Shown here: positions 1 to 64,000 of the stretch, piece by piece
How the letters are laid out: the number at the start of each line of letters is the position of its first letter
Numbering within the stretch: position 1 is the stretch's first letter
Assembly (NCBI GenBank): GCA_051251855.1
Contig: JBPOGI010000001.1
Coordinates: forward strand, 1,280,001 to 1,344,000
From: Roseibacillus sp.
GTDB lineage: Bacteria; Verrucomicrobiota; Verrucomicrobiia; Verrucomicrobiales; Akkermansiaceae
Reading direction: 5' to 3'
DNA length: 64,000 nt
Program-made: the position numbers and the translations under genes
Notes under the pieces: generated by a model
Databases searched by the model: none
The model's input: only the letters and a program-made list of their open reading frames with translations
What the model was told of the DNA's origin: nothing

Positions 1-1081
1 CAGCCAAAATTTCGATTTCGGCAAAACCAATCTTGTTGCTTCCTCGGTAGGCAAAAAAGCGCTCCCCCTCCACTGCGTCAGAATTCCCCTTAATTCGTAT
101 ATAACGACATGGCGTCGATGGAATATTCCACATCAGAATGGGCCCAAACTCTCCGATATCTCGAAACTTATGCTCCAGAAGCAAAGTCGAATCCGAAAAA
201 TCCAGCTTCCGAGCCCCTTCAATCACGATGACGCTGGGGATTCCCATATTCACGTTGAATTCCGGAGGCGCACTTTTGCTTTGATACGCGGCATGGAGAT
301 GAATTCCCGAAACAGGATACTCCTCTTCCAAATCAAGAGTGAGAAATGGGTCCTCATTCAAATCTTGAAAATGGGCACTCCTTTCACGTCCCTGAGCCGA
401 ATCCATTAAGTAGGGCATTCCTCCATCAACAATGCGGTTCGGCTTCCAGATTCCACTGTTGAGCGGAACTTCCGAGGCCGAAATAGCTGTTTGATGAAGA
501 GCGACATTTTTTTCCCCACTGAAAACCAAGATTTCGGAAAGTTGAAAAATGTATCTCCGGTCGCGTTCTCGTGAAGTCAGTATGGTGGGTTCAATTCGAA
601 CCCATGAGGCACGAACTTTTGGCAAAGGCACCACAACGGGGGCAACTCGCGGCAACAGCTGATCGGTCTCGTCAAATTCAGCCACAATTCTGCCGGACTC
701 TTCACCCTCTATTCCAACAATGACTCGAAAGGCTTCTGGAAAACCATCGGAACGATAGCCCTCCTCATCGCCATAACGCCACAGGGTTGGTACCAGTATG
801 ACTTCGTTAATGGAGACTTCCTCTTCGAAATCAACTTGTATCCATTCCCCTTCGATATTGGGACTGTCTTGTGGGAAAGATCGGTAACCTGAAGTCCCCA
901 ATGCTCCGGTCCGGAGATTAATCACGGCAAGCTGTTCCAACTCGGCTTTGATCGAGTCCTTCCTCTCCTCGAGTTCTGAAATTGTCCCCACGTTGAGTGG
1001 TTCAGCATAAAGTCCTCCGGTCATGAAGAGGACTCTAAACAGCAGAGCGAGAGTCACTAGTATGGAAGTGGGAGCAGTCAT
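1..1081 (-). CDS. Partial CDS running off the left edge; probable N-terminal periplasmic sensor region (galactose-binding/F5-8-like domains) of a Verrucomicrobia-type histidine kinase
   Basis: Absent from the ORF track because it has no stop in the window. Manual translation from ATG 1081 is open to base 2: MTAPTSILVTLALLFRVLFMTGGLYA (signal-like), EWIQVDFEEEVSINEVILVP, DGFPEAFRV, VDGGMPYLMD, IGFAEIEIL. The kinase domain is not visible, so that part is inferred. Confidence 0.7.
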   Translation of the reverse strand, partial: MTAPTSILVTLALLFRVLFMTGGLYAEPLNVGTISELEERKDSIKAELEQLAVINLRTGALGTSGYRSFPQDSPNIEGEWIQVDFEEEVSINEVILVPTLWRYGDEEGYRSDGFPEAFRVIVGIEGEESGRIVAEFDETDQLLPRVAPVVVPLPKVRASWVRIEPTILTSRERDRRYIFQLSEILVFSGEKNVALHQTAISASEVPLNSGIWKPNRIVDGGMPYLMDSAQGRERSAHFQDLNEDPFLTLDLEEEYPVSGIHLHAAYQSKSAPPEFNVNMGIPSVIVIEGARKLDFSDSTLLLEHKFRDIGEFGPILMWNIPSTPCRYIRIKGNSDAVEGERFFAYRGSNKIGFAEIEILA

Positions 1082-1150
1082 TCTTGTCGTCGTTCTTTCA
1101 ACCTCGCGACAGCGGACCAGAATCTTACTCTGCAGAAACGAAAATAGCCA

Positions 1151-1195
1151 TAGGACAAAAGACCCATAGACGAGAAACAGGGGGAGACATAATCT
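1151..1195 (+). promoter_or_regulatory. Conserved 22-bp motif ending in a -35-like hexamer, plus a -10 box
   Basis: TAGGACAAAAGACCCATAGACG (1151-1172), 17-bp spacer, TAATCT (1190-1195); motif recurs at 9501 and 11566. Confidence 0.7.
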
Positions 1196-1320
1196 CAGAA
1201 CCGGAAATCGGCTATCGAGCTTGTCCGGCTATGAAATTTGCTGTCCTGCGATACGACTGTTCTAAAAACGGCCTCTTCCAAGGTGGTCCTCCCAATTCCT
1301 TCAGCTTTACCAAAATTCGT

Positions 1321-4300
1321 TTGAAAACCAGCCCCTTCCCAATTCTTCCAATCAACCTTCTAAGGGTCCTCTCCATTCAATTTGCGGCCTTAACGACCGC
1401 CTCTGCCCTTGATTTTAACTGGGATAATAGCGCCGCAGACAATGACTACTCAAATCCCTCAAACTGGGAGGGAAACGTCGCCCCCACAGCAGGGAGCAGT
1501 AACTACGTAGTCATTGACCGAGCGGGTTCCGACAAAGCCATTTTCAGCGGTGGCACAGGACCAAACCTCGCCGGCCTTCGAATTGGCTACAACGGCACCG
1601 ATGGCGAGCTCCATCAGACAGGTGGCACCCTCAACTTCACCGCCAATACCGGAGGAGCCACTCGCATCGGACGCAACGGGGAGGTGGGCACCTACCTCAT
1701 GACGGGGGGAACAGCCACCATCAACGCCGTCCAACTGGGTCTCGGCAGCAGTGGTGCAGGTAATATCACCATCTCCGGCGGCGACATGACCATCTCCCGA
1801 GGAGCGGGAACGGGAAGTTCCAGCCTCATCGTCGATTTCGGGAGTGGCAGCACGGAAGGCAACTTCGAAATCTCTGGTGGCTCTTTAGAAACCCGCACCG
1901 ATGTCATCATTGGTAACAACGGTACTTTTTCAGTACTCGGCAGCGATGCCACGAGCATCAACATCGGCACCCTCAGCTCCCTCGATGGTCAGTGGACTCA
2001 AGAAGCCGGCGGTACCCTGCGGGGTCGCATCGCGGACACCCCCGCAGGCATCACCAAGATTTTCATCGATGACAAGGGCGATGCCGGTGACGGCGATGGC
2101 AATGTCACCTTCGGGGAAGGCGCTCTGTTAGACATCGGGTTTCTTGATGCCAGTGTCGAGGGAGAGTGGGACCTCATGAGTTGGGAAGGTATCCTCACTG
2201 ACAACGGACTCACCCTTGCCCCCGGAGTCGATCCCTCCATCTGGAGTTTCGACTTCATCGATACTAATTCTTCCGGAACACCGGACACCTTAAGGGTGAA
2301 AACGAGTAGCATCGTGGAGAGCGCGGAATACACCTACGATGCCAATGCTGGAAACGTTAACATGAGCTCGGTCTCTGGCGCCTACAGTGACGACGCTAGC
2401 GCCACGGATGCTATCAACGACGGCAACCCTACCTTCGCTTCCGAAGTCCAAACCACGGGAGTCAACTTTGGCCCCACGGGACTGAATGACGGCACAGCCT
2501 TGGGCACCGGAAATGTCCTCAACACCTACTACGACAACATCAAATTTCCTGCCACGGTGACCTTTGCCTTAGACACCACTCTCGTGCCGACAGGCTACGA
2601 TATCACCGGCATCACGACCATTGCCGGTTGGGAAAAGAACGGAGCCAACCTCGCTAATCAGGTTTATGAGGTTTGGATTAGCGCAGTCGGCGATCCAAAT
2701 TTCTACCTCCTCCACACAGTGGACTACAAGCCCTTCACCAGCACCGGACTGAATGGCAACACCGCTTCGACGAAGGTCAACCTCGCCAGTAGCGGCGGGA
2801 TTCTCGCCAATGGAGTCGATGAGATCCGCTTCATTTTCCTCGATGATGGTGAGAACTTCGCATTGGTAGATGGCACCGTCTATCAGGAGATTGATATCTT
2901 CAGCTCCACTACCCCTCCACCCGTTTTGGTGATGAGCGAAATGTTCAGCGACTCCATGGTTCTTCAACGCGATGTAGATGTGCCGATTTGGGGTGCAGCC
3001 CCAGCAAACGCAGAAGTCACCGTGGCGCTCGATAGTGTCGTGGTGGCGACCACTACTGCGGACAGTTCGGGAGATTGGATGGCTCAACTCGGCCCCTATC
3101 CCGGCGATGGCGGACAGCCTCATACCCTTACCGTCTCAACTCCTGGAGAAGCGGACGTCGTTCTCACCGACGTGGTCTTCGGGGATGTCTACATTGCTTC
3201 GGGTCAATCGAACATGGCCCGCTCCCTGACCGGCATCGGTGCGAGTTCGGAAATCACCGTCGCGAACTTCCCTCTCATTCGCCAAATTAAAATGGCTGAA
3301 GTCACCTCCTCAAGCGAACAAGATGAGCCCACCGTGCAATACGATTGGACGGTGTGTAGCCCTCCTGTCGCGGGTAACTTTTGTGCAGTCGCTTACTTTT
3401 TTGCCAAGGAACTGCAGGCCGTCACTGGCGAGCCGGTCGGGATCCTGTTTTCGGCTTGGGGTGGTCGAACCATCGAGCGCTTCATCAACCCGCAAGGCCT
3501 GGAAGCCGTCCCCGCCCTCTCTGGTGTGCTGCAGAACCGAGAAGACGGCAACATCTCCCAATACTCCGACATCTACAACGCCATGATCGCTCCGATGAGC
3601 CCTTACGCCGTGCGTGGCGCCCTGTGGTATCAAGGGGAGCAAAACGCAAGCGCTGGTGACGGCGACATTTACCAACTCAAGATGCGAGCCCTCATTCGGG
3701 GCTGGCGCGATCAATGGGGCCAACAAGACTTCTCCTTCTACTGGGTCCAACTCCCCAACTTCATCACCGCTGCAGATTGGCCCCCTCTTCGGGATTCCCA
3801 ACTCAAGGCACTTTCGGAGCCCGACACCGGCATGGCGATCATCATCGACGCAGGCAACAACAACGACATCCACCCCACCAACAAGAAGGATCCCGGAGAA
3901 CGACTCGCCAGCCTCGCCTTAGCTGCCGAATACGAACAATCCAATATATCCAGCGGACCTCTCCTCTACACCTCCACCATCGAAGGCTCTCAGGTTCGGG
4001 TACATTTTGACCATGTCGGGAGCGGACTGTTAGTCGGAACCAAGAGTGGCACCAACGCCGTCGTAGAAACCACCGGAGCCCTGCAAAACTTTGAAATCGC
4101 AGGCGCTGACAAAGTGTTTGTGAGTGCGACCGCATTGATTGACGGAGCAACAGTCCTCGTCTCAAGCCCATCAGCGCCCTCCCCCCTCTACGTGCGCTAT
4201 TGTTACTCCAACGCGCCCACCGGCGGCAACAAGCTCTACAATCACGCGTTGCTTCCAGCCTCCCCCTTTCGCACTGATGTAGACTACGAGCTGGAAGTCT

Positions 4301-5136
4301 ACGCTGGAACCGGAGATGCAACTGGTATGCTCGCCGGAGAAACGCGAACGATCGTCGCCGATTCTCCTCCCTCCGGCATGGTGTTCGACCGCTGGATTGG
4401 GGCTGCCTCCGCGCTGGCCAATCCCAATGCTACTTCGACCACCGTCACCATGCCCGACCACGACCTCTACCTCCTCGCCAGCTACCGAGCATCGAGTGCC
4501 ACGAGCTATCTCGTCACGGTAAACAACGGTTTTGGGGACGGCACTTCTCAAAGTGATTCCCTCATCAACATCGAAGCCCAAGCTCCCGCCGCAGGACTCA
4601 TCTTCGACTACTGGAGCGGAGACACGGCGACTATCGTGAACATGAACGCTCCCGTGACCACCCTGCGCATGCCCTCAGCATATGTTTCCATCACCGCAGT
4701 CTTCAAATCTTTAAGCACGGTTGGCGACGGCATCCCCGACAGTTGGAGAGCTCTCCATTTCGGCGGAGACGGCACCACGACAACCGTTCTATCGACCGCT
4801 GGCGCAGACCCCGATCAAGACGGACAGAACAACCTCGCGGAATACAATGCAGGCACCGATCCCAACGACTCGAATTCAGTCTTCAAGCTCACTCACTTCG
4901 AAGTGAATGCCGAGGAAATCACCATCGACTTCACGACCCAGGCCTTCAATCGCTATCTTCTTCAGAGTAATGTGTCCTTAGCTCCCGAATCTTGGAGTCC
5001 TGAGTCCTACGAACTCATAGGCGATGGGCTGCCTATCCAATTTGAGTTGGTTCCAGGTGCCGAACCCCGTAAATTTTTCCGGATCAGAAGCACCTCCAAT
5101 ACGCCGTCACCTCCCGACGGACTCAATATTCCATGA
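1321..5136 (+). CDS. Secreted multidomain protein: beta-rich passenger-like domain, sialate O-acetylesterase (SASA/DUF303, SGNH) domain, B-repeat-like modules, Asp-rich Ca-binding motif and C-terminal Verrucomicrobia-type domain
   Basis: GDVYIASGQSNM, LWYQGEQN and DIHP motifs; DGIPDSW and DPDQDGQNNLAEYNAGTDP; RKFFRIR near the end. Start moved from 1084 to TTG 1321 because of a signal-like segment and the promoter at 1167-1195; ATG 1231 is an alternative. Confidence 0.85.
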   Translation: MKTSPFPILPINLLRVLSIQFAALTTASALDFNWDNSAADNDYSNPSNWEGNVAPTAGSSNYVVIDRAGSDKAIFSGGTGPNLAGLRIGYNGTDGELHQTGGTLNFTANTGGATRIGRNGEVGTYLMTGGTATINAVQLGLGSSGAGNITISGGDMTISRGAGTGSSSLIVDFGSGSTEGNFEISGGSLETRTDVIIGNNGTFSVLGSDATSINIGTLSSLDGQWTQEAGGTLRGRIADTPAGITKIFIDDKGDAGDGDGNVTFGEGALLDIGFLDASVEGEWDLMSWEGILTDNGLTLAPGVDPSIWSFDFIDTNSSGTPDTLRVKTSSIVESAEYTYDANAGNVNMSSVSGAYSDDASATDAINDGNPTFASEVQTTGVNFGPTGLNDGTALGTGNVLNTYYDNIKFPATVTFALDTTLVPTGYDITGITTIAGWEKNGANLANQVYEVWISAVGDPNFYLLHTVDYKPFTSTGLNGNTASTKVNLASSGGILANGVDEIRFIFLDDGENFALVDGTVYQEIDIFSSTTPPPVLVMSEMFSDSMVLQRDVDVPIWGAAPANAEVTVALDSVVVATTTADSSGDWMAQLGPYPGDGGQPHTLTVSTPGEADVVLTDVVFGDVYIASGQSNMARSLTGIGASSEITVANFPLIRQIKMAEVTSSSEQDEPTVQYDWTVCSPPVAGNFCAVAYFFAKELQAVTGEPVGILFSAWGGRTIERFINPQGLEAVPALSGVLQNREDGNISQYSDIYNAMIAPMSPYAVRGALWYQGEQNASAGDGDIYQLKMRALIRGWRDQWGQQDFSFYWVQLPNFITAADWPPLRDSQLKALSEPDTGMAIIIDAGNNNDIHPTNKKDPGERLASLALAAEYEQSNISSGPLLYTSTIEGSQVRVHFDHVGSGLLVGTKSGTNAVVETTGALQNFEIAGADKVFVSATALIDGATVLVSSPSAPSPLYVRYCYSNAPTGGNKLYNHALLPASPFRTDVDYELEVYAGTGDATGMLAGETRTIVADSPPSGMVFDRWIGAASALANPNATSTTVTMPDHDLYLLASYRASSATSYLVTVNNGFGDGTSQSDSLINIEAQAPAAGLIFDYWSGDTATIVNMNAPVTTLRMPSAYVSITAVFKSLSTVGDGIPDSWRALHFGGDGTTTTVLSTAGADPDQDGQNNLAEYNAGTDPNDSNSVFKLTHFEVNAEEITIDFTTQAFNRYLLQSNVSLAPESWSPESYELIGDGLPIQFELVPGAEPRKFFRIRSTSNTPSPPDGLNIP

Positions 5137-5196
5137 GAATATTCAGCAGCTTTGCCCTGACCAGCCATTACCCCGCAATCGTTCGCTTCCTATAAA

Positions 5197-8100
5197 ATGA
5201 ACTTACGAATCGATCAAGAACCTCAATCTCTCAATAAACTTCGTCGAGTTGAGCCACTGGGCTTTGCCTTGGTTGCCACCATCACCCTGATGATTCTGCT
5301 CAGCCTCATCGCAGTAGGCATCTTGTCACTCTCAGCAACTAGCCTCAGGAAGAGCGGACCCGAATCTGATTTGATAACGGCCCGTTCAAATGCCCGTCTC
5401 AGCGTGATGATTGCCATCAGCCAACTTCAAAAAACACTGGGGCCCGATCAAAGGGCCTCTGCAACAGCGGACCTTACCGTTCCTAATGGTTTTGCAAAAT
5501 GGACGGGAGCCTACGGCAACGAGGAAGTCGCGGACTACTCGCAAGCTCCATCAGCGATTCCCGCAAGCCCCTACAAGCCCGTGCTCCTCAATTGGCTGGT
5601 CAGCGGAAACGAAACGGTCAACTTCGAGTCATCGACCGACGCGACAGACTTTGGTAAAATAACCACCCCGCCCTCTTCAGTCCCATACAGCCCCACCGAC
5701 AGCTCCCCGGGGCTTGGTAGCGGGAATAGCCTGCTGACTATCAACGACACGAGAGCGGCCCTACTCGTCGGAGGAGGTTCCACTGATAGCAGTGCCAACA
5801 CGACTAGCTTGGTCGCTGCACCCATCGTTGAAATCAAGGACTCGCAAGATACGGCCGTCAAAGGAGGCTACGCCTACTGGATCGGTGACGAAGGCGTGAA
5901 AGCGCGAATCGACTTGCGTGATAACTTTCGCCAACAGACCAACTCTGGCGATATCGACGAGGCGAAGAGCTTTAGCTTCCTGACTTCCCAGCGCAGCGGG
6001 ATTGAGACGATGCGAAGGGATGATAACTCAACGAGTAAAATCGGAGAGGACTATGACCCCGACAACAACGGCCTCGAGAAACTGGCTTCGACCGGAGAGT
6101 TCCCGCTTCTCTTTAAAAATCTAACAACGGTCGCGAAGAGGAGATATCATGATCTGACCGCGTATTCGAAAAGCGTGATCGCGGATAGCTACGCTGGTGG
6201 ATTGAAACAGGAAATGGGGGCCCTTATCTATGGCAATGCCGGCCCAGGAGATTCTGAGCCCATCTTCACTCCGGAAAACGCGAGCGATTTCGGCCTCCCG
6301 ACCTGGGGACACCTTCGCAGTTGGGCAAAGCTCACGGCACCTCATGCAACGCCCCCTCCCATTCTTTCATCCTCAGGCGCCAGACCTTACACCCAAAATC
6401 AGTCCCGCTTTGGCCCCGTGATTCTGGTGGCTCAACTCGCCTTCGGGGTCGAACAAGTTCCGGGTACCACAGACGAACTTCGCATCCTCCTTTTCCCCGC
6501 ACTCGTTCTCTGGAATCCTTACACCGTGGGCATACCCTCATCCGACTTTGAAATCGGATACCGATTTATCCCTAATGACTCTGCAGAGGGCACCATGCGC
6601 GTGCAAATGAACAGTCGGGGCTCGTCCTCCCCTCGAGCGGATCCTTGGCAAGAGATCGGATCATGCGATTTGACTGGAGGGGACGCCCAGCTGACCTCCG
6701 GCGACGGATTCTTTCGTTTTCAAGTTCAAGGCTCCGAGATTCCCGCAGGTGAAAGCCATATCTATCTCATCGACTCATCCGGCTCATCATACGAGCCTGG
6801 CAACACCAAGCTCGTTCGAGCACCTGATCGAGCGCCTATTGGCCATCTCACTCGCGCTGTCTACACCTCGACATCCTTCACTTTCGACCAAACTGCATTC
6901 TTCGCTGGTCCCTACGTAAAACTTGATTGTGATCTGGGTCTTTCTCAAGGCATGGCCAATGGAAATCGTTTTGAGGTTGTTTTGACTGATCCGGGAGAAC
7001 TCGCCAGCGGCTTCACCAAAGACACCCCAGTCTATCAGGCTCTTCTGGATATGAACTTCTATCCCCGGTCTGCAGATGTCGTGGCTGCGAAGCAACTTTC
7101 GCTCGCTGACTTGCAAGCGATGTATTTCATGCGCAGCCAAATCATGATGGAGGCACGGGGAGGGTTTGCAGCAGATTGGTCACGTGTCGGAGCCATGAAT
7201 AGCAATGGCAGAGGCGAACGAAACCGATGGATCGCCAGCCAAAACCCAACCGCTCCCTACATCAAACGCACCGCCAATGAGGAAAGCTTGAGAGGAGGAG
7301 CATTCTCGCACGGAAACGTAATCAGTGGAGAAAATGACAACACTCGACACATGTTAGGAATGGCGAGTACCAACAACCACTTGGCTGGAATCGGGGGCGA
7401 CCCTAGTCCAGGAGCCTCCGCATCACTCATCGATGTGCTCCCCTCAGAATTACCCCTCATGTCCCTTGGACAATTCCAGCATGCCCAACTGGATCCCTAT
7501 GGCTTCGGCATGACCTACACTTTTGGGAACGGAGCCGCAAACGTGAACATCCCTCGCACTCAGCAATACGAGTCGGGGCAAGTCGCACCCCCAGGAAACG
7601 CCCCCACCCGCTACTCCGACACTCTCTACGACATGTCTTGGCATACCAACAGAGCCCTTTGGGACCGCTACTTCGTTTCAACGGCTCAACCGTCTCTGAC
7701 CCAATCGGATATCGACAACAACCTCCCCCTCCCAAACGCAAGAATGGAATTCGTGAGAGGAAGTCGAAACAATCCAACGCCCTCAAATTTCCTTCCGAAA
7801 AGCCCACAAGCTCTTTTAGAATCTGCTGCAAACCTCATGGTAAAAGGCGGCTTCAACCTGAATTCAACTTCGGTGGACGCTTGGCGAGCCATTCTAACAG
7901 GAACGAACCAGCTGACAGTCCCTTCCAGCTTAGCCAACCCCCAATATTCCTCCAACCCTCTGAATGCGATGATACCTCGTTTCTCCCGCGACGTGCGGAA
8001 GTCAGATGCCACCAATACCGATGGCCTCACGAATATGTGGAGTGCTTCAAACGCGAGGACAAACATGTATCGTGGAAACCGAGAGCTCTTGCTGTTTCGT

Positions 8101-8745
8101 GAAAACGGGAAGACCAACGAGTCCATAAGCGACGCTCAGGAAAGGCTCCATGAGGTAGCCGACGAGCTCGCTGAGAAAATCGTTGCCGAAATTCGTTTGC
8201 GAGGCCCCTTTCTTTCCATCAGCGATTTTGCGAACCGAAAGCTGGTGAATGAAGACGAGGGCATTCGCGGAACACTGCAAGCAGCCCTCGACAAAATGGA
8301 ATCTAACAAGGTCAATCCAGAAGCCAGCTTCTCCCAAATTGGAGCCTTCGTTAACACGGATACCAAGAACAATGCCGTCCCCGGCTGGGATGGAGAACAC
8401 TACATGGGGACTCCTTCCTCGGAGAGAGGTTCGTCATCGAATTCGCGAACGGCGATGGCACCGAAACACCTGACCCAAGCGGATATCCTTTCCACCATCG
8501 GCCCCTTCCTGAGCGCTCGCTCCGACACCTTCACCATCCGTGGCTACGGAGAGTCCCTTGATGCCAGCGGAAACATCGTTGCGCAAGCATGGTGCGAGGC
8601 CATCGTCCAACGCCAACCCGACTATGTGGATCCCGCTGATGATGCTTGGGTGTCTCCCCAAAATCTCACCCAGTCAGTTAACAAGACCTTCGGCCGTCGC
8701 TTCTCTGTCGTTGCATTCCGCTGGCTATCTGAGAAGGAAATCTAA
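5197..8745 (+). CDS. Verru_Chthon cassette protein A-like large pilin/PilX-type protein
   Basis: N-terminal GFALVATITLMILLSLIAVGIL prepilin-like segment; YAYWIGDEGVKA; C-terminal RSDTFTIRGYGES, AWCEAIVQR, FGRRFSVVAFRWL. Confidence 0.8.
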   Translation: MNLRIDQEPQSLNKLRRVEPLGFALVATITLMILLSLIAVGILSLSATSLRKSGPESDLITARSNARLSVMIAISQLQKTLGPDQRASATADLTVPNGFAKWTGAYGNEEVADYSQAPSAIPASPYKPVLLNWLVSGNETVNFESSTDATDFGKITTPPSSVPYSPTDSSPGLGSGNSLLTINDTRAALLVGGGSTDSSANTTSLVAAPIVEIKDSQDTAVKGGYAYWIGDEGVKARIDLRDNFRQQTNSGDIDEAKSFSFLTSQRSGIETMRRDDNSTSKIGEDYDPDNNGLEKLASTGEFPLLFKNLTTVAKRRYHDLTAYSKSVIADSYAGGLKQEMGALIYGNAGPGDSEPIFTPENASDFGLPTWGHLRSWAKLTAPHATPPPILSSSGARPYTQNQSRFGPVILVAQLAFGVEQVPGTTDELRILLFPALVLWNPYTVGIPSSDFEIGYRFIPNDSAEGTMRVQMNSRGSSSPRADPWQEIGSCDLTGGDAQLTSGDGFFRFQVQGSEIPAGESHIYLIDSSGSSYEPGNTKLVRAPDRAPIGHLTRAVYTSTSFTFDQTAFFAGPYVKLDCDLGLSQGMANGNRFEVVLTDPGELASGFTKDTPVYQALLDMNFYPRSADVVAAKQLSLADLQAMYFMRSQIMMEARGGFAADWSRVGAMNSNGRGERNRWIASQNPTAPYIKRTANEESLRGGAFSHGNVISGENDNTRHMLGMASTNNHLAGIGGDPSPGASASLIDVLPSELPLMSLGQFQHAQLDPYGFGMTYTFGNGAANVNIPRTQQYESGQVAPPGNAPTRYSDTLYDMSWHTNRALWDRYFVSTAQPSLTQSDIDNNLPLPNARMEFVRGSRNNPTPSNFLPKSPQALLESAANLMVKGGFNLNSTSVDAWRAILTGTNQLTVPSSLANPQYSSNPLNAMIPRFSRDVRKSDATNTDGLTNMWSASNARTNMYRGNRELLLFRENGKTNESISDAQERLHEVADELAEKIVAEIRLRGPFLSISDFANRKLVNEDEGIRGTLQAALDKMESNKVNPEASFSQIGAFVNTDTKNNAVPGWDGEHYMGTPSSERGSSSNSRTAMAPKHLTQADILSTIGPFLSARSDTFTIRGYGESLDASGNIVAQAWCEAIVQRQPDYVDPADDAWVSPQNLTQSVNKTFGRRFSVVAFRWLSEKEI

Positions 8746-8755
8746 AAAATAACTC

Positions 8756-9496
8756 ATGAACTTTTCCAACCTAATTTCAGCCGCCGCTCTTTTCCTCTTG
8801 GCCTCCGTGCTCCCCTCCTCCGCGCAAGGGGAGCCACAAGACGAGGGAAGCTCCTCCAAACGCACCATGCGGATCATCACCTTCGGAGGACAACTCGACT
8901 CGGTATTTTATGATGACGGCGGCACAAAGACCGAGCTCTTTGCAGGACCAGGCTCCTTCTCTTCCGAGATGCCTATTCCCAAAGACAGGGTTCTGAACCT
9001 CTACCATCAAAACGCCCTTCCTGAAGGTGAAGAGCCCAAAGAATCTCCCCCACAATACAGACAGGTGGGAAGCATTGAAATCCCTCAGGGCTCCAAAGTG
9101 ATCGTCTTGCTGTCGGTCCCTTTGGATCTCAACAAAGCCCCCATCAAGGGACGCGCCTTCAAAGACTCCTACTCCAGCCATCGCGCCCTCACAGCCCGTG
9201 CTTTCAACCTCACTCCCAAGGAAGTGGCGGTCCGCGTGGACAACGAGACCATCTCACTCAAACCAGGCGAAGAGGACCTCATCTCCTGGAAGCCTAAAGC
9301 CTATCACTCGGTCTCCTACCAAGTGGCCACTCGCAACAAGGACAAAACCACCTGGGACCAAGTCGAAAGCGGAGAGGGCGTCAGTCGAGAAGATCTCCGG
9401 ACCTTCTTATTTATCGTAGAAGACCTTTACGAAGATGTTCGCGCCGTCACCGCTTTAGCCGTCTCCGACCCCATTCCTGACGAAGCTAACGACTAA
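8756..9496 (+). CDS. Secreted hypothetical protein, probably co-transcribed with the Verru_Chthon A-like gene
   Basis: Signal peptide; 10-bp gap from the upstream gene. Confidence 0.75.
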   Translation: MNFSNLISAAALFLLASVLPSSAQGEPQDEGSSSKRTMRIITFGGQLDSVFYDDGGTKTELFAGPGSFSSEMPIPKDRVLNLYHQNALPEGEEPKESPPQYRQVGSIEIPQGSKVIVLLSVPLDLNKAPIKGRAFKDSYSSHRALTARAFNLTPKEVAVRVDNETISLKPGEEDLISWKPKAYHSVSYQVATRNKDKTTWDQVESGEGVSREDLRTFLFIVEDLYEDVRAVTALAVSDPIPDEAND

Positions 9497-9500
9497 GGAA

Positions 9501-9545
9501 GAGAACAAAAGCCCCATAGACGGAATTCCCATCCTTCCCTACTTT
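9501..9545 (+). promoter_or_regulatory. Second copy of the 22-bp motif plus -10 box
   Basis: GAGAACAAAAGCCCCATAGACG (9501-9522), 17-bp spacer, TACTTT (9540-9545), upstream of GH97. Confidence 0.6.
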
Positions 9546-9619
9546 GCCCCCTCCCTTCTGATAAGCCTCGCCTCTTTGACCACTTTCAAACTCAAATCTC
9601 ATTCATCAAAACAATAGAC

Positions 9620-11476
9620 ATGAAAATCCTCTTCAACCGAAAGAACCTTCTTTCCTCTTTCGCTCTCGCCCTCTTTGCCAGCCAGGCCCAATCCGCCTCC
9701 CAAGTCACCTCCCCCGACGGCAACCTCACCGCCACCATCTCCCTCAACGAAAAAGGCGCCCCTCACTATTCCGTCAGCTACAAAGGCCAACCACTTCTCA
9801 CTGAGTCCCCCCTCGGCCTCTCGTTGAAAGACGCCCCCGCCCTCGACCAAGGATTCGCCCTCACCAGCGCCAAGACCTCTACTAACGACACCACTTGGAC
9901 TCCCTTCGCCGGCGAGAACAATACCGTACGCGACCACTACAACCAACTCTCCATCGGGCTCTCACAAAGGGAGACTGCCCAAAAACTCAACCTCACCTTC
10001 CGCGCTTTCGACGAGGGCCTCGCCTTTGCCTACGAGATCCCCAAACAAGACCAGTTCACCGACTTCACCATCACCAAGGAACTCACCGAATTCCACTTTC
10101 TCACCGACCATTTCTGCTGGGACACCAAAGACCCCCAAGAACACTACCAGCGCATCCCTCTCTCCAAAATTGACAAAGGCTGCAAACGACCCCTCGTCGT
10201 CGAAGTCTCCGGCGGCCCCTACCTCGCCATCGGCGAAGCACGCATGGTCGACTACTCCCGCTTCAGCTTCCAAAACGCCTCCGCCCCCCACAGCCTTGCA
10301 CTCAAGCTCGATAGCGTCGTCACCGCCACCGCTCCTTACTCCACCCCTTGGCGCTACCTCATGATTGGCGACACCCCCGGCCAGCTCATCGAGAATAACC
10401 ACCTCGTCCCCAACCTCAACGACCCCTGCGCCATTGCCGACCCCTCGTGGATTCGTCCCGGCAAAGCGATTCGCTCTGAGCTCAGCACCAAAGACTGCCT
10501 CGCCACCATCGACTGGATCAAAAAGATGAACGCCACCTACCTGCTGATCGATGCCGGTTGGTATGGAAACGAAATGAAGAACGAATCCGACGCCACCACC
10601 GTCACCGTCGATCCCAATCGCGAGTGCGGTCCCTTCGACCTTCAAAAAATCATCGATTACGGCAAAAAGCACGACGTCGGAGTCATCCTCTACGTCAACC
10701 GCCGGGCCCTCGAAAAACAACTCGATGACCTTCTCCCTCTTTTCCAAGAATGGGGTGTCGCAGGCATCAAGTTTGGCTTCGTTAATACCGGCCCCCAAGA
10801 GTGGACCAAATGGCTTCACGAATCGGTCCAGAAGTGCGCCGAATACGAAATCGTCGTTGATATTCATGACGACTATCGCCCCACCGGATGGAGTCGCACC
10901 TACCCCAACCTCCTCACCCAAGAAGGCGTGCGCGGAAATGAAGAAATGCCTGATGCGGAAAACAACCTCATCCTCCCCTTCACCCGCTATCTCTGCGGCC
11001 CAGCTGACTACACTGTTTGCTACTACTCCGGTCGTTTGCAAACAACTCGCGCACACCAACTCGCCGCCTCCATTGTCTACTTCAGCCCCCTTCAACTCCT
11101 CTTTTGGTATGACGGACCGGACAAATACAAAGGAGAACCCGAGCTCGATATTTTTAAACACGTCCACACTACTTGGGATGAAACCAAAATCGTCCAGGGC
11201 CAGATCGGCCAATACATCACCGCCGCCCGCCGCAAAGACGAGCAATGGTTCATCGGCAGCATGAACGCCGGCGAGCGCCGCCAACTCGAAATCCCCCTCA
11301 CCTTCCTCAAGCCCGGCGTCACCTACACAGCTAGCATCAACTCTGATTCCAGCCCCGAAGGAGAAGTCCGCACCAAGGTCAAACACGAAACCCAAACTGT
11401 AACCTCCCAAACCGTCCTTAGCGCCGACATGGCTGACAATGGCGGACAAGCAATCTTACTCACCCCCCTTCATTAA
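9620..11476 (+). CDS. Glycoside hydrolase family 97 (alpha-glucosidase/galactosidase-like)
   Basis: Signal peptide; VTSPDG N-terminus, FRAFDEGLAFAY, SWIRPGK, IDAGWY, PTGWSRTYPNLLTQEGVRGNE, TTRAHQLA, TTWDETK. Confidence 0.92.
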   Translation: MKILFNRKNLLSSFALALFASQAQSASQVTSPDGNLTATISLNEKGAPHYSVSYKGQPLLTESPLGLSLKDAPALDQGFALTSAKTSTNDTTWTPFAGENNTVRDHYNQLSIGLSQRETAQKLNLTFRAFDEGLAFAYEIPKQDQFTDFTITKELTEFHFLTDHFCWDTKDPQEHYQRIPLSKIDKGCKRPLVVEVSGGPYLAIGEARMVDYSRFSFQNASAPHSLALKLDSVVTATAPYSTPWRYLMIGDTPGQLIENNHLVPNLNDPCAIADPSWIRPGKAIRSELSTKDCLATIDWIKKMNATYLLIDAGWYGNEMKNESDATTVTVDPNRECGPFDLQKIIDYGKKHDVGVILYVNRRALEKQLDDLLPLFQEWGVAGIKFGFVNTGPQEWTKWLHESVQKCAEYEIVVDIHDDYRPTGWSRTYPNLLTQEGVRGNEEMPDAENNLILPFTRYLCGPADYTVCYYSGRLQTTRAHQLAASIVYFSPLQLLFWYDGPDKYKGEPELDIFKHVHTTWDETKIVQGQIGQYITAARRKDEQWFIGSMNAGERRQLEIPLTFLKPGVTYTASINSDSSPEGEVRTKVKHETQTVTSQTVLSADMADNGGQAILLTPLH

Positions 11477-11565
11477 CCCTTCTCTCCCAGCATGTTCAGC
11501 CGAAAACGAAGCCGAAAACCCTCCCCCTGTCAGAATCCTCTCCAGCCGCTGGGAGCGGCCGCTTA

Positions 11566-11609
11566 TAGGACAAAAGACCCATTGACGAGTTTTGGGCCTC
11601 CTATACGGT
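11566..11609 (+). promoter_or_regulatory. Third copy of the 22-bp motif plus -10-like box
   Basis: TAGGACAAAAGACCCATTGACG (11566-11587), 21/22 identical to the 1151 copy; 16-bp spacer; TACGGT. Confidence 0.65.
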
Positions 11610-11747
11610 TCATCTTCTTAGTGGATATCGTTGGATCTTTTTTGACGATTTTCTTCAAATTTTTATAAATTGGCATCAAAACGAAAGCCCTTTAAAAGTC
11701 TCTCTTCAACAAACAACGCTCGCATCTCAAAAAATTAGAATAAAACC

Positions 11748-14711
11748 ATGAAATTCAAAAGACTCTTCAGTCCATATTCAGCATTCGCGCTCTGTTTCGC
11801 CGCCAATCTGCCCCTCAGTGCTCAGATATCCACCTGGAACGGAGGAGGAGCGGACACCAATTGGTCCACTGCCGCCAACTGGGACTTTATTCCGATCGAT
11901 GGAGATAACTTGGTCTTCGACGGCACGACCGCTCTCACCAATACCAACGATTTCATCACCTCGCTCGGCAGCGCTGGCGCAGCCTTCACCTTCCCGGTAA
12001 CTGCGGACTCCTTTGTGATTAACGACGGCGGAGCAGGGACCGTCACTATCGGCACCGCTGGTGCCAATGGTGACCTCGCGAATGTGGATAGCATTGCGCC
12101 CCAGGAAATTGCACTCGACCTCCAGCTTGCGGGCGGCAACAAGGCCAACATTATCAACCTCGCGGCCGGGAGTAAGCTCACGCTCAGCGGAAACATCGAC
12201 TCCTCCAACAACTGGCTCTTCCCGAACGGCGGAGCAGGCACTGTTGAACTCACCGGCAACAACACGGGGCCGGGCAATGGAATGCACACAGGAGGCACCA
12301 ACAACATCCGTGGCTTCATGCGACTCAACTCCAGCGGCCAAACCATCGCCCTCGGCAGCCCGACTGCCTTGGGAGATCCCAATGTAGACTTCGCAAATCA
12401 ACGTGGACTCCGGATGAATACCGGCAGCCAGACCCTCACCACCGTGGGCGGCATGGATCTCGTCGGTCCGAACATGGTCAACAACACCATCAGCTTCAAC
12501 GAAAGCACCAGCTACATCGGTGCCGGCGACCTTGAAGTAGGTGGCCTCGTCTACACCAAGACCAACGGTCGGGCTTGGAGTGTCGATGGCGGCGGTGAAT
12601 TCATTATTTCAGGACAAGGAGTGATGATGACCACTCGGACCGCAGCACAAGTGATGATCCTACAGCCTCTCAACGGCAACGTTATCACCGTCAACGGTCA
12701 GGTTCACGACACCTTCCAAAGTGGCGGGATCGAGACTAAGCTGAATGGTAACGGTACGGTGCCAGCCGATGGCATACTACGCCTCCAGGGTAGCGGCACC
12801 ATCAACCTCAATGCCAATAGCAGCACAACGATGAATGCCGAGGTCCTCCTCAACAGCGCCAACATCACCGTCAAACTTGGCGACGCCAACGCACTCGGAT
12901 CCTCTGGAGACCCCTTCGAACAGGAGGTATCCGTGGACAAGCTGTCCAACACCTACACGACCGCCCCTACCAACGAAATTGACGTCGCAGACACGGTTGG
13001 CATTGAAGTAGGTTACCTCATTAGCGGCCCCGGAATCCCAATTGGAACCTTAGTCACCGGAGTGGATGCGGGTGCCAACACTGTCACCATGGATATGGAC
13101 GCAACCGCGGATGCCGTCGGTGTCACCTTGAACTTTGCGCAGCTAGCTTCTGTGGACAAGGTGTCTAGCACCTTCATTGATGCCCCTGCTAACGAAATTA
13201 ACGTCGCAGATACTGACGGTATTGAAGTGGGTGCCGAGATTAGCGGCCCCGGAATCCCAATTGGAACCGTAGTCACCGGATTCGATGCGGTTGCCAACAC
13301 TGTCACCATGGATATGGACGCGACTGCGGCTGCCTTTGATGTCATTTTGACCTTCGCTAGCTCCTCAACCCCAGCCACCGAGACCATCACCCCCGGACGG
13401 ACCGACATGAACGCCGGAGTCCTCGACCTGAATGGTTTCGCCGTCAACGAGACTTTTGTGAGGCTCGGCAGCGGTCACCGGTTCTTCAACAGCAACACGG
13501 GCACTCCAGCTGAAGTTCTCACCGAAATCGTCGGCCAGGGATTCTTGCGCGTCGATGGCCCAGGAGATTTGGTCTTCAATAACGTCCGTCACCCAGGAGG
13601 CGTCGGCCGCGGAACCATTAAAGATGGAGCAGGCACCCTCACTCTTGGAGGTGACGTCAGCAACAACCGTTATGGTCTGACCGTTAACGAAGGAAACGTC
13701 ATTCTCGCGAAAACCGCTGGCGAAGCCGTCTCCCGCTTTGCTCTCATCCTGAACAATGCAGCCAGCACGGTGACGCTCACCAACGTCGGCGAGCAAATCG
13801 GAAACCAAACCGACGTCAACGGATTGCACCAGATCAACGAGGGCACCCTCGACCTGAATGGATTCGATGAAAGCCTAGGTGCGCTGAGCACAACCAACGG
13901 AACGGAGCACGGCGGCATCGTTACCAATGGCAACACTGGCACGACCTCCACCCTCACCCTTCTTGGTGCGGGCACTGACGCCACCTTCCCTGGCACCATC
14001 TCCGGCGACCTCAACCTCGTCAAAGGAGGCGCACCCACCCAAACCCTGACCGGAACCCTCGCCTACACCGGCGACACTACCATCAACGACGGTATTTTGG
14101 CCTTGGGAGCAACCTCTGACCTCGACGACAACTCTGCCGTGTTCATTAACGGCCTAGGTGGCATAGATATCGCCGCAGGTGTCACCGATGTGGTGGACCA
14201 ACTCTGGATTGATGGCGCGCAGCAAGCTGCCGGAACTTATGGTTCTGTCGGTTCAGGTGCCACCAACGAAGACAACTTCCTCTACCCGGGAGATGGAATT
14301 CTCTCTGTCACCAGCGACCCAGTTACCGGATCGGCAGACTACGACACTTGGGCGGCATCATTCAGCCTCACCGGCGGTCCTACCGACGATGACGACAACG
14401 ATGGTGTGAGCAACAACGACGAGTATGCCTTTGGCTTGGACCCTACCAGCGGAAGCTCGGTATGCCCGTTCACCGGCCTTCTTGAGATGAGCGCTGGCAC
14501 CTTCAGCTACACTCGCCGTGACCCAGTCGACAGCAACTTGACCTACACCGTCTACACTTCCACCACTTTGGAAGCCGCTGACTGGACCCTCGATGCCACT
14601 GCTACTCAAATCGCAGGAGCGACCGATGGCGCCGGCAACCAAACTGTTGACGTCACTCTCTCAACCGTGCCCACCGCGACGAAATTATTCGTCCGCGTAG
14701 AGGCCAACTAA
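11748..14711 (+). CDS. Secreted protein with autotransporter-associated beta-strand repeats and a C-terminal Verrucomicrobia-type domain
   Basis: Signal peptide; KDGAGTLTLG and LVKGGAPTQTLTGTLAYTGDTTINDG repeats; DDDDNDGVSNNDEYAFGLDP; ends KLFVRVEAN. Confidence 0.85.
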   Translation: MKFKRLFSPYSAFALCFAANLPLSAQISTWNGGGADTNWSTAANWDFIPIDGDNLVFDGTTALTNTNDFITSLGSAGAAFTFPVTADSFVINDGGAGTVTIGTAGANGDLANVDSIAPQEIALDLQLAGGNKANIINLAAGSKLTLSGNIDSSNNWLFPNGGAGTVELTGNNTGPGNGMHTGGTNNIRGFMRLNSSGQTIALGSPTALGDPNVDFANQRGLRMNTGSQTLTTVGGMDLVGPNMVNNTISFNESTSYIGAGDLEVGGLVYTKTNGRAWSVDGGGEFIISGQGVMMTTRTAAQVMILQPLNGNVITVNGQVHDTFQSGGIETKLNGNGTVPADGILRLQGSGTINLNANSSTTMNAEVLLNSANITVKLGDANALGSSGDPFEQEVSVDKLSNTYTTAPTNEIDVADTVGIEVGYLISGPGIPIGTLVTGVDAGANTVTMDMDATADAVGVTLNFAQLASVDKVSSTFIDAPANEINVADTDGIEVGAEISGPGIPIGTVVTGFDAVANTVTMDMDATAAAFDVILTFASSSTPATETITPGRTDMNAGVLDLNGFAVNETFVRLGSGHRFFNSNTGTPAEVLTEIVGQGFLRVDGPGDLVFNNVRHPGGVGRGTIKDGAGTLTLGGDVSNNRYGLTVNEGNVILAKTAGEAVSRFALILNNAASTVTLTNVGEQIGNQTDVNGLHQINEGTLDLNGFDESLGALSTTNGTEHGGIVTNGNTGTTSTLTLLGAGTDATFPGTISGDLNLVKGGAPTQTLTGTLAYTGDTTINDGILALGATSDLDDNSAVFINGLGGIDIAAGVTDVVDQLWIDGAQQAAGTYGSVGSGATNEDNFLYPGDGILSVTSDPVTGSADYDTWAASFSLTGGPTDDDDNDGVSNNDEYAFGLDPTSGSSVCPFTGLLEMSAGTFSYTRRDPVDSNLTYTVYTSTTLEAADWTLDATATQIAGATDGAGNQTVDVTLSTVPTATKLFVRVEAN
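12930..13358 (+). repeat. Intragenic tandem duplication, 219-bp (73-aa) period
   Basis: Units start at 12930 and 13149; both contain ATTAGCGGCCCCGGAATCCCAATTGGAACC and GCCAACACTGTCACCATGGATATGGACGC. Confidence 0.9.
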
Positions 14712-14780
14712 ACAATCAACCTAATAACCTAGAATATAATGAAACTAAAACGCCGAATAGGCACCCTACTGTCCCCCAGT

Positions 14781-15845
14781 ATGAAAAATAAAAAGAAAAC
14801 TAGTGAATTGACCAAATGGTGCGGACTTTGTGCCGCCATGGTCGTGATGACTCCTACGGCTTCGAACGCCGCCGCCTGGGTCGGTGGAACTGGCGTTTGG
14901 CATGACCCTACAGGTTGGAGCACTGGCGACGTGCCCGATTCTGCTGCTCCAGAGAACTTTCAACTGAATGCTGACGGAGGCCATTTAACTGCCAACGCAG
15001 CTACTTGGACTTACTTGGCCGCTAACAATCTGCTCGCTACCTCAACCAGCTATACTGGGGTGCAGCGGGCGCTTTTTGGTCAGACTGCATCCGGCACCCA
15101 AACGGTGAGTTTCACTCTGGATATTGGCGATGCCAACGCGTTCCTGCTGGGTGCAGATTCCAATAACAACTTTGGGGAGAGACAGAACACCACCACCACG
15201 GTCAATATTGTCAGTGGCACAATGCAAACAGGGAGGATTACGACCATTGCGAATAATGCTGCTGGAACCGCAACTCTGAATATCTCCGGCGGAAAATTTA
15301 CGGTGGGACGCCGCCAGCTCATAGTAGGCCAAAACGGAAGTGATGCGCTTGTCAGCATCTCTGGCGGCATTTTGACAACACGCTCTGGCATGGAGGTTGA
15401 TGTCAACAGCACATTTGAGGTGCTCGGCAGTGGTGCCACTCAAATCGGCATTGGCTCCCATTTGGGCGGCGATGGCTTTGCCACCATCAATGGCTCGTTG
15501 AGTGCCATGATCGACGCTGGTGGAGTGACGCCTATTTTCGTTGATGACCTAGGTGGTGGCGCTGCCGCGACATTCAACGCAGGTTCTGAATTGGACCTTG
15601 GTTTCCTCGGCACCCCAGCGGCCCCTGGCTCATGGACCGTGCTTGAACTCGAAGGCGCTGACATTATTGACAATGGTCTCGCCCTTTCAGCCGCTACCTT
15701 GGCTGATCCGAACTGGGAATTCTCCATCGACAACGATGGAACTAATGGCCTGCTAGTTGCGACTTACATCCCTGAGCCAAGCACTTCATTGCTTGCTGGT
15801 TCGGCTCTTCTCCTTGGACTCGGCTTCCGCCGTCGCAAGGCCTAA
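14781..15845 (+). CDS. PEP-CTERM sorting-domain surface protein
   Basis: Ends IPEPSTSLLAGSALLLGLGFRRRKA; signal peptide after M at 14781 (alternative start 14739). Confidence 0.92.
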   Translation: MKNKKKTSELTKWCGLCAAMVVMTPTASNAAAWVGGTGVWHDPTGWSTGDVPDSAAPENFQLNADGGHLTANAATWTYLAANNLLATSTSYTGVQRALFGQTASGTQTVSFTLDIGDANAFLLGADSNNNFGERQNTTTTVNIVSGTMQTGRITTIANNAAGTATLNISGGKFTVGRRQLIVGQNGSDALVSISGGILTTRSGMEVDVNSTFEVLGSGATQIGIGSHLGGDGFATINGSLSAMIDAGGVTPIFVDDLGGGAAATFNAGSELDLGFLGTPAAPGSWTVLELEGADIIDNGLALSAATLADPNWEFSIDNDGTNGLLVATYIPEPSTSLLAGSALLLGLGFRRRKA

Positions 15846-15869
15846 GAGCTAATCGAATTCTTCTCTTTC

Positions 15870-15902
15870 AAGCCGCAGCCTCTCATCGGGCTGCGGCTTT
15901 TT
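15870..15902 (+). terminator. Rho-independent terminator
   Basis: AAGCCGCAGCC / GGCTGCGGCTT 11-bp stem running into a T tract, right after the PEP-CTERM gene. Confidence 0.85.
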
Positions 15903-15930
15903 CAAGTCCCCCACTCTCTCAATCTACCTT

Positions 15931-18900
15931 ATGAAAACGTCCTCTCTCGCTCTCGCGTCTTTTTTGAGCCTTGGCCTTCCATCCCTCGCCGCCGACGGCA
16001 TCTGGTCCGAACAAACCGGTGGCAGCTGGTCAGATTCTACCAATTGGTCAGGCAACACCATCGCCAGTGGCCCGGGAGCCTACGCCAACTTCCGATCCCA
16101 AAATTGGGCCAATGCTCTCGCGGTGGACTTGGACATCGATATCACAGTGGGACAGCTCCTTTACCGCGACAACGGGGGAGTCAACCGTGACATGACCCTC
16201 AATTCTTCCTCAGGAAAAATTCTTACTCTCGCAGGAGGTGGTATCCAAAGCCCGCCCGAGATATCAGCGCTCAACCGCAGCCTCACTATCAATGCCTCCA
16301 TCGCCGGAACAGAAGGCGCCTCTCTCTCCAGCCTACAAGGCGGCCGATTCCTCAATCTCCAAGCACCCTCCCTCTACACCGGCAACACCTTGATTACTCC
16401 AGGAGGCGGAACTGTTCTCGTTGGAAGCGCAGCAAGCCTAGGCACCGGCACCGTGACCGTTCAAGACGATGCTGACGCCGCCGACATCGACCTCCGACTA
16501 GAGAGCTCTCAGGCGCTCTCCGCACAGAGCTCACTCACCATTGAGAACAATGCAAAGGTCTTCCTGAACTTCACAGGCAACACCCTTCTCGTCGACAGCC
16601 TCACCATCAATGGCAGCTCGCTTGCCGGTGGAACCTACGACGCCACTACCCACCCCAACTCCTTTTCCGGCACCGGCAGCATCACGACCCCATTTTCCAC
16701 CAACGGCGACGGCAATTGGATCAACCTCACCGAGAGCGATGTGAGCTGGACCGACCCCACGATGTGGGAAAATGGCGTTATCGCCTTCGGGGTCGATCGC
16801 ATTGCCGACTTCCACAATGGCGGCCAAGACCACCTCTCAGGAAAAACCGTCGACCTCTCCACCGACATCACCATTGCCCAAATCATTTATCGCGACAGCG
16901 GCAGCCCCAACCGCGACCTCGTCTTCGCCAGCGAAAACGGTAGCGAACTCATCATGGCGACCACCACAGGCAGCCCTCTCATCTGGGCACTCAATCGGAG
17001 CATCTATCTCGACGTCCCGATTTCCGGAAACAGCGGACTCAGTCTTCGAAGCGATAACGCCTCCAGCCCAGGAGTCACTTTGCGCCAACGCAACAGCTAC
17101 ACGGGACTCACCACAATTATAGACAGTGGAGGCTCCCCCACTATCACCTATCCAGGAGACTTGGGAGACAGCGATGTCCTCGTCGAAAATGATACCTCGG
17201 ACTCTGGAGTCGAATTGGAGCTCCAACACAGCCTCGCCATTCGCCCTGCTGCCTCCTTAGAGATCGAAAGCGGCGCTACCATTCTCCTCGATTTCGGAAC
17301 CGCCAAACCAAACGAAGCCGACCCATCAGACATGTATCTTACCTCCCTTGTTTTGGGAGCAGACACTCTTCCGCCCGGCATCTACAATGCCTCCACCCAT
17401 CCCAGCTACCTTCAAGGCGAGGGAGAAATCGTAGTGCAAATTTCACGCTCCGACTACACACTCGAACTCACTCCCGCAGCCCTCGACGAACTCAATCTCT
17501 CTTGGAAAAGCATCTACGGAAAAGTCTACGATATTGAGGAATCGACTACCCTGCTCCCCGATAGCTGGAGCACAATCGGAACCGTCAACGCGACTCCTCC
17601 CGACAACGCCTCTCTCGTCACCTCCTCAAGCGACCCCGCTGCCTTTTATCGTATCGGCGAACGCGCCGACCTTCTCCCAGCCGTTCGCGCGGGTGTCATT
17701 GCCAAGCTCGATTTCTACATCACGAATAACTATCTAGTGGACCAAAACACCACTCCGGGTGACATCCGCAACGGACAGTTCCACAACTCCGACAACATGC
17801 GCCAATCGGAGTGCACCCCCGTCCTCGTCTACGCCTACCTGCAACCCGACAGCCAGTATTACCAAGACCCCGCCGTGCTCGAGGCCGCCATCCGGTCCGT
17901 GGACTACATGGTGCGTGGTCAGGGAATCAATGGCGGCTTCAACGAGAACCACGGCTGGTGCGGAGTCCCCAATCGCACCAACGGAAAAAGCTCCGTCACC
18001 GGCTTCACCTTCCACGCCCTTGGCTCTGCCATTGAATTAATGGCCGGGCTCCCCGAGATGCAACCACGCCTGCTAGAACTCATGGACCAGAATGGCACCG
18101 GCACCAACACCACCGTTCGCCGCACCGCTTGGCAAAGCATGCTCAGTCAGGCCATGCCCTTTCAATTTTCAGGAAATGGTCGCGGCCACGCCCCCAACCA
18201 AGACCTCTGTGCACTGATGGGAGTCTACAAAATCAACGACGCCTACGCCGCCCTCACCAACGGCACCCTCCTCAAGACTCCTGCCGAAATCGCGGTCCTC
18301 TCCAACGAAATCTTCTACGGCCAACCATCCGCTGCCTCCAGCCGACCCGACGGCAAATGGTTCACCAGCACCGGAATGCTGGGCGAGCACGGACATGACT
18401 TCTACGGCTACGACGGAAACTATGGCGTCATCGTCACCCTGAACTATCTGGGCGTTCTCGCTCCCCACGACGCCATTGCCGCCAATTTCCTCGCCACCCT
18501 CTACGCCGAGTCGATCCAATACTTCCTCGTTCCCGATTCCGCGGCCAAGATTGGCGTCTTTGCGGAAAACGCGATCTCCCGACGTTCCACGGGCGACCCT
18601 CTCAACCAAGGCATCCTCCCCTTGGGTCTCACCCACACTCATCATCCCGCCATGCAGCGCCTCTACGGGATTGCGATGCCCTACTTTGCTGCGGCCGCCG
18701 AGGCAAACATCTCCTTCAGCTCACCCAATATGTTCCAAGTCGGGGTCTGGATGTATTGCGAATGGCTGGAACAGCTCTCTGAGCCCGTAGAAACCGACTA
18801 TCGCGTCCCCGCCGAGCGCAACGAAGCGTGGACCTTCACCGACACCACCTTCAAAACCCAAGTCTCCAAGACAGCCAACGGCCCCATCACCTTCTACGTC

Positions 18901-18987
18901 GAGCATTGGGACGACGCTGCTACCGCCCGCCGCCACATCTGGAACCTCCCCCCTGAAACAATTCCCAGCCTCGGAGTTTTCCCTTAA
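15931..18987 (+). CDS. Secreted protein: two tandem passenger-like repeats, an internal Verrucomicrobia CTD-like module, and a ~430-aa C-terminal domain of unknown function
   Basis: Signal peptide; repeated DGxW, YRDxGxxNRD, ALNRS, GxYxAxTHP units; LSWKSIYGKVYDIEESTTLLPDSW..AFYRIG; C-terminal GRGHAPNQD and GYDGNYG. Confidence 0.8.
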   Translation: MKTSSLALASFLSLGLPSLAADGIWSEQTGGSWSDSTNWSGNTIASGPGAYANFRSQNWANALAVDLDIDITVGQLLYRDNGGVNRDMTLNSSSGKILTLAGGGIQSPPEISALNRSLTINASIAGTEGASLSSLQGGRFLNLQAPSLYTGNTLITPGGGTVLVGSAASLGTGTVTVQDDADAADIDLRLESSQALSAQSSLTIENNAKVFLNFTGNTLLVDSLTINGSSLAGGTYDATTHPNSFSGTGSITTPFSTNGDGNWINLTESDVSWTDPTMWENGVIAFGVDRIADFHNGGQDHLSGKTVDLSTDITIAQIIYRDSGSPNRDLVFASENGSELIMATTTGSPLIWALNRSIYLDVPISGNSGLSLRSDNASSPGVTLRQRNSYTGLTTIIDSGGSPTITYPGDLGDSDVLVENDTSDSGVELELQHSLAIRPAASLEIESGATILLDFGTAKPNEADPSDMYLTSLVLGADTLPPGIYNASTHPSYLQGEGEIVVQISRSDYTLELTPAALDELNLSWKSIYGKVYDIEESTTLLPDSWSTIGTVNATPPDNASLVTSSSDPAAFYRIGERADLLPAVRAGVIAKLDFYITNNYLVDQNTTPGDIRNGQFHNSDNMRQSECTPVLVYAYLQPDSQYYQDPAVLEAAIRSVDYMVRGQGINGGFNENHGWCGVPNRTNGKSSVTGFTFHALGSAIELMAGLPEMQPRLLELMDQNGTGTNTTVRRTAWQSMLSQAMPFQFSGNGRGHAPNQDLCALMGVYKINDAYAALTNGTLLKTPAEIAVLSNEIFYGQPSAASSRPDGKWFTSTGMLGEHGHDFYGYDGNYGVIVTLNYLGVLAPHDAIAANFLATLYAESIQYFLVPDSAAKIGVFAENAISRRSTGDPLNQGILPLGLTHTHHPAMQRLYGIAMPYFAAAAEANISFSSPNMFQVGVWMYCEWLEQLSEPVETDYRVPAERNEAWTFTDTTFKTQVSKTANGPITFYVEHWDDAATARRHIWNLPPETIPSLGVFP

Positions 18988-19154
18988 TCTACCAGAGATG
19001 ACGTGCAATGGAGTCCACTTCACACTGCTCCATTGGTTGACCTACTAGTCTTAAAGCTCAAAAAAAACCAATGTCACAAAATTAATATCGTGAGACACTA
19101 GCTCCATTACTTCTCTAGGAAAGCTTTCAACGGCCCCAACGATCTGTATATCGT

Positions 19155-20537
19155 TCACTGTTGCGATAGAGCCCGCTTCTCCGCTCCAAAGTGGCGCGCG
19201 CCTTCCCCAAAGACATGGTGGTCACCGATATCCTCTCGGGCCTTTTCGGCAATCTCTTTTAGCTGGCCTACCACCTCGGGATGCTCACTCGCAAGGTTGC
19301 TAGACTCTCCGATATCCACCTCCAAATCGTAAAGTTGGGGAGATTCGATACGCGCCGCATCCTTGGGAGCGATATGCTTTTTCCACTTAGTCGCGATACT
19401 CTCCTTCACCGGTTCAGAGTGAGGCAGCATCAGCTTCCACTTCCCCGACCGAACGGCTCGCAAACAATCATGCTGATAGTAATAATAGTCCCGCCCCACC
19501 GACTCCTCTTCGCCGTGCCAAATCATCGCAATGTCCACGCCATCAATCACCCGATCCTCCGGCACTTGACCACCTGCAAGGGCTACTAGCGTCGGCATCA
19601 AATCAATAGTCGCCGCAATAACCCCACTTTCCGAACCCGCCTCAATGCGTCCCGGAGCCCGAACAATACACGGAACTCTCAGACCACCCTCCCAACACGA
19701 AGTCTTGCCACTGCGCAGTGGCTCGGCATGCCCGCCATGGTCTCTCCGAATCAACCAAGGCCCGTTATCGCTGGTAAAAATCACATAGGTCTTCTCGTCC
19801 AACCCCAGCTCCTTCACCTTGTCCAAAACACGCCCCACATTGAAGTCCAACTCCTCAATGACATCCCCATAAAGCCCATGCGCAGACTTGCCCTTGAAAT
19901 CTTCCGAAGCCGCCAACTTGGTGTGCGGCATGGTGTGGGGTAGGTAGACAAAGAAGGGCTGCTCCTTCCTCTCCTCAATAAACTCCAGCGCCTCATCGGT
20001 ATAGCGTTTCGTGAGAGTCGCCATCTTCGCCTTCGACTCGATCTTCTCCGCTCCTCGATAGAGATCGACAAAACTATCGTTGCTACCCGGAGTCCAAAAC
20101 GAGACATCGAAGCCCTGCTTCTCCGGACGCAACTCCGGCACAAACCGACTAGGATTGTGCCCTGCCAAGTCCCACTTCCCAAACATCCCCGTCGCGTAGC
20201 CCAAGGGCTTCAGTAATTCTGCAATGGTGATTTCCTCGGAATGCATCTCCGGATGAATCGAGTTCGGATCCCCATGACGCGCCAGTCGCAAAGGATAACA
20301 CCCCGTCATCAACGCCGCCCGCGAAGGCCCACAAACCGTCTGGGCATAAAAATCCGTAAACCTCATCCCCTCCTGGGCCATCTGGTCGATGCGCGGCGTC
20401 TTGATATCCGGCGACCCATAGCACCCCAAATCCTGATACCCTTGGTCATCGCTGAAGATAACAATGAAGTTCGGCCGCTCCGCCGCCACCGATGCCGCCA
20501 AAAAAAGAGCCGTCACTAAAAGGATGTGCTGAATCAT
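19155..20537 (-). CDS. Formylglycine-dependent sulfatase (S1 family)
   Basis: RPNFIVIFSDDQGY, VCGPSRAALMTG (CxPxR), FGKW, FTSDNG; start placed at the MIQHILLV signal peptide. Confidence 0.93.
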   Translation of the reverse strand: MIQHILLVTALFLAASVAAERPNFIVIFSDDQGYQDLGCYGSPDIKTPRIDQMAQEGMRFTDFYAQTVCGPSRAALMTGCYPLRLARHGDPNSIHPEMHSEEITIAELLKPLGYATGMFGKWDLAGHNPSRFVPELRPEKQGFDVSFWTPGSNDSFVDLYRGAEKIESKAKMATLTKRYTDEALEFIEERKEQPFFVYLPHTMPHTKLAASEDFKGKSAHGLYGDVIEELDFNVGRVLDKVKELGLDEKTYVIFTSDNGPWLIRRDHGGHAEPLRSGKTSCWEGGLRVPCIVRAPGRIEAGSESGVIAATIDLMPTLVALAGGQVPEDRVIDGVDIAMIWHGEEESVGRDYYYYQHDCLRAVRSGKWKLMLPHSEPVKESIATKWKKHIAPKDAARIESPQLYDLEVDIGESSNLASEHPEVVGQLKEIAEKAREDIGDHHVFGEGARHFGAEKRALSQQ

Positions 20538-20790
20538 AGACCATATCCAAACTCCCAAAAAACCACCCCCAACGGAAGCCAAAACGGCCCGCGAGTCTTT
20601 CATTCTCTTGGGAGGGTCGGCTTCAGCCATCCACCGGTATCTCCTCTTTTTACGACTTCAATCGAATACCACTGTGATAAGCCACATGGTCGTGATACGA
20701 CGAAAGAAACGGGAAAGTGGTCTTTTCAAGCCGCCACCTTGAGCTATCGACAGTGAACGGTAGGCCCGCTCGATTCCGAGTCAAAACCAT

Positions 20791-21014
20791 GTCGTCGTTG
20801 GACTGTCGTATTTGGACAGACAAATTATTGACAGGACCGAAGCTAACCACCGGTGCACGCAAACCCCGAGGTGCCCTCTCTCTTCTCAAGAACCAACTAA
20901 CTATGGTGCGAGATTTTCAAATTCCATGACAACTTAGGCAAGAAAAGCTTCCGAAAGTCAGAAAGCGTCGGAGTTGGACCGATATAGTCGGACAGAGCAA
21001 TGATTGAGAAAACC
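20791..21014 (+). mobile_element. Non-autonomous (MITE-like) remnant of the RAYT/Y1 element: end motif, transposase 3' tail, second degenerate end motif
   Basis: GTCGTCGTTGGACTGTCGTATTTGGACAGACAAATTATTGA matches 24907-24947; 20834-20925 aligns with 25609-25700 (AAACCCCGAGGTGCCCTCT, GTGCGAGATTTTCAAA). Confidence 0.75.
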
Positions 21015-21070
21015 TGACTTCAATCAATTTCAACCTTCTTACGGCTCAAATCGTTTAGAGTAGAAGCCCC

Positions 21071-21937
21071 TCAGTCGACTTTTTGATTTGCTGGAATTGC
21101 TTTTTCGAGGGCTTGTTCGAAGGCTGTCTTTTCTGTTCCTGCAGGTAGACTCGACACGTATTCGACAGCCTCAGCGGAGTCTTTTTGCACCCAAAACCTC
21201 ATAATATCGCGCGCAAGGATATGGCGCTTCTTAGGGGGGTCATTCCTGAGCTCTAAAATCTCTGAATAATGTTGAGCCACTTCAGCAGGATCTGCGACGA
21301 CCCATCTTCTAGCGAAAGCCTGCGCCATAAGTGACCGGTTAGACCCGACCCGGGTATCTTGGAGTGCCTTGAGGACTAATTGGGGGTTGTTGGCGGTAGC
21401 TGTTGTCAGGAGAGGAACGACAAAGGCCTTGTACTCCGCAGCATCGTTAAAACTAAAAGGGCCGGAAAATCCCAGTTTACAGGCCCGAGCGGGATCTTCT
21501 TCGGCAAGATGCGCTCCCAGAAGAGAGAGAAAACTCAGCCTTGTGACTTCTCTCTGCGCAATCTTGGCTTCCCAATCTTCGAACGAACTCTCCGAAAGAA
21601 AGAGAGAAGCCTCCGAGTCGGCTCGCAAGGGACTTTTGGCCTGCTGATAGAGACGATCGAGAGATTGGGTGAAGGTCTCTCCTTGCTCTCCCAAATTCGA
21701 GCCCGAGTCTCTGATTAGTTGAGAGAGATGCGACTCCGATTTCTTACTACTCTTTGTGGGCAAATTCTGTCCGCCGCTCGATAAATCGTTTTGACTTCCA
21801 TCCTGAGCGGGAAGAACAAACTTCCCTACCCAAAGTCCTGCAAGAAGCGCCAACCCACAAGCGCATATCCGAATCATTTTTTCCTGGGACATCACTTCTA
21901 TTCTAATGGTTTTGTTGGAATTCCTCGCTTCTGACAA
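21071..21937 (-). CDS. Membrane-anchored helical-repeat hypothetical protein
   Basis: N-terminal TM segment; EEDPARA, ADPAEVA, WVQKDSAEAVEYV repeats; start uncertain. Confidence 0.7.
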   Translation of the reverse strand: MSEARNSNKTIRIEVMSQEKMIRICACGLALLAGLWVGKFVLPAQDGSQNDLSSGGQNLPTKSSKKSESHLSQLIRDSGSNLGEQGETFTQSLDRLYQQAKSPLRADSEASLFLSESSFEDWEAKIAQREVTRLSFLSLLGAHLAEEDPARACKLGFSGPFSFNDAAEYKAFVVPLLTTATANNPQLVLKALQDTRVGSNRSLMAQAFARRWVVADPAEVAQHYSEILELRNDPPKKRHILARDIMRFWVQKDSAEAVEYVSSLPAGTEKTAFEQALEKAIPANQKVD

Positions 21938-23180
21938 AATTGTTCAGAAACTGTTTCTTGCGTCCCTCGGGTTGTGCCTGCAACCAATTCTCAGCATCCT
22001 GTGGAGAGAGTTCGCTCCAACGAGAGTAAAAGTTCTTGAAACCTTTTCTGCCATCTTGAGTGTCCAAATAGCTTCCGCTGATATTTTCGAAAGCGGGGAG
22101 CAGGGTGCTCGGCTGCCCCTCACGAGCTCCCCGAACGACGCCCTGATAGACAAGTTGCCGTTGCTCATCATTTTTTGCGACTTCTAACAGATTGGGGTAA
22201 AGTTTGCTGTGATTGTCGACAAACCCCTCTGAGTATATTCGGATCTCGCTGTCGCTCCAATCTGAGGGAAATCCCCCTCTCAGATCCAAATCAGGGTCGC
22301 TCACCTTTGACCCTACGCTTTGATTGCCACTCGTTGAACCCCAGAACTTAATCCCTGAAAGGCGAGCTCTCTCACGCAAATTGGGGTCATCGATCAGGTC
22401 GGCGACTTGGAGCCCGACTCGCCCCTGACTACTGGTAGCCTTGTGCGTCAATCTGATGAGCAGCCCGTTCCGGGTTTCTCTATCCCAATGAGATGCAATC
22501 CATGCCGCCGCAGACTCAGGGTCATCCTGTCCCCACAATTTGGCGGTCTCGGGAAACAATTTGGCCTCCGCCTCAGGCCAGGTTTCAAACAAGCTATCCA
22601 CCAGCTCGGCCGCGCGGAAGGGACTGTGCTGAGCAAGCTGGAAACTATAGCTTTCGAGCAATGCGATGTCAGTGGGTTCCTTACTCTGCAAAAGTGCCTC
22701 CAAGGCGCTCTCAGAGTCAGAATTCAACCAGGTAAAAAGAACACCTCTGCGAGCTTCTTTGGGAAAGTGACTCTCCTTTCCCAACCCAGCCCAAGCAGCC
22801 ACCGGATCAAGTTCAGCCCACCTGGCATAAACAGCGGCCGCAATTTCTCCAAAACGGTCGAGGTGCTGCAAGTCGCTAAACCTTGCGATGACTTCCTCGA
22901 TTTCGTCGCCCGACAAACGAAAGATGAAAACTTTTAGGCGGCTCTCGATATCAAAGTCTCCTTCTTCGAGACCATCGTATTGAAGGATCGCCTCTATGAC
23001 GTCCTCGTTAGAAGGACGAGCTCGAACAGTCGAACTTTTGGCAGTAGGACGGATCGATGAAGAGCTCTCTTTGAGCTGCTGGCCTTCGTGAGGCTGTCCA
23101 TCAACCTGGCGACCGAGTGCAGTCCAAGTCACCGAGACCAGCAAACCTGCTAGAAAACAAACTCCTACCCACCACTTCAT
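21903..23180 (-). CDS. Membrane-anchored helical-repeat hypothetical protein (W..DPxxAxxW repeats)
   Basis: N-terminal TM; RWAELDPVAAWAG, WGQDDPESAAAWI, WSELSPQDAENWL. Confidence 0.75.
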   Translation of the reverse strand: MKWWVGVCFLAGLLVSVTWTALGRQVDGQPHEGQQLKESSSSIRPTAKSSTVRARPSNEDVIEAILQYDGLEEGDFDIESRLKVFIFRLSGDEIEEVIARFSDLQHLDRFGEIAAAVYARWAELDPVAAWAGLGKESHFPKEARRGVLFTWLNSDSESALEALLQSKEPTDIALLESYSFQLAQHSPFRAAELVDSLFETWPEAEAKLFPETAKLWGQDDPESAAAWIASHWDRETRNGLLIRLTHKATSSQGRVGLQVADLIDDPNLRERARLSGIKFWGSTSGNQSVGSKVSDPDLDLRGGFPSDWSDSEIRIYSEGFVDNHSKLYPNLLEVAKNDEQRQLVYQGVVRGAREGQPSTLLPAFENISGSYLDTQDGRKGFKNFYSRWSELSPQDAENWLQAQPEGRKKQFLNNFVRSEEFQQNH

Positions 23181-23257
23181 AACTTCCTAGGAAATAGACT
23201 ACCCTGCCACGTGTCTAGAGAGAATTTCGGTACCGCCAATAGGCCCCGCTATCGCCA

Positions 23258-23389
23258 GTCGTAGTAGCTGGACCGTCGTAGTTGGACTGACAAATTATTG
23301 CGAAACCGCTTGGACCCCTGAATTCCACATCTCAATCTCCCTAGAAGGCATAGAACCACGTCGCTACAATAGGACAGACAAACTATCGA
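23258..23389 (+). repeat. Two further copies of the RAYT-associated end motif
   Basis: GTCGTAGTAGCTGGACCGTCGTAGTTGGACTGACAAATTATTGCGAAACCGCTT (23258-23311) and degenerate GGACAGACAAACTATCGA (23372-23389). Confidence 0.75.
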
Positions 23390-23466
23390 TAATAGAATGG
23401 GTTGATGTTCATTGGCAAAAGTGTTTAGGAGAAGGGATCTGATTGATGTATAATTCCCAGCATCAC

Positions 23467-24789
23467 TTAGCGTTTCTTGCGAAACTCCTCTTCCGTCAAC
23501 ATGGAACCGTCGAAGCGGCCCCGTTCAAAATTCTCTTTTGAGATATACTTCGCGTCGAGAAAGTCGGCCCCCGCTTTGGTGAGGCCGCCGTCGGCGAAGA
23601 GGAAGGGAAAGCGTTTCAAGCGGGTGACCGGGTCGGCATTCTCGGCCCACTCCTTCCATGGTGCCATGGGTGCGCGTGAGTATCTCGCCGCATGGACCTT
23701 GAGATCGTTTGAAGTGCAGGACCGGAAGGGATCCACTTCCTCCATGGAATCTCCAACGCGAATTTCATCGAAGTAGACCTGGAACTCGCGTTCGTGCAGA
23801 CAGGGGTGATAGCAGCCAAAAGTGGTCCAGACAAAGCGCTTTCCTGATTCGGGATCTTTGGAATCCGAGGGCTCGGCCTTGAATCCCGGCACGTCCCGAT
23901 TGGCGATCATCAATTCTTCATGCGCAAGATTTTGAATGGTGTTCCCTTTCAGCTCGGTGATCAGTTGATACTCCGCGCCCCAATTCACTCCCGTTTCGTC
24001 GCTCGGCTTACCACAGTCGGCAAGCCAGAACTGAAGATGCCCACTTCCACTCCCGCTCATGCCAGAGTGGTGAAGGCCGATCTTCAGGATGACCTTGTAC
24101 CATGCTCCGGGTTCGATATCCACACTGGCGAGAATGGTCGGGAGCGGGCGGCGGCCCGAGGGATTATCCACATGATGAATGAAGCGCAGCACGTTGCAGC
24201 CGCGCGCTCTGTCTTCCGCGTAGGCGAACTTGATCGCCGCCGCCCGCGAAGTCCCCTGGGTCCAGGTCTGGAAAAGAATGGCCTCGCGTCTTTCCGGTCC
24301 AGCGGTGCGCGGGCTAATGGCAAAACCATACCATTTCACCTGGCCGAAATAGTGGAGGTTTTTCTCGAAGGTCGCATTGTCATACTGGCGGGTGCCAGGC
24401 AGGTCGAACATGAGCTTCTGACTGTAGTTCCGGTTATCCAGCTGGTGGGGTTTCGAGGTGAAGGCATAGCCATTTTTCCCGGTCGTACCGAATCTCGCTT
24501 CGGGTTTGGCTTCAATGCTCAGGTATTCCCGCAGCCCCTTCAGGCCCAGTTTATGATCGATGCCGTTGTCGTAGACCATGCCGAATGGCACACCGCCTCG
24601 GATGTCATCAGCATCGAGATACTGCTCTTGCTCCGCCTGCCCAAATCCGGCACCCATCCAGGCAAACAACACGAGAATGACGATCCCATGACCAGCAAAG
24701 GAAAGACGGATCATGCAAGGATCTGAGTGCAAGGACCGCATGGGCTGGCTTGTTGGAGATTTATCAGGACTGAGGAAATGGTGTAACAT
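23467..24789 (-). CDS. Secreted polysaccharide lyase-like (jelly-roll) protein
   Basis: KWYGFAI, ILFQTW, GAWYKVIL, TFGCYH, VYFDEIRVG pattern; signal-like segment after MIRLSF, so the true start is probably downstream of 24789. Confidence 0.55.
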   Translation of the reverse strand: MLHHFLSPDKSPTSQPMRSLHSDPCMIRLSFAGHGIVILVLFAWMGAGFGQAEQEQYLDADDIRGGVPFGMVYDNGIDHKLGLKGLREYLSIEAKPEARFGTTGKNGYAFTSKPHQLDNRNYSQKLMFDLPGTRQYDNATFEKNLHYFGQVKWYGFAISPRTAGPERREAILFQTWTQGTSRAAAIKFAYAEDRARGCNVLRFIHHVDNPSGRRPLPTILASVDIEPGAWYKVILKIGLHHSGMSGSGSGHLQFWLADCGKPSDETGVNWGAEYQLITELKGNTIQNLAHEELMIANRDVPGFKAEPSDSKDPESGKRFVWTTFGCYHPCLHEREFQVYFDEIRVGDSMEEVDPFRSCTSNDLKVHAARYSRAPMAPWKEWAENADPVTRLKRFPFLFADGGLTKAGADFLDAKYISKENFERGRFDGSMLTEEEFRKKR

Positions 24790-24900
24790 CTCTGCTTGAT
24801 ACGTGGGAGACTGGGCGCTTCATTCATCAAACCTTCCGACAACTCCTTTCGCTGCTAGGAATTTGCTTTTAGCAGGAGGGCCTTGAAGCCGCCTCTAAAC

Positions 24901-24958
24901 CGGACCGTCGTAGTTGGACCGTCGTAGTTGGACAGACAAATTATTGAGAAACCGCTTG
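24901..24958 (+). repeat. End motif upstream of the Y1 transposase, with a 14-bp tandem unit
   Basis: GGACC GTCGTAGTTGGACC GTCGTAGTTGGAC AGACAAATTATTGAGAAACCGCTTG. Confidence 0.8.
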
Positions 24959-24990
24959 CACCGACGATTCCCCCATCTCGAGCTCCCATC

Positions 24991-25704
24991 ATGGCTCAAA
25001 CACGTTGGCTGGCACCTTGGAAGGATGACCCTCATTCCAAGGCGATTTATCATGTGATCAATCGCGTGGTCGATCGGCGCTCTGCATTTGGCGGAGAGAT
25101 TCAAAGATTCAAGAGTGTGATTGTGCAGAATGGCACCGCTTCTCGCACCGTAGCGGCTTATATTGATTTGAATCCGGTGCGAGCGGGAATTGTCGAGGAT
25201 CCGGCGGATTATCGTTGGTCGAGTTATGGTGAAGCTATGGGTGGCGGTAAGAAAGCTCGAGCAGGATTGGTGAAAGCTTTGGGAACGTCTCACAGCCAGC
25301 ATTCAAGAACGAACGTGAAAGTGAGCAGTGCGGCTCGTGCTTGGGCTCAGGGAGGGATTGGGAAGGAGTATCGCAAATTGCTTTTGAGAGCAGGACAAGA
25401 AGTGGTTCTCAATGCCAAGGTCGTGAAGAAGGGCATGTCCAAGGAGAAAGTGGAGAACGAACTCGCCGCGCTTGATGAGAGCACCAGCAAAAGCGACAGA
25501 GTGATCTCGAAAGTCATTCAGCATCGCATTCGTTACTTTTCAGATGGAGTGGTCATTGGAAGCAAAGACTCCGTGGAAACCTTCTTCAACCAATTCAAAC
25601 ATCGATTCGGACCTAAACGAACCACAGGCGCACATAAACCCCGAGGTGCCCTCTTCCCCCTCTAGAACCAACTTTCCACCGTGCGAGATTTTCAAACTCC
25701 GTAA
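24991..25704 (+). pseudogene. REP-associated tyrosine (Y1/HUH) transposase pseudogene
   Basis: YHVINRVVDRR and AYIDLNPVRAGIVEDPADYRWSSY are present, but the intervening HUH segment is missing (AFGGEIQRFKSV junction). TAG at 25663 corresponds to AAG in the 20.9-kb copy, so it is a premature stop. Confidence 0.85.
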
Positions 25705-25928
25705 AAACCGTCGGAGTGGGATAGAACAATGCCAGAGAACCTTTGGAAGGCTCCGTCACTTTCACTTTAGGATGGATTGAGCAGATCTCATTTATATTTT
25801 CAATATCCAAAAATGATACCTCCGCATGCCGTGGTGACCCCTATTCCGTCAATATTTCCGTCCTTGGTTTTCTTTCCTATGGACATCTGACCTGCCCGAA
25901 TGGAGAATCCTTGCTTAGATAATTATTT

Positions 25929-26909
25929 ATGATTACGCAAAAATTGTATCAGGGAGCTCTTTTTATTTTAGTGACCTTACTAGCTACCTTCACACCAAGT
26001 GAATGCAAGGCGGATATCACCCTGACCGGAACCGTCCCGACAGACTTCACTGAATTCGGCGTAATTACGGTTGTTGATTCGAACGGTATTCCGGACGTCG
26101 GAATACCTTCTGGATTCCCACTAGGAACGGTCAGTGGCGTCGACCTCGCTGAGGTGCGGTTTTTCTTAAATGTCACCACTGATACGCTCTACGTTGGGAT
26201 GAACACGTTTACGATCGCTGGCGATGTTGATGATGATGGAGATCCCGGAGGAACGAGTTCTCCCCTCGCAGGATTAGGAGGTCAGGATAGCCCGGACTTT
26301 GGCGGAACCGAATCCTTCGCGGTGATGCTTGACCTTGACGAAGATGGTATTTTCGATGTCATTGCGGGAGTTTCAACCTCGACGGACTTAAGCGGTTTCG
26401 CCGTGGCAACCTTTAGCGGCAATTCATCTACCCCAGGCCTTGCATTCGGAACGCCTTTGCCGACTCACACAGGCTCAGTATTCGCAAGCCCTTCCATAAG
26501 CACTCCCGATATCGAATTCACGATTCTTAATTTTTCAAACCTTCCTACCTCTTCTGGCAGCGACTCCGAAACATCGCTGTGCATCAGGGCCTTTATGGGG
26601 TCGTATAGCGATGCCGGCATTGGCCAAGACTTTGTTCCATCAGAAAGTAACAACGCACTGATTGTTTTTCCAGAACCCCTTGCTCTGAGCATCCTCGGAG
26701 TGTTAGGCGACACGCTCACCCTCTCCATCGAAAATATTCCTAGCGGGCAGACTTTTCACCTAAGGCAGTCTTCCGACCTGACCAGCTTCCTACCGCTCTC
26801 CTCTCCTATTACCTTCACTGACGCCACCCCGCAGCCGATAGCAATCACGGTAGAAACCGAAGCGCACCCTGCATTGTTTTTTTCTGCATACGCTGGCGCG
26901 TCGCCGTAA
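25929..26909 (+). CDS. Secreted hypothetical protein with Asp-rich motifs and a C-terminal Verrucomicrobia-type module
   Basis: Signal peptide; DVDDDGDPG, DLDEDG; TFHLRQSSDLTSF..ALFFSA. Confidence 0.75.
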   Translation: MITQKLYQGALFILVTLLATFTPSECKADITLTGTVPTDFTEFGVITVVDSNGIPDVGIPSGFPLGTVSGVDLAEVRFFLNVTTDTLYVGMNTFTIAGDVDDDGDPGGTSSPLAGLGGQDSPDFGGTESFAVMLDLDEDGIFDVIAGVSTSTDLSGFAVATFSGNSSTPGLAFGTPLPTHTGSVFASPSISTPDIEFTILNFSNLPTSSGSDSETSLCIRAFMGSYSDAGIGQDFVPSESNNALIVFPEPLALSILGVLGDTLTLSIENIPSGQTFHLRQSSDLTSFLPLSSPITFTDATPQPIAITVETEAHPALFFSAYAGASP

Positions 26910-27378
26910 CCCCGAAAATCATGTCGCCGCTGAATCGTCGCGAGAAAGGGGCCAGTCCTTGCACTTTAACATTTCTATCACAAGCGCGTCAAAGCGGCAT
27001 CGCCCGGTGGGAATAGCTCATGGATTCAGAGAAGAACGTTCCAGTTCTCCGCGAGTTTGTAGCGGCGACTTCTGCATTGGCCGGGTGGGATGAGAGAACC
27101 TTGTGCCGCCCATCCTGTTGCAAAGAGTGAGCCCGGTGTGCGGGGTGATGCCGAGAGCGTTGGCTCTCTCTTTGGTGGTGAGATAGCGGCTTTCCCAGAA
27201 GGCACGGTAGGGTCATTTTCAGATGGAGGACTTCATTTCGTCGGGCGAGGTCGTCTTGGTGATTCGACGACCTGAGGTCTTTCGCGGACCATCTATCAAA
27301 TGGTCCCTGCCAGCGTTTACCAATACCCAATCGGAACCCCTGACGATACGTATTCCCTCTCATCATCTTTTCAACAGC

Positions 27379-28782
27379 TCAATCTTTTAAAGTCAGAGTG
27401 AGCGGCTTTGGGTTCTCGACCAGACCAACCGGGCGGACTTCTCTTGCCATCTCGGATTCAAAGTCTTTCATCGCTGTTCTTAACTTCGCCACAATTTCAG
27501 GGTTCTGGGCTGCGAGGTTTTTCTTCTCTGAGATATCTTCTGCGAGATTGTAGAGCGCCTCTTCGCCATCCGTGATGCGGAACTTCCAATCCCCCCAGCG
27601 AACCGCTTCTAGGTTCCCCCAGTAGGCGTAGAAGAAATATTGGTGCGGACTTTTCGCTCCCTCGACGAGAACGGGCATGATGTCTTTACCATCGATCTCG
27701 CGGTCTGCATCCAAAGTCGCCCCGCTCACCTTGGCGAAGGTGGGCAGGATATCCATCGCGGTGAGAACCTCATCATTCACGCTCCCCGCAGGAATCCCAT
27801 TGGGCCAGCGGATGACGGTGGGCATGCGTTGCCCCCCTTCGAGAGTTTTTCCTTTCTTTCCTCGCAACGGTTTGGCGGAACCTCTGGAGGGACCGTTGTC
27901 GCTCGTAAAGAGCACGATGGTGTTTTCATCAATCCCCTGCTCCTTGAGAGTGTCCAGCACCTGCCCCACCGACCAATCGATTTCGTTTTTTGCGGTGTTG
28001 TAAATATCTCCCCTTCCTGGTGCGCCCGCTTTGCGAACGGCGGCATAGGACTTCCTAATTTCCTCGGAAGCCGCGAGTGGTCCGTGCGGTAAAGGATGCG
28101 CGAGATAGAGGAAAAAGTTCTCTTCCTTGTTTCGCTTGATGAAGTCGACCGCTTTTTCGGTGAACCGCCTGGTGAGATAATTCGTATCAGGATCCAGTTC
28201 AACCACTTCTTCCCCCTCCAAGAGTGGAAGCGGCGGAAACTTGAAATACTTCTGCCCGGGATGCTTCGGCATGATGTCGTGGCTGTAGGGCAAGCCAAAG
28301 AACTCCTCAAATCCCTGCCGAGTGGGTAAAAATACTGGTTGGTCACCCAGATGCCATTTGCCAAACATGCCTGTCTTGTAGCCTACTGATTGCGCCACTT
28401 CCGCAATCGTGGTTTCGTCAGGATTCAACCCCTTGCCGTCCCCCGCCAGACAAACTGGAAAGTGTTTTCCCTTTGGAAGGTTCGGCTTATCAATCGTCAG
28501 ACTCGAACAAATCTCCATGTCGATACGCTGCGGATAACAGCCCGTCATGAGTGCGGCGCGCGAAGGGGTGCAAACCGGAGCTGCGACATAGAAGCTCGTC
28601 AGTCGAGCCCCCTCCTTGGCCATTTGGTCGATGTGAGGAGTGTAAACCTGCTTTCCCCCAAAACATCCCAAATCGCCATAGCCCTGATCATCGGTGAAAA
28701 TAATCACCAAGTTAGGACGTTCAGCCGCTACCACGGCCCCCACCAAAAGGGCGGTTACCAAGAATATTCGTAAAATCATCAT
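27379..28782 (-). CDS. Formylglycine-dependent sulfatase (S1 family)
   Basis: RPNLVIIFTDDQGY, VCTPSRAALMTG, GKWHLG, FTSDNG; start at MMILRIF. Confidence 0.93.
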   Translation of the reverse strand: MMILRIFLVTALLVGAVVAAERPNLVIIFTDDQGYGDLGCFGGKQVYTPHIDQMAKEGARLTSFYVAAPVCTPSRAALMTGCYPQRIDMEICSSLTIDKPNLPKGKHFPVCLAGDGKGLNPDETTIAEVAQSVGYKTGMFGKWHLGDQPVFLPTRQGFEEFFGLPYSHDIMPKHPGQKYFKFPPLPLLEGEEVVELDPDTNYLTRRFTEKAVDFIKRNKEENFFLYLAHPLPHGPLAASEEIRKSYAAVRKAGAPGRGDIYNTAKNEIDWSVGQVLDTLKEQGIDENTIVLFTSDNGPSRGSAKPLRGKKGKTLEGGQRMPTVIRWPNGIPAGSVNDEVLTAMDILPTFAKVSGATLDADREIDGKDIMPVLVEGAKSPHQYFFYAYWGNLEAVRWGDWKFRITDGEEALYNLAEDISEKKNLAAQNPEIVAKLRTAMKDFESEMAREVRPVGLVENPKPLTLTLKD

Positions 28783-29040
28783 TTGAGTTTGAAGGAACTG
28801 AAACACCTCCAGCAAGCGCCAAACCTATCAACATCTTTCCCTTTGAAGTGAGATGGTGAAGGCCGGGACAACAGGCTTGGGAATCGGACCGTCATTGCTC
28901 CTAAGCTCAGACTAAACAACCTAGCTAAGCTGCTTCCTTCGAAAACTCTTTTGACAAAAAGCGTCTTAATTTCGGTGCTAAATTTGCAATCTCACCATGA
29001 AGAAAGACAAACTAACCCCTCAATCTATCGGTTAAAAAGA

Positions 29041-29087
29041 GAGGCGGCGGTCGGATTTGAACCGACGAATACAGGTTTTGCAAACCT
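29041..29087 (-). tRNA. 3' fragment of tRNA-Cys(GCA) serving as the island attachment site; not a complete tRNA
   Basis: Minus strand AGGT-TTGCAAA-ACCT anticodon arm, GTCGGTTCAAATCCGAC T-arm and CGCCGCC acceptor strand; no D-arm or 5' acceptor strand upstream; ~100 bp from the integrase. Confidence 0.85.
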
Positions 29088-29093
29088 ACATTT

Positions 29094-29142
29094 TCACTAA
29101 TCATTAGTGAGTTACAAACCCTTCGCCACTATTTCGCCACTA
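29094..29142. promoter_or_regulatory. Candidate integrase arm/accessory binding sites
   Basis: Palindrome TCACTAAT-C-ATTAGTGA (29094-29110) and direct repeat TTCGCCACTA x2 (29122, 29133) between att and integrase. Confidence 0.55.
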
Positions 29143-29185
29143 AATCCTTGAAAGCCTACTCTTTTTCCCGAATCGTTGCAAAGAG

Positions 29186-30367
29186 ATGCAGATGGGTGCA
29201 CAGAACCGAAATCGTGGTGACTACGTCGATGTTAGAGCCGTCGCAAAGACTTCAGAACACTTCAAGAAACACCGCTATCGATGGATCGTAGAAGCCAGAC
29301 TAAACGATAAACGAATCAGGAAATACTTCCGGAACGGGCAGGCTAGCGAACGCGATATTTGTGAAGCCGAACTCAAGGCCCTTATTGACGAACACAGTAA
29401 AGACACTCGTGACAAAGCTGCGGACCACAAACTTCAAAAGCTCGCCGTAGAGGCTGACTCTATGCTCGCCCCCTTCGGCAAGACGATTGTCGATGCCGCG
29501 CGATTCTACGCAAACTATCTGGAACAAGAATCAACCAAAGAGAGCACTCCCCTTTCACAGGTCATTCAAAAATTCCTCAAAGAGAAAAAACAAGAAGGAG
29601 TGAGCGACTTACATCAGGCTGACCTCCGTCAACGTCTGGCCCGGTTCGATAAGGCTCACCCCAACCGCAGCCTTTCGAGTTTCACACGCAACGAAATCAG
29701 CGAGTGGATCTTAGCGCTTCCAGTTGGGCCTCAAGCAAGAATCAACCAGAGACGCATTCTACATAATCTTTTCCGCTATGCTGTAGACAGTGAACTACTC
29801 TCAACTAACCCCGTGACTACTGCTGCGAAGGGCATCAAAGTGAGACGAAAGAAGACCGTTATCCTGCTCCCTGAAGAAGTTTCCACCCTACTAAAGCACT
29901 GCACTGCAAAGACACTTCCCGCTGTCTGTCTGATGGTCTTTTGTGGAATCCGAAAAGACGAAGTTGGACGCCTCGACTGGAAAGACATTGATTGGGAAGA
30001 TTGCACCGTCGAGGTGTCTGCTGAAAACGCCAAACGAGAAAGTCACGCCCGCCATGTGACGATACCTGCCAATGCGATAAAGTGGCTACGTCCCCTTAAA
30101 AAATTGCGAGGACCCATTGCTCCTTTTAAAACTAGCAATGTCTTCACGAAGGCCCTTCAAGACACGCGTCGTGAAGCCGGGTGGGAACCCGGCCAGTGGC
30201 CCAACAATGCCCTCCGAAAAACCTTCATTAGTTGCCACTATGAAAGCTTTGGAAGCATCGACGAGACAGCTCGCCAAGCGGGAACAAGCGTTGGCATCAT
30301 TCACCGCTACTACCGGAAGCTCATTAAGCCAGCAATGGCCAAAAAACTCTGGAAAATCTCCCCCTAA
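29186..30367 (+). CDS. Tyrosine recombinase / phage integrase
   Basis: GIRKDEV (R), AKRESHAR (K), NNALRKT, IHRYY (Y); adjacent to att. Confidence 0.92.
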   Translation: MQMGAQNRNRGDYVDVRAVAKTSEHFKKHRYRWIVEARLNDKRIRKYFRNGQASERDICEAELKALIDEHSKDTRDKAADHKLQKLAVEADSMLAPFGKTIVDAARFYANYLEQESTKESTPLSQVIQKFLKEKKQEGVSDLHQADLRQRLARFDKAHPNRSLSSFTRNEISEWILALPVGPQARINQRRILHNLFRYAVDSELLSTNPVTTAAKGIKVRRKKTVILLPEEVSTLLKHCTAKTLPAVCLMVFCGIRKDEVGRLDWKDIDWEDCTVEVSAENAKRESHARHVTIPANAIKWLRPLKKLRGPIAPFKTSNVFTKALQDTRREAGWEPGQWPNNALRKTFISCHYESFGSIDETARQAGTSVGIIHRYYRKLIKPAMAKKLWKISP

Positions 30368-30386
30368 ACGAACCTATCACCTCAAG

Positions 30387-31382
30387 ATGGAATACCGGAA
30401 AATTCGTAAGCCTCTTCCTCCTCATCTGGGTGGTCGTGAGGGAAATGAGGCGCTTTTTGAATATTTCTATAATTCCGCTTGGGCGCTTACAGGACGGGGG
30501 CGGTGTCCTTTTCCCGATTTTAGCGAGGCTGAGCAGGCTCACAAGGGGTCAATTTCGGCGCTGATAACAGATCCACAATGGAAAGAGTTCGCAGCAAATT
30601 TTGATAACTGCGAGGCTATGGAGCGGCGTCTCAAAACGTTCGTCAATCAGTTCCCAGCTTGGAGAATTCCTAGAAAAAACGAGCGCCAAGAGACGTCTCA
30701 GAAACAATCTTCTTTCCTTGTAGAAGATGAGTTCATGCATATTGATTCTTTCACCCGTGGGATAGTGGAGTCACTCAGGCTTGATGGCAATGAGACTTAC
30801 GAAGACTTTGTAGCTGACCATTTCACCGAGGATCAAGAGAACCGGTCAGCGGTCACCGCAGACCTCATTCACGAACTTGATCAAGAAGTCATTGATGCCC
30901 TTTTAACTGAACGAGACGATTGGGAAAAATTAGCAACGCGCTTCGCTTATTTCATCCAAGACATTTTGACAAATGAGGAATCTTACAAAGACTTCTGCAA
31001 ACGAGCAAAAAAAAGGACGAGAGCTTCTCAAGAAAACGTGAACACCGTTCCGATCCTGAACGGCTTTTTATCCTTTTGTCACAGAGAGAAGAGACTGCCC
31101 GAGAAGAGCGAACTAAATCGGGAAGCTAATAGCTGGAACAATGCCACCGCTTACTTCCTAGGAAGTGGAGTGACTGCTCCCAGTATCGGCAAACGAATAT
31201 CCCAGAAGGATGAAGGTGAAATGGTGGTAATAGAGCCTCTGTTTGGCCTCCTAAAACACCATGGGCTGCCAATTTTTTGGACAATTCCAGCCCCCAAGCA
31301 TGAGGAGCAGTTTCTGGAAAAATCCTCACTTACCAAAGCCCTCAAAGACCTAGGCTTAAATGGTCTAAGAGCAAGCCGATAG
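30387..31382 (+). CDS. Hypothetical protein
   Basis: Start taken at MEYRKIRK, 19 bp after the integrase stop; the upstream part of the track ORF overlaps the integrase. Confidence 0.7.
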   Translation: MEYRKIRKPLPPHLGGREGNEALFEYFYNSAWALTGRGRCPFPDFSEAEQAHKGSISALITDPQWKEFAANFDNCEAMERRLKTFVNQFPAWRIPRKNERQETSQKQSSFLVEDEFMHIDSFTRGIVESLRLDGNETYEDFVADHFTEDQENRSAVTADLIHELDQEVIDALLTERDDWEKLATRFAYFIQDILTNEESYKDFCKRAKKRTRASQENVNTVPILNGFLSFCHREKRLPEKSELNREANSWNNATAYFLGSGVTAPSIGKRISQKDEGEMVVIEPLFGLLKHHGLPIFWTIPAPKHEEQFLEKSSLTKALKDLGLNGLRASR

Positions 31383-31501
31383 GCTTTCGTTTGACGCCTC
31401 ATGGCTAGTCAAGAACTCACACTACTAATGACGTGTTTTATTCTTAGTAGTGCTAAGGCTCTCGCTCGGGCTCTTCTCTGTCAGGTTCTGGCTTCAACTT
31501 C

Positions 31502-31753
31502 ATGCAGCCTCAATCTAGTCACCGCCCTCCCCCCGCAGAGCCAAGCAGCTTAGTCGGCATACAAGCTTGTCTCGAAATTATCTTTCCCGACGAAAATTCC
31601 CGTCCAAGTCTTCGCGCATTCCACGATTGGAAACGGCGAGGCTACTTCCCCCAAGTCAAAATTGGAAGCCGCGTCTTCTTGGACCCCGAGCAGGTCCGGG
31701 CCTCACTTGTCGAGAAATTCTCGTCCGAACAGGGCGAAATATCAAATCGCTAG
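31502..31753 (+). CDS. Small HTH DNA-binding protein, excisionase-like
   Basis: PSLRAFHDWKRRGYFPQVKIGSRVFLDPEQV resembles the Xis/MerR-like HTH-wing; position in element fits. Confidence 0.75.
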   Translation: MQPQSSHRPPPAEPSSLVGIQACLEIIFPDENSRPSLRAFHDWKRRGYFPQVKIGSRVFLDPEQVRASLVEKFSSEQGEISNR

Positions 31754-31824
31754 CAATACTCGCTCCAAGGGGTCCCCGCCCCTCGAAGCAAGATAACAAC
31801 TAACAGGGGAACTAAGAAAAAAAT

Positions 31825-32559
31825 ATGAAAGAAAATAGCCCGCTCCCCCCCGAGGGAGATAGTAACGAAATCCAAGATGACCAAGCTTGGGAAAATACCG
31901 AAAGGGGTGGTGAGACACCCCTCCCGGATAAGGAAAAAAGCAAGTTCGAACCTACGATCTTTCCGCCGGAAGGTTACACCCAACAGGATGAAAATGTCAC
32001 GCCAGAAAAGACTGATATTTTCGATGATCTCACATCACTTGGACGGCCCTTAGATGAGGTCATTCCATCTCGTAAGATCATGACGTCGTTGCCTCTACGG
32101 AAACCTCGTAGGGATGAATGGGTCCGACTTCACCGAGAGATTCTGGCCCGAGTCTACATTTACGAATCAAAAAGTGACGGTTCCTCGTATCTTGTAACGC
32201 CAGAGGTCGTCGAGCCTTTGTCTGATGTCGTGAGGTATGTCCAGTTGACCTTGGCGGTGAACTACGTCGGCTCGGTATTCGCTTGGCCCGTTCCGGTTCC
32301 GACCGAAAGCAGGCCGCACCGGGCTCATTTGACTGCCTTTGCAGGTGCTGAACAGGCGACTACTAAGTGGATTCGTATTTCTTGGGGGGATGGAGAGTAC
32401 GATGTCTTCCAACGCTCCTCGACTAAAGCCGAACCTGTTTGGCCAGAAGAAATCAAAACCCCGAGTGAGATGTTACGCTTCATTGCGAAGTCAGGCGGCT
32501 TCGAAGTGATCGATTCAGCTGACCACCCGGTAGTTCAAGGACATCTAGGCCTCGACTAA
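31825..32559 (+). CDS. Hypothetical protein upstream of PolA, possibly ssDNA-binding/replication accessory
   Basis: Acidic N-terminus, RKPRRDEWVR, FAWPV, WIRISW, EPVWP; function inferred from position. Confidence 0.65.
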   Translation: MKENSPLPPEGDSNEIQDDQAWENTERGGETPLPDKEKSKFEPTIFPPEGYTQQDENVTPEKTDIFDDLTSLGRPLDEVIPSRKIMTSLPLRKPRRDEWVRLHREILARVYIYESKSDGSSYLVTPEVVEPLSDVVRYVQLTLAVNYVGSVFAWPVPVPTESRPHRAHLTAFAGAEQATTKWIRISWGDGEYDVFQRSSTKAEPVWPEEIKTPSEMLRFIAKSGGFEVIDSADHPVVQGHLGLD

Positions 32560-32611
32560 TGTTATAACCAGTAGAGCCCTTCATCTTTCCGATGGAGGGC
32601 TCACTTTCTGA

Positions 32612-34354
32612 ATGAAAACATTTTGCATAGACTTTGAGTATCGCGCAGAGAACGGGCGATCTCTCCAAATTTGGTGCGTCGCATGGGTTTGTCTCGAAAC
32701 CGGAGAAGAAAAAACACTTTGGCTTGATCGCGACAATACCACCACCCCTTTCCCAAAAGAGTTTCGAATGGTCGCCCACTATGCTCTCGCAGAATTATCC
32801 TGTTTTCTCGAACTAGGATGGAAGTTGCCAAATGAGGTTATCGACACCTTGGTTGAGGCGCGAACTGTGAGAGGACAAAGAGCGCCAGCATTGGGGGGCT
32901 GGAGTTTACTCTCAGTAGCCAACTCATGTGGCATACGAACCATGAGCTCTGAGCACAAAAACGAAATGCGTGACCTAGCGATGGGCCACATCGTCCCAGA
33001 GGATAAAAGGACAGAGTTAGAGCTATACTGTCTAGATGATGCGCTCGCAGGGCTTGCCGTATACAAAACCCTTGAACCCAGAATAGAACAAAATGAAGCG
33101 ATCCTCCGGGGGAGATTCTTAAAATCTTTGGCACTGATAGAGCGCCGAGGAATTCCGAGTGATCGTGACCTAGTCGTGAAGCTAACAGAGCATCACTCCG
33201 CAATCCTCGAAGCCTCTTGGTTAAAGGCTAAAGACAGCTACCCTGGGGTCATCTCCGAAACCGGAAAATTCTCATCAAGGGCTTGGGCCGATTGGTGTGA
33301 GAGCCACAACATTCGTTGGCCTCAACTCGCTAGCGGCTTACCAGCCTTGGACGCAGACACTTTTAAAAGAGCTGCCGAGATTCACCCGGTTGTTAGATTG
33401 ATGGGCAACGCACGAAAAATGAGAGGTCAAAACCGAAAGTTTGATTTTCCCTTGTGCTCCGATAATCGCCTTCGGTGCATGTTGTCACCTTTCTCTTCCG
33501 ATACGGGGCGGAACCAACCGCCCAGCAGTAAGTTCATATTCGGGGCGAGTTCTTGGTTGCGGTCTATTGTATCTTGCCCCGAAGGCAAAGTTTTAGCCTA
33601 CGTTGATTACACTTCACAAGAAGTTGGTCTAGCGGCAGCCCTGTCGAAAGACAGAGCCCTTCTTTCGGACTACGAGAGCGGAGACCCTTACATCGCTTTT
33701 GCGATTCGAGCGGGTGCTGCGCCCTCAGGTTCGACGAAGAAGACACACCCTAACGAGCGAGCGAGCTACAAAACCGCAGCACTTGCGATCCAGTATGGCA
33801 TAGGTGAAGTATCTCTAGCCGGAAACCTTGGTATTCCACTCCCCGCTGCCAAGCGACTAGTGAGAGAACACCAGTCTGCGTATCCCAAATATTGGCAATG
33901 GCGCCAAACTGTTGTTGATGAGGTAAACTGCGGAGGTACTATCTCAACTCAGTTTGGATGGCAGCGTAAGGCTAAGCAAAAAGATTCAGCAAACTCAGTC
34001 GCCAACTTCCCTGTCCAGGCCGCAGGCGCAGAGATTCTCAGGATTGCCATCATTGCTCTGGAAGAATCCGGCCACAGTGTTGTTGCTCCTGTGCACGATG
34101 CTGTCTTGGTTGAAATGGAGTATGAGGGCTGGACCGAAGAGCTAGCAGAAGTTCGTAGACTGATGAGTAAGGCGGCTAAGGCTGTCACCGGAGGTCTTTC
34201 TATCCCCACAGATGTTGAACTTACCTTTCCAGGCGAAAACTTCCTGGATTCAAGAGGACAAAGCTTCTGGGAAATCGTGAAGCCCGTCATTGGACGAGGT
34301 CCTCTGATGAACCCTAAATTTGATGCATTCCGAGCCTCAGAATCCCAGATGTGA
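32612..34354 (+). CDS. Family A DNA polymerase with 3'-5' exonuclease and no 5' nuclease
   Basis: ExoI IDFEY, ExoIII YCLDD, TGRN, motif A DYTSQE, motif B RASYKTAALAIQYG, NFPVQ, motif C VHDAV. Confidence 0.93.
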   Translation: MKTFCIDFEYRAENGRSLQIWCVAWVCLETGEEKTLWLDRDNTTTPFPKEFRMVAHYALAELSCFLELGWKLPNEVIDTLVEARTVRGQRAPALGGWSLLSVANSCGIRTMSSEHKNEMRDLAMGHIVPEDKRTELELYCLDDALAGLAVYKTLEPRIEQNEAILRGRFLKSLALIERRGIPSDRDLVVKLTEHHSAILEASWLKAKDSYPGVISETGKFSSRAWADWCESHNIRWPQLASGLPALDADTFKRAAEIHPVVRLMGNARKMRGQNRKFDFPLCSDNRLRCMLSPFSSDTGRNQPPSSKFIFGASSWLRSIVSCPEGKVLAYVDYTSQEVGLAAALSKDRALLSDYESGDPYIAFAIRAGAAPSGSTKKTHPNERASYKTAALAIQYGIGEVSLAGNLGIPLPAAKRLVREHQSAYPKYWQWRQTVVDEVNCGGTISTQFGWQRKAKQKDSANSVANFPVQAAGAEILRIAIIALEESGHSVVAPVHDAVLVEMEYEGWTEELAEVRRLMSKAAKAVTGGLSIPTDVELTFPGENFLDSRGQSFWEIVKPVIGRGPLMNPKFDAFRASESQM

Positions 34355-34383
34355 GGATTCCCATTCTCTTTAATATAATAGAC

Positions 34384-34887
34384 ATGAGCTTCCCTACCAA
34401 CTCTTCAAAAACAACTTCTCCACGTTCGCCCTCATGGGTAGCTGAACGAGATGCACTCCGCGAACTTGGCGATAGAAAAACTCGCACCATATTGGCTGTT
34501 TATCTGGCTCGGAGAAGCGCTCGAAGGTTGCACTTTTTCGTCCACCCAGATCTAGCCAAGCTCTATGGCCTCAGTCCTTCAGATCTAAATTGGGCTCTCG
34601 ATAGACTAGAGGGTGAACTTGTTGAAACGCTGGGAAGTAAAAAGGGCCGATATCGTAAGCTTAGACTTATCCCCGACTTTGAAAACTCTGTGGGGAATGA
34701 GCCACATCCTCAGCATGATTTTGAGAGGAAATCCAAAAGAGCCTCTCTTCATGGAGAAAAGCTTATCCCCCACTCCGACCTTTTGGTCCGTCAGCCCCCC
34801 GATAGCCAGAGAGGACTTGCACCTGAGATCATTGAAACGCTAAGGCAACTAGGAGCGACAAAACAGACACGATTAGAATCGAAGTAA
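34384..34887 (+). CDS. Hypothetical protein, possible winged HTH
   Basis: DLAKLYGLSPSDLNWALDRLEGELVE..KGR pattern. Confidence 0.55.
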   Translation: MSFPTNSSKTTSPRSPSWVAERDALRELGDRKTRTILAVYLARRSARRLHFFVHPDLAKLYGLSPSDLNWALDRLEGELVETLGSKKGRYRKLRLIPDFENSVGNEPHPQHDFERKSKRASLHGEKLIPHSDLLVRQPPDSQRGLAPEIIETLRQLGATKQTRLESK

Positions 34888-35004
34888 CAAATTTTTTAAG
34901 CTCTCTGCACATACTCCTCTGCACTCATTCAATTCTATGTGATCTTGAGAGATCACAGATCCGCTGCGCCCCGGCGACGAAATGAACCTTTATTCTTCAA
35001 TCCC

Positions 35005-36390
35005 ATGGAATCCAAATCAGTCGAACGTCTTCAGGCCTTCCTTTCGCAATTCAATCTCACCGATCTCGGTGACGGCGATCTAGTCGCAGGTGCTAACACC
35101 TTGGCCGCTCACCTCTGCTCGATAGCCAACCTTTCCCGCCCGGGTAGCTGTATCATGACCGAAAACGAAAGGACTTTCGGAATCGGCGTCAATCTCGTGG
35201 TGAGCGGTGGCTTGAGTTCCAGCCTTTGCTCTGAACACATCGGCTCCCAGCTCGCGCAATACCAAGACAGTTTCAACGCTCACACGAAAAGCTTCTTACT
35301 AGCGGCCAAGGAGGATCAAGAGTCCCCGAATCGGCACGAATGGTCCAACCTATCTGAGTTCAAAGGCAACCCGGCGCAAAACACCTTCTTTGGCCTTCAA
35401 CAGGAAGAGCACATGCCTTTGCAGACCACAGAGAAAGAGTGGGAATACGTTCTGTATTCTCCCCCTCACCCCTCCCGAGAAGAGCTTTATCGAAACTCCC
35501 AAGTGTATCTCCGGACAAGCGAACCCAACAAAACCACCCCATGCCTCGCCCATGCGCATAGCGGGAAGCCCTTTCTCCACTTTGGGATGCAGTCTCCCGA
35601 ACAGTTCATAGGCTCTCAAGCTATCCTCAGTAAGATCATGGATGGCTACAATGTGGGGTCCTCCCCGCCCTCTTTCCATCGAGGCTCTGTCCTTGTTGAG
35701 GATTCTACCAACTCCTTCTACCGAGTCATCAGGAATAGCCCTGACAACTTCCCTAGATTCATTTGGCTGCTTGATGGTGGATCGGGCATGAATCTACCCC
35801 AGCCACCAATCAATACGAAGAACACCTCAAAGCCAGTTGAGTTGAGGCATTTCAGATTGAGCCTCCTCACTGCTTTTGCCCGCCGGATTGATCACCATCA
35901 AGTTGGCCCTCAGTTCATCTCCCACGAACTCTCACGGCTACATGCAAAATGGGTTCGCTTTTTAGCAACTCAAGAAGAGGACTACCCAGGAATAACAGGC
36001 TTCGCAAAAAGTCTTCCTGCCACTCTCTTTTTTGGGCTCCAGGGGATCTCCAGCACATACTTCGAAGAGTCAAGGAAGGCTCTCAACGCGGCAGGCCTCT
36101 TTGAGTTTGCGCAGTATATTATACTGCGCTCCGTTGCGGCGCGAAAGGCCATCCTTTGGGCCGAGGAGATGGAGAGAGACCAACAGCTCAAAGTTCGTCT
36201 GTTAGCTAGGCTTCAGCCCGAGGCTCTGGAGAACCGTGAAATTTATCGCTCGCTCTGCATCTCGGCTGCTAAGTGCGAGGAACTCCTTACCGGCCTTGAG
36301 CGAGATGGAACCATCCGGCGAGAGAATAAAAAATGGCTTCTCACTAGTGAGCACCCCGAAAGCGCCCCAGCTCTCGAGCTGGCTTCATAG
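35005..36390 (+). CDS. Hypothetical protein with C-terminal wHTH; possibly degenerate DUF3987/YfjI-like
   Basis: Long ORF; C-terminal REIYRSLCISAAKCEELLTGLERDGTI; no intact Walker A. Confidence 0.6.
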   Translation: MESKSVERLQAFLSQFNLTDLGDGDLVAGANTLAAHLCSIANLSRPGSCIMTENERTFGIGVNLVVSGGLSSSLCSEHIGSQLAQYQDSFNAHTKSFLLAAKEDQESPNRHEWSNLSEFKGNPAQNTFFGLQQEEHMPLQTTEKEWEYVLYSPPHPSREELYRNSQVYLRTSEPNKTTPCLAHAHSGKPFLHFGMQSPEQFIGSQAILSKIMDGYNVGSSPPSFHRGSVLVEDSTNSFYRVIRNSPDNFPRFIWLLDGGSGMNLPQPPINTKNTSKPVELRHFRLSLLTAFARRIDHHQVGPQFISHELSRLHAKWVRFLATQEEDYPGITGFAKSLPATLFFGLQGISSTYFEESRKALNAAGLFEFAQYIILRSVAARKAILWAEEMERDQQLKVRLLARLQPEALENREIYRSLCISAAKCEELLTGLERDGTIRRENKKWLLTSEHPESAPALELAS

Positions 36391-36393
36391 GCA

Positions 36394-37731
36394 ATGAATG
36401 CAATCGGCAACTTTACGATTCCAGACAAGCTCAAGAAGCTCTCCGAGCCGAGTCTCGATGCTCTTCTAGAGTTTGCTACTTCGTGCTCTGAGGACCGCGA
36501 TACTCGGACACTCGTGGTAACCGCAGCAGTCCTGAGCTTCTGGCAGCTAGCTGGGAAGAGGACCGCCGGGACATTCCCCTCCCTAGTTTTCGTTAACGAC
36601 TCTACGGCTCCTCAAAGCCATGCCGTCGAAGCCGCTAAAAAACTTCTCACCCTACAAAGCGACCATACGCCACATGTGCAGAAAGAGGGCCCCTTTGCTT
36701 TCGGTGCTATCGAAAACGCCCCCGTACGAATGGCTACTGCTGTCAAAGACTACAATCACTCCTTAAAGCTAACCAAAGGGATTCCCGGCTCGAAGACCGC
36801 TACGCATTACCGTGGTGATTTCTACGCAGCCCAGAGGACTGGTTATGGATATGGTCGCAGCCGTCCTTATGCCAGTTCTTGGGACGAACACTTCGGACTT
36901 ATCAGCGACCAAGACAGCATCGTCACTTTGCGTCTCGAAACCGATGAGGACATCACCCTTCTCAAGCAAAATCTTCGGGACAAAAAAACTCTTCTCCCAC
37001 CAGAAGGATTCGGCAGGCCGTTAGCAATGGTTCCTAAAAGGATAGCCTTGGCCGGATCGCTTTCAGTCGAGCAATGGGACTTTGTAACAACCTCTCACTT
37101 GCTAACACTGGGACTCCCAATCATACCCCTTCCTGACATCAGCAAAGGAACTCTCATCGATCCCAACTGGCCGCATCTCGAGAATCTAGCGACGATGTGG
37201 CCCCAGACACAAGTTTCGCAGATAGGACCCATTTCCCGGTATTCGATGAAGAGCGAAAGTGATCGCCTCTACGAAAGACTTCGCCAGCGCCTCCATCTTC
37301 TTCCCGCAGACTACGAATTCGCCATCCTCACTCTCGTTCGCGAACTTTACTCGATGTGCTACAGCCTCGTCGGGCTGGCAGCCTCACAAAGCCCCCAGGA
37401 GTCGTTTCCCAAAATTGACGAGACGATCCACAAACTCTACGGCGAAACTCTACGCGGCATTACCCTCGGTGTTGAGTCCCTCACTTGGCACGGCCTCGGC
37501 CTGCCCACAAGCCACCCACCGGAACTGATCTCCAAGACTCTCCAGGTCCTTCGTGAGAACGGTTCCCTTTCACTCCGGGATCTTCAACGAAGTGCACGTC
37601 TCCTCACATCCACAGCCCGAGACGAGATTCTCGCTGGCTTGAAAGAGGTTGGCGTAGTTCGCGTTCAAAACAAGACTGCAACTGCCGCTACATTCTCGGA
37701 GTTCTCCCACGGACTCAGCGCTCGCGTGTGA
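36394..37731 (+). CDS. Hypothetical protein with C-terminal wHTH; possibly degenerate DUF3987/YfjI-like
   Basis: 3 bp after the previous gene; C-terminal LSLRDLQRSARLLTSTARDEILAGLKEVGVV. Confidence 0.6.
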   Translation: MNAIGNFTIPDKLKKLSEPSLDALLEFATSCSEDRDTRTLVVTAAVLSFWQLAGKRTAGTFPSLVFVNDSTAPQSHAVEAAKKLLTLQSDHTPHVQKEGPFAFGAIENAPVRMATAVKDYNHSLKLTKGIPGSKTATHYRGDFYAAQRTGYGYGRSRPYASSWDEHFGLISDQDSIVTLRLETDEDITLLKQNLRDKKTLLPPEGFGRPLAMVPKRIALAGSLSVEQWDFVTTSHLLTLGLPIIPLPDISKGTLIDPNWPHLENLATMWPQTQVSQIGPISRYSMKSESDRLYERLRQRLHLLPADYEFAILTLVRELYSMCYSLVGLAASQSPQESFPKIDETIHKLYGETLRGITLGVESLTWHGLGLPTSHPPELISKTLQVLRENGSLSLRDLQRSARLLTSTARDEILAGLKEVGVVRVQNKTATAATFSEFSHGLSARV

Positions 37732-37938
37732 CACCCTCGAAACGTCACACCTCATAAGGCGTTAATAATGATAAACTTGAAACGAAGAAGAAACCTTCTC
37801 TCGCGCTTTGTCACAGCATTTTAGCCTCTAGGTAATCAACAACCAAAATGGCTCTCTGACAAACCTGACAACTCAGACCCCGACTGACTATTAGCTGACA
37901 ACACTATGACATCCGCCGCCACTACCACTCAGCTGTCA
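37726..37938. repeat. TGACA/TGTCA repeat cluster; candidate origin or operator array
   Basis: GTGTGAC..GTCACAC inverted repeat (37726-37750); TGACA at 37729, 37857, 37866, 37896, 37907; TGTCA at 37809, 37934. Confidence 0.55.
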
Positions 37939-38078
37939 AATAAGAAAATATTACTTCCGAAAGTGAGCAAATAGACCTCCACCCAATACGACAGCTAGAG
38001 CATCGAATCCCTCCTCTTCGAAGGAGACTTCAACGATAGTTTCTCGCCTTCTCTGCTCGTTTATTCATTCTCTTCCCA

Positions 38079-40724
38079 ATGTCCCGCTACCTCTTTGGCC
38101 TCCATCTCGATGGAGTCCCCACCCCTTCTACTCAGCCGGAAATCCAACCTACTATCTGCGGTCCCGAGGGCCTGCTAACAGCCCTAGAATCTTCTCTGGG
38201 ATTACCCCCCGTCGGGGTGTCGCCCCTCCTGCGGAGTCTTGCTTTCCGTGATGTCGTCGCAGAGTCGCTCACCGACGATCATTTCTACGCCCGGTCTTTC
38301 GACAATGATCCGCTTGCCACTGCGCGCCTGCTTCTCACTTGGCGGGACACCCTTGTCGAGGCGGGTTGGCATGCTGGTCTCGACCACCGCAGCGCTCCTC
38401 CCCGCCTCAGAGCTCTTGCGGCTCTAGAACCCTCCTTTGACAGCTCCGGCCTCGCCACAGCCACTCACGCAGGCCGGATCGGTAGCATACGTGCGGAACT
38501 GTCTTCCGGGGCAACACCAGCTATCGACACGCTCGTCATCACCGACTCTCCAGAAACACTCCCCCATTGCTGGCGCGAACTCCTCAAGGACCTCGGTGCA
38601 AGCTATGAAAACCCTGCTCCAACTAAAGCCCTCCTTGCCGCCTCCACCACCCTCGGCCTCGCTCAAGCGAATTTCCTCGGAGAGAAAGGTAGCTCTCCAG
38701 ACAACGACAATAGCTTACGCATCGTCACAGCCTCGACCCCGGAAGCCGCAGCCGAAGCTCTCGCCTCGCAACTGAGCTCCCTCGACCTAACGTCTACCAC
38801 ACTCATCGCAGACTCGTCCGAACGTGCACTCCTCAATCGACATCTCGCCCACCACGACCTCCCCCTCACCACCGCCAAGACAGAAACAGCCGCTGCCCTT
38901 CTCGAACTGCCAGCCCTCTTTCTGCGCTGCCGAATTGGTCCCTTAAACCCACAGGCCTGGATCGAATTCCTCCTCCACTCTGTTTCTCCAATTCCTACCA
39001 AACTCCGCCATCGTCTTGCAGGCGCAATCAACGACATCCCCGGTCGAGGGGCACATTGGGAGAAAGCTCTTGAAAGGAGTGTTGCCGACAATGACGACAA
39101 AGATGCCGTGACTCGAATTCGAAAGGCCTACGCCGACTGGATCGAACCACCCCTCGTCGAACCAGATCAGCTCACGGGCCCCGTCCTTGCGGACATACTT
39201 TCGCCCCTCACTCAATGGCTCAGCAAGCGAGCTGGCGGGAAAAAATCGAACAATGCCTCCGACGCCTTGGAATGGCTCGTCGCCTCCCGTGCTCTGGCAC
39301 AACTGGAAGCCATTGTCCGAAACGAGAATGAACTCACCAGCACTGGACTCGAAAACCTCTTGGTCGAGTGGCGTCAAAGCGTCTCCATCTCGACCCGCTT
39401 TCCGGGCCAGGTCGGCGCCGCAACAACACTCGCATCCCCCGCTCAAATACTCGCGGCTCAAGACCATCTCATTTGGTGGTGTCCCACGCCCACCCAAACG
39501 CTGCGCTCCCCATGGACGGGCTCTGAGCTGGACTGGCTCGCCTCCCAAAACGTCAGCCTCCTTGATGAAAAAGCCCTCGCTCTCGCCGCAGAGAAAGCCA
39601 CCGAACGTGCCGTCCTACTAGCGGGCAAATCCCTCACGATCTATCATGTCACTCAGTCTGCCGGAGGAGCCACCGAACAGGCCGGAATCCTCACTCGTCT
39701 GCAGACCCAATCTCAAACCTCCCTCATTGTCCCGGCGCGGGATCTGATTGCTACTCAAGCGATGCCCCTCCGCGCTCTTCCCCCGCTCCGCCGTTGGTGG
39801 AATCTCAAACAGACTCACCTTTTAGGTCCACGTGAATGCGAGTCCTTTTCGTCCCTATCCAAAGCTATCAGCTTCCCTGTGGACTGGGCTCTCGAATACC
39901 ATGCCAAGCTAAGGCGGGGTCCCATCAGAGAAAGCCGCGTCAGCGACAGCGCACTGCGGGTAGGCTCCATTCTCCACGCCGCTGCCGAAGAGCTTTTTAC
40001 GGAAGGAGCACTCAACTGGCAAAACTCAAGCAAGAACGAAACCCATCAATTCCTTGCCGACCTATTCCCTAGTCTCTTGGCCTCCCAGGCTGCCCACTAC
40101 CTCACTCCAGGGAATGAGGCCGCCCGCAGCCGTCTCCTGAATACAACTCAGGAGAGCCTTTGGTACCTGATCGAAATTCTCCGCAGCTCCGAGGTCGAAT
40201 CCGTTACTCTCGAAAAAGCGGTTGATGCGGTCCCTTTCACAGGAGGTCAGGTTGCGGGTCGCATCGACCTCATCGCCCGCCGCAGTGATGGCGAAACAGC
40301 CGTCATCGACCTCAAACTCGGAGGAAAAAGTAGCCGCACAAAGTCGCTTCAGTCCAACCTTCACCTCCAACTGGCAATCTATGGTCACCTTTTGTCCCAG
40401 AGCGAGGGCGTCCAAGCAGCCACCGCCTTCTTCATCCTTTCCAATGGCGGCACTCTCCTCACCCGCAACGACACCTTCTTCCCTAACATCACCCCCATCA
40501 GACCCAAAAGTGACACCCCCGAATCTGACTGGGAGGACTGCTGGCAGGAGTTTGAAGAGATTTACCGCTGGCGTCGTCAGCAACTCGACGAAGGGCTCAT
40601 CGAAGTCCCCGTGTCTGGCACTGAACCGAACGACCCTCCCCCCATCGAACGCTGGGAACCACCGAAGGAAGGCAACCCTTATAGCTCTTATTCAAACCTC
40701 ACCGGATTCCCTCTGAACGCATGA
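38079..40724 (+). CDS. AddB-like protein with C-terminal PD-(D/E)XK nuclease
   Basis: SFSSLSK, VGSILH, GRIDL, VIDLK, QLAIY RecB-type nuclease motifs. Confidence 0.85.
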   Translation: MSRYLFGLHLDGVPTPSTQPEIQPTICGPEGLLTALESSLGLPPVGVSPLLRSLAFRDVVAESLTDDHFYARSFDNDPLATARLLLTWRDTLVEAGWHAGLDHRSAPPRLRALAALEPSFDSSGLATATHAGRIGSIRAELSSGATPAIDTLVITDSPETLPHCWRELLKDLGASYENPAPTKALLAASTTLGLAQANFLGEKGSSPDNDNSLRIVTASTPEAAAEALASQLSSLDLTSTTLIADSSERALLNRHLAHHDLPLTTAKTETAAALLELPALFLRCRIGPLNPQAWIEFLLHSVSPIPTKLRHRLAGAINDIPGRGAHWEKALERSVADNDDKDAVTRIRKAYADWIEPPLVEPDQLTGPVLADILSPLTQWLSKRAGGKKSNNASDALEWLVASRALAQLEAIVRNENELTSTGLENLLVEWRQSVSISTRFPGQVGAATTLASPAQILAAQDHLIWWCPTPTQTLRSPWTGSELDWLASQNVSLLDEKALALAAEKATERAVLLAGKSLTIYHVTQSAGGATEQAGILTRLQTQSQTSLIVPARDLIATQAMPLRALPPLRRWWNLKQTHLLGPRECESFSSLSKAISFPVDWALEYHAKLRRGPIRESRVSDSALRVGSILHAAAEELFTEGALNWQNSSKNETHQFLADLFPSLLASQAAHYLTPGNEAARSRLLNTTQESLWYLIEILRSSEVESVTLEKAVDAVPFTGGQVAGRIDLIARRSDGETAVIDLKLGGKSSRTKSLQSNLHLQLAIYGHLLSQSEGVQAATAFFILSNGGTLLTRNDTFFPNITPIRPKSDTPESDWEDCWQEFEEIYRWRRQQLDEGLIEVPVSGTEPNDPPPIERWEPPKEGNPYSSYSNLTGFPLNA

Positions 40725-43700
40725 ACCCTTCCATCGAATTCACCTCAGCTAGCGCGGGTTCCGGCAAAACCTATCGCCTTGTCGAGATCGTCTCGGAGGC
40801 CATCCTCGACGGCTCTGCACGCCCCCAAGGCATCGTCGCCACGACCTTCACGGTGGCCGCCGCCAATGAACTCCGGGAACGACTCAGCGCAAAGTTTTAC
40901 GAGACAGACCGCCACACCGATGCCGTCCTCCTCCGCTCGGGGATGATTGGCACGGTCCACGGTATTTGTCTTGATCTCCTGTCCCGGTTCTCCCTTGAGG
41001 CTGGCCTCTCGCCCGAGGTCACCATTCTCGACGACAATCAATCCAAGGAACTTCTCTCCCGTGCCTTCGACGCCATTCTAACCGGAGACGACGAGCAACA
41101 GCTCTATCAACTTTCGAAGCGGCTCTCCCAGGTCGACCCTCAGTCGAGCACCCACAACTTCCATTCGGTCATTCCCAGCATCGTCAATAATGCGCGGAGC
41201 AACGACATCGATCCCACAGACCTCCCCAAGACCGGGAAAGACAGTTGGGAGGAAATGAAAGCCGCGCTTCCTGCTCCAAGCAAAGATGATCTGGACAAGG
41301 AACTTGCAGACGCGATCAAGTGCGCCCTGAAAGAACTCGACCCGAACGCCAAGGCCAATGTTGTTCAAACCTACCGCCAACTCCTTCAGCAATGCTTGCG
41401 CGCTCTTGATAACGAAGGGCTCGATTGGTCGCACTGGAACAAACTCACCACTGCTAGCCCGGGCAAGGCTCAGGCTAATCTAGCCATCGCGCTCCCAGTT
41501 CAGGAGGCGGCCTCCCGTCTCGGTGAACACCCACGCTTTCACGAGGATCAAAAAAGCTACCTGAGTCTCCTTTTCAAAAAGGCTCAGCATCTCGCCGAGA
41601 GCTTTGGGCAACTCAAACGTGAACGCGGCGTAGCGGACTTCGCCGATCTCGAGAAAGAAGCGCTCGACCTGCTCACGAACTCGGAAGAAGTTCGCTCTAT
41701 CCTCAGCGCGGAGATCGACCTCCTCGTTGTCGATGAATTCCAGGACACAAGCCCCATCCAGCTCGCCCTCTTTTCTCGTCTTGCGGAGTGCGCCAAGCGC
41801 GTCGTCTGGGTTGGTGATGTCAAGCAAGCCATCTATGGTTTTCGTGGTTCCGATCCCGAACTCATCATCTCTGCCGTGGCCGGCGCGACAAAGACGCCTC
41901 CTCTCGATCTTTCTTGGCGCTCGGCTCCCGACCTCGTGCATTTCGTTAATGGATTTTTTGCCAAGCCCTTCGAAGAGAGCCTCGGCCTCCCACCAGAAGA
42001 AGTCACCCTCACCCCCCATCGCGAAACTCACGCCGAGGCCTCTCCTGCGCTGCGTATCGCCAAGGTCACCAGCGGCGAACAGACGGCAAAGGGACTTCCG
42101 AAAAAAACCAAAAACGAACACCGTATCGCTGCCACCGCCGACGCCATTCAGGTCTTTCTCGACTCCGACGAAAAGGTCATCGACAAGAATTCGATCACCC
42201 CACAAGACCCAGTTGGGAGCCTCCGCCCCGTCACCCCTCGCGATCTCGCCATCCTGGTCCGCACGGGTAAGAACGCCAGTGATCTGGCCGACGATCTGCG
42301 CGCCCGGGGAATCGACGTCTCGCTTTCCACCTCCGGACTCCTTACCACTCCGGAGTGCCAACTCGCTCTCGCCTGTCTTCGCGTTCTCGTTGATTCTCGC
42401 GACTCCCTCGCCTCCGCAGAAGTCATCGCCCTTGAGGCGAGTCATGCGCCCGAATCGTGGCTCAGTGATCGCTTCGAATACCTCAAGCAGAGAGCCGAGA
42501 ATCCTCCCGGGGAATCCTCGAAAGCATGGGGGCGCAAGGGCACAGTCTCCTCCCCAAGTATCGACGCCCTTCTCACAATCCGGGACGAACACAACCTAGC
42601 GACCCTGAGCCCACTCGCTCTCTACGATCTTGCTCATACCGCAGCCGATGTCCCCTCGCTCGCCTCAGCATGGGGCCCCACCCAACAACGCGCTGAGCAG
42701 CGCTTTGCCAATCTCTCCCGCCTCCGCGAGCTTGTGCAAGAATACCAAACCGCAGCTCATTCCAGCGCAGCCCCCGCAACCCTCAATGGACTCTTCGTTT
42801 GGCTAGATGACCTCGCCGATGACTTTGGTTCCAAGGAAGCCAAAGACAAGAGACCCATCGATCCGGAGATCGACTCTGTCCATATTGGCACCTACCACGG
42901 AGCAAAAGGCCTCGAATGGCCGGTGGTCTTTGCCTGCGACCTTGATTCCAAGACCCGCTCCCGTCTCTTCACTCTTCGCCAACTCAGTGAGTCCGCGAAA
43001 CTCGATTTCGCGGACCCTCTTGCCGGGCGTACCCTACGCCTCTGGATCAATCCTTTTGGAAAATCCAAGTCCCAGCTTGTCGACGACCTCGAAGCCTCTC
43101 CCGTTGGGCAACAGTCCGAGCAGAATGCCCAGTCCGAGGAGCTTCGCCTTCTCTATGTCGGATTCACCCGGGCACGCGACACCCTCGTTCTTGTGAACGA
43201 CCCTGCTACCACCCCCGAATGGCTCGACTTGACCTCTGCCGGTGACTTCCTCAAGGCCGAGAACAGCCCCTTCACTCTCGGAGAACACAGCCTACCTCTC
43301 ACCACTAGCACCCAAATTTACGAGCCCTTCGTTTCGCTGCCTCCCCCGGCCCCAACGATCCAACTCCCTGTCCGCGCCCCATCCCAAACTTCCCGCTTAC
43401 CACTCCACATCACACCCTCCTCACGCGAACCGATCGCCGGGGCCATCGTCACCGAAACCATCGAGTTTGGAACAGCTCTCCAAGTCCCATCGAGAATCAA
43501 CGCCCGTGATTACGGAGATGCCATGCACCGCATCATCGCGGCAGAGATTCAAAACCCAAACCACCCAGACCGGAACCTGCGCGCCGAGCGCCTCCTCACT
43601 CACTGGGACCTTCAGGAATCCATCTCCACGGACGAAATCCTAACTACCGTCGACACCTACCGCAAATGGATTGAGGATACATTCAACCCGACTCAACAAC

Positions 43701-43990
43701 TCATCGAAGTCCCCTTCACTCACACCACTCCTGACGGGCAACAAGCAACCGGCTTCATAGACCATCTCGTAATCACCCCGGATGGTCCGATCATCATCGA
43801 CCACAAGATCTATCCCGGCCCCAAGTCGACCTGGGACGAGACCGCCCTTTCATACTCTGGACAGCTAGCCCTCTACCGCCAGTTCGTCTCCACGATCTTC
43901 CCCGGGCAAAAAGAACCCGAATGCTGGATCCACTTCGCAAGCCACGGAGCCTCTCTCAAGGTCGAGATCCCCTCGACGAGCTTATCATAG
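40721..43990 (+). CDS. AddA-like UvrD/SF1 helicase with C-terminal PD-(D/E)XK nuclease
   Basis: ASAGSGKT, VDEFQDT, VGDVKQAIYGFRG, HGAKGLEW, YVGFTRAR, GFIDHL, IIDHK, QLALY; 4-bp overlap with partner. Confidence 0.9.
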   Translation: MNPSIEFTSASAGSGKTYRLVEIVSEAILDGSARPQGIVATTFTVAAANELRERLSAKFYETDRHTDAVLLRSGMIGTVHGICLDLLSRFSLEAGLSPEVTILDDNQSKELLSRAFDAILTGDDEQQLYQLSKRLSQVDPQSSTHNFHSVIPSIVNNARSNDIDPTDLPKTGKDSWEEMKAALPAPSKDDLDKELADAIKCALKELDPNAKANVVQTYRQLLQQCLRALDNEGLDWSHWNKLTTASPGKAQANLAIALPVQEAASRLGEHPRFHEDQKSYLSLLFKKAQHLAESFGQLKRERGVADFADLEKEALDLLTNSEEVRSILSAEIDLLVVDEFQDTSPIQLALFSRLAECAKRVVWVGDVKQAIYGFRGSDPELIISAVAGATKTPPLDLSWRSAPDLVHFVNGFFAKPFEESLGLPPEEVTLTPHRETHAEASPALRIAKVTSGEQTAKGLPKKTKNEHRIAATADAIQVFLDSDEKVIDKNSITPQDPVGSLRPVTPRDLAILVRTGKNASDLADDLRARGIDVSLSTSGLLTTPECQLALACLRVLVDSRDSLASAEVIALEASHAPESWLSDRFEYLKQRAENPPGESSKAWGRKGTVSSPSIDALLTIRDEHNLATLSPLALYDLAHTAADVPSLASAWGPTQQRAEQRFANLSRLRELVQEYQTAAHSSAAPATLNGLFVWLDDLADDFGSKEAKDKRPIDPEIDSVHIGTYHGAKGLEWPVVFACDLDSKTRSRLFTLRQLSESAKLDFADPLAGRTLRLWINPFGKSKSQLVDDLEASPVGQQSEQNAQSEELRLLYVGFTRARDTLVLVNDPATTPEWLDLTSAGDFLKAENSPFTLGEHSLPLTTSTQIYEPFVSLPPPAPTIQLPVRAPSQTSRLPLHITPSSREPIAGAIVTETIEFGTALQVPSRINARDYGDAMHRIIAAEIQNPNHPDRNLRAERLLTHWDLQESISTDEILTTVDTYRKWIEDTFNPTQQLIEVPFTHTTPDGQQATGFIDHLVITPDGPIIIDHKIYPGPKSTWDETALSYSGQLALYRQFVSTIFPGQKEPECWIHFASHGASLKVEIPSTSLS

Positions 43991-44398
43991 CTACGTCTAT
44001 CGACCTCCTCTATTCATTAGGAAAACCTAGTCACCCCCGCTTCTCCTCAAAGTGCCTCTGAGGCTAAAAGACAACAAGGGACGGCACGACCTATTTCGTC
44101 GCCACGTTATCGCATTCTGCCATCAACCAGCGCATTCGAGAGCACACCATCAACGGCGAAGACCTCCTCCCCAGCCGCATCTCTCTTAGCAACGGTTTCC
44201 CCGATGCGCTATTTATTGACATTTGCTCGCCTAACCAAAAAACTTGAGACAGTAGCGTAAAAGAAAAAAGCAGAAGACGAAATCATTTTTCCTGAACACC
44301 CTCTACAATATCCAAGTTGTTTGATATATTGGAGAGTTTTGAGGAAACGTTTAAGAGTTCTACTTAAGAAGCATTAAAATTAATTAGAAAATCACTAT

Positions 44399-46075
44399 AT
44401 GGCGACGATGTTCCCTGCATACTTCCCCGACCTCAATCATGTCGACAATCCAGAATTTCAGGTCTACCAACTGCTAAGAGAACTTCCTGATAGCTTCTCT
44501 GTAATCCATTCGAAGAAGCTCAAGGGAGGCTTAAACTGTAAAGAGGAGACTGAAATTGACTTTCTCATCTTTGACGGGGGAAAAAACCTCATTTGCTTAG
44601 AGGTGAAAGGTGGCGAGATCGCCTACAATGGCTCTGAGTCTCGCTGGCATCAGAACGGGAAACCAATGAAACGTTCGCCCGACAGGCAGGCCTCCGCAGC
44701 TTGTCACGCCATTATCGAATTCCTTGGAAAAGACGCAGGCAACATCAACATAAATTGGGCACTTGCATTTCCTGATTGTAGTCGGCCTGCCGGATCGGGC
44801 CGTATACTAGAGGTCCCTGACGACCTCATCCTTGACTCAACGGCCCTTCTCAAACCGGTTGACGCCGTTCAGCGGGTTTGTCGATATAATGAGACTCATC
44901 ACGGTCGACCGGGGGTAAAACGATATCAGGCTTCGAACATTCTTGAACGCCTACTTCGTTCCGTTGGGTTTGTCACCAAAATCGGAGTCAACCTGATCCG
45001 AGACCAATCTCAACTCGTCAAGGCCACCGAGCAGCAGCTCGAGATCCTTGAGGATCTCGAATTGAACGAGAGAACCGCCGTCATGGGCTATGCGGGGACG
45101 GGCAAAACAATCATTGCAACCGAATTTGCGAAGCGGATGTCGAATTCAGGTAAACGGGTATTGCTGCTCTTCTACAATCGCATGGTGGCAAACTCAGTCC
45201 GCTACGGACTCGGTCGAGAATCCCCTATCGACTGCGCTACCTTCCATAGCCTCGCACGAAGAGAAATCGAGGCCAGCGAGAAGAGCTGGTGGAAAGCCAA
45301 CGTAAAGAAAGACGATCCCGAGTTCTGGGAAACCGAAGTTCCGCTCAAAATGCTCGAGGTGCTCGAGTCGAAAACGCCAGCCTACGACACAATCATTGTA
45401 GATGAGGGGCAGGACTTTAAGGCCGAATGGTTCGAGACGCTTGAAAGGCTTCTCGTTCGAAATGACAGCAGCCGTTGCGTTGTTTTCTATGATGACAATC
45501 AAGACATTTTTGGCCGATGGAACAATCTCCCCTGGGAGCCAAACACTTACACCCGCAAACGACTGAAGAAAAACTGCCGAAACACCAAGGCGATTATTGA
45601 TTACCTCAATTTGGTCATACCCTCCGAGATGATAGGATTCGCAAACTCTCCGGCTGGCCAACCTGTCCTCCTCAAAGAGCCCCCCAATCAGAATGAGGAG
45701 AGTAAACTGATCAAAAATGATATCGCCTTATTTCTGAAAGAAGGTGTAGAGCCCGGAAAGATCGTGATTCTCATCAATGACTCACTTGCTGAAAGCGCTG
45801 TCTCCTCGATCCAAAAAATTGGGCGTCACGCAGTCGAATGGATGGGTAGGACATACCGCCGCGACTCATCTGTAATCCAAGTTACTAATATTGAAAACTT
45901 TAAGGGACTGGAAGCTGACGTCCTACTTATTTCAGGGCTAACACCACAGGATGCAAAAACCGCGCCGGAAAAGCTCTATACTCAGGCGTCAAGAGCCCGC
46001 TTATATTTATCCATTTATTGCTCAGCCTCTGACAAGCCAGAATCCCGCACCCACATCAACAATCGACAACTGTAA
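44399..46075 (+). CDS. NERD nuclease fused to SF1 helicase
   Basis: EIDFLI..LEVKGG (NERD), GYAGTGKT, VDEGQD, FKGLEAD, YTQASRA. Confidence 0.88.
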   Translation: MATMFPAYFPDLNHVDNPEFQVYQLLRELPDSFSVIHSKKLKGGLNCKEETEIDFLIFDGGKNLICLEVKGGEIAYNGSESRWHQNGKPMKRSPDRQASAACHAIIEFLGKDAGNININWALAFPDCSRPAGSGRILEVPDDLILDSTALLKPVDAVQRVCRYNETHHGRPGVKRYQASNILERLLRSVGFVTKIGVNLIRDQSQLVKATEQQLEILEDLELNERTAVMGYAGTGKTIIATEFAKRMSNSGKRVLLLFYNRMVANSVRYGLGRESPIDCATFHSLARREIEASEKSWWKANVKKDDPEFWETEVPLKMLEVLESKTPAYDTIIVDEGQDFKAEWFETLERLLVRNDSSRCVVFYDDNQDIFGRWNNLPWEPNTYTRKRLKKNCRNTKAIIDYLNLVIPSEMIGFANSPAGQPVLLKEPPNQNEESKLIKNDIALFLKEGVEPGKIVILINDSLAESAVSSIQKIGRHAVEWMGRTYRRDSSVIQVTNIENFKGLEADVLLISGLTPQDAKTAPEKLYTQASRARLYLSIYCSASDKPESRTHINNRQL

Positions 46076-46218
46076 AAACGAGCCCATGAGCGCTTGAGTT
46101 GACCACCGTCGCAGTGATAAAATAAAATTAAACTAGTGGAAGATGTAGTAGGAAACCTCCCCTTCCGCTACAGATTTTATAGCCTTCTTTTTCTAAAGGA
46201 TCGGCTCGTCTCCAGGAC

Positions 46219-47175
46219 TCATTCCTCGTAGAGCGATGACCTGATCACTTGACTCTTAGCGCCCGGAACTGACCAAGAAACATCATCGAAGCAATAAGCT
46301 AACCACGGATAAAGGCGGGCTATAGCATCCTTAATTTCAAACCGATAAGGCAGCGGGACATCTTGCGCATTTTCATGAACAAATGCAGTAACTGCTCCGA
46401 AGTTCATTGATGGCCTACTTCGTATTTTCTCCACAATACGCTTCACAAAAAGTTGACTCTGGAAAGCCTGCATCGAGATCTCTTCAAAGTCTTCTTTTAG
46501 CAGATCACTCTCAGAGAGCTTGAGGCTTCCGATATCATGCAACATTTGAGGGCACATTTCATGGCCCTTAAGATAACTGGAAACGGCATCAAAGAAGGCT
46601 CGGGGACTCTCCGAAGCGGGCAGATCAGAAACCCTGAATTCCTTCTCCTCCATTGGGGGAAGAACGAGATTTCCGATAAACTGTGGGTCAACTTGAGATT
46701 CGTCGATCGCCCTCTGGTATGCCTCCACTACTTCTTTAGTTACTCTCCTGCTCTCATCGCAAAGACGACGGATATGACCGTAAGAATTGAAATCTAATGG
46801 ACTTAAAACCCCCATCTCCTCGTTGTAGGAATCACTCAATGAGAGCCCTTTATCCGTAATATTCGAACTCCCTGAATAGGCGAGACCTGATGAAAATTCA
46901 AAGAGCTTGAGATGAATCTTCGAATGTTGATACAACGGAATTTTTCTCTCCTTTAAGACGTCAAAAATCCCCAGATCAGAAGCACCTGCAAGAAGGTCCT
47001 CAACTTTCCACCTCACAACTAAGCGAGCGCTTTTAACAGGAAAAGTATCAAGAAACTCCTCTAGCGCACCACTCCTGATGAAGGGAGAAAAGGCAAGAAC
47101 CAGGGACTCATCTGCTGAAATATTAACTTTAAGATTTTTTAAGATCGGAGGCCAAATTGAGGGAAAACTGGACAT
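46219..47175 (-). CDS. Phospholipase D-like (HKD-type) putative nuclease
   Basis: FSPFI, IHLKLFEF, YSGSSNIT, NEE: single HxK motif with GSxN; the canonical Asp position is Ser. Confidence 0.75.
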   Translation of the reverse strand: MSSFPSIWPPILKNLKVNISADESLVLAFSPFIRSGALEEFLDTFPVKSARLVVRWKVEDLLAGASDLGIFDVLKERKIPLYQHSKIHLKLFEFSSGLAYSGSSNITDKGLSLSDSYNEEMGVLSPLDFNSYGHIRRLCDESRRVTKEVVEAYQRAIDESQVDPQFIGNLVLPPMEEKEFRVSDLPASESPRAFFDAVSSYLKGHEMCPQMLHDIGSLKLSESDLLKEDFEEISMQAFQSQLFVKRIVEKIRSRPSMNFGAVTAFVHENAQDVPLPYRFEIKDAIARLYPWLAYCFDDVSWSVPGAKSQVIRSSLYEE

Positions 47176-47181
47176 ACGCCC

Positions 47182-48999
47182 TTACTTAAGACTCCCTTGA
47201 TACGCTTCGATCATATCGCTAACGCCTTTGCCCCACTTCATCCGCAAACTTTCATAATGTTTACGATCATCGTCGGTTATCCCCAAAGTGTCTTCGAGAC
47301 GAGCCCATGAGGCGAAGATTAATTTCAAACAATCAAATCCTATTCCCTCCTTCTCTTCAAGCTCTTCAATAAAAGCAGAATAAGCAGGATGCAACTTATT
47401 GATAGTAACTTTTAGTTTTCCAGCTGGGGTAGACACGTCGAAAATCACATCGCTCGCTCTGATGGGAGCTGAATTAAAAATATACTTCTCCCCTGCTAAC
47501 CACTCATTGAGTATAACCTCTTTATCTTCTTCAGCCGTATCTGAATCGTCCATTTCAAGCTCATCAGTAAGCTCCCTCTTTTTCTGAGCATCGGAAAGCT
47601 CAGCTGCTTTTTTATCGCTTACCCCTTCCTCGCCATCATGTTTAGCGGTCTTTGACGCTGCTGAAGCCGCTCGATCAGTTTCCTTGACTTTCTTTGCTTT
47701 CTTAACTCCGACAGTCTGTGACTTAATCGAGTTACGAATCCCACTTAAGAGTCTACGAATCTCATCGCAAATTTGGATAATGGGAAGCCTGGGATCGTCT
47801 TCAGACTCCATTTCCATTTCAAGTTGGGCAGCCTCAACGTCCTCGTCTTGTGCAATTTCACCTAAGCTGAGATTAGAAAATGCAGTGGCAGACTGCTTGT
47901 TGTTTGTCACACCAAAAACTTCGTCTAGGCCAGGCTCAAAGGCTACTTCGATACCCCACCATCGCTCAGTAGGATTATATGAATTTTCGAAGGATCTATT
48001 TAACTCTAGCTCTCGACCAGCTCTCAGAATTGAGACACCCTGATTCTTAGCAGCATGCTTTCCAAGAGGAGTTGATCCTGCAGGTAGATTAAGAGCATCG
48101 CAAGCCCGTCTAAAATCCTCTCTAGCTTCTGAAGCTTTAATTACCACCTCATGTTCTTGTCCACCCCAATTTATTTTTAAGGTTTTCGAGTCTCCGTATT
48201 GGACAAATTGAGCCTGCTTTTTATATCTGAAAGTCTCGTCTCCAACCTCGATTGACTCAGGAGCCTGCGTTCCCGTCATGAGATAAAGAGGGTCGTTAGG
48301 CTTACAGAAAGATTCGGTAAACGTCTCGTCTCCACCACTTTCAAGATATGCTGCGAGCCTAATCGTACAGGTCCCATCGTTAAGAAAGTAACGATACATT
48401 CTCCCCACAATAGCTGCAGTGTTAGCAAAAAAGGCCCGGCTTCGCCCCCACTTCATTCGATCAAGACGACTCCAAACTACCAATGTTCCGTGTTCCTCAA
48501 GCTTAGACTTTATTCGGCTTTTCCACTTTTCGGGAATTCCATCTACCTTTTCGGGAACTGGAACTTCATCCTTACCATCAATAATTTCATTTATATCTAG
48601 GTGAGAATGATGAACAGCGCCATCTCGCCAAGACCACACGTCAACCCTCTGACATTGAGAGACCGAGGAGTTGGGAAGCCCCATGCCAAACTTGCCCATG
48701 CCGATCTCAGCATCTAAATTAGTTCCTTGGGCAAACGCGAGAGACAGTTCCAAAGTTTCAGCGTCCATTCCACATCCATTATCGTAAACAGCAATCTCTT
48801 TTATTTTTTTGGAAGACCTGCGAGTTATGATAGTTTCTTCTTCAAGACAAATCAGCTCTACATCGATATTTTTTTCAGTTTTAAGTCCAGCCTGAATGCT
48901 GTTATCGATTATTTCGGCTATAGCATGAGCGGCATCTTTGTAGCCACTGTCACGCATCGCCTTTACGGTTAGCCCAGAAGTGAAATATTTTTTTGGCAT
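47182..48999 (-). CDS. GHKL (MORC/HATPase_c_3-type) ATPase
   Basis: AIAEIIDNSIQA, DNGCGM, GMGKFGMGL, GTLV; C-terminal INKLHPAY. Confidence 0.88.
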   Translation of the reverse strand: MPKKYFTSGLTVKAMRDSGYKDAAHAIAEIIDNSIQAGLKTEKNIDVELICLEEETIITRRSSKKIKEIAVYDNGCGMDAETLELSLAFAQGTNLDAEIGMGKFGMGLPNSSVSQCQRVDVWSWRDGAVHHSHLDINEIIDGKDEVPVPEKVDGIPEKWKSRIKSKLEEHGTLVVWSRLDRMKWGRSRAFFANTAAIVGRMYRYFLNDGTCTIRLAAYLESGGDETFTESFCKPNDPLYLMTGTQAPESIEVGDETFRYKKQAQFVQYGDSKTLKINWGGQEHEVVIKASEAREDFRRACDALNLPAGSTPLGKHAAKNQGVSILRAGRELELNRSFENSYNPTERWWGIEVAFEPGLDEVFGVTNNKQSATAFSNLSLGEIAQDEDVEAAQLEMEMESEDDPRLPIIQICDEIRRLLSGIRNSIKSQTVGVKKAKKVKETDRAASAASKTAKHDGEEGVSDKKAAELSDAQKKRELTDELEMDDSDTAEEDKEVILNEWLAGEKYIFNSAPIRASDVIFDVSTPAGKLKVTINKLHPAYSAFIEELEEKEGIGFDCLKLIFASWARLEDTLGITDDDRKHYESLRMKWGKGVSDMIEAYQGSLK

Positions 49000-49011
49000 T
49001 ATGTGTATGTG

Positions 49012-50631
49012 TTAAAAATGAGAATTCCAGTGATTGAAACTTTCCGCAATACTGGTGAATGCAGGAAGATCACTATCGATAACAGTATGGACTTCACAGC
49101 TTTTCGTCCCATTCACCTTCGGACCACGTGTTGCTCTTCCAACCATCTGACTGTAAAGAGACAAGGAAGTAGTAGGACGAGTAATGATCACGGCTTGAGT
49201 CTGAGGAGCATCGAAACCGGTTGTAAGCACGCCGTAGTTAATCAAAATTTCGATTTCTCCAGATTTATATTCGGCAATGCGAGATGACCTCACCGCTCCT
49301 GGCGTCTTCCCGGTAACTAGTCCAACCTTCACCCCTTTATAAATTAAAAGAGCCGTCAGAGCCTCCGCGTGGGCAACCGAACACGCAAAGAGAATGGTTG
49401 GTAGCCCTCTTGCTATAACATCCAAAGTTCTCAAGATAATTTCGAAGTTTCGCTTAGTATCTTCCCCAAGCCGCTCCAGCATTTTAGGAGTAAAATCCTC
49501 TCCAATATCTAGCCGTTCTAGCTCGGATGAAGAAAAAAATAAATCAGATTTAGCCAACTTGAGGGGCCTGTATTCGACAAAAGACAAGTAACCTTCGGCT
49601 TGAAGAAATTGGATAGGTGAATCGAAGCCTTTAACCTCGAGCATTACCTTATTTTTATTGAAATATTGAGCAAATTTTGCATTTTCTTCTTCGTTCTCAG
49701 TAGATCTTCCCGGGGTAGCGGAAAGACCCAATAGGGATGCACTAAAAGCAGTGAGGTGTGTAACAACTGAATCGTAGGTAGGAGCCAAGATGCGATGCGC
49801 CTCATCAAAAACTACTAACGATGAATAAGAAAGAATTTGGTTTCTTTGAATCTGGTCCTTGAACGCCGCGTTCAACTTTTGCAAGCTAGCTACGACAATG
49901 CCAGGCTGAAGGTCGCTTAGAGGACAGGAGTAAGCGCCGTACAAACGAGTGAGTCTCTTTGGAGCCATCCCCAGAGCAGACCAGGCTTTATCAAATTCTT
50001 CAGCTGCTTGCGAACAAAGCTCCTCCGTATCAGCCAACCAGAATACAATCTTCTCGTCTCCCGATCTAATTTCATCATTAAGATGCTGGCAAATGATGCG
50101 CATCGCTGTCCGAGTCTTACCTGACCCGGTTGGCATGTGTAAAAGCGTTCGACCACCTTTTCTCAACAGTGCAGTTACTTTCTCGGCGGCATGCATCTGA
50201 TGCTCGAAGAGAGCGTATTTTGGAGAAATCAGCTCAGATTGCTCACACAGGTCTACTGCTTCTCTTTCCTCATAAACAGGCTTTATCAAACCAAAGAACT
50301 CTAACAACTGATCCTCTAAAGAAGAATCGTAGTTTAGCGCTACAGCCGTTTCCCAAGGATCATCTCCCTTGTCCACATTTACGGCCTCAAGAAAGGCCAC
50401 TACTTCACTCTCATCAAAATGACGTAATACACATCGTCTTCCCTTTTTGTCGAGGAGGATCCCTTCTGGCGTGTAGACATCACACAAGCATTGAGCCAGT
50501 TGAAGCTTATTCGTTTCGCCGCCAGAAACGTTTATCAGTGCGATGACCGCTGGAGAGACGAAAGTTTCGAAGTCTTCCATCCCGGCACGGGACAAAACTC
50601 TCGACAACTTTAAAGGTGACATATCGCGCAT
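49012..50631 (-). CDS. SF2 DEAH-box helicase (ResIII-like)
   Basis: MPTGSGKT, FDEAH, LSATP, LTTGFDAP, QMVGRATR; overlaps the end of the PAPS reductase gene. Confidence 0.92.
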   Translation of the reverse strand: MRDMSPLKLSRVLSRAGMEDFETFVSPAVIALINVSGGETNKLQLAQCLCDVYTPEGILLDKKGRRCVLRHFDESEVVAFLEAVNVDKGDDPWETAVALNYDSSLEDQLLEFFGLIKPVYEEREAVDLCEQSELISPKYALFEHQMHAAEKVTALLRKGGRTLLHMPTGSGKTRTAMRIICQHLNDEIRSGDEKIVFWLADTEELCSQAAEEFDKAWSALGMAPKRLTRLYGAYSCPLSDLQPGIVVASLQKLNAAFKDQIQRNQILSYSSLVVFDEAHRILAPTYDSVVTHLTAFSASLLGLSATPGRSTENEEENAKFAQYFNKNKVMLEVKGFDSPIQFLQAEGYLSFVEYRPLKLAKSDLFFSSSELERLDIGEDFTPKMLERLGEDTKRNFEIILRTLDVIARGLPTILFACSVAHAEALTALLIYKGVKVGLVTGKTPGAVRSSRIAEYKSGEIEILINYGVLTTGFDAPQTQAVIITRPTTSLSLYSQMVGRATRGPKVNGTKSCEVHTVIDSDLPAFTSIAESFNHWNSHF

Positions 50632-51428
50632 CCGTTCGTTTCGTCCACTGGTTGGATTGACTTCTTTTTCCCGGCAACAACTTGGTCTAAGGTTTTTCCG
50701 TCCACCCAGGTAAATTGCCTATCTCCGATCTTTTTTTCGTATTCCTTGGCCTTCTCAAATAAATCTGGGTGATGTTTTTTCAGATTTTGCCATTCTCCAA
50801 TCTGTTGATAAAAGCAAAAATAGCATCCTGAACGCGACCTCCAATCATAGTAGGATGGCCATCCCAAGCCCGTTTCTTCAAGGATGTCTCTTACTCCATC
50901 GATTCCAATCTCAGCATCTCTAAATGGGTAAACCGCCTGGATTGTGGGCTTCTGCGAAAACACAGGGGGCTTTTTCCCCTTGTAGCCCTCACGGTCTTCA
51001 TCGCCTCTAATCCCGATATAGGAAATCGCGGTTGAGCCTTCTAGATGTTTCTCGAGAGGCTTAATTTTTAAGGTTCCGGTGCACCACCGTGAACGAGCAC
51101 TCGGAAGGTAATTTGACCAAATCTCAGTCAGAAAAATATCGAAAGGATTACGGTCCTTTTCTTCGATATTCAGGTAATTGAAAGCATTGATTCTCTCGAT
51201 CTTTTTTCCGAGAAGACGCTCTAATTTCTCAAGGAAATCGTAGGTCTCAGGGAGTTCGCACTTGGTGTCACAAAAGACATACTCTGCAGGAATCTGAGGA
51301 AAGTTGAGTTTGAGATACAATGCAAGTGCGGCGGAATCCTTACCACCACTTATGTTGACGATGTGTCTTCTTTCAGAATCTTCCGTAATCGCCGCTAAGG
51401 CTTCTTCCATGGATATCATTGTACTCAT
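50610..51428 (-). CDS. PAPS reductase-family protein, SspD/DndC-like
   Basis: ISGGKDS PP-loop, RWCT, GIRGDE, RSGCYFCFYQ, terminal CAICHL. Confidence 0.88.
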   Translation of the reverse strand: MSTMISMEEALAAITEDSERRHIVNISGGKDSAALALYLKLNFPQIPAEYVFCDTKCELPETYDFLEKLERLLGKKIERINAFNYLNIEEKDRNPFDIFLTEIWSNYLPSARSRWCTGTLKIKPLEKHLEGSTAISYIGIRGDEDREGYKGKKPPVFSQKPTIQAVYPFRDAEIGIDGVRDILEETGLGWPSYYDWRSRSGCYFCFYQQIGEWQNLKKHHPDLFEKAKEYEKKIGDRQFTWVDGKTLDQVVAGKKKSIQPVDETNGCAICHL

Positions 51429-54400
51429 CAGCGGCGTTTTCCTTTCTCTTTGGTAGCTTTTCCAAGCGATTCTAGAAAATCTGCAGCCAACTCTTCTCCC
51501 CCGACATCTTTAAGTTTTTGCAAAGCTTCCTCAATCCGAGACTGAATCAAATTAATCATACCTTTCGACTCGGTCTTGCTCGGTTTTAGGGATGATACGT
51601 CCTTACCGAAGGCGAAGTCCTCTACACTGCGAATACTTTCGGATAGTGTCGTACTAAAGTTATCGACGTCCCCGTCACCCCAGCGAGAAACCGAAGAGGA
51701 TGAGAGTTTTGGTAGGTCGGAAAGTGAGTCGATGAGTTGAGCATCACCTTCATAGTCGAATTGCATTCGCATAAGGATAACGTAGTCGGGATGGCTCTTT
51801 GAAATAAACTTGCTAAAGCTCTTCGCCCAGTCGTGAGCAGCCTCGCGCGTTGTTCTTTTGTCTGAATCTGGCACCTGAAGCGCTCGCCGAAGGAACTTGG
51901 CTGCGGTCTCGCGGTATTTGACGGTCACCGATTCAATTTCGGTTTTTGCCTCCGCTACAGACTTTTGCAGCTGCGGCCCGGACTCATCCTCAAAGATTTG
52001 TGGGATTCTAGTTAAAAGCAGAAACACAGGATCGTTACTGCGAAGAAGAGCATTTCTTAGGTCTTTTGCCGGTTTGGAAAGCTGTCGCGACTCCCTAACA
52101 GCCTCCGGCAGCTGGCGAAGCCAAGCCTGCAGAGCCTCAAAAGTTTTCCTTATTAAATCGGACTCATCACCCAGATGTTTTTGTTGGCAGAACAAATGAC
52201 GTAGCTCTTCAAGGTAGCTCACAGTGTCAGAGTCCAAGGCGAGGACTTTGACTCTGAACCTCTCCGGCTGCTTGCAGATTGTTTCAATCACTGACGGCAG
52301 AACGTCTGCGATATATTCCCCGTCTTTGAGGAGGCTCGTTGAGACAGCGAATGCCTTAAGACCTGCAGCAAAAAGAATGGGAAGAACTCCTGCCCTAACT
52401 CCAAAGGGTGGTGCCTGTAAGGTATCAAACAATTCTTGGGGCGAGCGCCCTTCCGGACAAGGGTCACGAAAGAAGTCTTCAATCAATGCCCAAACTTTAG
52501 ACAATCCAGGATCTTCAATGGCTGAAGGCTTAGTAAATCCCCATCCGTCGCTGAAAGGTGCATAAAGCCCTGTGTTGAGCAGAACCGTTCTAAAGATTGC
52601 GGCGTCAGGAAAATTCCCGGTAATTCCAAGCCCTTCTTTCCCCGTTCTCTCTAAAAGTGCTAACAGAGCTTTCTTCCGAGAATTAATCATCACAGGGGTC
52701 GGCTTCTTCTTAACGATCAGCTCATTCTGAATAACAGGGGTATCAGGATAGCTTTTGCCAGTAATCGCAGACAAAAAGATTTCGAGCTGACGGACAGATT
52801 CAATTTCAAAATCTTGCCCGCAATAGACCCAATCGGTTCCACTGGCGGAAGGTACAACAAGCTTATCCACCAATTTTGTTAGGTGGAGCCGAGCATCATC
52901 AAGCATTTGCTTAATCTCGGGAAGGACAAGTGGATCTGATTCAATGAGACCCGAGTCTCTTTCCATGCTCGAAAGAGCCGCAACCTCGGTGGCAGCATCG
53001 CGGATTTGAAGAGGTTCTGAGGGAATAGCAAAGACAATCCGCTTGTTTACCGAATCCTTGGTCTTGCTCGTTAGATTGATGGCCTTCCTGGCCTGTGCGA
53101 TCTCGTCAGCGGTTTCTCCAAGGAGGTAACAGACACGACCATCCACTGTCGAATCAAGCTCGAGGACCTCCGGGCGAATCACATTGAGATGATCTAGAAA
53201 ATCCTGCGCTCGAAAGTAGACACTCTCGAAATAACGTCGTACCCCGAAGGTGTCATTGTGCTCTCGCGGCCTCCAGCAAGGAGGAAGACACTCCCGTAGG
53301 AGGAATTGATTGAGATTGAAGACGGCCGACAGCCGTTGCTTCTCGTCCTCAAGCTTTGTGCGAAGATCCAAATCGGCTCCATGCCAGATAGAGACTTCAT
53401 CAGAATGCTTTCGGTGCAGTAAAAGTTTACGCGCTACCAGATTCTCAATCGTAGTTTCGGCTTCCGCTCGCGAACCATAGGAGGCACAAGCTGATACAAC
53501 CTGGTCGAAATTTACGCGGTATCTTTGTCCAGAGCTACCTAAGCTCATTAGGCAACAGGTTTTGAGAGCTTCTTCTTCAGCTGTAGTCTGAGCCTTGGAA
53601 AGAGCGCTCTCTGTTTCTAGCCACTGCCTAAACGTCCCACCCGCCTCGGAGTCGGTTCGCATCTGGTCACTAAAGAAGTCGTAGAGAACAGACGGCGTTA
53701 TCTCTTTCTCCAAGTCCAACGTGAACAAAAAGGTGAATAGGGTTCTTTCGTTCTGTGAGACACGTGCCGCAATCTTCGGCAGGAGAGCCAATGTTGAGGG
53801 ACTCAACGGCCATGCCCTTTTGAAAATCTCAGTGAGTTCTTTAATTGAAAAATTGGTCCACATCCCCTGCGCCTTTAACGTCTTAGCGGAACTCGCAATC
53901 TTAGCTTGAGAAGGGCTCTGAAGATCTGGACTACGGGACGAAACAATCTCCCCAAGGAGCCGGTAGATTTCCTTGCTGTCTTCAATGTAGTCGAGAGTTT
54001 GGAAGCGACCTTCAATCTTCTTCCACTCTCGCTTTGCCCCCGAAGGAAGCTTCTTCCCGTAGTGCATGAATCCCTGATGAAGAAACAGACTGAGAACTGT
54101 CGGTATTTTCTTCTGACGGGATACTCTTTCAGCAAGAGTCTGGAGGTCATGAAGATTTCCAGTGAGCCCCTCCGAAACGAGATACTCGAGATGACGCCCA
54201 AACTCATCCCAGTAAATGACAACTCGATCAGCTGAGGCTTTCTCTGCTGAATCTCTTAGTGCTACCATTACATCCTCAAGTGAACTCTTCTCTGATATCT
54301 CGGCAACGGGATAAGTCGCCGATTTTTTGCCCAGCCTCTTTAAAGAAGCGATAGCCGCATTAGCGATAGCGAGCGGAAGCGATTCAATCGCGCCCTCAAG

Positions 54401-54769
54401 GGCTAGGCCAAGGCCTTGCTCGCCACTTTCGATCCTTTGAATTGCAGCTTTTGAACTCGCAGCACTCACTTCACTCATTCTGCTCGCAATCTCAGAAAGA
54501 ATGGTTGCTCCCTTTCCCCGGTTCTCCACAAGTTGCAAGGCAAAGGTCGATGCTAGGCTCTTACCGGAACCGTATGGTGCGGTAACAAGAAACTCTCGTC
54601 CTTCCGTCTGACCTAGAAGCTTCTCAATGAGATCGACTGATTTTGCAGTTGGAAAAAAATGCGCAATTCTACCTGCGTCTCCTGCATCAAGAGCGACGTT
54701 TATAGACCGAAGGAAACGCTCTTGGGTTATCCGACTTTCTGGAGCTTTTTGTCTAGTTTTTGCCGCCAT
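51428..54769 (-). CDS. Large P-loop ATPase, SspC-like
   Basis: APYGSGKS, YWDEFG, EWKKIEGRF, QNERTLFTFL, PPFGVRAG; lies between DUF4007 and PAPS reductase. Start 54769 (alternative 54814). Confidence 0.8.
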   Translation of the reverse strand: MAAKTRQKAPESRITQERFLRSINVALDAGDAGRIAHFFPTAKSVDLIEKLLGQTEGREFLVTAPYGSGKSLASTFALQLVENRGKGATILSEIASRMSEVSAASSKAAIQRIESGEQGLGLALEGAIESLPLAIANAAIASLKRLGKKSATYPVAEISEKSSLEDVMVALRDSAEKASADRVVIYWDEFGRHLEYLVSEGLTGNLHDLQTLAERVSRQKKIPTVLSLFLHQGFMHYGKKLPSGAKREWKKIEGRFQTLDYIEDSKEIYRLLGEIVSSRSPDLQSPSQAKIASSAKTLKAQGMWTNFSIKELTEIFKRAWPLSPSTLALLPKIAARVSQNERTLFTFLFTLDLEKEITPSVLYDFFSDQMRTDSEAGGTFRQWLETESALSKAQTTAEEEALKTCCLMSLGSSGQRYRVNFDQVVSACASYGSRAEAETTIENLVARKLLLHRKHSDEVSIWHGADLDLRTKLEDEKQRLSAVFNLNQFLLRECLPPCWRPREHNDTFGVRRYFESVYFRAQDFLDHLNVIRPEVLELDSTVDGRVCYLLGETADEIAQARKAINLTSKTKDSVNKRIVFAIPSEPLQIRDAATEVAALSSMERDSGLIESDPLVLPEIKQMLDDARLHLTKLVDKLVVPSASGTDWVYCGQDFEIESVRQLEIFLSAITGKSYPDTPVIQNELIVKKKPTPVMINSRKKALLALLERTGKEGLGITGNFPDAAIFRTVLLNTGLYAPFSDGWGFTKPSAIEDPGLSKVWALIEDFFRDPCPEGRSPQELFDTLQAPPFGVRAGVLPILFAAGLKAFAVSTSLLKDGEYIADVLPSVIETICKQPERFRVKVLALDSDTVSYLEELRHLFCQQKHLGDESDLIRKTFEALQAWLRQLPEAVRESRQLSKPAKDLRNALLRSNDPVFLLLTRIPQIFEDESGPQLQKSVAEAKTEIESVTVKYRETAAKFLRRALQVPDSDKRTTREAAHDWAKSFSKFISKSHPDYVILMRMQFDYEGDAQLIDSLSDLPKLSSSSVSRWGDGDVDNFSTTLSESIRSVEDFAFGKDVSSLKPSKTESKGMINLIQSRIEEALQKLKDVGGEELAADFLESLGKATKEKGKRR

Positions 54770-55683
54770 GATTTTAGCTTTGATTGTTCGTTCGATAGTG
54801 ACAATTTCAGCCACTCCTCTTTTGGTGCGTTCTTGATTTCGACCATTCGGTTACCCGCCATCCCGCGAACTCTGATCCACTCTTCACCCAATTCCTGCTC
54901 TGCCTTGAGAGCATAATCGTAGAGTTCTTCTGGACGCATCAGCAGAGCGCGTCCCGGGCCCGAACGACGTGACACGGCGTCCCCAATCGAGAGGGAAACG
55001 TAATCTTTGTCGTCCTCCGAAGAATCCTTAGCCCCACTTGCCATTACGCTGTAACCCAGCATGGTAGACGGAATCGACTTCATCCCGAATTGGGGAATAT
55101 AAAAACCCGACTCTCTCGAAAAAGTAAGTAAACCAAGACGAAGAAATGGGCAGTCTTTGGTATCCTCCGGTGTCAGGTCGAGCCGAGGTATCGTCTGGGC
55201 ATAACTGGCTAGAATCACTGAAACGTCCTTCTCTAGAGTCTTTTGTGCCGGACATCTGAAGCTCGGATTGTATTCGAGACTTCGTTTTAAGCTCTCCACG
55301 CAATAGGCCTTTTCAAAACGATTCGCTTTAAAGTCGTTGAAAAACCAGTTCCAAGCGAAGGCAAAGTTGGAGTTGTTTACCAGATTCACATGCAAGGCCC
55401 ACCAAGTCGCCTCTGATTGAAAGTAAGGATCAAATTCCTGAATCACTTTCGCAAGCTCACTTCTCTCGGTGACCTTCCCGCTTTCAGCTTCGAGAATTCC
55501 ATTCGTTAGCATTGTTGCGCTTAGCCAATGCCGAATCGATTTAATCATATTGCTACCGACACCAAGGATGTCAGCGGCCTCAGGAGACAAGAGCCCTTCT
55601 TCTCCAGGAACGTCGCAGATAGAGAGCCCCTTACGAAGCCACCCGTCCCTCAAATGGAATGTTTCGTGTCCTGCAAATTTCAT
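54727..55683 (-). CDS. DUF4007-family protein, SspB-like
   Basis: FAGHETFHLRDGWLRKG, LGVGSNMIKSIRHWL, DPYF..TWWALH, CPFLRLGL. Confidence 0.88.
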   Translation of the reverse strand: MKFAGHETFHLRDGWLRKGLSICDVPGEEGLLSPEAADILGVGSNMIKSIRHWLSATMLTNGILEAESGKVTERSELAKVIQEFDPYFQSEATWWALHVNLVNNSNFAFAWNWFFNDFKANRFEKAYCVESLKRSLEYNPSFRCPAQKTLEKDVSVILASYAQTIPRLDLTPEDTKDCPFLRLGLLTFSRESGFYIPQFGMKSIPSTMLGYSVMASGAKDSSEDDKDYVSLSIGDAVSRRSGPGRALLMRPEELYDYALKAEQELGEEWIRVRGMAGNRMVEIKNAPKEEWLKLSLSNEQSKLKSWRQKLDKKLQKVG

Positions 55684-56804
55684 GATACGAGAAGTTGTGA
55701 TTGCCGAAGCAGTTGAGTGAAGCTCGAGCCAATTCTGTTCACGGCGAGATCAACTTCCTCCGGTGAGTTGTAAATTGAAAAAGAAAACCTTATACTCGAA
55801 CGCGCGACTTCCTCAGAAACCCCCATGGCAGTGAGCACATAGGAGGGTTCGGGACGTCCAGTAATGCAAGCTGACACCTGAGAACAGATCACTCCTACAA
55901 GATCGAGTTTTGCGACAAGAGCGGCACCATCGACTCCCTCGAATTGAATGTTGGTAGTATTGGGGATACGCGGGCTTGTTGCTCCATTAATTCTCAATTC
56001 GGAATGAGATGAAAGAAGCTTGGATTCAAATTTGTTCCGTAATGACTCGAGGTATGCTGCGTTATTTCGTTCCGAAGCGAGGCGCTCCTGAACCACTGCT
56101 CCAAATGCAATAATCCCAGGTGAGTTCGGAGTATGTATATTTGAAAATAGAGTCTCGAAGTCACCCTGACTGTCTCCCACTAGGATTACCCCTACTCCTT
56201 GCGGTCCATGCATTTTGTGTGCGGTGAAGGTCATGAAGTCAATTCGTCCGACAAGGTCGGGATCAATTTCAATCTTCCCTACTACCTGGGCAGCGTCGAC
56301 ATGAAGAGTCGCGCCATGAAGCTTGCAAATTTCGACAATTTCGCAGATGGGCTGAAGTACCCCGGTCTCACTGTTAGCCCACTGAATCGAAACGGCTCGA
56401 CACTCGTTCTTCTCGAGCTTGAGTTTAAATGCCCCTAAATCGATCAGCCCGTTAGATTCCACAGGGAGAGAAAAAACCTTCTTGGACCGAATGCCTGAGT
56501 AGGCTTCAACTACAGAAGAATGTTCGGTTTCAAGAAAAGCCAAAACCTCACACTCCTTTGCCATGTGCTCTATGACCTTTCGATTTGCCTCTGCCCCCCC
56601 CGAAGTAAATCCAACGGACATTTCGTTGTCGGTTCCAAGAAATCTCGCAACACGATAAGCGGTTTGATTGATTGCACTGCGTGCGGATTCACCCACTCCG
56701 TGAATATTCGAAGGATTTCCCCACAACTCTCCAAGAGCGCGGTTCATCTCTTGAACAGCAACCCTCGACGGCATTGTTGTGCTATTATTGTCTAAGTAGA
56801 TCAT
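55680..56804 (-). CDS. Cysteine desulfurase (IscS/DndA/SspA-like)
   Basis: MIYLDNNSTT, GNPS, HVDAAQ, AHKMHGPQGVG (PLP Lys), SQVSAC (catalytic Cys), SIRFS; 4-bp overlaps with both neighbours. Confidence 0.9.
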   Translation of the reverse strand: MIYLDNNSTTMPSRVAVQEMNRALGELWGNPSNIHGVGESARSAINQTAYRVARFLGTDNEMSVGFTSGGAEANRKVIEHMAKECEVLAFLETEHSSVVEAYSGIRSKKVFSLPVESNGLIDLGAFKLKLEKNECRAVSIQWANSETGVLQPICEIVEICKLHGATLHVDAAQVVGKIEIDPDLVGRIDFMTFTAHKMHGPQGVGVILVGDSQGDFETLFSNIHTPNSPGIIAFGAVVQERLASERNNAAYLESLRNKFESKLLSSHSELRINGATSPRIPNTTNIQFEGVDGAALVAKLDLVGVICSQVSACITGRPEPSYVLTAMGVSEEVARSSIRFSFSIYNSPEEVDLAVNRIGSSFTQLLRQSQLLVS

Positions 56805-57040
56805 AGGGAAGGATCTCCTCTCATCTTTGAATGTGGGGAATCAAATCCATCTTTGGATTGAAGATTTGTAGCCTGACTAGCAAACAACGACGGCTGCTTT
56901 TTATCTTCAACGTAACCGGTTGCTTTCTCAAGGAACCACGCCTTCAGATTGGTCTCATCTTCACGAAGAGCCGAATAAAGTTCATTTTTGAACTCCGGTT
57001 CTAAATCGATCACTATCCTTCCTGAATCACTCCGTGGCAC
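56801..57040 (-). CDS. Small ribbon-helix-helix-like protein, putative regulator
   Basis: GRIVIDLEPEFKNELYSALREDETNLKAWF strand-helix-helix pattern; GTG 57040 preferred over ATG 57058. Confidence 0.65.
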   Translation of the reverse strand: MPRSDSGRIVIDLEPEFKNELYSALREDETNLKAWFLEKATGYVEDKKQPSLFASQATNLQSKDGFDSPHSKMRGDPSL

Positions 57041-57041
57041 C

Positions 57042-57065
57042 CATGTAACATGGCTCATGTAACAT
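57042..57065. promoter_or_regulatory. Tandem palindromic operator candidate
   Basis: CATGTAACAT at 57042 and 57056 (14-bp period); core ATGT-A-ACAT is an interrupted palindrome directly upstream of the GTG start. Confidence 0.6.
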
Positions 57066-57093
57066 CGCTCTTGAAAGAAAAATCTCTCAGCTC

Positions 57094-59115
57094 CTAGAGC
57101 TTTTTCAACCCGTAGCTGTAACCCATTTGTTTTAAAGCCTTTGTTAATTGCTCCTTTGTCGGACCGAACCTGCCGACTTGCTCTTCGTTGAGACCCAAAC
57201 GCGCGAGTCTACGTGAAAATGTCTCGGCCTTCGCTCGCAGTGGAGAATCTTTCGCGACCAGGCGTTCTTTAAAGTAAAGAAGCTGTGTTTTGTCGCTCTC
57301 GGCGTCAAAAACCCTGATAAAAAGGCGACGAAGGTCGATTTTGATCCGAGTCTTCATTTCAGGCAGGTTGAATCGCTCAAAACCCTTGTAGGTTTGGAGA
57401 GTCAACTTTCCCGATGTCGTGTGAATTTTAAACACATCGATATCGCTGAGATCTCCATAAAGCATCCCTCCACATCCCACATAAACTCGCAGCAAGGCGG
57501 GCAATTTATCGAGTAGAGAGTGATGAAAAAGGAAGTGTCCTTCATCATCATCATAATAGCCGAAATTCAAGTTTTCGACAGCAATCTCCAGCTCCATAGG
57601 ATCGCCTGCTGAAAAAAGGAGGTCTCTTGCTTGGTCACAGGCCTCCGAATAGCTCGGGAAGAAGGCCTTGATATCCCGTCTCAACCCCGGAGAAAGTTTA
57701 GCAATCGGAGTTCTTCTCTTTTTGAACTCCTCCTCGGCTAAATAAACCAAAAGATCTTCGACTCTTCTCGCTCGGCGTTCCTCGATGACTTCGAAACCAT
57801 ATTTGTCCTCGAATAATGCAGCCGCACGAGGAATGGATTTGCAAACTTTGCGAACTTCGTCAGTCCGCTCATACTCATCGCGGTGGGGTAGACGCGCCAA
57901 CTCGAGGTAGCTTTTCCAGAAATCATCGAGAAGCTCTTTATTCTTCTCGTAGGTCGAAAGACGCGGTTTGCGCTCTTTTGGACTAGGAGCACCAAACCCC
58001 AAGCGGGTTGCTAAGGCATCCCAATCTATCACACGACGACTACGTTTTGCCAGATAATCTTGCTGGTCTTCATTATTGCGAAAAACAAAAAAGACACCGG
58101 GAGCGGCAGCCACTGCATCTTTATGCAAGGCTGTTTCAATAAACGCTTGAAGCTCGGCCTGCTCGAAATACTTCTGGAACGTATTCGAGTTGGTTATCAC
58201 TCCGTCACCGTAAGACTTCGCATTGGCGTAGGAGTCTCCGCCCCTCACCATCGCAGAGACAACAAGAAGTCGTTCAGTGAAATCCCATGCCTTAAAAAGA
58301 GTTTCTACCCTTTCAGCAGGATCTTCGATTACGTTGATAACGTAGCCTAAATTCACGAAGTCTGCCTTCCTAAGCTCTCCTTCCGGACGATGAACTGGAT
58401 CCCAGGCAGCAACGTTATGACCAAGATTCTCTAGCCCTTTCACATCGGCGCCATGTCCGCACCCGTAGTCAAGGACAGTGGATTTGTTTTGTAAAAACTC
58501 GGACTGCAGAAGCATTTTAATCGGCTTCGAAAAGTCATAGCGAATCATCGCAGTTTTGTGCCTGTCTACCTCAATATCCGGCGACGCCTTCTCACCCTTC
58601 TTCTCTGTATGAAGAAGCTCATGGCCTACAACAGACAAGCCTTTGGATAAAAGAAGCTCTTCCCAGTTTTTTCGAAAGCCAATTATTCGGGGATTCTCGT
58701 AAAGTCCTGCTTCTTCCTCTGCCCGTGTTAGCTGACGAAATTTCGCTGCGTCTGGATGACCTTGAATTAGAAACTCTTCCTTACGGTGAAGAAGGGGAGG
58801 ATTGCCACGTTGATCGAAACTAGCGGTCTTAGCTTTACCTGTGGCTAGGTCGACAAGAATCGACTTCAGGAGAACAGGATGAGCGATATCGAAAAACTCA
58901 GGATACGCTAAAAGACTGACCTTGAACTGGGCCTTGTGAAGCTTGAGAACATTAAACTCATCCTCCACTGAGAGCATTTGTACAACCTTGGTGACTAGAT
59001 CTTTCAGCTCTTCACCTAGTTCCTCGATACCCTCACGGTGAACGTAGACCGCATCAGGCAATTTCTTCCCAAACCCCAGGTTTCCTAAAACCTTTTTATA
59101 TTCGAGGAACGTCAT
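57094..59115 (-). CDS. DNA phosphorothioation-associated putative methyltransferase (TIGR04096-like)
   Basis: GKKLPDAVYVH, NPPLLHRKE, RHKTA, LDYGCGHG (SAM motif), VNLGYVINVIEDPAER, TFQKYFEQAEL. Confidence 0.88.
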   Translation of the reverse strand: MTFLEYKKVLGNLGFGKKLPDAVYVHREGIEELGEELKDLVTKVVQMLSVEDEFNVLKLHKAQFKVSLLAYPEFFDIAHPVLLKSILVDLATGKAKTASFDQRGNPPLLHRKEEFLIQGHPDAAKFRQLTRAEEEAGLYENPRIIGFRKNWEELLLSKGLSVVGHELLHTEKKGEKASPDIEVDRHKTAMIRYDFSKPIKMLLQSEFLQNKSTVLDYGCGHGADVKGLENLGHNVAAWDPVHRPEGELRKADFVNLGYVINVIEDPAERVETLFKAWDFTERLLVVSAMVRGGDSYANAKSYGDGVITNSNTFQKYFEQAELQAFIETALHKDAVAAAPGVFFVFRNNEDQQDYLAKRSRRVIDWDALATRLGFGAPSPKERKPRLSTYEKNKELLDDFWKSYLELARLPHRDEYERTDEVRKVCKSIPRAAALFEDKYGFEVIEERRARRVEDLLVYLAEEEFKKRRTPIAKLSPGLRRDIKAFFPSYSEACDQARDLLFSAGDPMELEIAVENLNFGYYDDDEGHFLFHHSLLDKLPALLRVYVGCGGMLYGDLSDIDVFKIHTTSGKLTLQTYKGFERFNLPEMKTRIKIDLRRLFIRVFDAESDKTQLLYFKERLVAKDSPLRAKAETFSRRLARLGLNEEQVGRFGPTKEQLTKALKQMGYSYGLKKL

Positions 59116-59120
59116 CGGGG

Positions 59121-59150
59121 ACCTTATGTCAAAGACAATTCAATTCTCAA
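59121..59150 (-). promoter_or_regulatory. Sigma70-like promoter of the methyltransferase, likely leaderless
   Basis: Minus strand TTGAGA-18bp-TAAGGT, 5 nt before the ATG. Confidence 0.4.
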
Positions 59151-59513
59151 GGAGGAAAGCCCCAACGCCCTGACAGAAAATAAAATATGACTGATAGCGA
59201 GAACCCTGAGACTATTCCAAGCCGCACTTCTTCAAGTGCCCCCCCTTTTGATGCCCGACGCTCTAACGGTGAAGCCGAGCTCCTCAGCCTGTCTGAACAG
59301 CCTCTGCTACCGCCGAACGAAGAGGCCTATTCACCAGATCCCGCTGCTCTTGAGTGGCGGTCGCAGCAACTACTGACTGGATAAAGGTGCCGCTGCACCC
59401 TCCTCTTGCTCTCGCTCATTTGACAGACGTATTATAATCTGTCCTCACAGTAAAAGTAGAGCCCCAAAAAACAAAAGTTACAGGATGAGGTTAAACTGTC
59501 TTTTCATTTTATC

Positions 59514-59542
59514 TTGACACTTTGTAATGTGCGGGGTAGGGT
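59514..59542 (+). promoter_or_regulatory. Sigma70-like promoter, likely leaderless
   Basis: TTGACA-17bp-TAGGGT, 6 nt before GTG 59549. Confidence 0.55.
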
Positions 59543-59548
59543 GATGCT

Positions 59549-59998
59549 GTGCCGATTCCCCCTTCTTCTCCTGAACACGCCCTCCGCGTTCCACAAAAAC
59601 TCTCCTCAATTCTCTCGAACGCGCGGTATGCGCATCACCCCTTTCGCCGGGGTCAACTTCAGGAATTTGTCCAAATCGTTCCTGAGCTGACTTCGTTGCC
59701 CGAGCCCTCTTTTTCGAGTGCCCTGCGCCAAATCGAGCATCTTGTTCAGGAGCACGGAAACACCTGCTCCGGTTGCTATGGCAACGGACTCGCCTATCTC
59801 GTTCAACTCATTTGGAGCCGCCCTCACGAGGCTCACTACTGGCCTCACTATCTTGAACTTTGGGAGACCTACGTTCACCGCCGATCCTCTGGCCAAGAAG
59901 AGCGCCAAGCCCGGTTAGAGAGGATGGATCAACTCTTCTCGGATGCCGAGTCTCAGTCCCACTCTTCTCGAAACGAGCCCAGCCTGATCAGCCTCTAG
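59549..59998 (+). CDS. Hypothetical protein (CxxC motif)
   Basis: Follows the promoter; TCSGCYG; 10 bp before the next gene. Confidence 0.6.
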   Translation: MPIPPSSPEHALRVPQKLSSILSNARYAHHPFRRGQLQEFVQIVPELTSLPEPSFSSALRQIEHLVQEHGNTCSGCYGNGLAYLVQLIWSRPHEAHYWPHYLELWETYVHRRSSGQEERQARLERMDQLFSDAESQSHSSRNEPSLISL

Positions 59999-60008
59999 CA
60001 CCACGACC

Positions 60009-60500
60009 ATGATCTCCCTCCTTCTCTTCCTCGATATCGATGGCGTTCTCAACAAGGCTGGCTGCTTGACTAACGAGCCTCACTTTGAGCCCTCCTGCGT
60101 CGCGGCCCTCAAGCGGCTCATCAAGTTTCCAGACACCCGTATTGTGATGACGACCAGTTGGCGTCGAGGAATCTCCACGGAGAGCTTTGGCGAGCTTCTC
60201 GCCGAGCAAGGCATTGACAGCCCTGTCATCGGGAAGACTCCCTACCTCACTACTCGCTGGGACGAACAGGAAGACACCGGTCGAGGCCATGAGATCCAAG
60301 CATGGCTCGAAGAGAATCCCCTCCCTCCTTTTGATCCAGCCAGAGAGGATGCCATCCTCATCCTTGAAGACCAAGAAGACCTCGGCCCCGTTCGCAACCG
60401 TGCTTACTACACCAATCCCGATACCGGACTCACCGCCAGCGACATTCCAAAGATCGCCCGACTCCTCTCATCCCAATATTCTCAGAATTTCTATGCCTAA
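60009..60500 (+). CDS. HAD-superfamily protein (Swiss Army Knife RNA-repair-like HAD domain)
   Basis: LFLDIDGVLN, IVMTTSWR, RGHEIQAWL, ILED..D, GLT. Confidence 0.85.
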   Translation: MISLLLFLDIDGVLNKAGCLTNEPHFEPSCVAALKRLIKFPDTRIVMTTSWRRGISTESFGELLAEQGIDSPVIGKTPYLTTRWDEQEDTGRGHEIQAWLEENPLPPFDPAREDAILILEDQEDLGPVRNRAYYTNPDTGLTASDIPKIARLLSSQYSQNFYA

Positions 60501-60933
60501 CAACTCTGATACCACCAGCGACTTCTCCGAGAAGTTCCATCCGCTCTCCCGTGAAGAGAAAAAAGCCGTTCCCCTTCCTCCTCTCATCGAATTTACAGGT
60601 CGCGATTCTTCTCACGGTAAACTCCACCGCCTTCATTACAAACTGATGCGCGGCCGCAGAAACATCACCTGCATGGGTCTCCACCCCAACGAAGCACCGG
60701 GAGTTGGCAAATTCATTGTCCCCAGAAAAACCATTCGACAACGCTGCCTCATCAACAGCGCAAGAGCGAACAACCTGACCCACGAACTCACCTGCAGCCA
60801 AAAGGGCTGCCACAATGCACCCGAGGGTCAGTGGCTGCTCAAGACCATCTCCGATTCTTCTCTCCTTCCACTCGATGCGGGCAGCGAATCATCCACCTAC
60901 ACCAATGCGCGACATGAACTCAAACACCTCTGA
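60493..60933 (+). CDS. Hypothetical protein
   Basis: ATG 60493 overlaps the end of the HAD gene; C-terminal part of track ORF 60187. Confidence 0.55.
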   Translation: MPNNSDTTSDFSEKFHPLSREEKKAVPLPPLIEFTGRDSSHGKLHRLHYKLMRGRRNITCMGLHPNEAPGVGKFIVPRKTIRQRCLINSARANNLTHELTCSQKGCHNAPEGQWLLKTISDSSLLPLDAGSESSTYTNARHELKHL

Positions 60934-61372
60934 TCCACCTGAGCCTTCCGCGACCCCCAGCGATTCCTCCCCAGGAAATGATTTCGAGGCCTCTTTCCAA
61001 AAGGAAGTCAATGTCCCCCAGCTGGAGTTCGACACCCTAGAGCTCGACTACATGCTGACTCACACCTCCGGCCCTCAAATTTTCCGCGCCATCGTTCACT
61101 ACTACTATCAGCGCGAACTCACCCAGAACGGGACCCAAGAGCTCCCTCTCATTCGAGCCGGAGCCGTTCTCACCCCCGCCGACTACCCCCTCCAGTCCAA
61201 CCATACAAAACCCATTCACCACCTGGGTCATCAGCGCTTCTTCGATCTCGACCTCCTCCCCGAGCCCCTCGATGCCGGCGAGAACACTATCGAATGGATC
61301 AAAATCAACCGCGACCATACCGACCTCCTCGATCGCGATGAACTCGACCTCAGCGACATCTTTTCCACATAA
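60914..61372 (+). CDS. Hypothetical acidic protein
   Basis: Host-like codon usage, operon-like spacing; start uncertain. Confidence 0.55.
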   Translation: MNSNTSDPPEPSATPSDSSPGNDFEASFQKEVNVPQLEFDTLELDYMLTHTSGPQIFRAIVHYYYQRELTQNGTQELPLIRAGAVLTPADYPLQSNHTKPIHHLGHQRFFDLDLLPEPLDAGENTIEWIKINRDHTDLLDRDELDLSDIFST

Positions 61373-61401
61373 CTCACAACTCACAACTCACAACTCACAA
61401 C
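61371..61401 (+). repeat. Heptamer tandem repeat (AACTCAC)x4 plus AAC
   Basis: Fills the interval between stop 61372 and start 61402. Confidence 0.9.
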
Positions 61402-61797
61402 GTGCCCCAACTCATTCGCCATATCGACGAAATCGCTCGCCAAAAGCAGCGGGACGTCATCTTCCTCAGCTTCTCGAACAACGAATGGTCCGCCCCTAAC
61501 AAGACTGCTCGCCAAGAGGCCGTCACCTGGTTGGAGGCCCACACCATCCCCTACGAGCCCTGCGGCCTCATGGCCAACGAGCATTGTATGCCCAGCTACG
61601 AAGGACATCTCTACCTCGATATTCCACCTGCTCAAGACAACCCCCTCTTCCAAAAAATCCTCGCCCACTTCGAGCACGAGGACGGCAGCAGCAAATTCCC
61701 CCACACCCTCATCTACTCCATGGACCTCGCCATGGCCCTCAAAAACAAACACCACGACGAACCCGGCTTCTGGGAACGCCAAGCTGAGAACTTCTAG
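61402..61797 (+). CDS. Hypothetical protein
   Basis: MPQLIRHIDEIARQKQRDVIFLSF, YEGHLYLDIP, HHDEPGFWE; clean ORF with coding-like codon bias. Confidence 0.75.
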   Translation: MPQLIRHIDEIARQKQRDVIFLSFSNNEWSAPNKTARQEAVTWLEAHTIPYEPCGLMANEHCMPSYEGHLYLDIPPAQDNPLFQKILAHFEHEDGSSKFPHTLIYSMDLAMALKNKHHDEPGFWERQAENF

Positions 61798-61841
61798 CAT
61801 CAAGCGCCCCCCAGTGGCGGATAAACTTCAACATATCCGCC

Positions 61842-61907
61842 ATGACCAACTCATCCCTTTGGCAGCATCCTGACTTTCCCTCGTTCTACTGGAATGAGTA
61901 TGCCTAG
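61842..61907 (+). pseudogene. Possible N-terminal remnant of a DUF4172/Fic-family gene
   Basis: MTNSSLWQHPDFPSFYWNEYA* resembles the WQxPDWPxFxW start of that family. Confidence 0.4.
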
Positions 61908-62036
61908 AGCATCCAATTTAGCCTAGAAATCGCCCCACAAGGTCAAACAATTTCGGCAAAAGAGAATTGAACACCATCAACGGAATATCCAACATCCTCA
62001 CAGAATTAGTAGAGACCTCCCCCAAGAAATTAAGAC

Positions 62037-63788
62037 ATGCCCCCTGAATCCGAAAAAACTGAAACCGAAGCCAACACTTTACTAAGGTCCAAGGCCTATG
62101 AAATCCTAGAAAGTTTCTTAAAGAAGACTGATGAGTGTACAAAAACTGTTCTAGCTTCCAACGGTAATGAAAGAGCAATCTCATTAAAACTCAAACGTGA
62201 TGGCGACACAGATGAGCTTTCTAAATCGACTCACGGAGACATCCACACTTATACAGCCTTGGTAGGGTCAGACACCTTAACTGGCAGTGAACAAACGTTC
62301 GAAATCAAATTTCGAACCCTGTTTTCGGAAGGACTTTGTAAATTCTCGCTCTATAGTCCAACACTCGGAATCAACCATCCTGAAGCTTACGAGTGCCTCA
62401 CAATCGATTCGGAAAAGGCTCTATTCGACCTTGGAGATTTTAATTCAATTAGCGGAGCAACCAAAAACCGTAGTGAATATTACTCCGAGATCTTCGAAAG
62501 AGCATTTGGCAAAACACGCTTCAAAATTGATGAAGAAAACAAAGTCACCTACTCTGAGAGTAATGAAGCAACCGGAGATGCCGTAGCTGACAAAGATAGA
62601 TTCCTCGATCTACTTGCTTTCATAGTTTTCAGGAGGTCTCTGATTAAAAGCAATGAGAGTCATTGGCTTGGTGAAAAATTTCTGAGCAACTGGGAAGGTT
62701 TTCTAGAAAAAGACAAAAGCAGGGGAAAAATAGCAGTCAACGGCAATGCAGAAACAACCCTAAGTGCTACTCTTATAAATAAGGGACTCGTTTTCTCACC
62801 ACCCGACTTGGAAAGGATTGTTCGGGCATACAACTCAGGAAAGCACATCATTCTCTCTGGGGCACCAGGATGCGGAAAGACAGAATTGGCGGAGTGCATC
62901 GCCATAGCCGCAGGAAAAGAAAAGGAGTCTATAACCTGTACCGCAAGCCCCAGTTGGACCTCTGACGACCTGATCGGGAGATATCTCCCTTCCCCTGATG
63001 GAAAGGGTCTCGATTTTGCGGAAGGCTTCCTCCTAAAAGCACTTAAGAAACAAGACAACATCCTCATCATCGATGAGATCAACCGATGTGATTTGGATTC
63101 CTGTTTCGGAGAACTATTTACGGTTCTCTCGGGCAAGACAGCAAGACTCCCCTTTAAGATGAAGGCTGACGGCGAGTATGCTGACATCAGAATCGTCCCC
63201 TCTGGAAAGGCCTCCACGACGTCTGAGACCATTGACTACCCTGTAAGCGAACATTTCCGTATCATCGGGACAATGAACAACTACGACCGCTCACGACTTC
63301 ATCAGTTTTCCAACGCTCTGAAAAGGCGCTTCTGTATTATTCAACTTTCGCCACCAGAAAAAAGCGTCCAAATTGATCTCATCAGGGGCTGGCTTAACTA
63401 CACACCGGAAGGACTCCCGAACTACTGGAAGCAACTTTTCGTCGAAGAGCAGTCTCTACTTGATTCCCAATGCGTCACGCTAGCAATTATCAAAGACGCC
63501 TGCAAATACGCCCTTGACGAAAAAGACGCTATCGGAAACAGGATGCTCGAGGCACACCAAACAGCACTCGCTGATGCTCTCGCTCTATTTATTATTCCAA
63601 ATATTGATCCAGAGCAACCTGGCGTTGACCTGAAAATGGCTTGGAACAGTATTAGGGCGGCTTTCAAAGACAACAAAACGGAACAAGAAACCATCCAAGA
63701 AGCCTTTAAGCATACTGACTGGTATGAAAACGCAGATGATTTTCATCCCGGAATCTCCGCAGCCATCACCAACTGGGACGCTCTGTAG
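62037..63788 (+). CDS. McrB-like AAA+ GTPase
   Basis: GAPGCGKT, IIDEINR, FGE, IIGTMNNYD (NxxD), ALKRRF. Confidence 0.88.
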   Translation: MPPESEKTETEANTLLRSKAYEILESFLKKTDECTKTVLASNGNERAISLKLKRDGDTDELSKSTHGDIHTYTALVGSDTLTGSEQTFEIKFRTLFSEGLCKFSLYSPTLGINHPEAYECLTIDSEKALFDLGDFNSISGATKNRSEYYSEIFERAFGKTRFKIDEENKVTYSESNEATGDAVADKDRFLDLLAFIVFRRSLIKSNESHWLGEKFLSNWEGFLEKDKSRGKIAVNGNAETTLSATLINKGLVFSPPDLERIVRAYNSGKHIILSGAPGCGKTELAECIAIAAGKEKESITCTASPSWTSDDLIGRYLPSPDGKGLDFAEGFLLKALKKQDNILIIDEINRCDLDSCFGELFTVLSGKTARLPFKMKADGEYADIRIVPSGKASTTSETIDYPVSEHFRIIGTMNNYDRSRLHQFSNALKRRFCIIQLSPPEKSVQIDLIRGWLNYTPEGLPNYWKQLFVEEQSLLDSQCVTLAIIKDACKYALDEKDAIGNRMLEAHQTALADALALFIIPNIDPEQPGVDLKMAWNSIRAAFKDNKTEQETIQEAFKHTDWYENADDFHPGISAAITNWDAL

Positions 63789-63799
63789 GACCAATTTGG

Positions 63800-64000
63800 A
63801 TGAACAGTGAAGAACTAGCACAGAAGGAGAAAGACCTTTTTTTGGACCTAAGCAGATGGCTCATTTTAGAAGCCACAGTGACGGGAAAAAGTAGAATCAC
63901 ATGGCTCAGATTCTTCCTTGCGCATTGTGTTGATGAAGTCTCGCTCGATCTCGAGAAGGAGTTGATAAGAGCGTTCAAAATAGTGCACCCAATCTTCCTT
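63800..64000 (+). CDS. Partial CDS running off the right edge; possible McrC-like partner
   Basis: ATG 11 bp after the McrB-like stop, open for 67 codons (MNSEELAQKEKDLFLDLSRWL); identity inferred from position only. Confidence 0.5.
   Translation, partial: MNSEELAQKEKDLFLDLSRWLILEATVTGKSRITWLRFFLAHCVDEVSLDLEKELIRAFKIVHPIFL

Follow-up and report, generated by a model that had tools for sequence, protein, structure and literature searches.

A helicase, GHKL ATPase and HKD nuclease gene trio linked to the SspABCD phosphorothioation writer in Roseibacillus sp.

The 64,000-nt stretch of Roseibacillus sp. DNA analysed here (the window, in whose positions all coordinates are given) contains an operon lying entirely on the minus strand. 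An earlier, sequence-only reading had placed eight co-oriented genes at 46219..57040, and all eight open reading frames were confirmed there on that strand. In gene order, the junctions are overlaps of 4, 4, 43-88, 1 and 22 bp followed by gaps of 12 and 6 bp; the claim that no gap exceeds 12 bp therefore stands, but the sspB/sspC overlap is long. The first gene (56801..57058) encodes a small putative ribbon-helix-helix regulator, a label taken from its sequence pattern, with no family match in PADLOC, NCBIfam or Pfam profiles. GTG at 57040 is its probable start, as it agrees better with the homologue starts than 57058, and homologues immediately precede sspB in three other loci. A ninth co-oriented gene, absent from the earlier description, lies 35 bp upstream of the eight (57094..59115, 673 aa). 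It matches TIGR04096, [quoted passage not shown] (559 bits, NCBIfam cut-off 150), carries the SAM motif LDYGCGHG at residue 215, and is an accessory gene of the operon. In runs X5 and X6, cassettes related to this region stop at 59158-59159, just upstream of the gene. Promoter and terminator scans gave results no better than chance.

Four genes encode the phosphorothioate (PT) writer SspABCD, as had been proposed; single-strand PT marking is established for this family, with CpsCA as the motif in the studied strains. The cysteine desulfurase SspA (55680..56804; PADLOC 4e-84, near-tied with DndA at 4e-83) retains the PLP lysine motif TAHKMHGP and the Cys in VSAC, and SspB (DUF4007; 54727..55683; PADLOC 5e-84, Pfam PF13182 207 bits) retains 26 of 26 conserved columns. 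The SspC ATPase (51428..54814, alternative start ATG 54769) matches SspC profiles far better than BrxC profiles in PADLOC (1e-159 vs 1e-74; 531 vs 249 bits) and has Walker A GSGKS and Walker B DEFG. Finally, the PAPS-reductase-type sulfurtransferase SspD (50610..51428; PADLOC 4e-88) shows SGGKDS and the cysteine motifs, with 64 of 64 conserved columns retained. The genes sspB, sspC and sspD stand in one operon with sspA, with their conserved residues in place.

The last three genes, hereafter the trio, had been read as a DEAH helicase, a GHKL ATPase and an HxK nuclease, and the catalytic motifs are kept in all three. The first encodes an SF2 helicase/translocase (49012..50631; Pfam ResIII, DEAD and Helicase_C) with a helical N-terminal domain of ~125 aa outside known families. 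Its motifs GSGKT, DEAH, SAT and QMVGRATRG are intact, and its nearest solved relatives are RadD (8e-46) and the SauUSI helicase (1e-24); PADLOC gave only a generic match to PbeA (1e-25, 88 bits), covering the motor region of PbeA alone. The second encodes a GHKL+S5 ATPase resembling MORC, SMCHD1 and MutL (47182..48999; Pfam HATPase_c_3; predicted structure at pLDDT 92.7), with intact ATP-binding motifs: E29, N33, D73, the G-box and K368 are invariant across 119 homologues. A fold search with residues 1-432 placed SMCHD1 (Z 20.6, rmsd 4.5, 339 aligned), MORC3 (Z 19.0) and MutL (Z 18.7) nearly level. The earlier designation as MORC is close without being exact: the fold points to SMCHD1, MORC3 and MutL alike, and GVSILRAGREL fits the signature motif of the S5 domain, GhXhhpXXRhl, save for an E, found family-wide, at the hydrophobic position after R; the protein is best called MORC-like or paraMORC. 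PADLOC gave only a generic match, aligning ~170 of its N-terminal residues with MzaB (1e-16). Its C-terminal domain (~110 aa) belongs to no known family and gave no significant Pfam or PDB-sequence match. An Hsp90-type dimerisation domain, considered for a resemblance through NxxHP, found no support in sequence searches.

The third gene of the trio (46219..47175) encodes, according to its model and motifs, a single-HKD (BfiI/Nuc-type) nuclease with a C-terminal HTH and winged-helix region. The predicted structure (pLDDT 92.3) has a PLD fold bearing HxK, GSxN and a downstream N-x-E set, and the catalytic residues H88-x-K90, S103, N105, N118 and E120 are invariant in 36 of 36 sequences. The N-domain is closest to SauUSI (Z 11.7, rmsd 2.4, 140 aligned), BfiI (11.5), Nuc (9.6) and NgoAVII R (9.0). 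The C-domain (~130 residues) weakly resembles N.BspD6I (Z 7.1), BrxA (6.3) and FokI (5.8), and the reader-domain matches, at Z 5.8-7.6, lie inside the chance range given by the fold tool. With Pfam PLDc_2 the window protein scores 16.5 against a cut-off of 27, which three homologues exceed; PADLOC returned only a generic DrmC match (4e-4, 17 bits), and the nuclease profile recovers 1,507 clusters at 50% identity with E 1e-30 or better. Prediction of an ATPase-nuclease complex scored 0.01, which is evidence neither way. Our search found no longer fused ATPases, which is weak evidence, and a candidate ATPase-nuclease fusion (P0254) was rejected on inspection.

The operon lies in a ~47-kb tRNA-Cys island, whose edge is a left attachment site formed by a partial tRNA-Cys copy (29039..29086). 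The intact tRNA-Cys is outside the window (extended coordinates 76011-76085; ARAGORN call tRNA-Cys(GCA)), and a 21-bp exact repeat at 29066 and 76036 has only these two copies in the whole genome. A tyrosine integrase is found at 29186-30367, and the island additionally carries McrBC-like, NERD-helicase and AddAB-like genes. The NERD nuclease-SF1 helicase (44399..46075, plus strand; PADLOC RTasNERD-Hel 4e-59) is convergent with the operon and has no homologue in any other fetched locus; it is a passenger that does not accompany the trio elsewhere. In run X5, the loose end of a related cassette falls at 44399. Run X7, in which the writer but not the trio is covered at a depth of ~2 with no bridging contig, was left out of the evidence.

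Profile searches separate the trio from SspE, SspFGH, Pbe and BREX, and also from Mza and DISARM; the first refuting outcome named in the earlier reading, a match to SspFGH or another described module, did not occur. PADLOC found no SspE (DUF262/DUF1524, ~770 aa) among the locus proteins. Genome-wide, two of the ten SspE profiles, applied to a genome that is 95% complete, gave 22-32 bits (best 31.6, from a 642-aa frame on contig C6 that is not linked to the locus), against 568-881 for true SspE. The trio proteins do not match the SspFGH profiles, which score 726-2427 bits on the true SspFGH of control locus L105. The genome yielded no SspF in a search whose positive controls did not respond, and for SspH only the C-terminus of the housekeeping FtsK; SspG was searched at the locus only. 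As regards PbeABCD, the locus has no ABC ATPase, and the HKD nuclease is a separate gene, not fused to SF2. Neither PglZ nor BrxL, which the sequence-only reading had likewise failed to recognise, was matched by PADLOC among the 13 proteins of the region. MzaB reached 63 bits against a cut-off of 850 with no Z1, DUF4420 or AIPR partner match, and DISARM only the 17-bit DrmC match, with no DrmA or DrmB among the matches listed. That the trio stands "instead of SspE" is true in the window but is no rule, since SspE lies beside the trio in loci L021 and L053.

The trio lies next to PT-writer genes in many unrelated bacteria and co-occurs with ssp genes far beyond chance; the second refuting outcome, a lack of such co-occurrence elsewhere, did not occur either. 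Where at least 6 kb of flank was available on each side (well-flanked loci), sspB/C/D lie beside the trio in 28 of 32 loci (26 of 29 clusters at 90% identity). In two of the four exceptions (L020 and L105) sspFGH adjoins the trio, with sspC 13 kb off in L105; the other two have a shorter sister ATPase without helicase or nuclease, and none of 30 complete, well-flanked trios stands away from ssp genes. Distances from the trio to an ssp gene are within 3.5 kb in all 54 loci measured and within 150 bp in 25; four arrangements occur, 28 of the 54 loci being convergent. Of 69 loci, 68 preserve the helicase-ATPase-nuclease order. In L052 the gene for the ATPase is placed between sspC and sspD, and in one case a full-length ATPase homologue follows a PbeA-like SF2 gene within a Dnd locus. 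The TIGR04096 gene is present in 16 of the 61 ssp-containing trio loci and also in the Dnd locus L073. On plasmids, sspC is within 13.3 kb of the ATPase in 13 of the 14 records with at least 80% ATPase coverage, while SspC matched in only 68 of 72,556 records. Besides the window's own genome, the genome samples gave three matches beside sspB, two full-length (G606, G818) and one partial, yet with the whole operon present (G149); a fourth, partial match (G837) is without DUF4007. Conversely, most ssp loci have no trio: besides the window's own genome it occurs in 1 of 17 DUF4007 genomes of the phylum, in 2 of 7 genomes of a second sample (G669 unscored) and in ~13 of 68 plasmids. The census leaves out L001-L003, ATPase matches under 250 bits and plasmid H14 (24.6% identity and missing from the listed SspC rows); for metagenomes it covers the 80 best of at least 514 matches. 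A phage collection held no full-length homologue, Atlas searches matched unnamed clusters only, and a genome-contig scan using a single protein as query turned up one locus, weak and unrelated.

Across 34 loci, distance correlations were 0.89 for ATPase-helicase and 0.70 for SspC-SspD, against 0.12-0.32 across modules, and AU tests on trees built without five near-duplicate loci rejected shared trio/writer clades both ways (p 2e-7, 1e-43). The trio and the writer are thus inherited independently, and the linkage to PT writers is tight and one-way. The conflicting trees indicate modules that were reshuffled yet are still paired, which favours coupling through the DNA mark.

One clade, subtype B, is derived. 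Its helicase gene is retained although Walker B has been lost along with motifs III and VI, and its third slot holds a PD-(D/E)XK nuclease instead of the HKD enzyme. This nuclease matches the PADLOC "Effector/Endonuclease" profile PDLC00735 (6e-15, residues 1-96) and has no Pfam, NCBIfam or PDB-sequence match; the profile, together with a motif that we take to be shared with Cap4, suggests a Cap4-like enzyme. Furthermore, sspFGH lies beside subtype B in 13 of 18 loci and in 0 of 54 loci otherwise; subtype B occurs in addition to SspFGH. The window's own trio is of subtype A, with intact helicase motor motifs.

Overall, the trio is probably an anti-phage partner of the sulfur mark; we infer both its dependence on PT and its antiphage activity. 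We would give an even chance that the three trio proteins make up a separate, mobile restriction module using the PT mark for self/foreign discrimination. SspABCD would write single-strand marks on the host genome; either the nuclease, through its winged-helix region, or the helicase, through its N-domain, would bind DNA, and the SF2 motor would translocate on ATP. The GHKL ATPase, as a dimer, would act as a clamp or checkpoint gated by ATP, comparable to MutL in its role towards MutH, and the dimeric nuclease would cut solely when no PT mark has been met. In favour of such a module count, besides the linkage, the conserved gene order and the reshuffling, the presence of SauUSI among the nearest solved relatives of both nuclease and helicase, the second nuclease fold accepted in the third slot and the ATPase homologue inside a Dnd locus. 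Against it count the kinship with RadD, a repair enzyme, the fact that SauUSI cuts modified, not unmodified, DNA, the chance-level reader-domain matches and the many ssp loci that have no trio.

The linkage itself fits "toxic without the mark" and "inactive without the mark" alike. In the latter case, host PT marks would switch on the trio's ATPase or nuclease, which would then damage phage DNA that is incoming or replicating, the trio being inert without them; this possibility, which we consider clearly less probable than restriction of unmarked DNA, explains the one-way linkage equally well. Ssp marks are partial, and partial, single-stranded marks make strict protection harder. SspE acts in this way with the same writer (PMC8092258). 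Nevertheless, no sulfur-binding domain was recognised in the trio proteins with PADLOC, NCBIfam or Pfam profiles or in the nuclease fold, and the nuclease falls in the BfiI/NgoAVII/SauUSI group of restriction nucleases. It is unlikely that the trio instead repairs SspB nicks or oxidised PT sites, or aids the writer, as Vsr accompanies Dcm: MutL and RadD are indeed repair enzymes, one ATPase gene lies between sspC and sspD and another in a Dnd locus, but the majority of writers have no trio, sspBCD together with IscS achieves DNA modification in E. coli in the absence of a trio (PMC8092258), and the dead helicase and CBASS-effector-like nuclease of subtype B suit defence better than repair. Slightly less probable again is an abortive or guard module, which would monitor PT status or the Ssp machinery and respond to phage interference by killing the cell or halting its growth. 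Such a guard is most likely in subtype B, with its effector-profile nuclease, its motor-dead but retained helicase and its frequent sspFGH neighbours; the window copy, however, has a predicted active motor, and a writer-binding guard would be expected to track the writer, with which the trio does not co-evolve. An independent cassette merely clustering with ssp in defence islands is very improbable, for although the island carries other defence-type genes and the trees conflict, no well-flanked complete trio stands away from ssp genes, nearly half of those measured (25/54) lie within 150 bp of one, and the neighbouring NERD-helicase has no such linkage.

The trio bears on a gap in the field. 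Wang et al. (2021) found ~84% of 2,678 sspBCD clusters without SspE or SspFGH and suggested further partners (PMC8092258), and the text of a 2025 review lists only DndFGH/SspFGH, SspE and PbeABCD (PMC12707154). The trio fills part of this gap: in three samples, all small, it accompanies 6-29% of ssp loci, a share of the same order as the 7% reported per named partner in a different data set. Taken as a whole, and tentatively, the trio may be a further modular PT-coupled effector family that couples through DNA to any PT writer (Ssp and, in one case, Dnd), and possibly the first bacterial MORC-like ATPase to gate a nuclease by reading a mark on the backbone in place of base methylation. Copies of the ATPase C-terminal domain that occur on their own would add DNA-binding domains or be fused to the nuclease. 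In subtype B the helicase would have become a dead scaffold, with a CBASS-like nuclease gained, and the module would now supplement SspFGH, the FtsK motor of the latter standing in for the one that was lost. Subtypes A and B offer a natural comparison of motor-dependent and motor-dead effectors, and the trio a compact, clonable test of prokaryotic MORC-like ATPase function, predicted in 2008 and, to our knowledge, never tried with a PT mark.

Among known systems, the PLD-type restriction enzymes SauUSI, BfiI and NgoAVII are the nearest solved folds for the nuclease, and SauUSI for the helicase too, but they have another C-terminal reader domain, and we know of no GHKL partner or PT link for them. 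BREX type 4 shares homologous PT writer parts (BrxC, BrxP, DUF4007, desulfurase) but requires PglZ and BrxL (PMC12914056, PMC12839542), both absent here. We found no description of the trio with Ssp in the literature, in which subscription journals were thinly covered and supplements (Iyer 2008 Fig. 2/additional file, Yuan 2026 Supplementary Data 2, Wang 2021 Table S2) may include gene neighbourhoods of this kind. The prokaryotic MORC/paraMORC operons, for which a restriction-modification role was proposed, similarly combine a GHKL+S5 ATPase, an SF2 helicase and a nuclease, which is sometimes HKD; their modifier, however, is a DNA methylase, helicase and HKD domain are joined in one protein, and the text does not contain PAPS, desulfurase or phosphorothio- (Iyer et al., 2008, PMC2292703). 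PbeABCD/CxC-ABC also places an HKD nuclease and an SF2 helicase by a PT writer, but there HKD and SF2 are fused in PbeA, which is partnered by an ABC ATPase and a DndE cognate next to Dnd, in a paper whose main text never mentions MORC or GHKL (Rakesh et al., 2024, PMC10853773), whereas the trio has separate nuclease and helicase genes, a GHKL ATPase and an Ssp writer. SspABCD-SspE uses the same writer, and the trio often occupies the slot next to sspD, but SspE is a single DUF262/DUF1524 protein (PMC8092258, PMC12707154). SspABCD-SspFGH shares the writer, a three-gene partner with ATPase motors and a patchy, reshuffled pairing with sspBCD, and differs in its components: SspF is a P-loop protein, SspG an unknown protein and SspH an FtsK-like protein of ~1,800 aa (PMC8092258).

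The sequence-only reading had proposed an SspABCD-like phosphorothioation (PT) operon that ends in a helicase, a MORC ATPase and a PLD nuclease in place of SspE. All eight genes fit that description and span 57058 to 46219 on the minus strand; the claimed spacing of at most 12 bp holds, with gaps of 12 and 6 bp and overlaps of 1–88 bp. The identity of the writer was confirmed with PADLOC profiles for SspA (4e-84), SspB (5e-84), SspC (1e-159) and SspD (4e-88), against only 1e-74 for the BrxC profile on the SspC ORF. In family alignments, the window copies keep 26/26 strongly conserved columns of SspB, 47/50 of SspC and 64/64 of SspD. A ninth, co-oriented gene (57094–59115), 35 bp upstream of the operon, scores 559 bits (cut-off 150) for TIGR04096, a family of putative methyltransferases associated with phosphorothioation. 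The family was also seen next to loci of the Ssp, SspE, SspFGH and Dnd types, and in the accessible literature only one paper was found to mention it, in passing. The GC content of the operon (0.44–0.50) is low compared to that of the genome (0.537).

The locus indeed carries no SspE: when two SspE profiles were run over the genome (95% complete), their top score was 31.6 bits, on a different contig. This best match is an unlinked 642-aa DUF262-type frame (G000:C6:58248-59819), which is probably GmrSD-like. Over the same 95%-complete genome, the SspF profile gave no match, in a search run without a positive control signal, and the sole SspH match was a housekeeping FtsK domain; genuine SspE and SspFGH proteins of other loci score 568–2427 bits. 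The trio itself matches neither SspFGH nor another described module, returning generic PADLOC and NCBIfam matches only, and the same is true of six trio homologues from L010, L048 and L133.

The window helicase has a full set of SF2 motifs, and among solved structures RadD and the motor of SauUSI are closest to it. In the ATPase, 119 homologues share invariant GHKL motifs and an invariant transducer lysine (K368); the nearest folds to its model (pLDDT 92.7) are SMCHD1 (Z 20.6), MORC3 (Z 19.0) and MutL (Z 18.7), and sequence searches with the C-terminal domain (~110 aa) gave no family match. The single-HKD catalytic set of the nuclease is invariant in 36/36 sequences, and its modelled PLD fold is closest to SauUSI, BfiI, Nuc and NgoAVII. 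As a lead only, the C-terminal HTH/winged-helix region of the nuclease model shows a weak likeness to N.BspD6I, BrxA and FokI recognition domains (Z 5.8–7.6); in the accessible text of Rakesh 2024 (PMC10853773), such a winged-helix module in FokI, SspB and DndG is proposed to recognize targets or modifications.

Co-occurrence with PT writers was examined in the 80 top-scoring metagenome matches out of at least 514, together with 21 loci from the viral collection, 8 plasmid regions and regions from 8 genomes; the flank test used 98 loci with an ATPase of at least 250 bits, 32 of them with at least 6 kb on both sides. The expected association with ssp genes elsewhere was recovered: sspB, sspC or sspD is present in 28/32 well-flanked loci (26/29 clusters at 90% identity), the metagenome share being the top 80 out of at least 514 and the profiles behind the 28/32 count having been built including these same sequences. 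Among the exceptions, sspFGH comes after the trio in L020 and L105, with sspC 13 kb off in L105, and L089 and L090 have neither helicase nor nuclease and encode a shorter sister of the ATPase. The latter two, from the viral collection, belong together with G837 to a sister family of 520–540 aa lacking ssp genes as well. In PLSDB, sspC lies within 13.3 kb in 13/14 records with at least 80% ATPase coverage, against a background of SspC matches in 68/72,556 records. Among 400 sampled genomes of another class, 7 have DUF4007 (the SspB family); 2 of these also have the full-length ATPase, adjoining sspB, and the remaining five have SspE (2), SspFGH (1), a neighbour resembling BREX type 4 (1) or a contig that is cut (1). 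Within the window's phylum, 18 of 401 genomes carry DUF4007 and 2 carry the ATPase; the second of these 2 (G149) has the same operon order as the window. Sampled relatives yielded no full-length ATPase homologue (0/60). These locus, plasmid and genome-sample counts indicate that the trio almost implies the writer, and that most writers lack the trio.

Named trio hosts belong to the Alphaproteobacteria, Cyanobacteria, Bacteroidota and Spirochaetota. With metagenome loci again limited to the top 80 out of at least 514, the helicase–ATPase–nuclease order is held in 68/69 loci, and the 54 complete-trio loci with an ssp gene are arranged convergently (28), downstream in the same operon (21), upstream (3) or divergently (2). 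SspE is present alongside the trio in L021 and L053. In L124–L125 (genome G749), a cluster resembling BREX type 4, BrxL included, comes immediately after an sspBCD cluster.

The window's trio, with its PLD nuclease and active helicase motifs, represents subtype A. In subtype B (18 loci, metagenome loci being the top 80 out of at least 514), the third gene encodes ~360 aa with a PD-(D/E)XK motif and a beta-rich C-terminal half, and matches a PADLOC effector-endonuclease profile (6e-15); we label this nuclease 'Cap4-like'. Helicase, ATPase and next gene of this subtype were located in L006, L007, L008, L009, L011, L014, L018, L020, L028, L029, L038, L039, L105 and L106. The ATPase motifs are intact, and the SF2 helicase is predicted from its motifs to be catalytically dead: Walker A reads GKL, DA[E/S] stands for DEAH, and motifs III and VI are gone. 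GKT goes with PLD in 50/50 readable loci and GKL with the PD-(D/E)XK nuclease in 15/15. Subtype B usually lies within or adjoining an sspFGH operon, SspF, G or H adjoining it in 13/18 loci as compared to 0/54 PLD loci (metagenome matches: best 80 of at least 514). L106 is the fourteenth locus with an sspFGH trace, a fused sspF/sspH remnant: the ORF at L106:22820-25738 (Aminobacter sp. MSH1 pUSP2) joins pieces of SspF and SspH in frame to SspA and is the scar of a deleted sspFGH, although annotated as cysteine desulfurase alone. Of the four subtype B loci without such a trace, three extend less than 1 kb upstream. In the tree, the five subtype B loci included group as a single clade (100/100) that arises from within the PLD loci; therefore, subtype B represents one event and not 18 independent ones.

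In six loci, a gene that carries the ATPase C-terminal domain as a free copy lies between ATPase and nuclease, and in a seventh this gene follows the nuclease on the opposite strand. These accessory proteins (L021:11793-12701, L023:9596-10312, L033:11804-12685, L062:11144-12058, L080:8709-9308, L081:11766-12296 and L082:5901-6593) end in the domain copy and vary in their N-terminal domains; one of the proteins gives a weak HTH match. In one protein (P0232) the free copy is fused to the nuclease, a single case that may be a frameshift.

Trio and writer have different histories. In 34 loci of subtype A, the correlation of tree distances is 0.89 between ATPase and helicase and 0.70 between SspC and SspD, and it is 0.12–0.32 from one module to the other. 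The window ATPase clusters with L122, L005, L016 and L047 (95/99), the window SspD with L010, L084, L021 and L133 (100). Imposing either grouping on the tree of the other protein is rejected (p-AU 2e-7 and 1e-43), for groups picked after viewing quick trees of both proteins and including L133 as a long branch. Thus, the window operon is a mosaic of separately inherited modules. That trios were re-paired repeatedly with unrelated writers suggests that the link is under selection and that the coupling runs through the DNA mark, not through a protein interface. In a single case, L073, a full-length ATPase homologue (36% identity) lies in a Dnd locus (L073:1220-15905), preceded by an SF2 gene of TIGR04095/PbeA-like type and an ABC ATPase resembling DndD and followed by a PT-binding HNH nuclease, with dndBCD and TIGR04096 facing this cluster; this case links the ATPase family with PT and not with the Ssp proteins as such.

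The operon sits inside a ~47-kb island, an integrative element in tRNA-Cys extending from 29039 to extended coordinate 76085, bounded by a partial tRNA-Cys copy (~29039–29086) and the intact gene (extended coordinates 76011–76085). The island carries an integrase (29186–30367), a PolA-like gene (32612–34354), an AddAB/UvrD-PD-(D/E)XK pair (38079–43990) and several genes without assigned function. A NERD-SF1 helicase (44399–46075) matches PADLOC RTasNERD-Hel, no reverse transcriptase being seen nearby; in sequencing run X5 it shares one cassette with the ssp operon. A McrB-like AAA+ protein (62037–63788) followed by a 433-aa, probably McrC-like ORF (63800 onward) is probably a second restriction module. 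A ~30-bp stretch at 61371–61401 reaches a depth of ~6,000 in run X1, and this very high depth points to a multi-copy repeat of the window genome. The runs containing the operon are seawater and macroalgae metagenomes, and the gene content suggests a verrucomicrobial host.

In the best reading, which we hold with middling confidence, PT-marked DNA would be left uncut and unmarked DNA would be cleaved by an ATP-driven helicase–clamp–nuclease machine. Activation of the trio by PT, as in SspE, is a distinctly less probable alternative; a role in PT repair or housekeeping is improbable, and an abortive guard slightly more so. That the trio is a mere bystander is very unlikely. From the weights of these separate readings, a PT-coupled defence role of some kind is quite probable.

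MORC-SF2-HKD operons were predicted by Iyer 2008 (PMC2292703) as partnered with methylases, the accessible text mentioning neither PAPS reductase nor phosphorothioation. As far as the available parts of these sources go, ~84% of sspBCD clusters have no assigned partner (Wang 2021, PMC8092258), sspD neighbourhoods are 'less complicated' with BREX alone named (Yuan 2026), MORC and GHKL do not occur in the main text of two Rakesh papers (one being PMC10853773), a 2025 review (PMC12707154) lists three restriction branches without the trio, and PMC3506569, PMC3632139 and PMC13712998 add nothing further on its prior description. No published description of the trio with Ssp was found in openly accessible main texts. 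On sequence grounds, the trio beside Ssp is real and appears to be an undescribed variant within the PT-coupled restriction partners; it would work similarly to SspFGH or Pbe, yet it belongs to neither.
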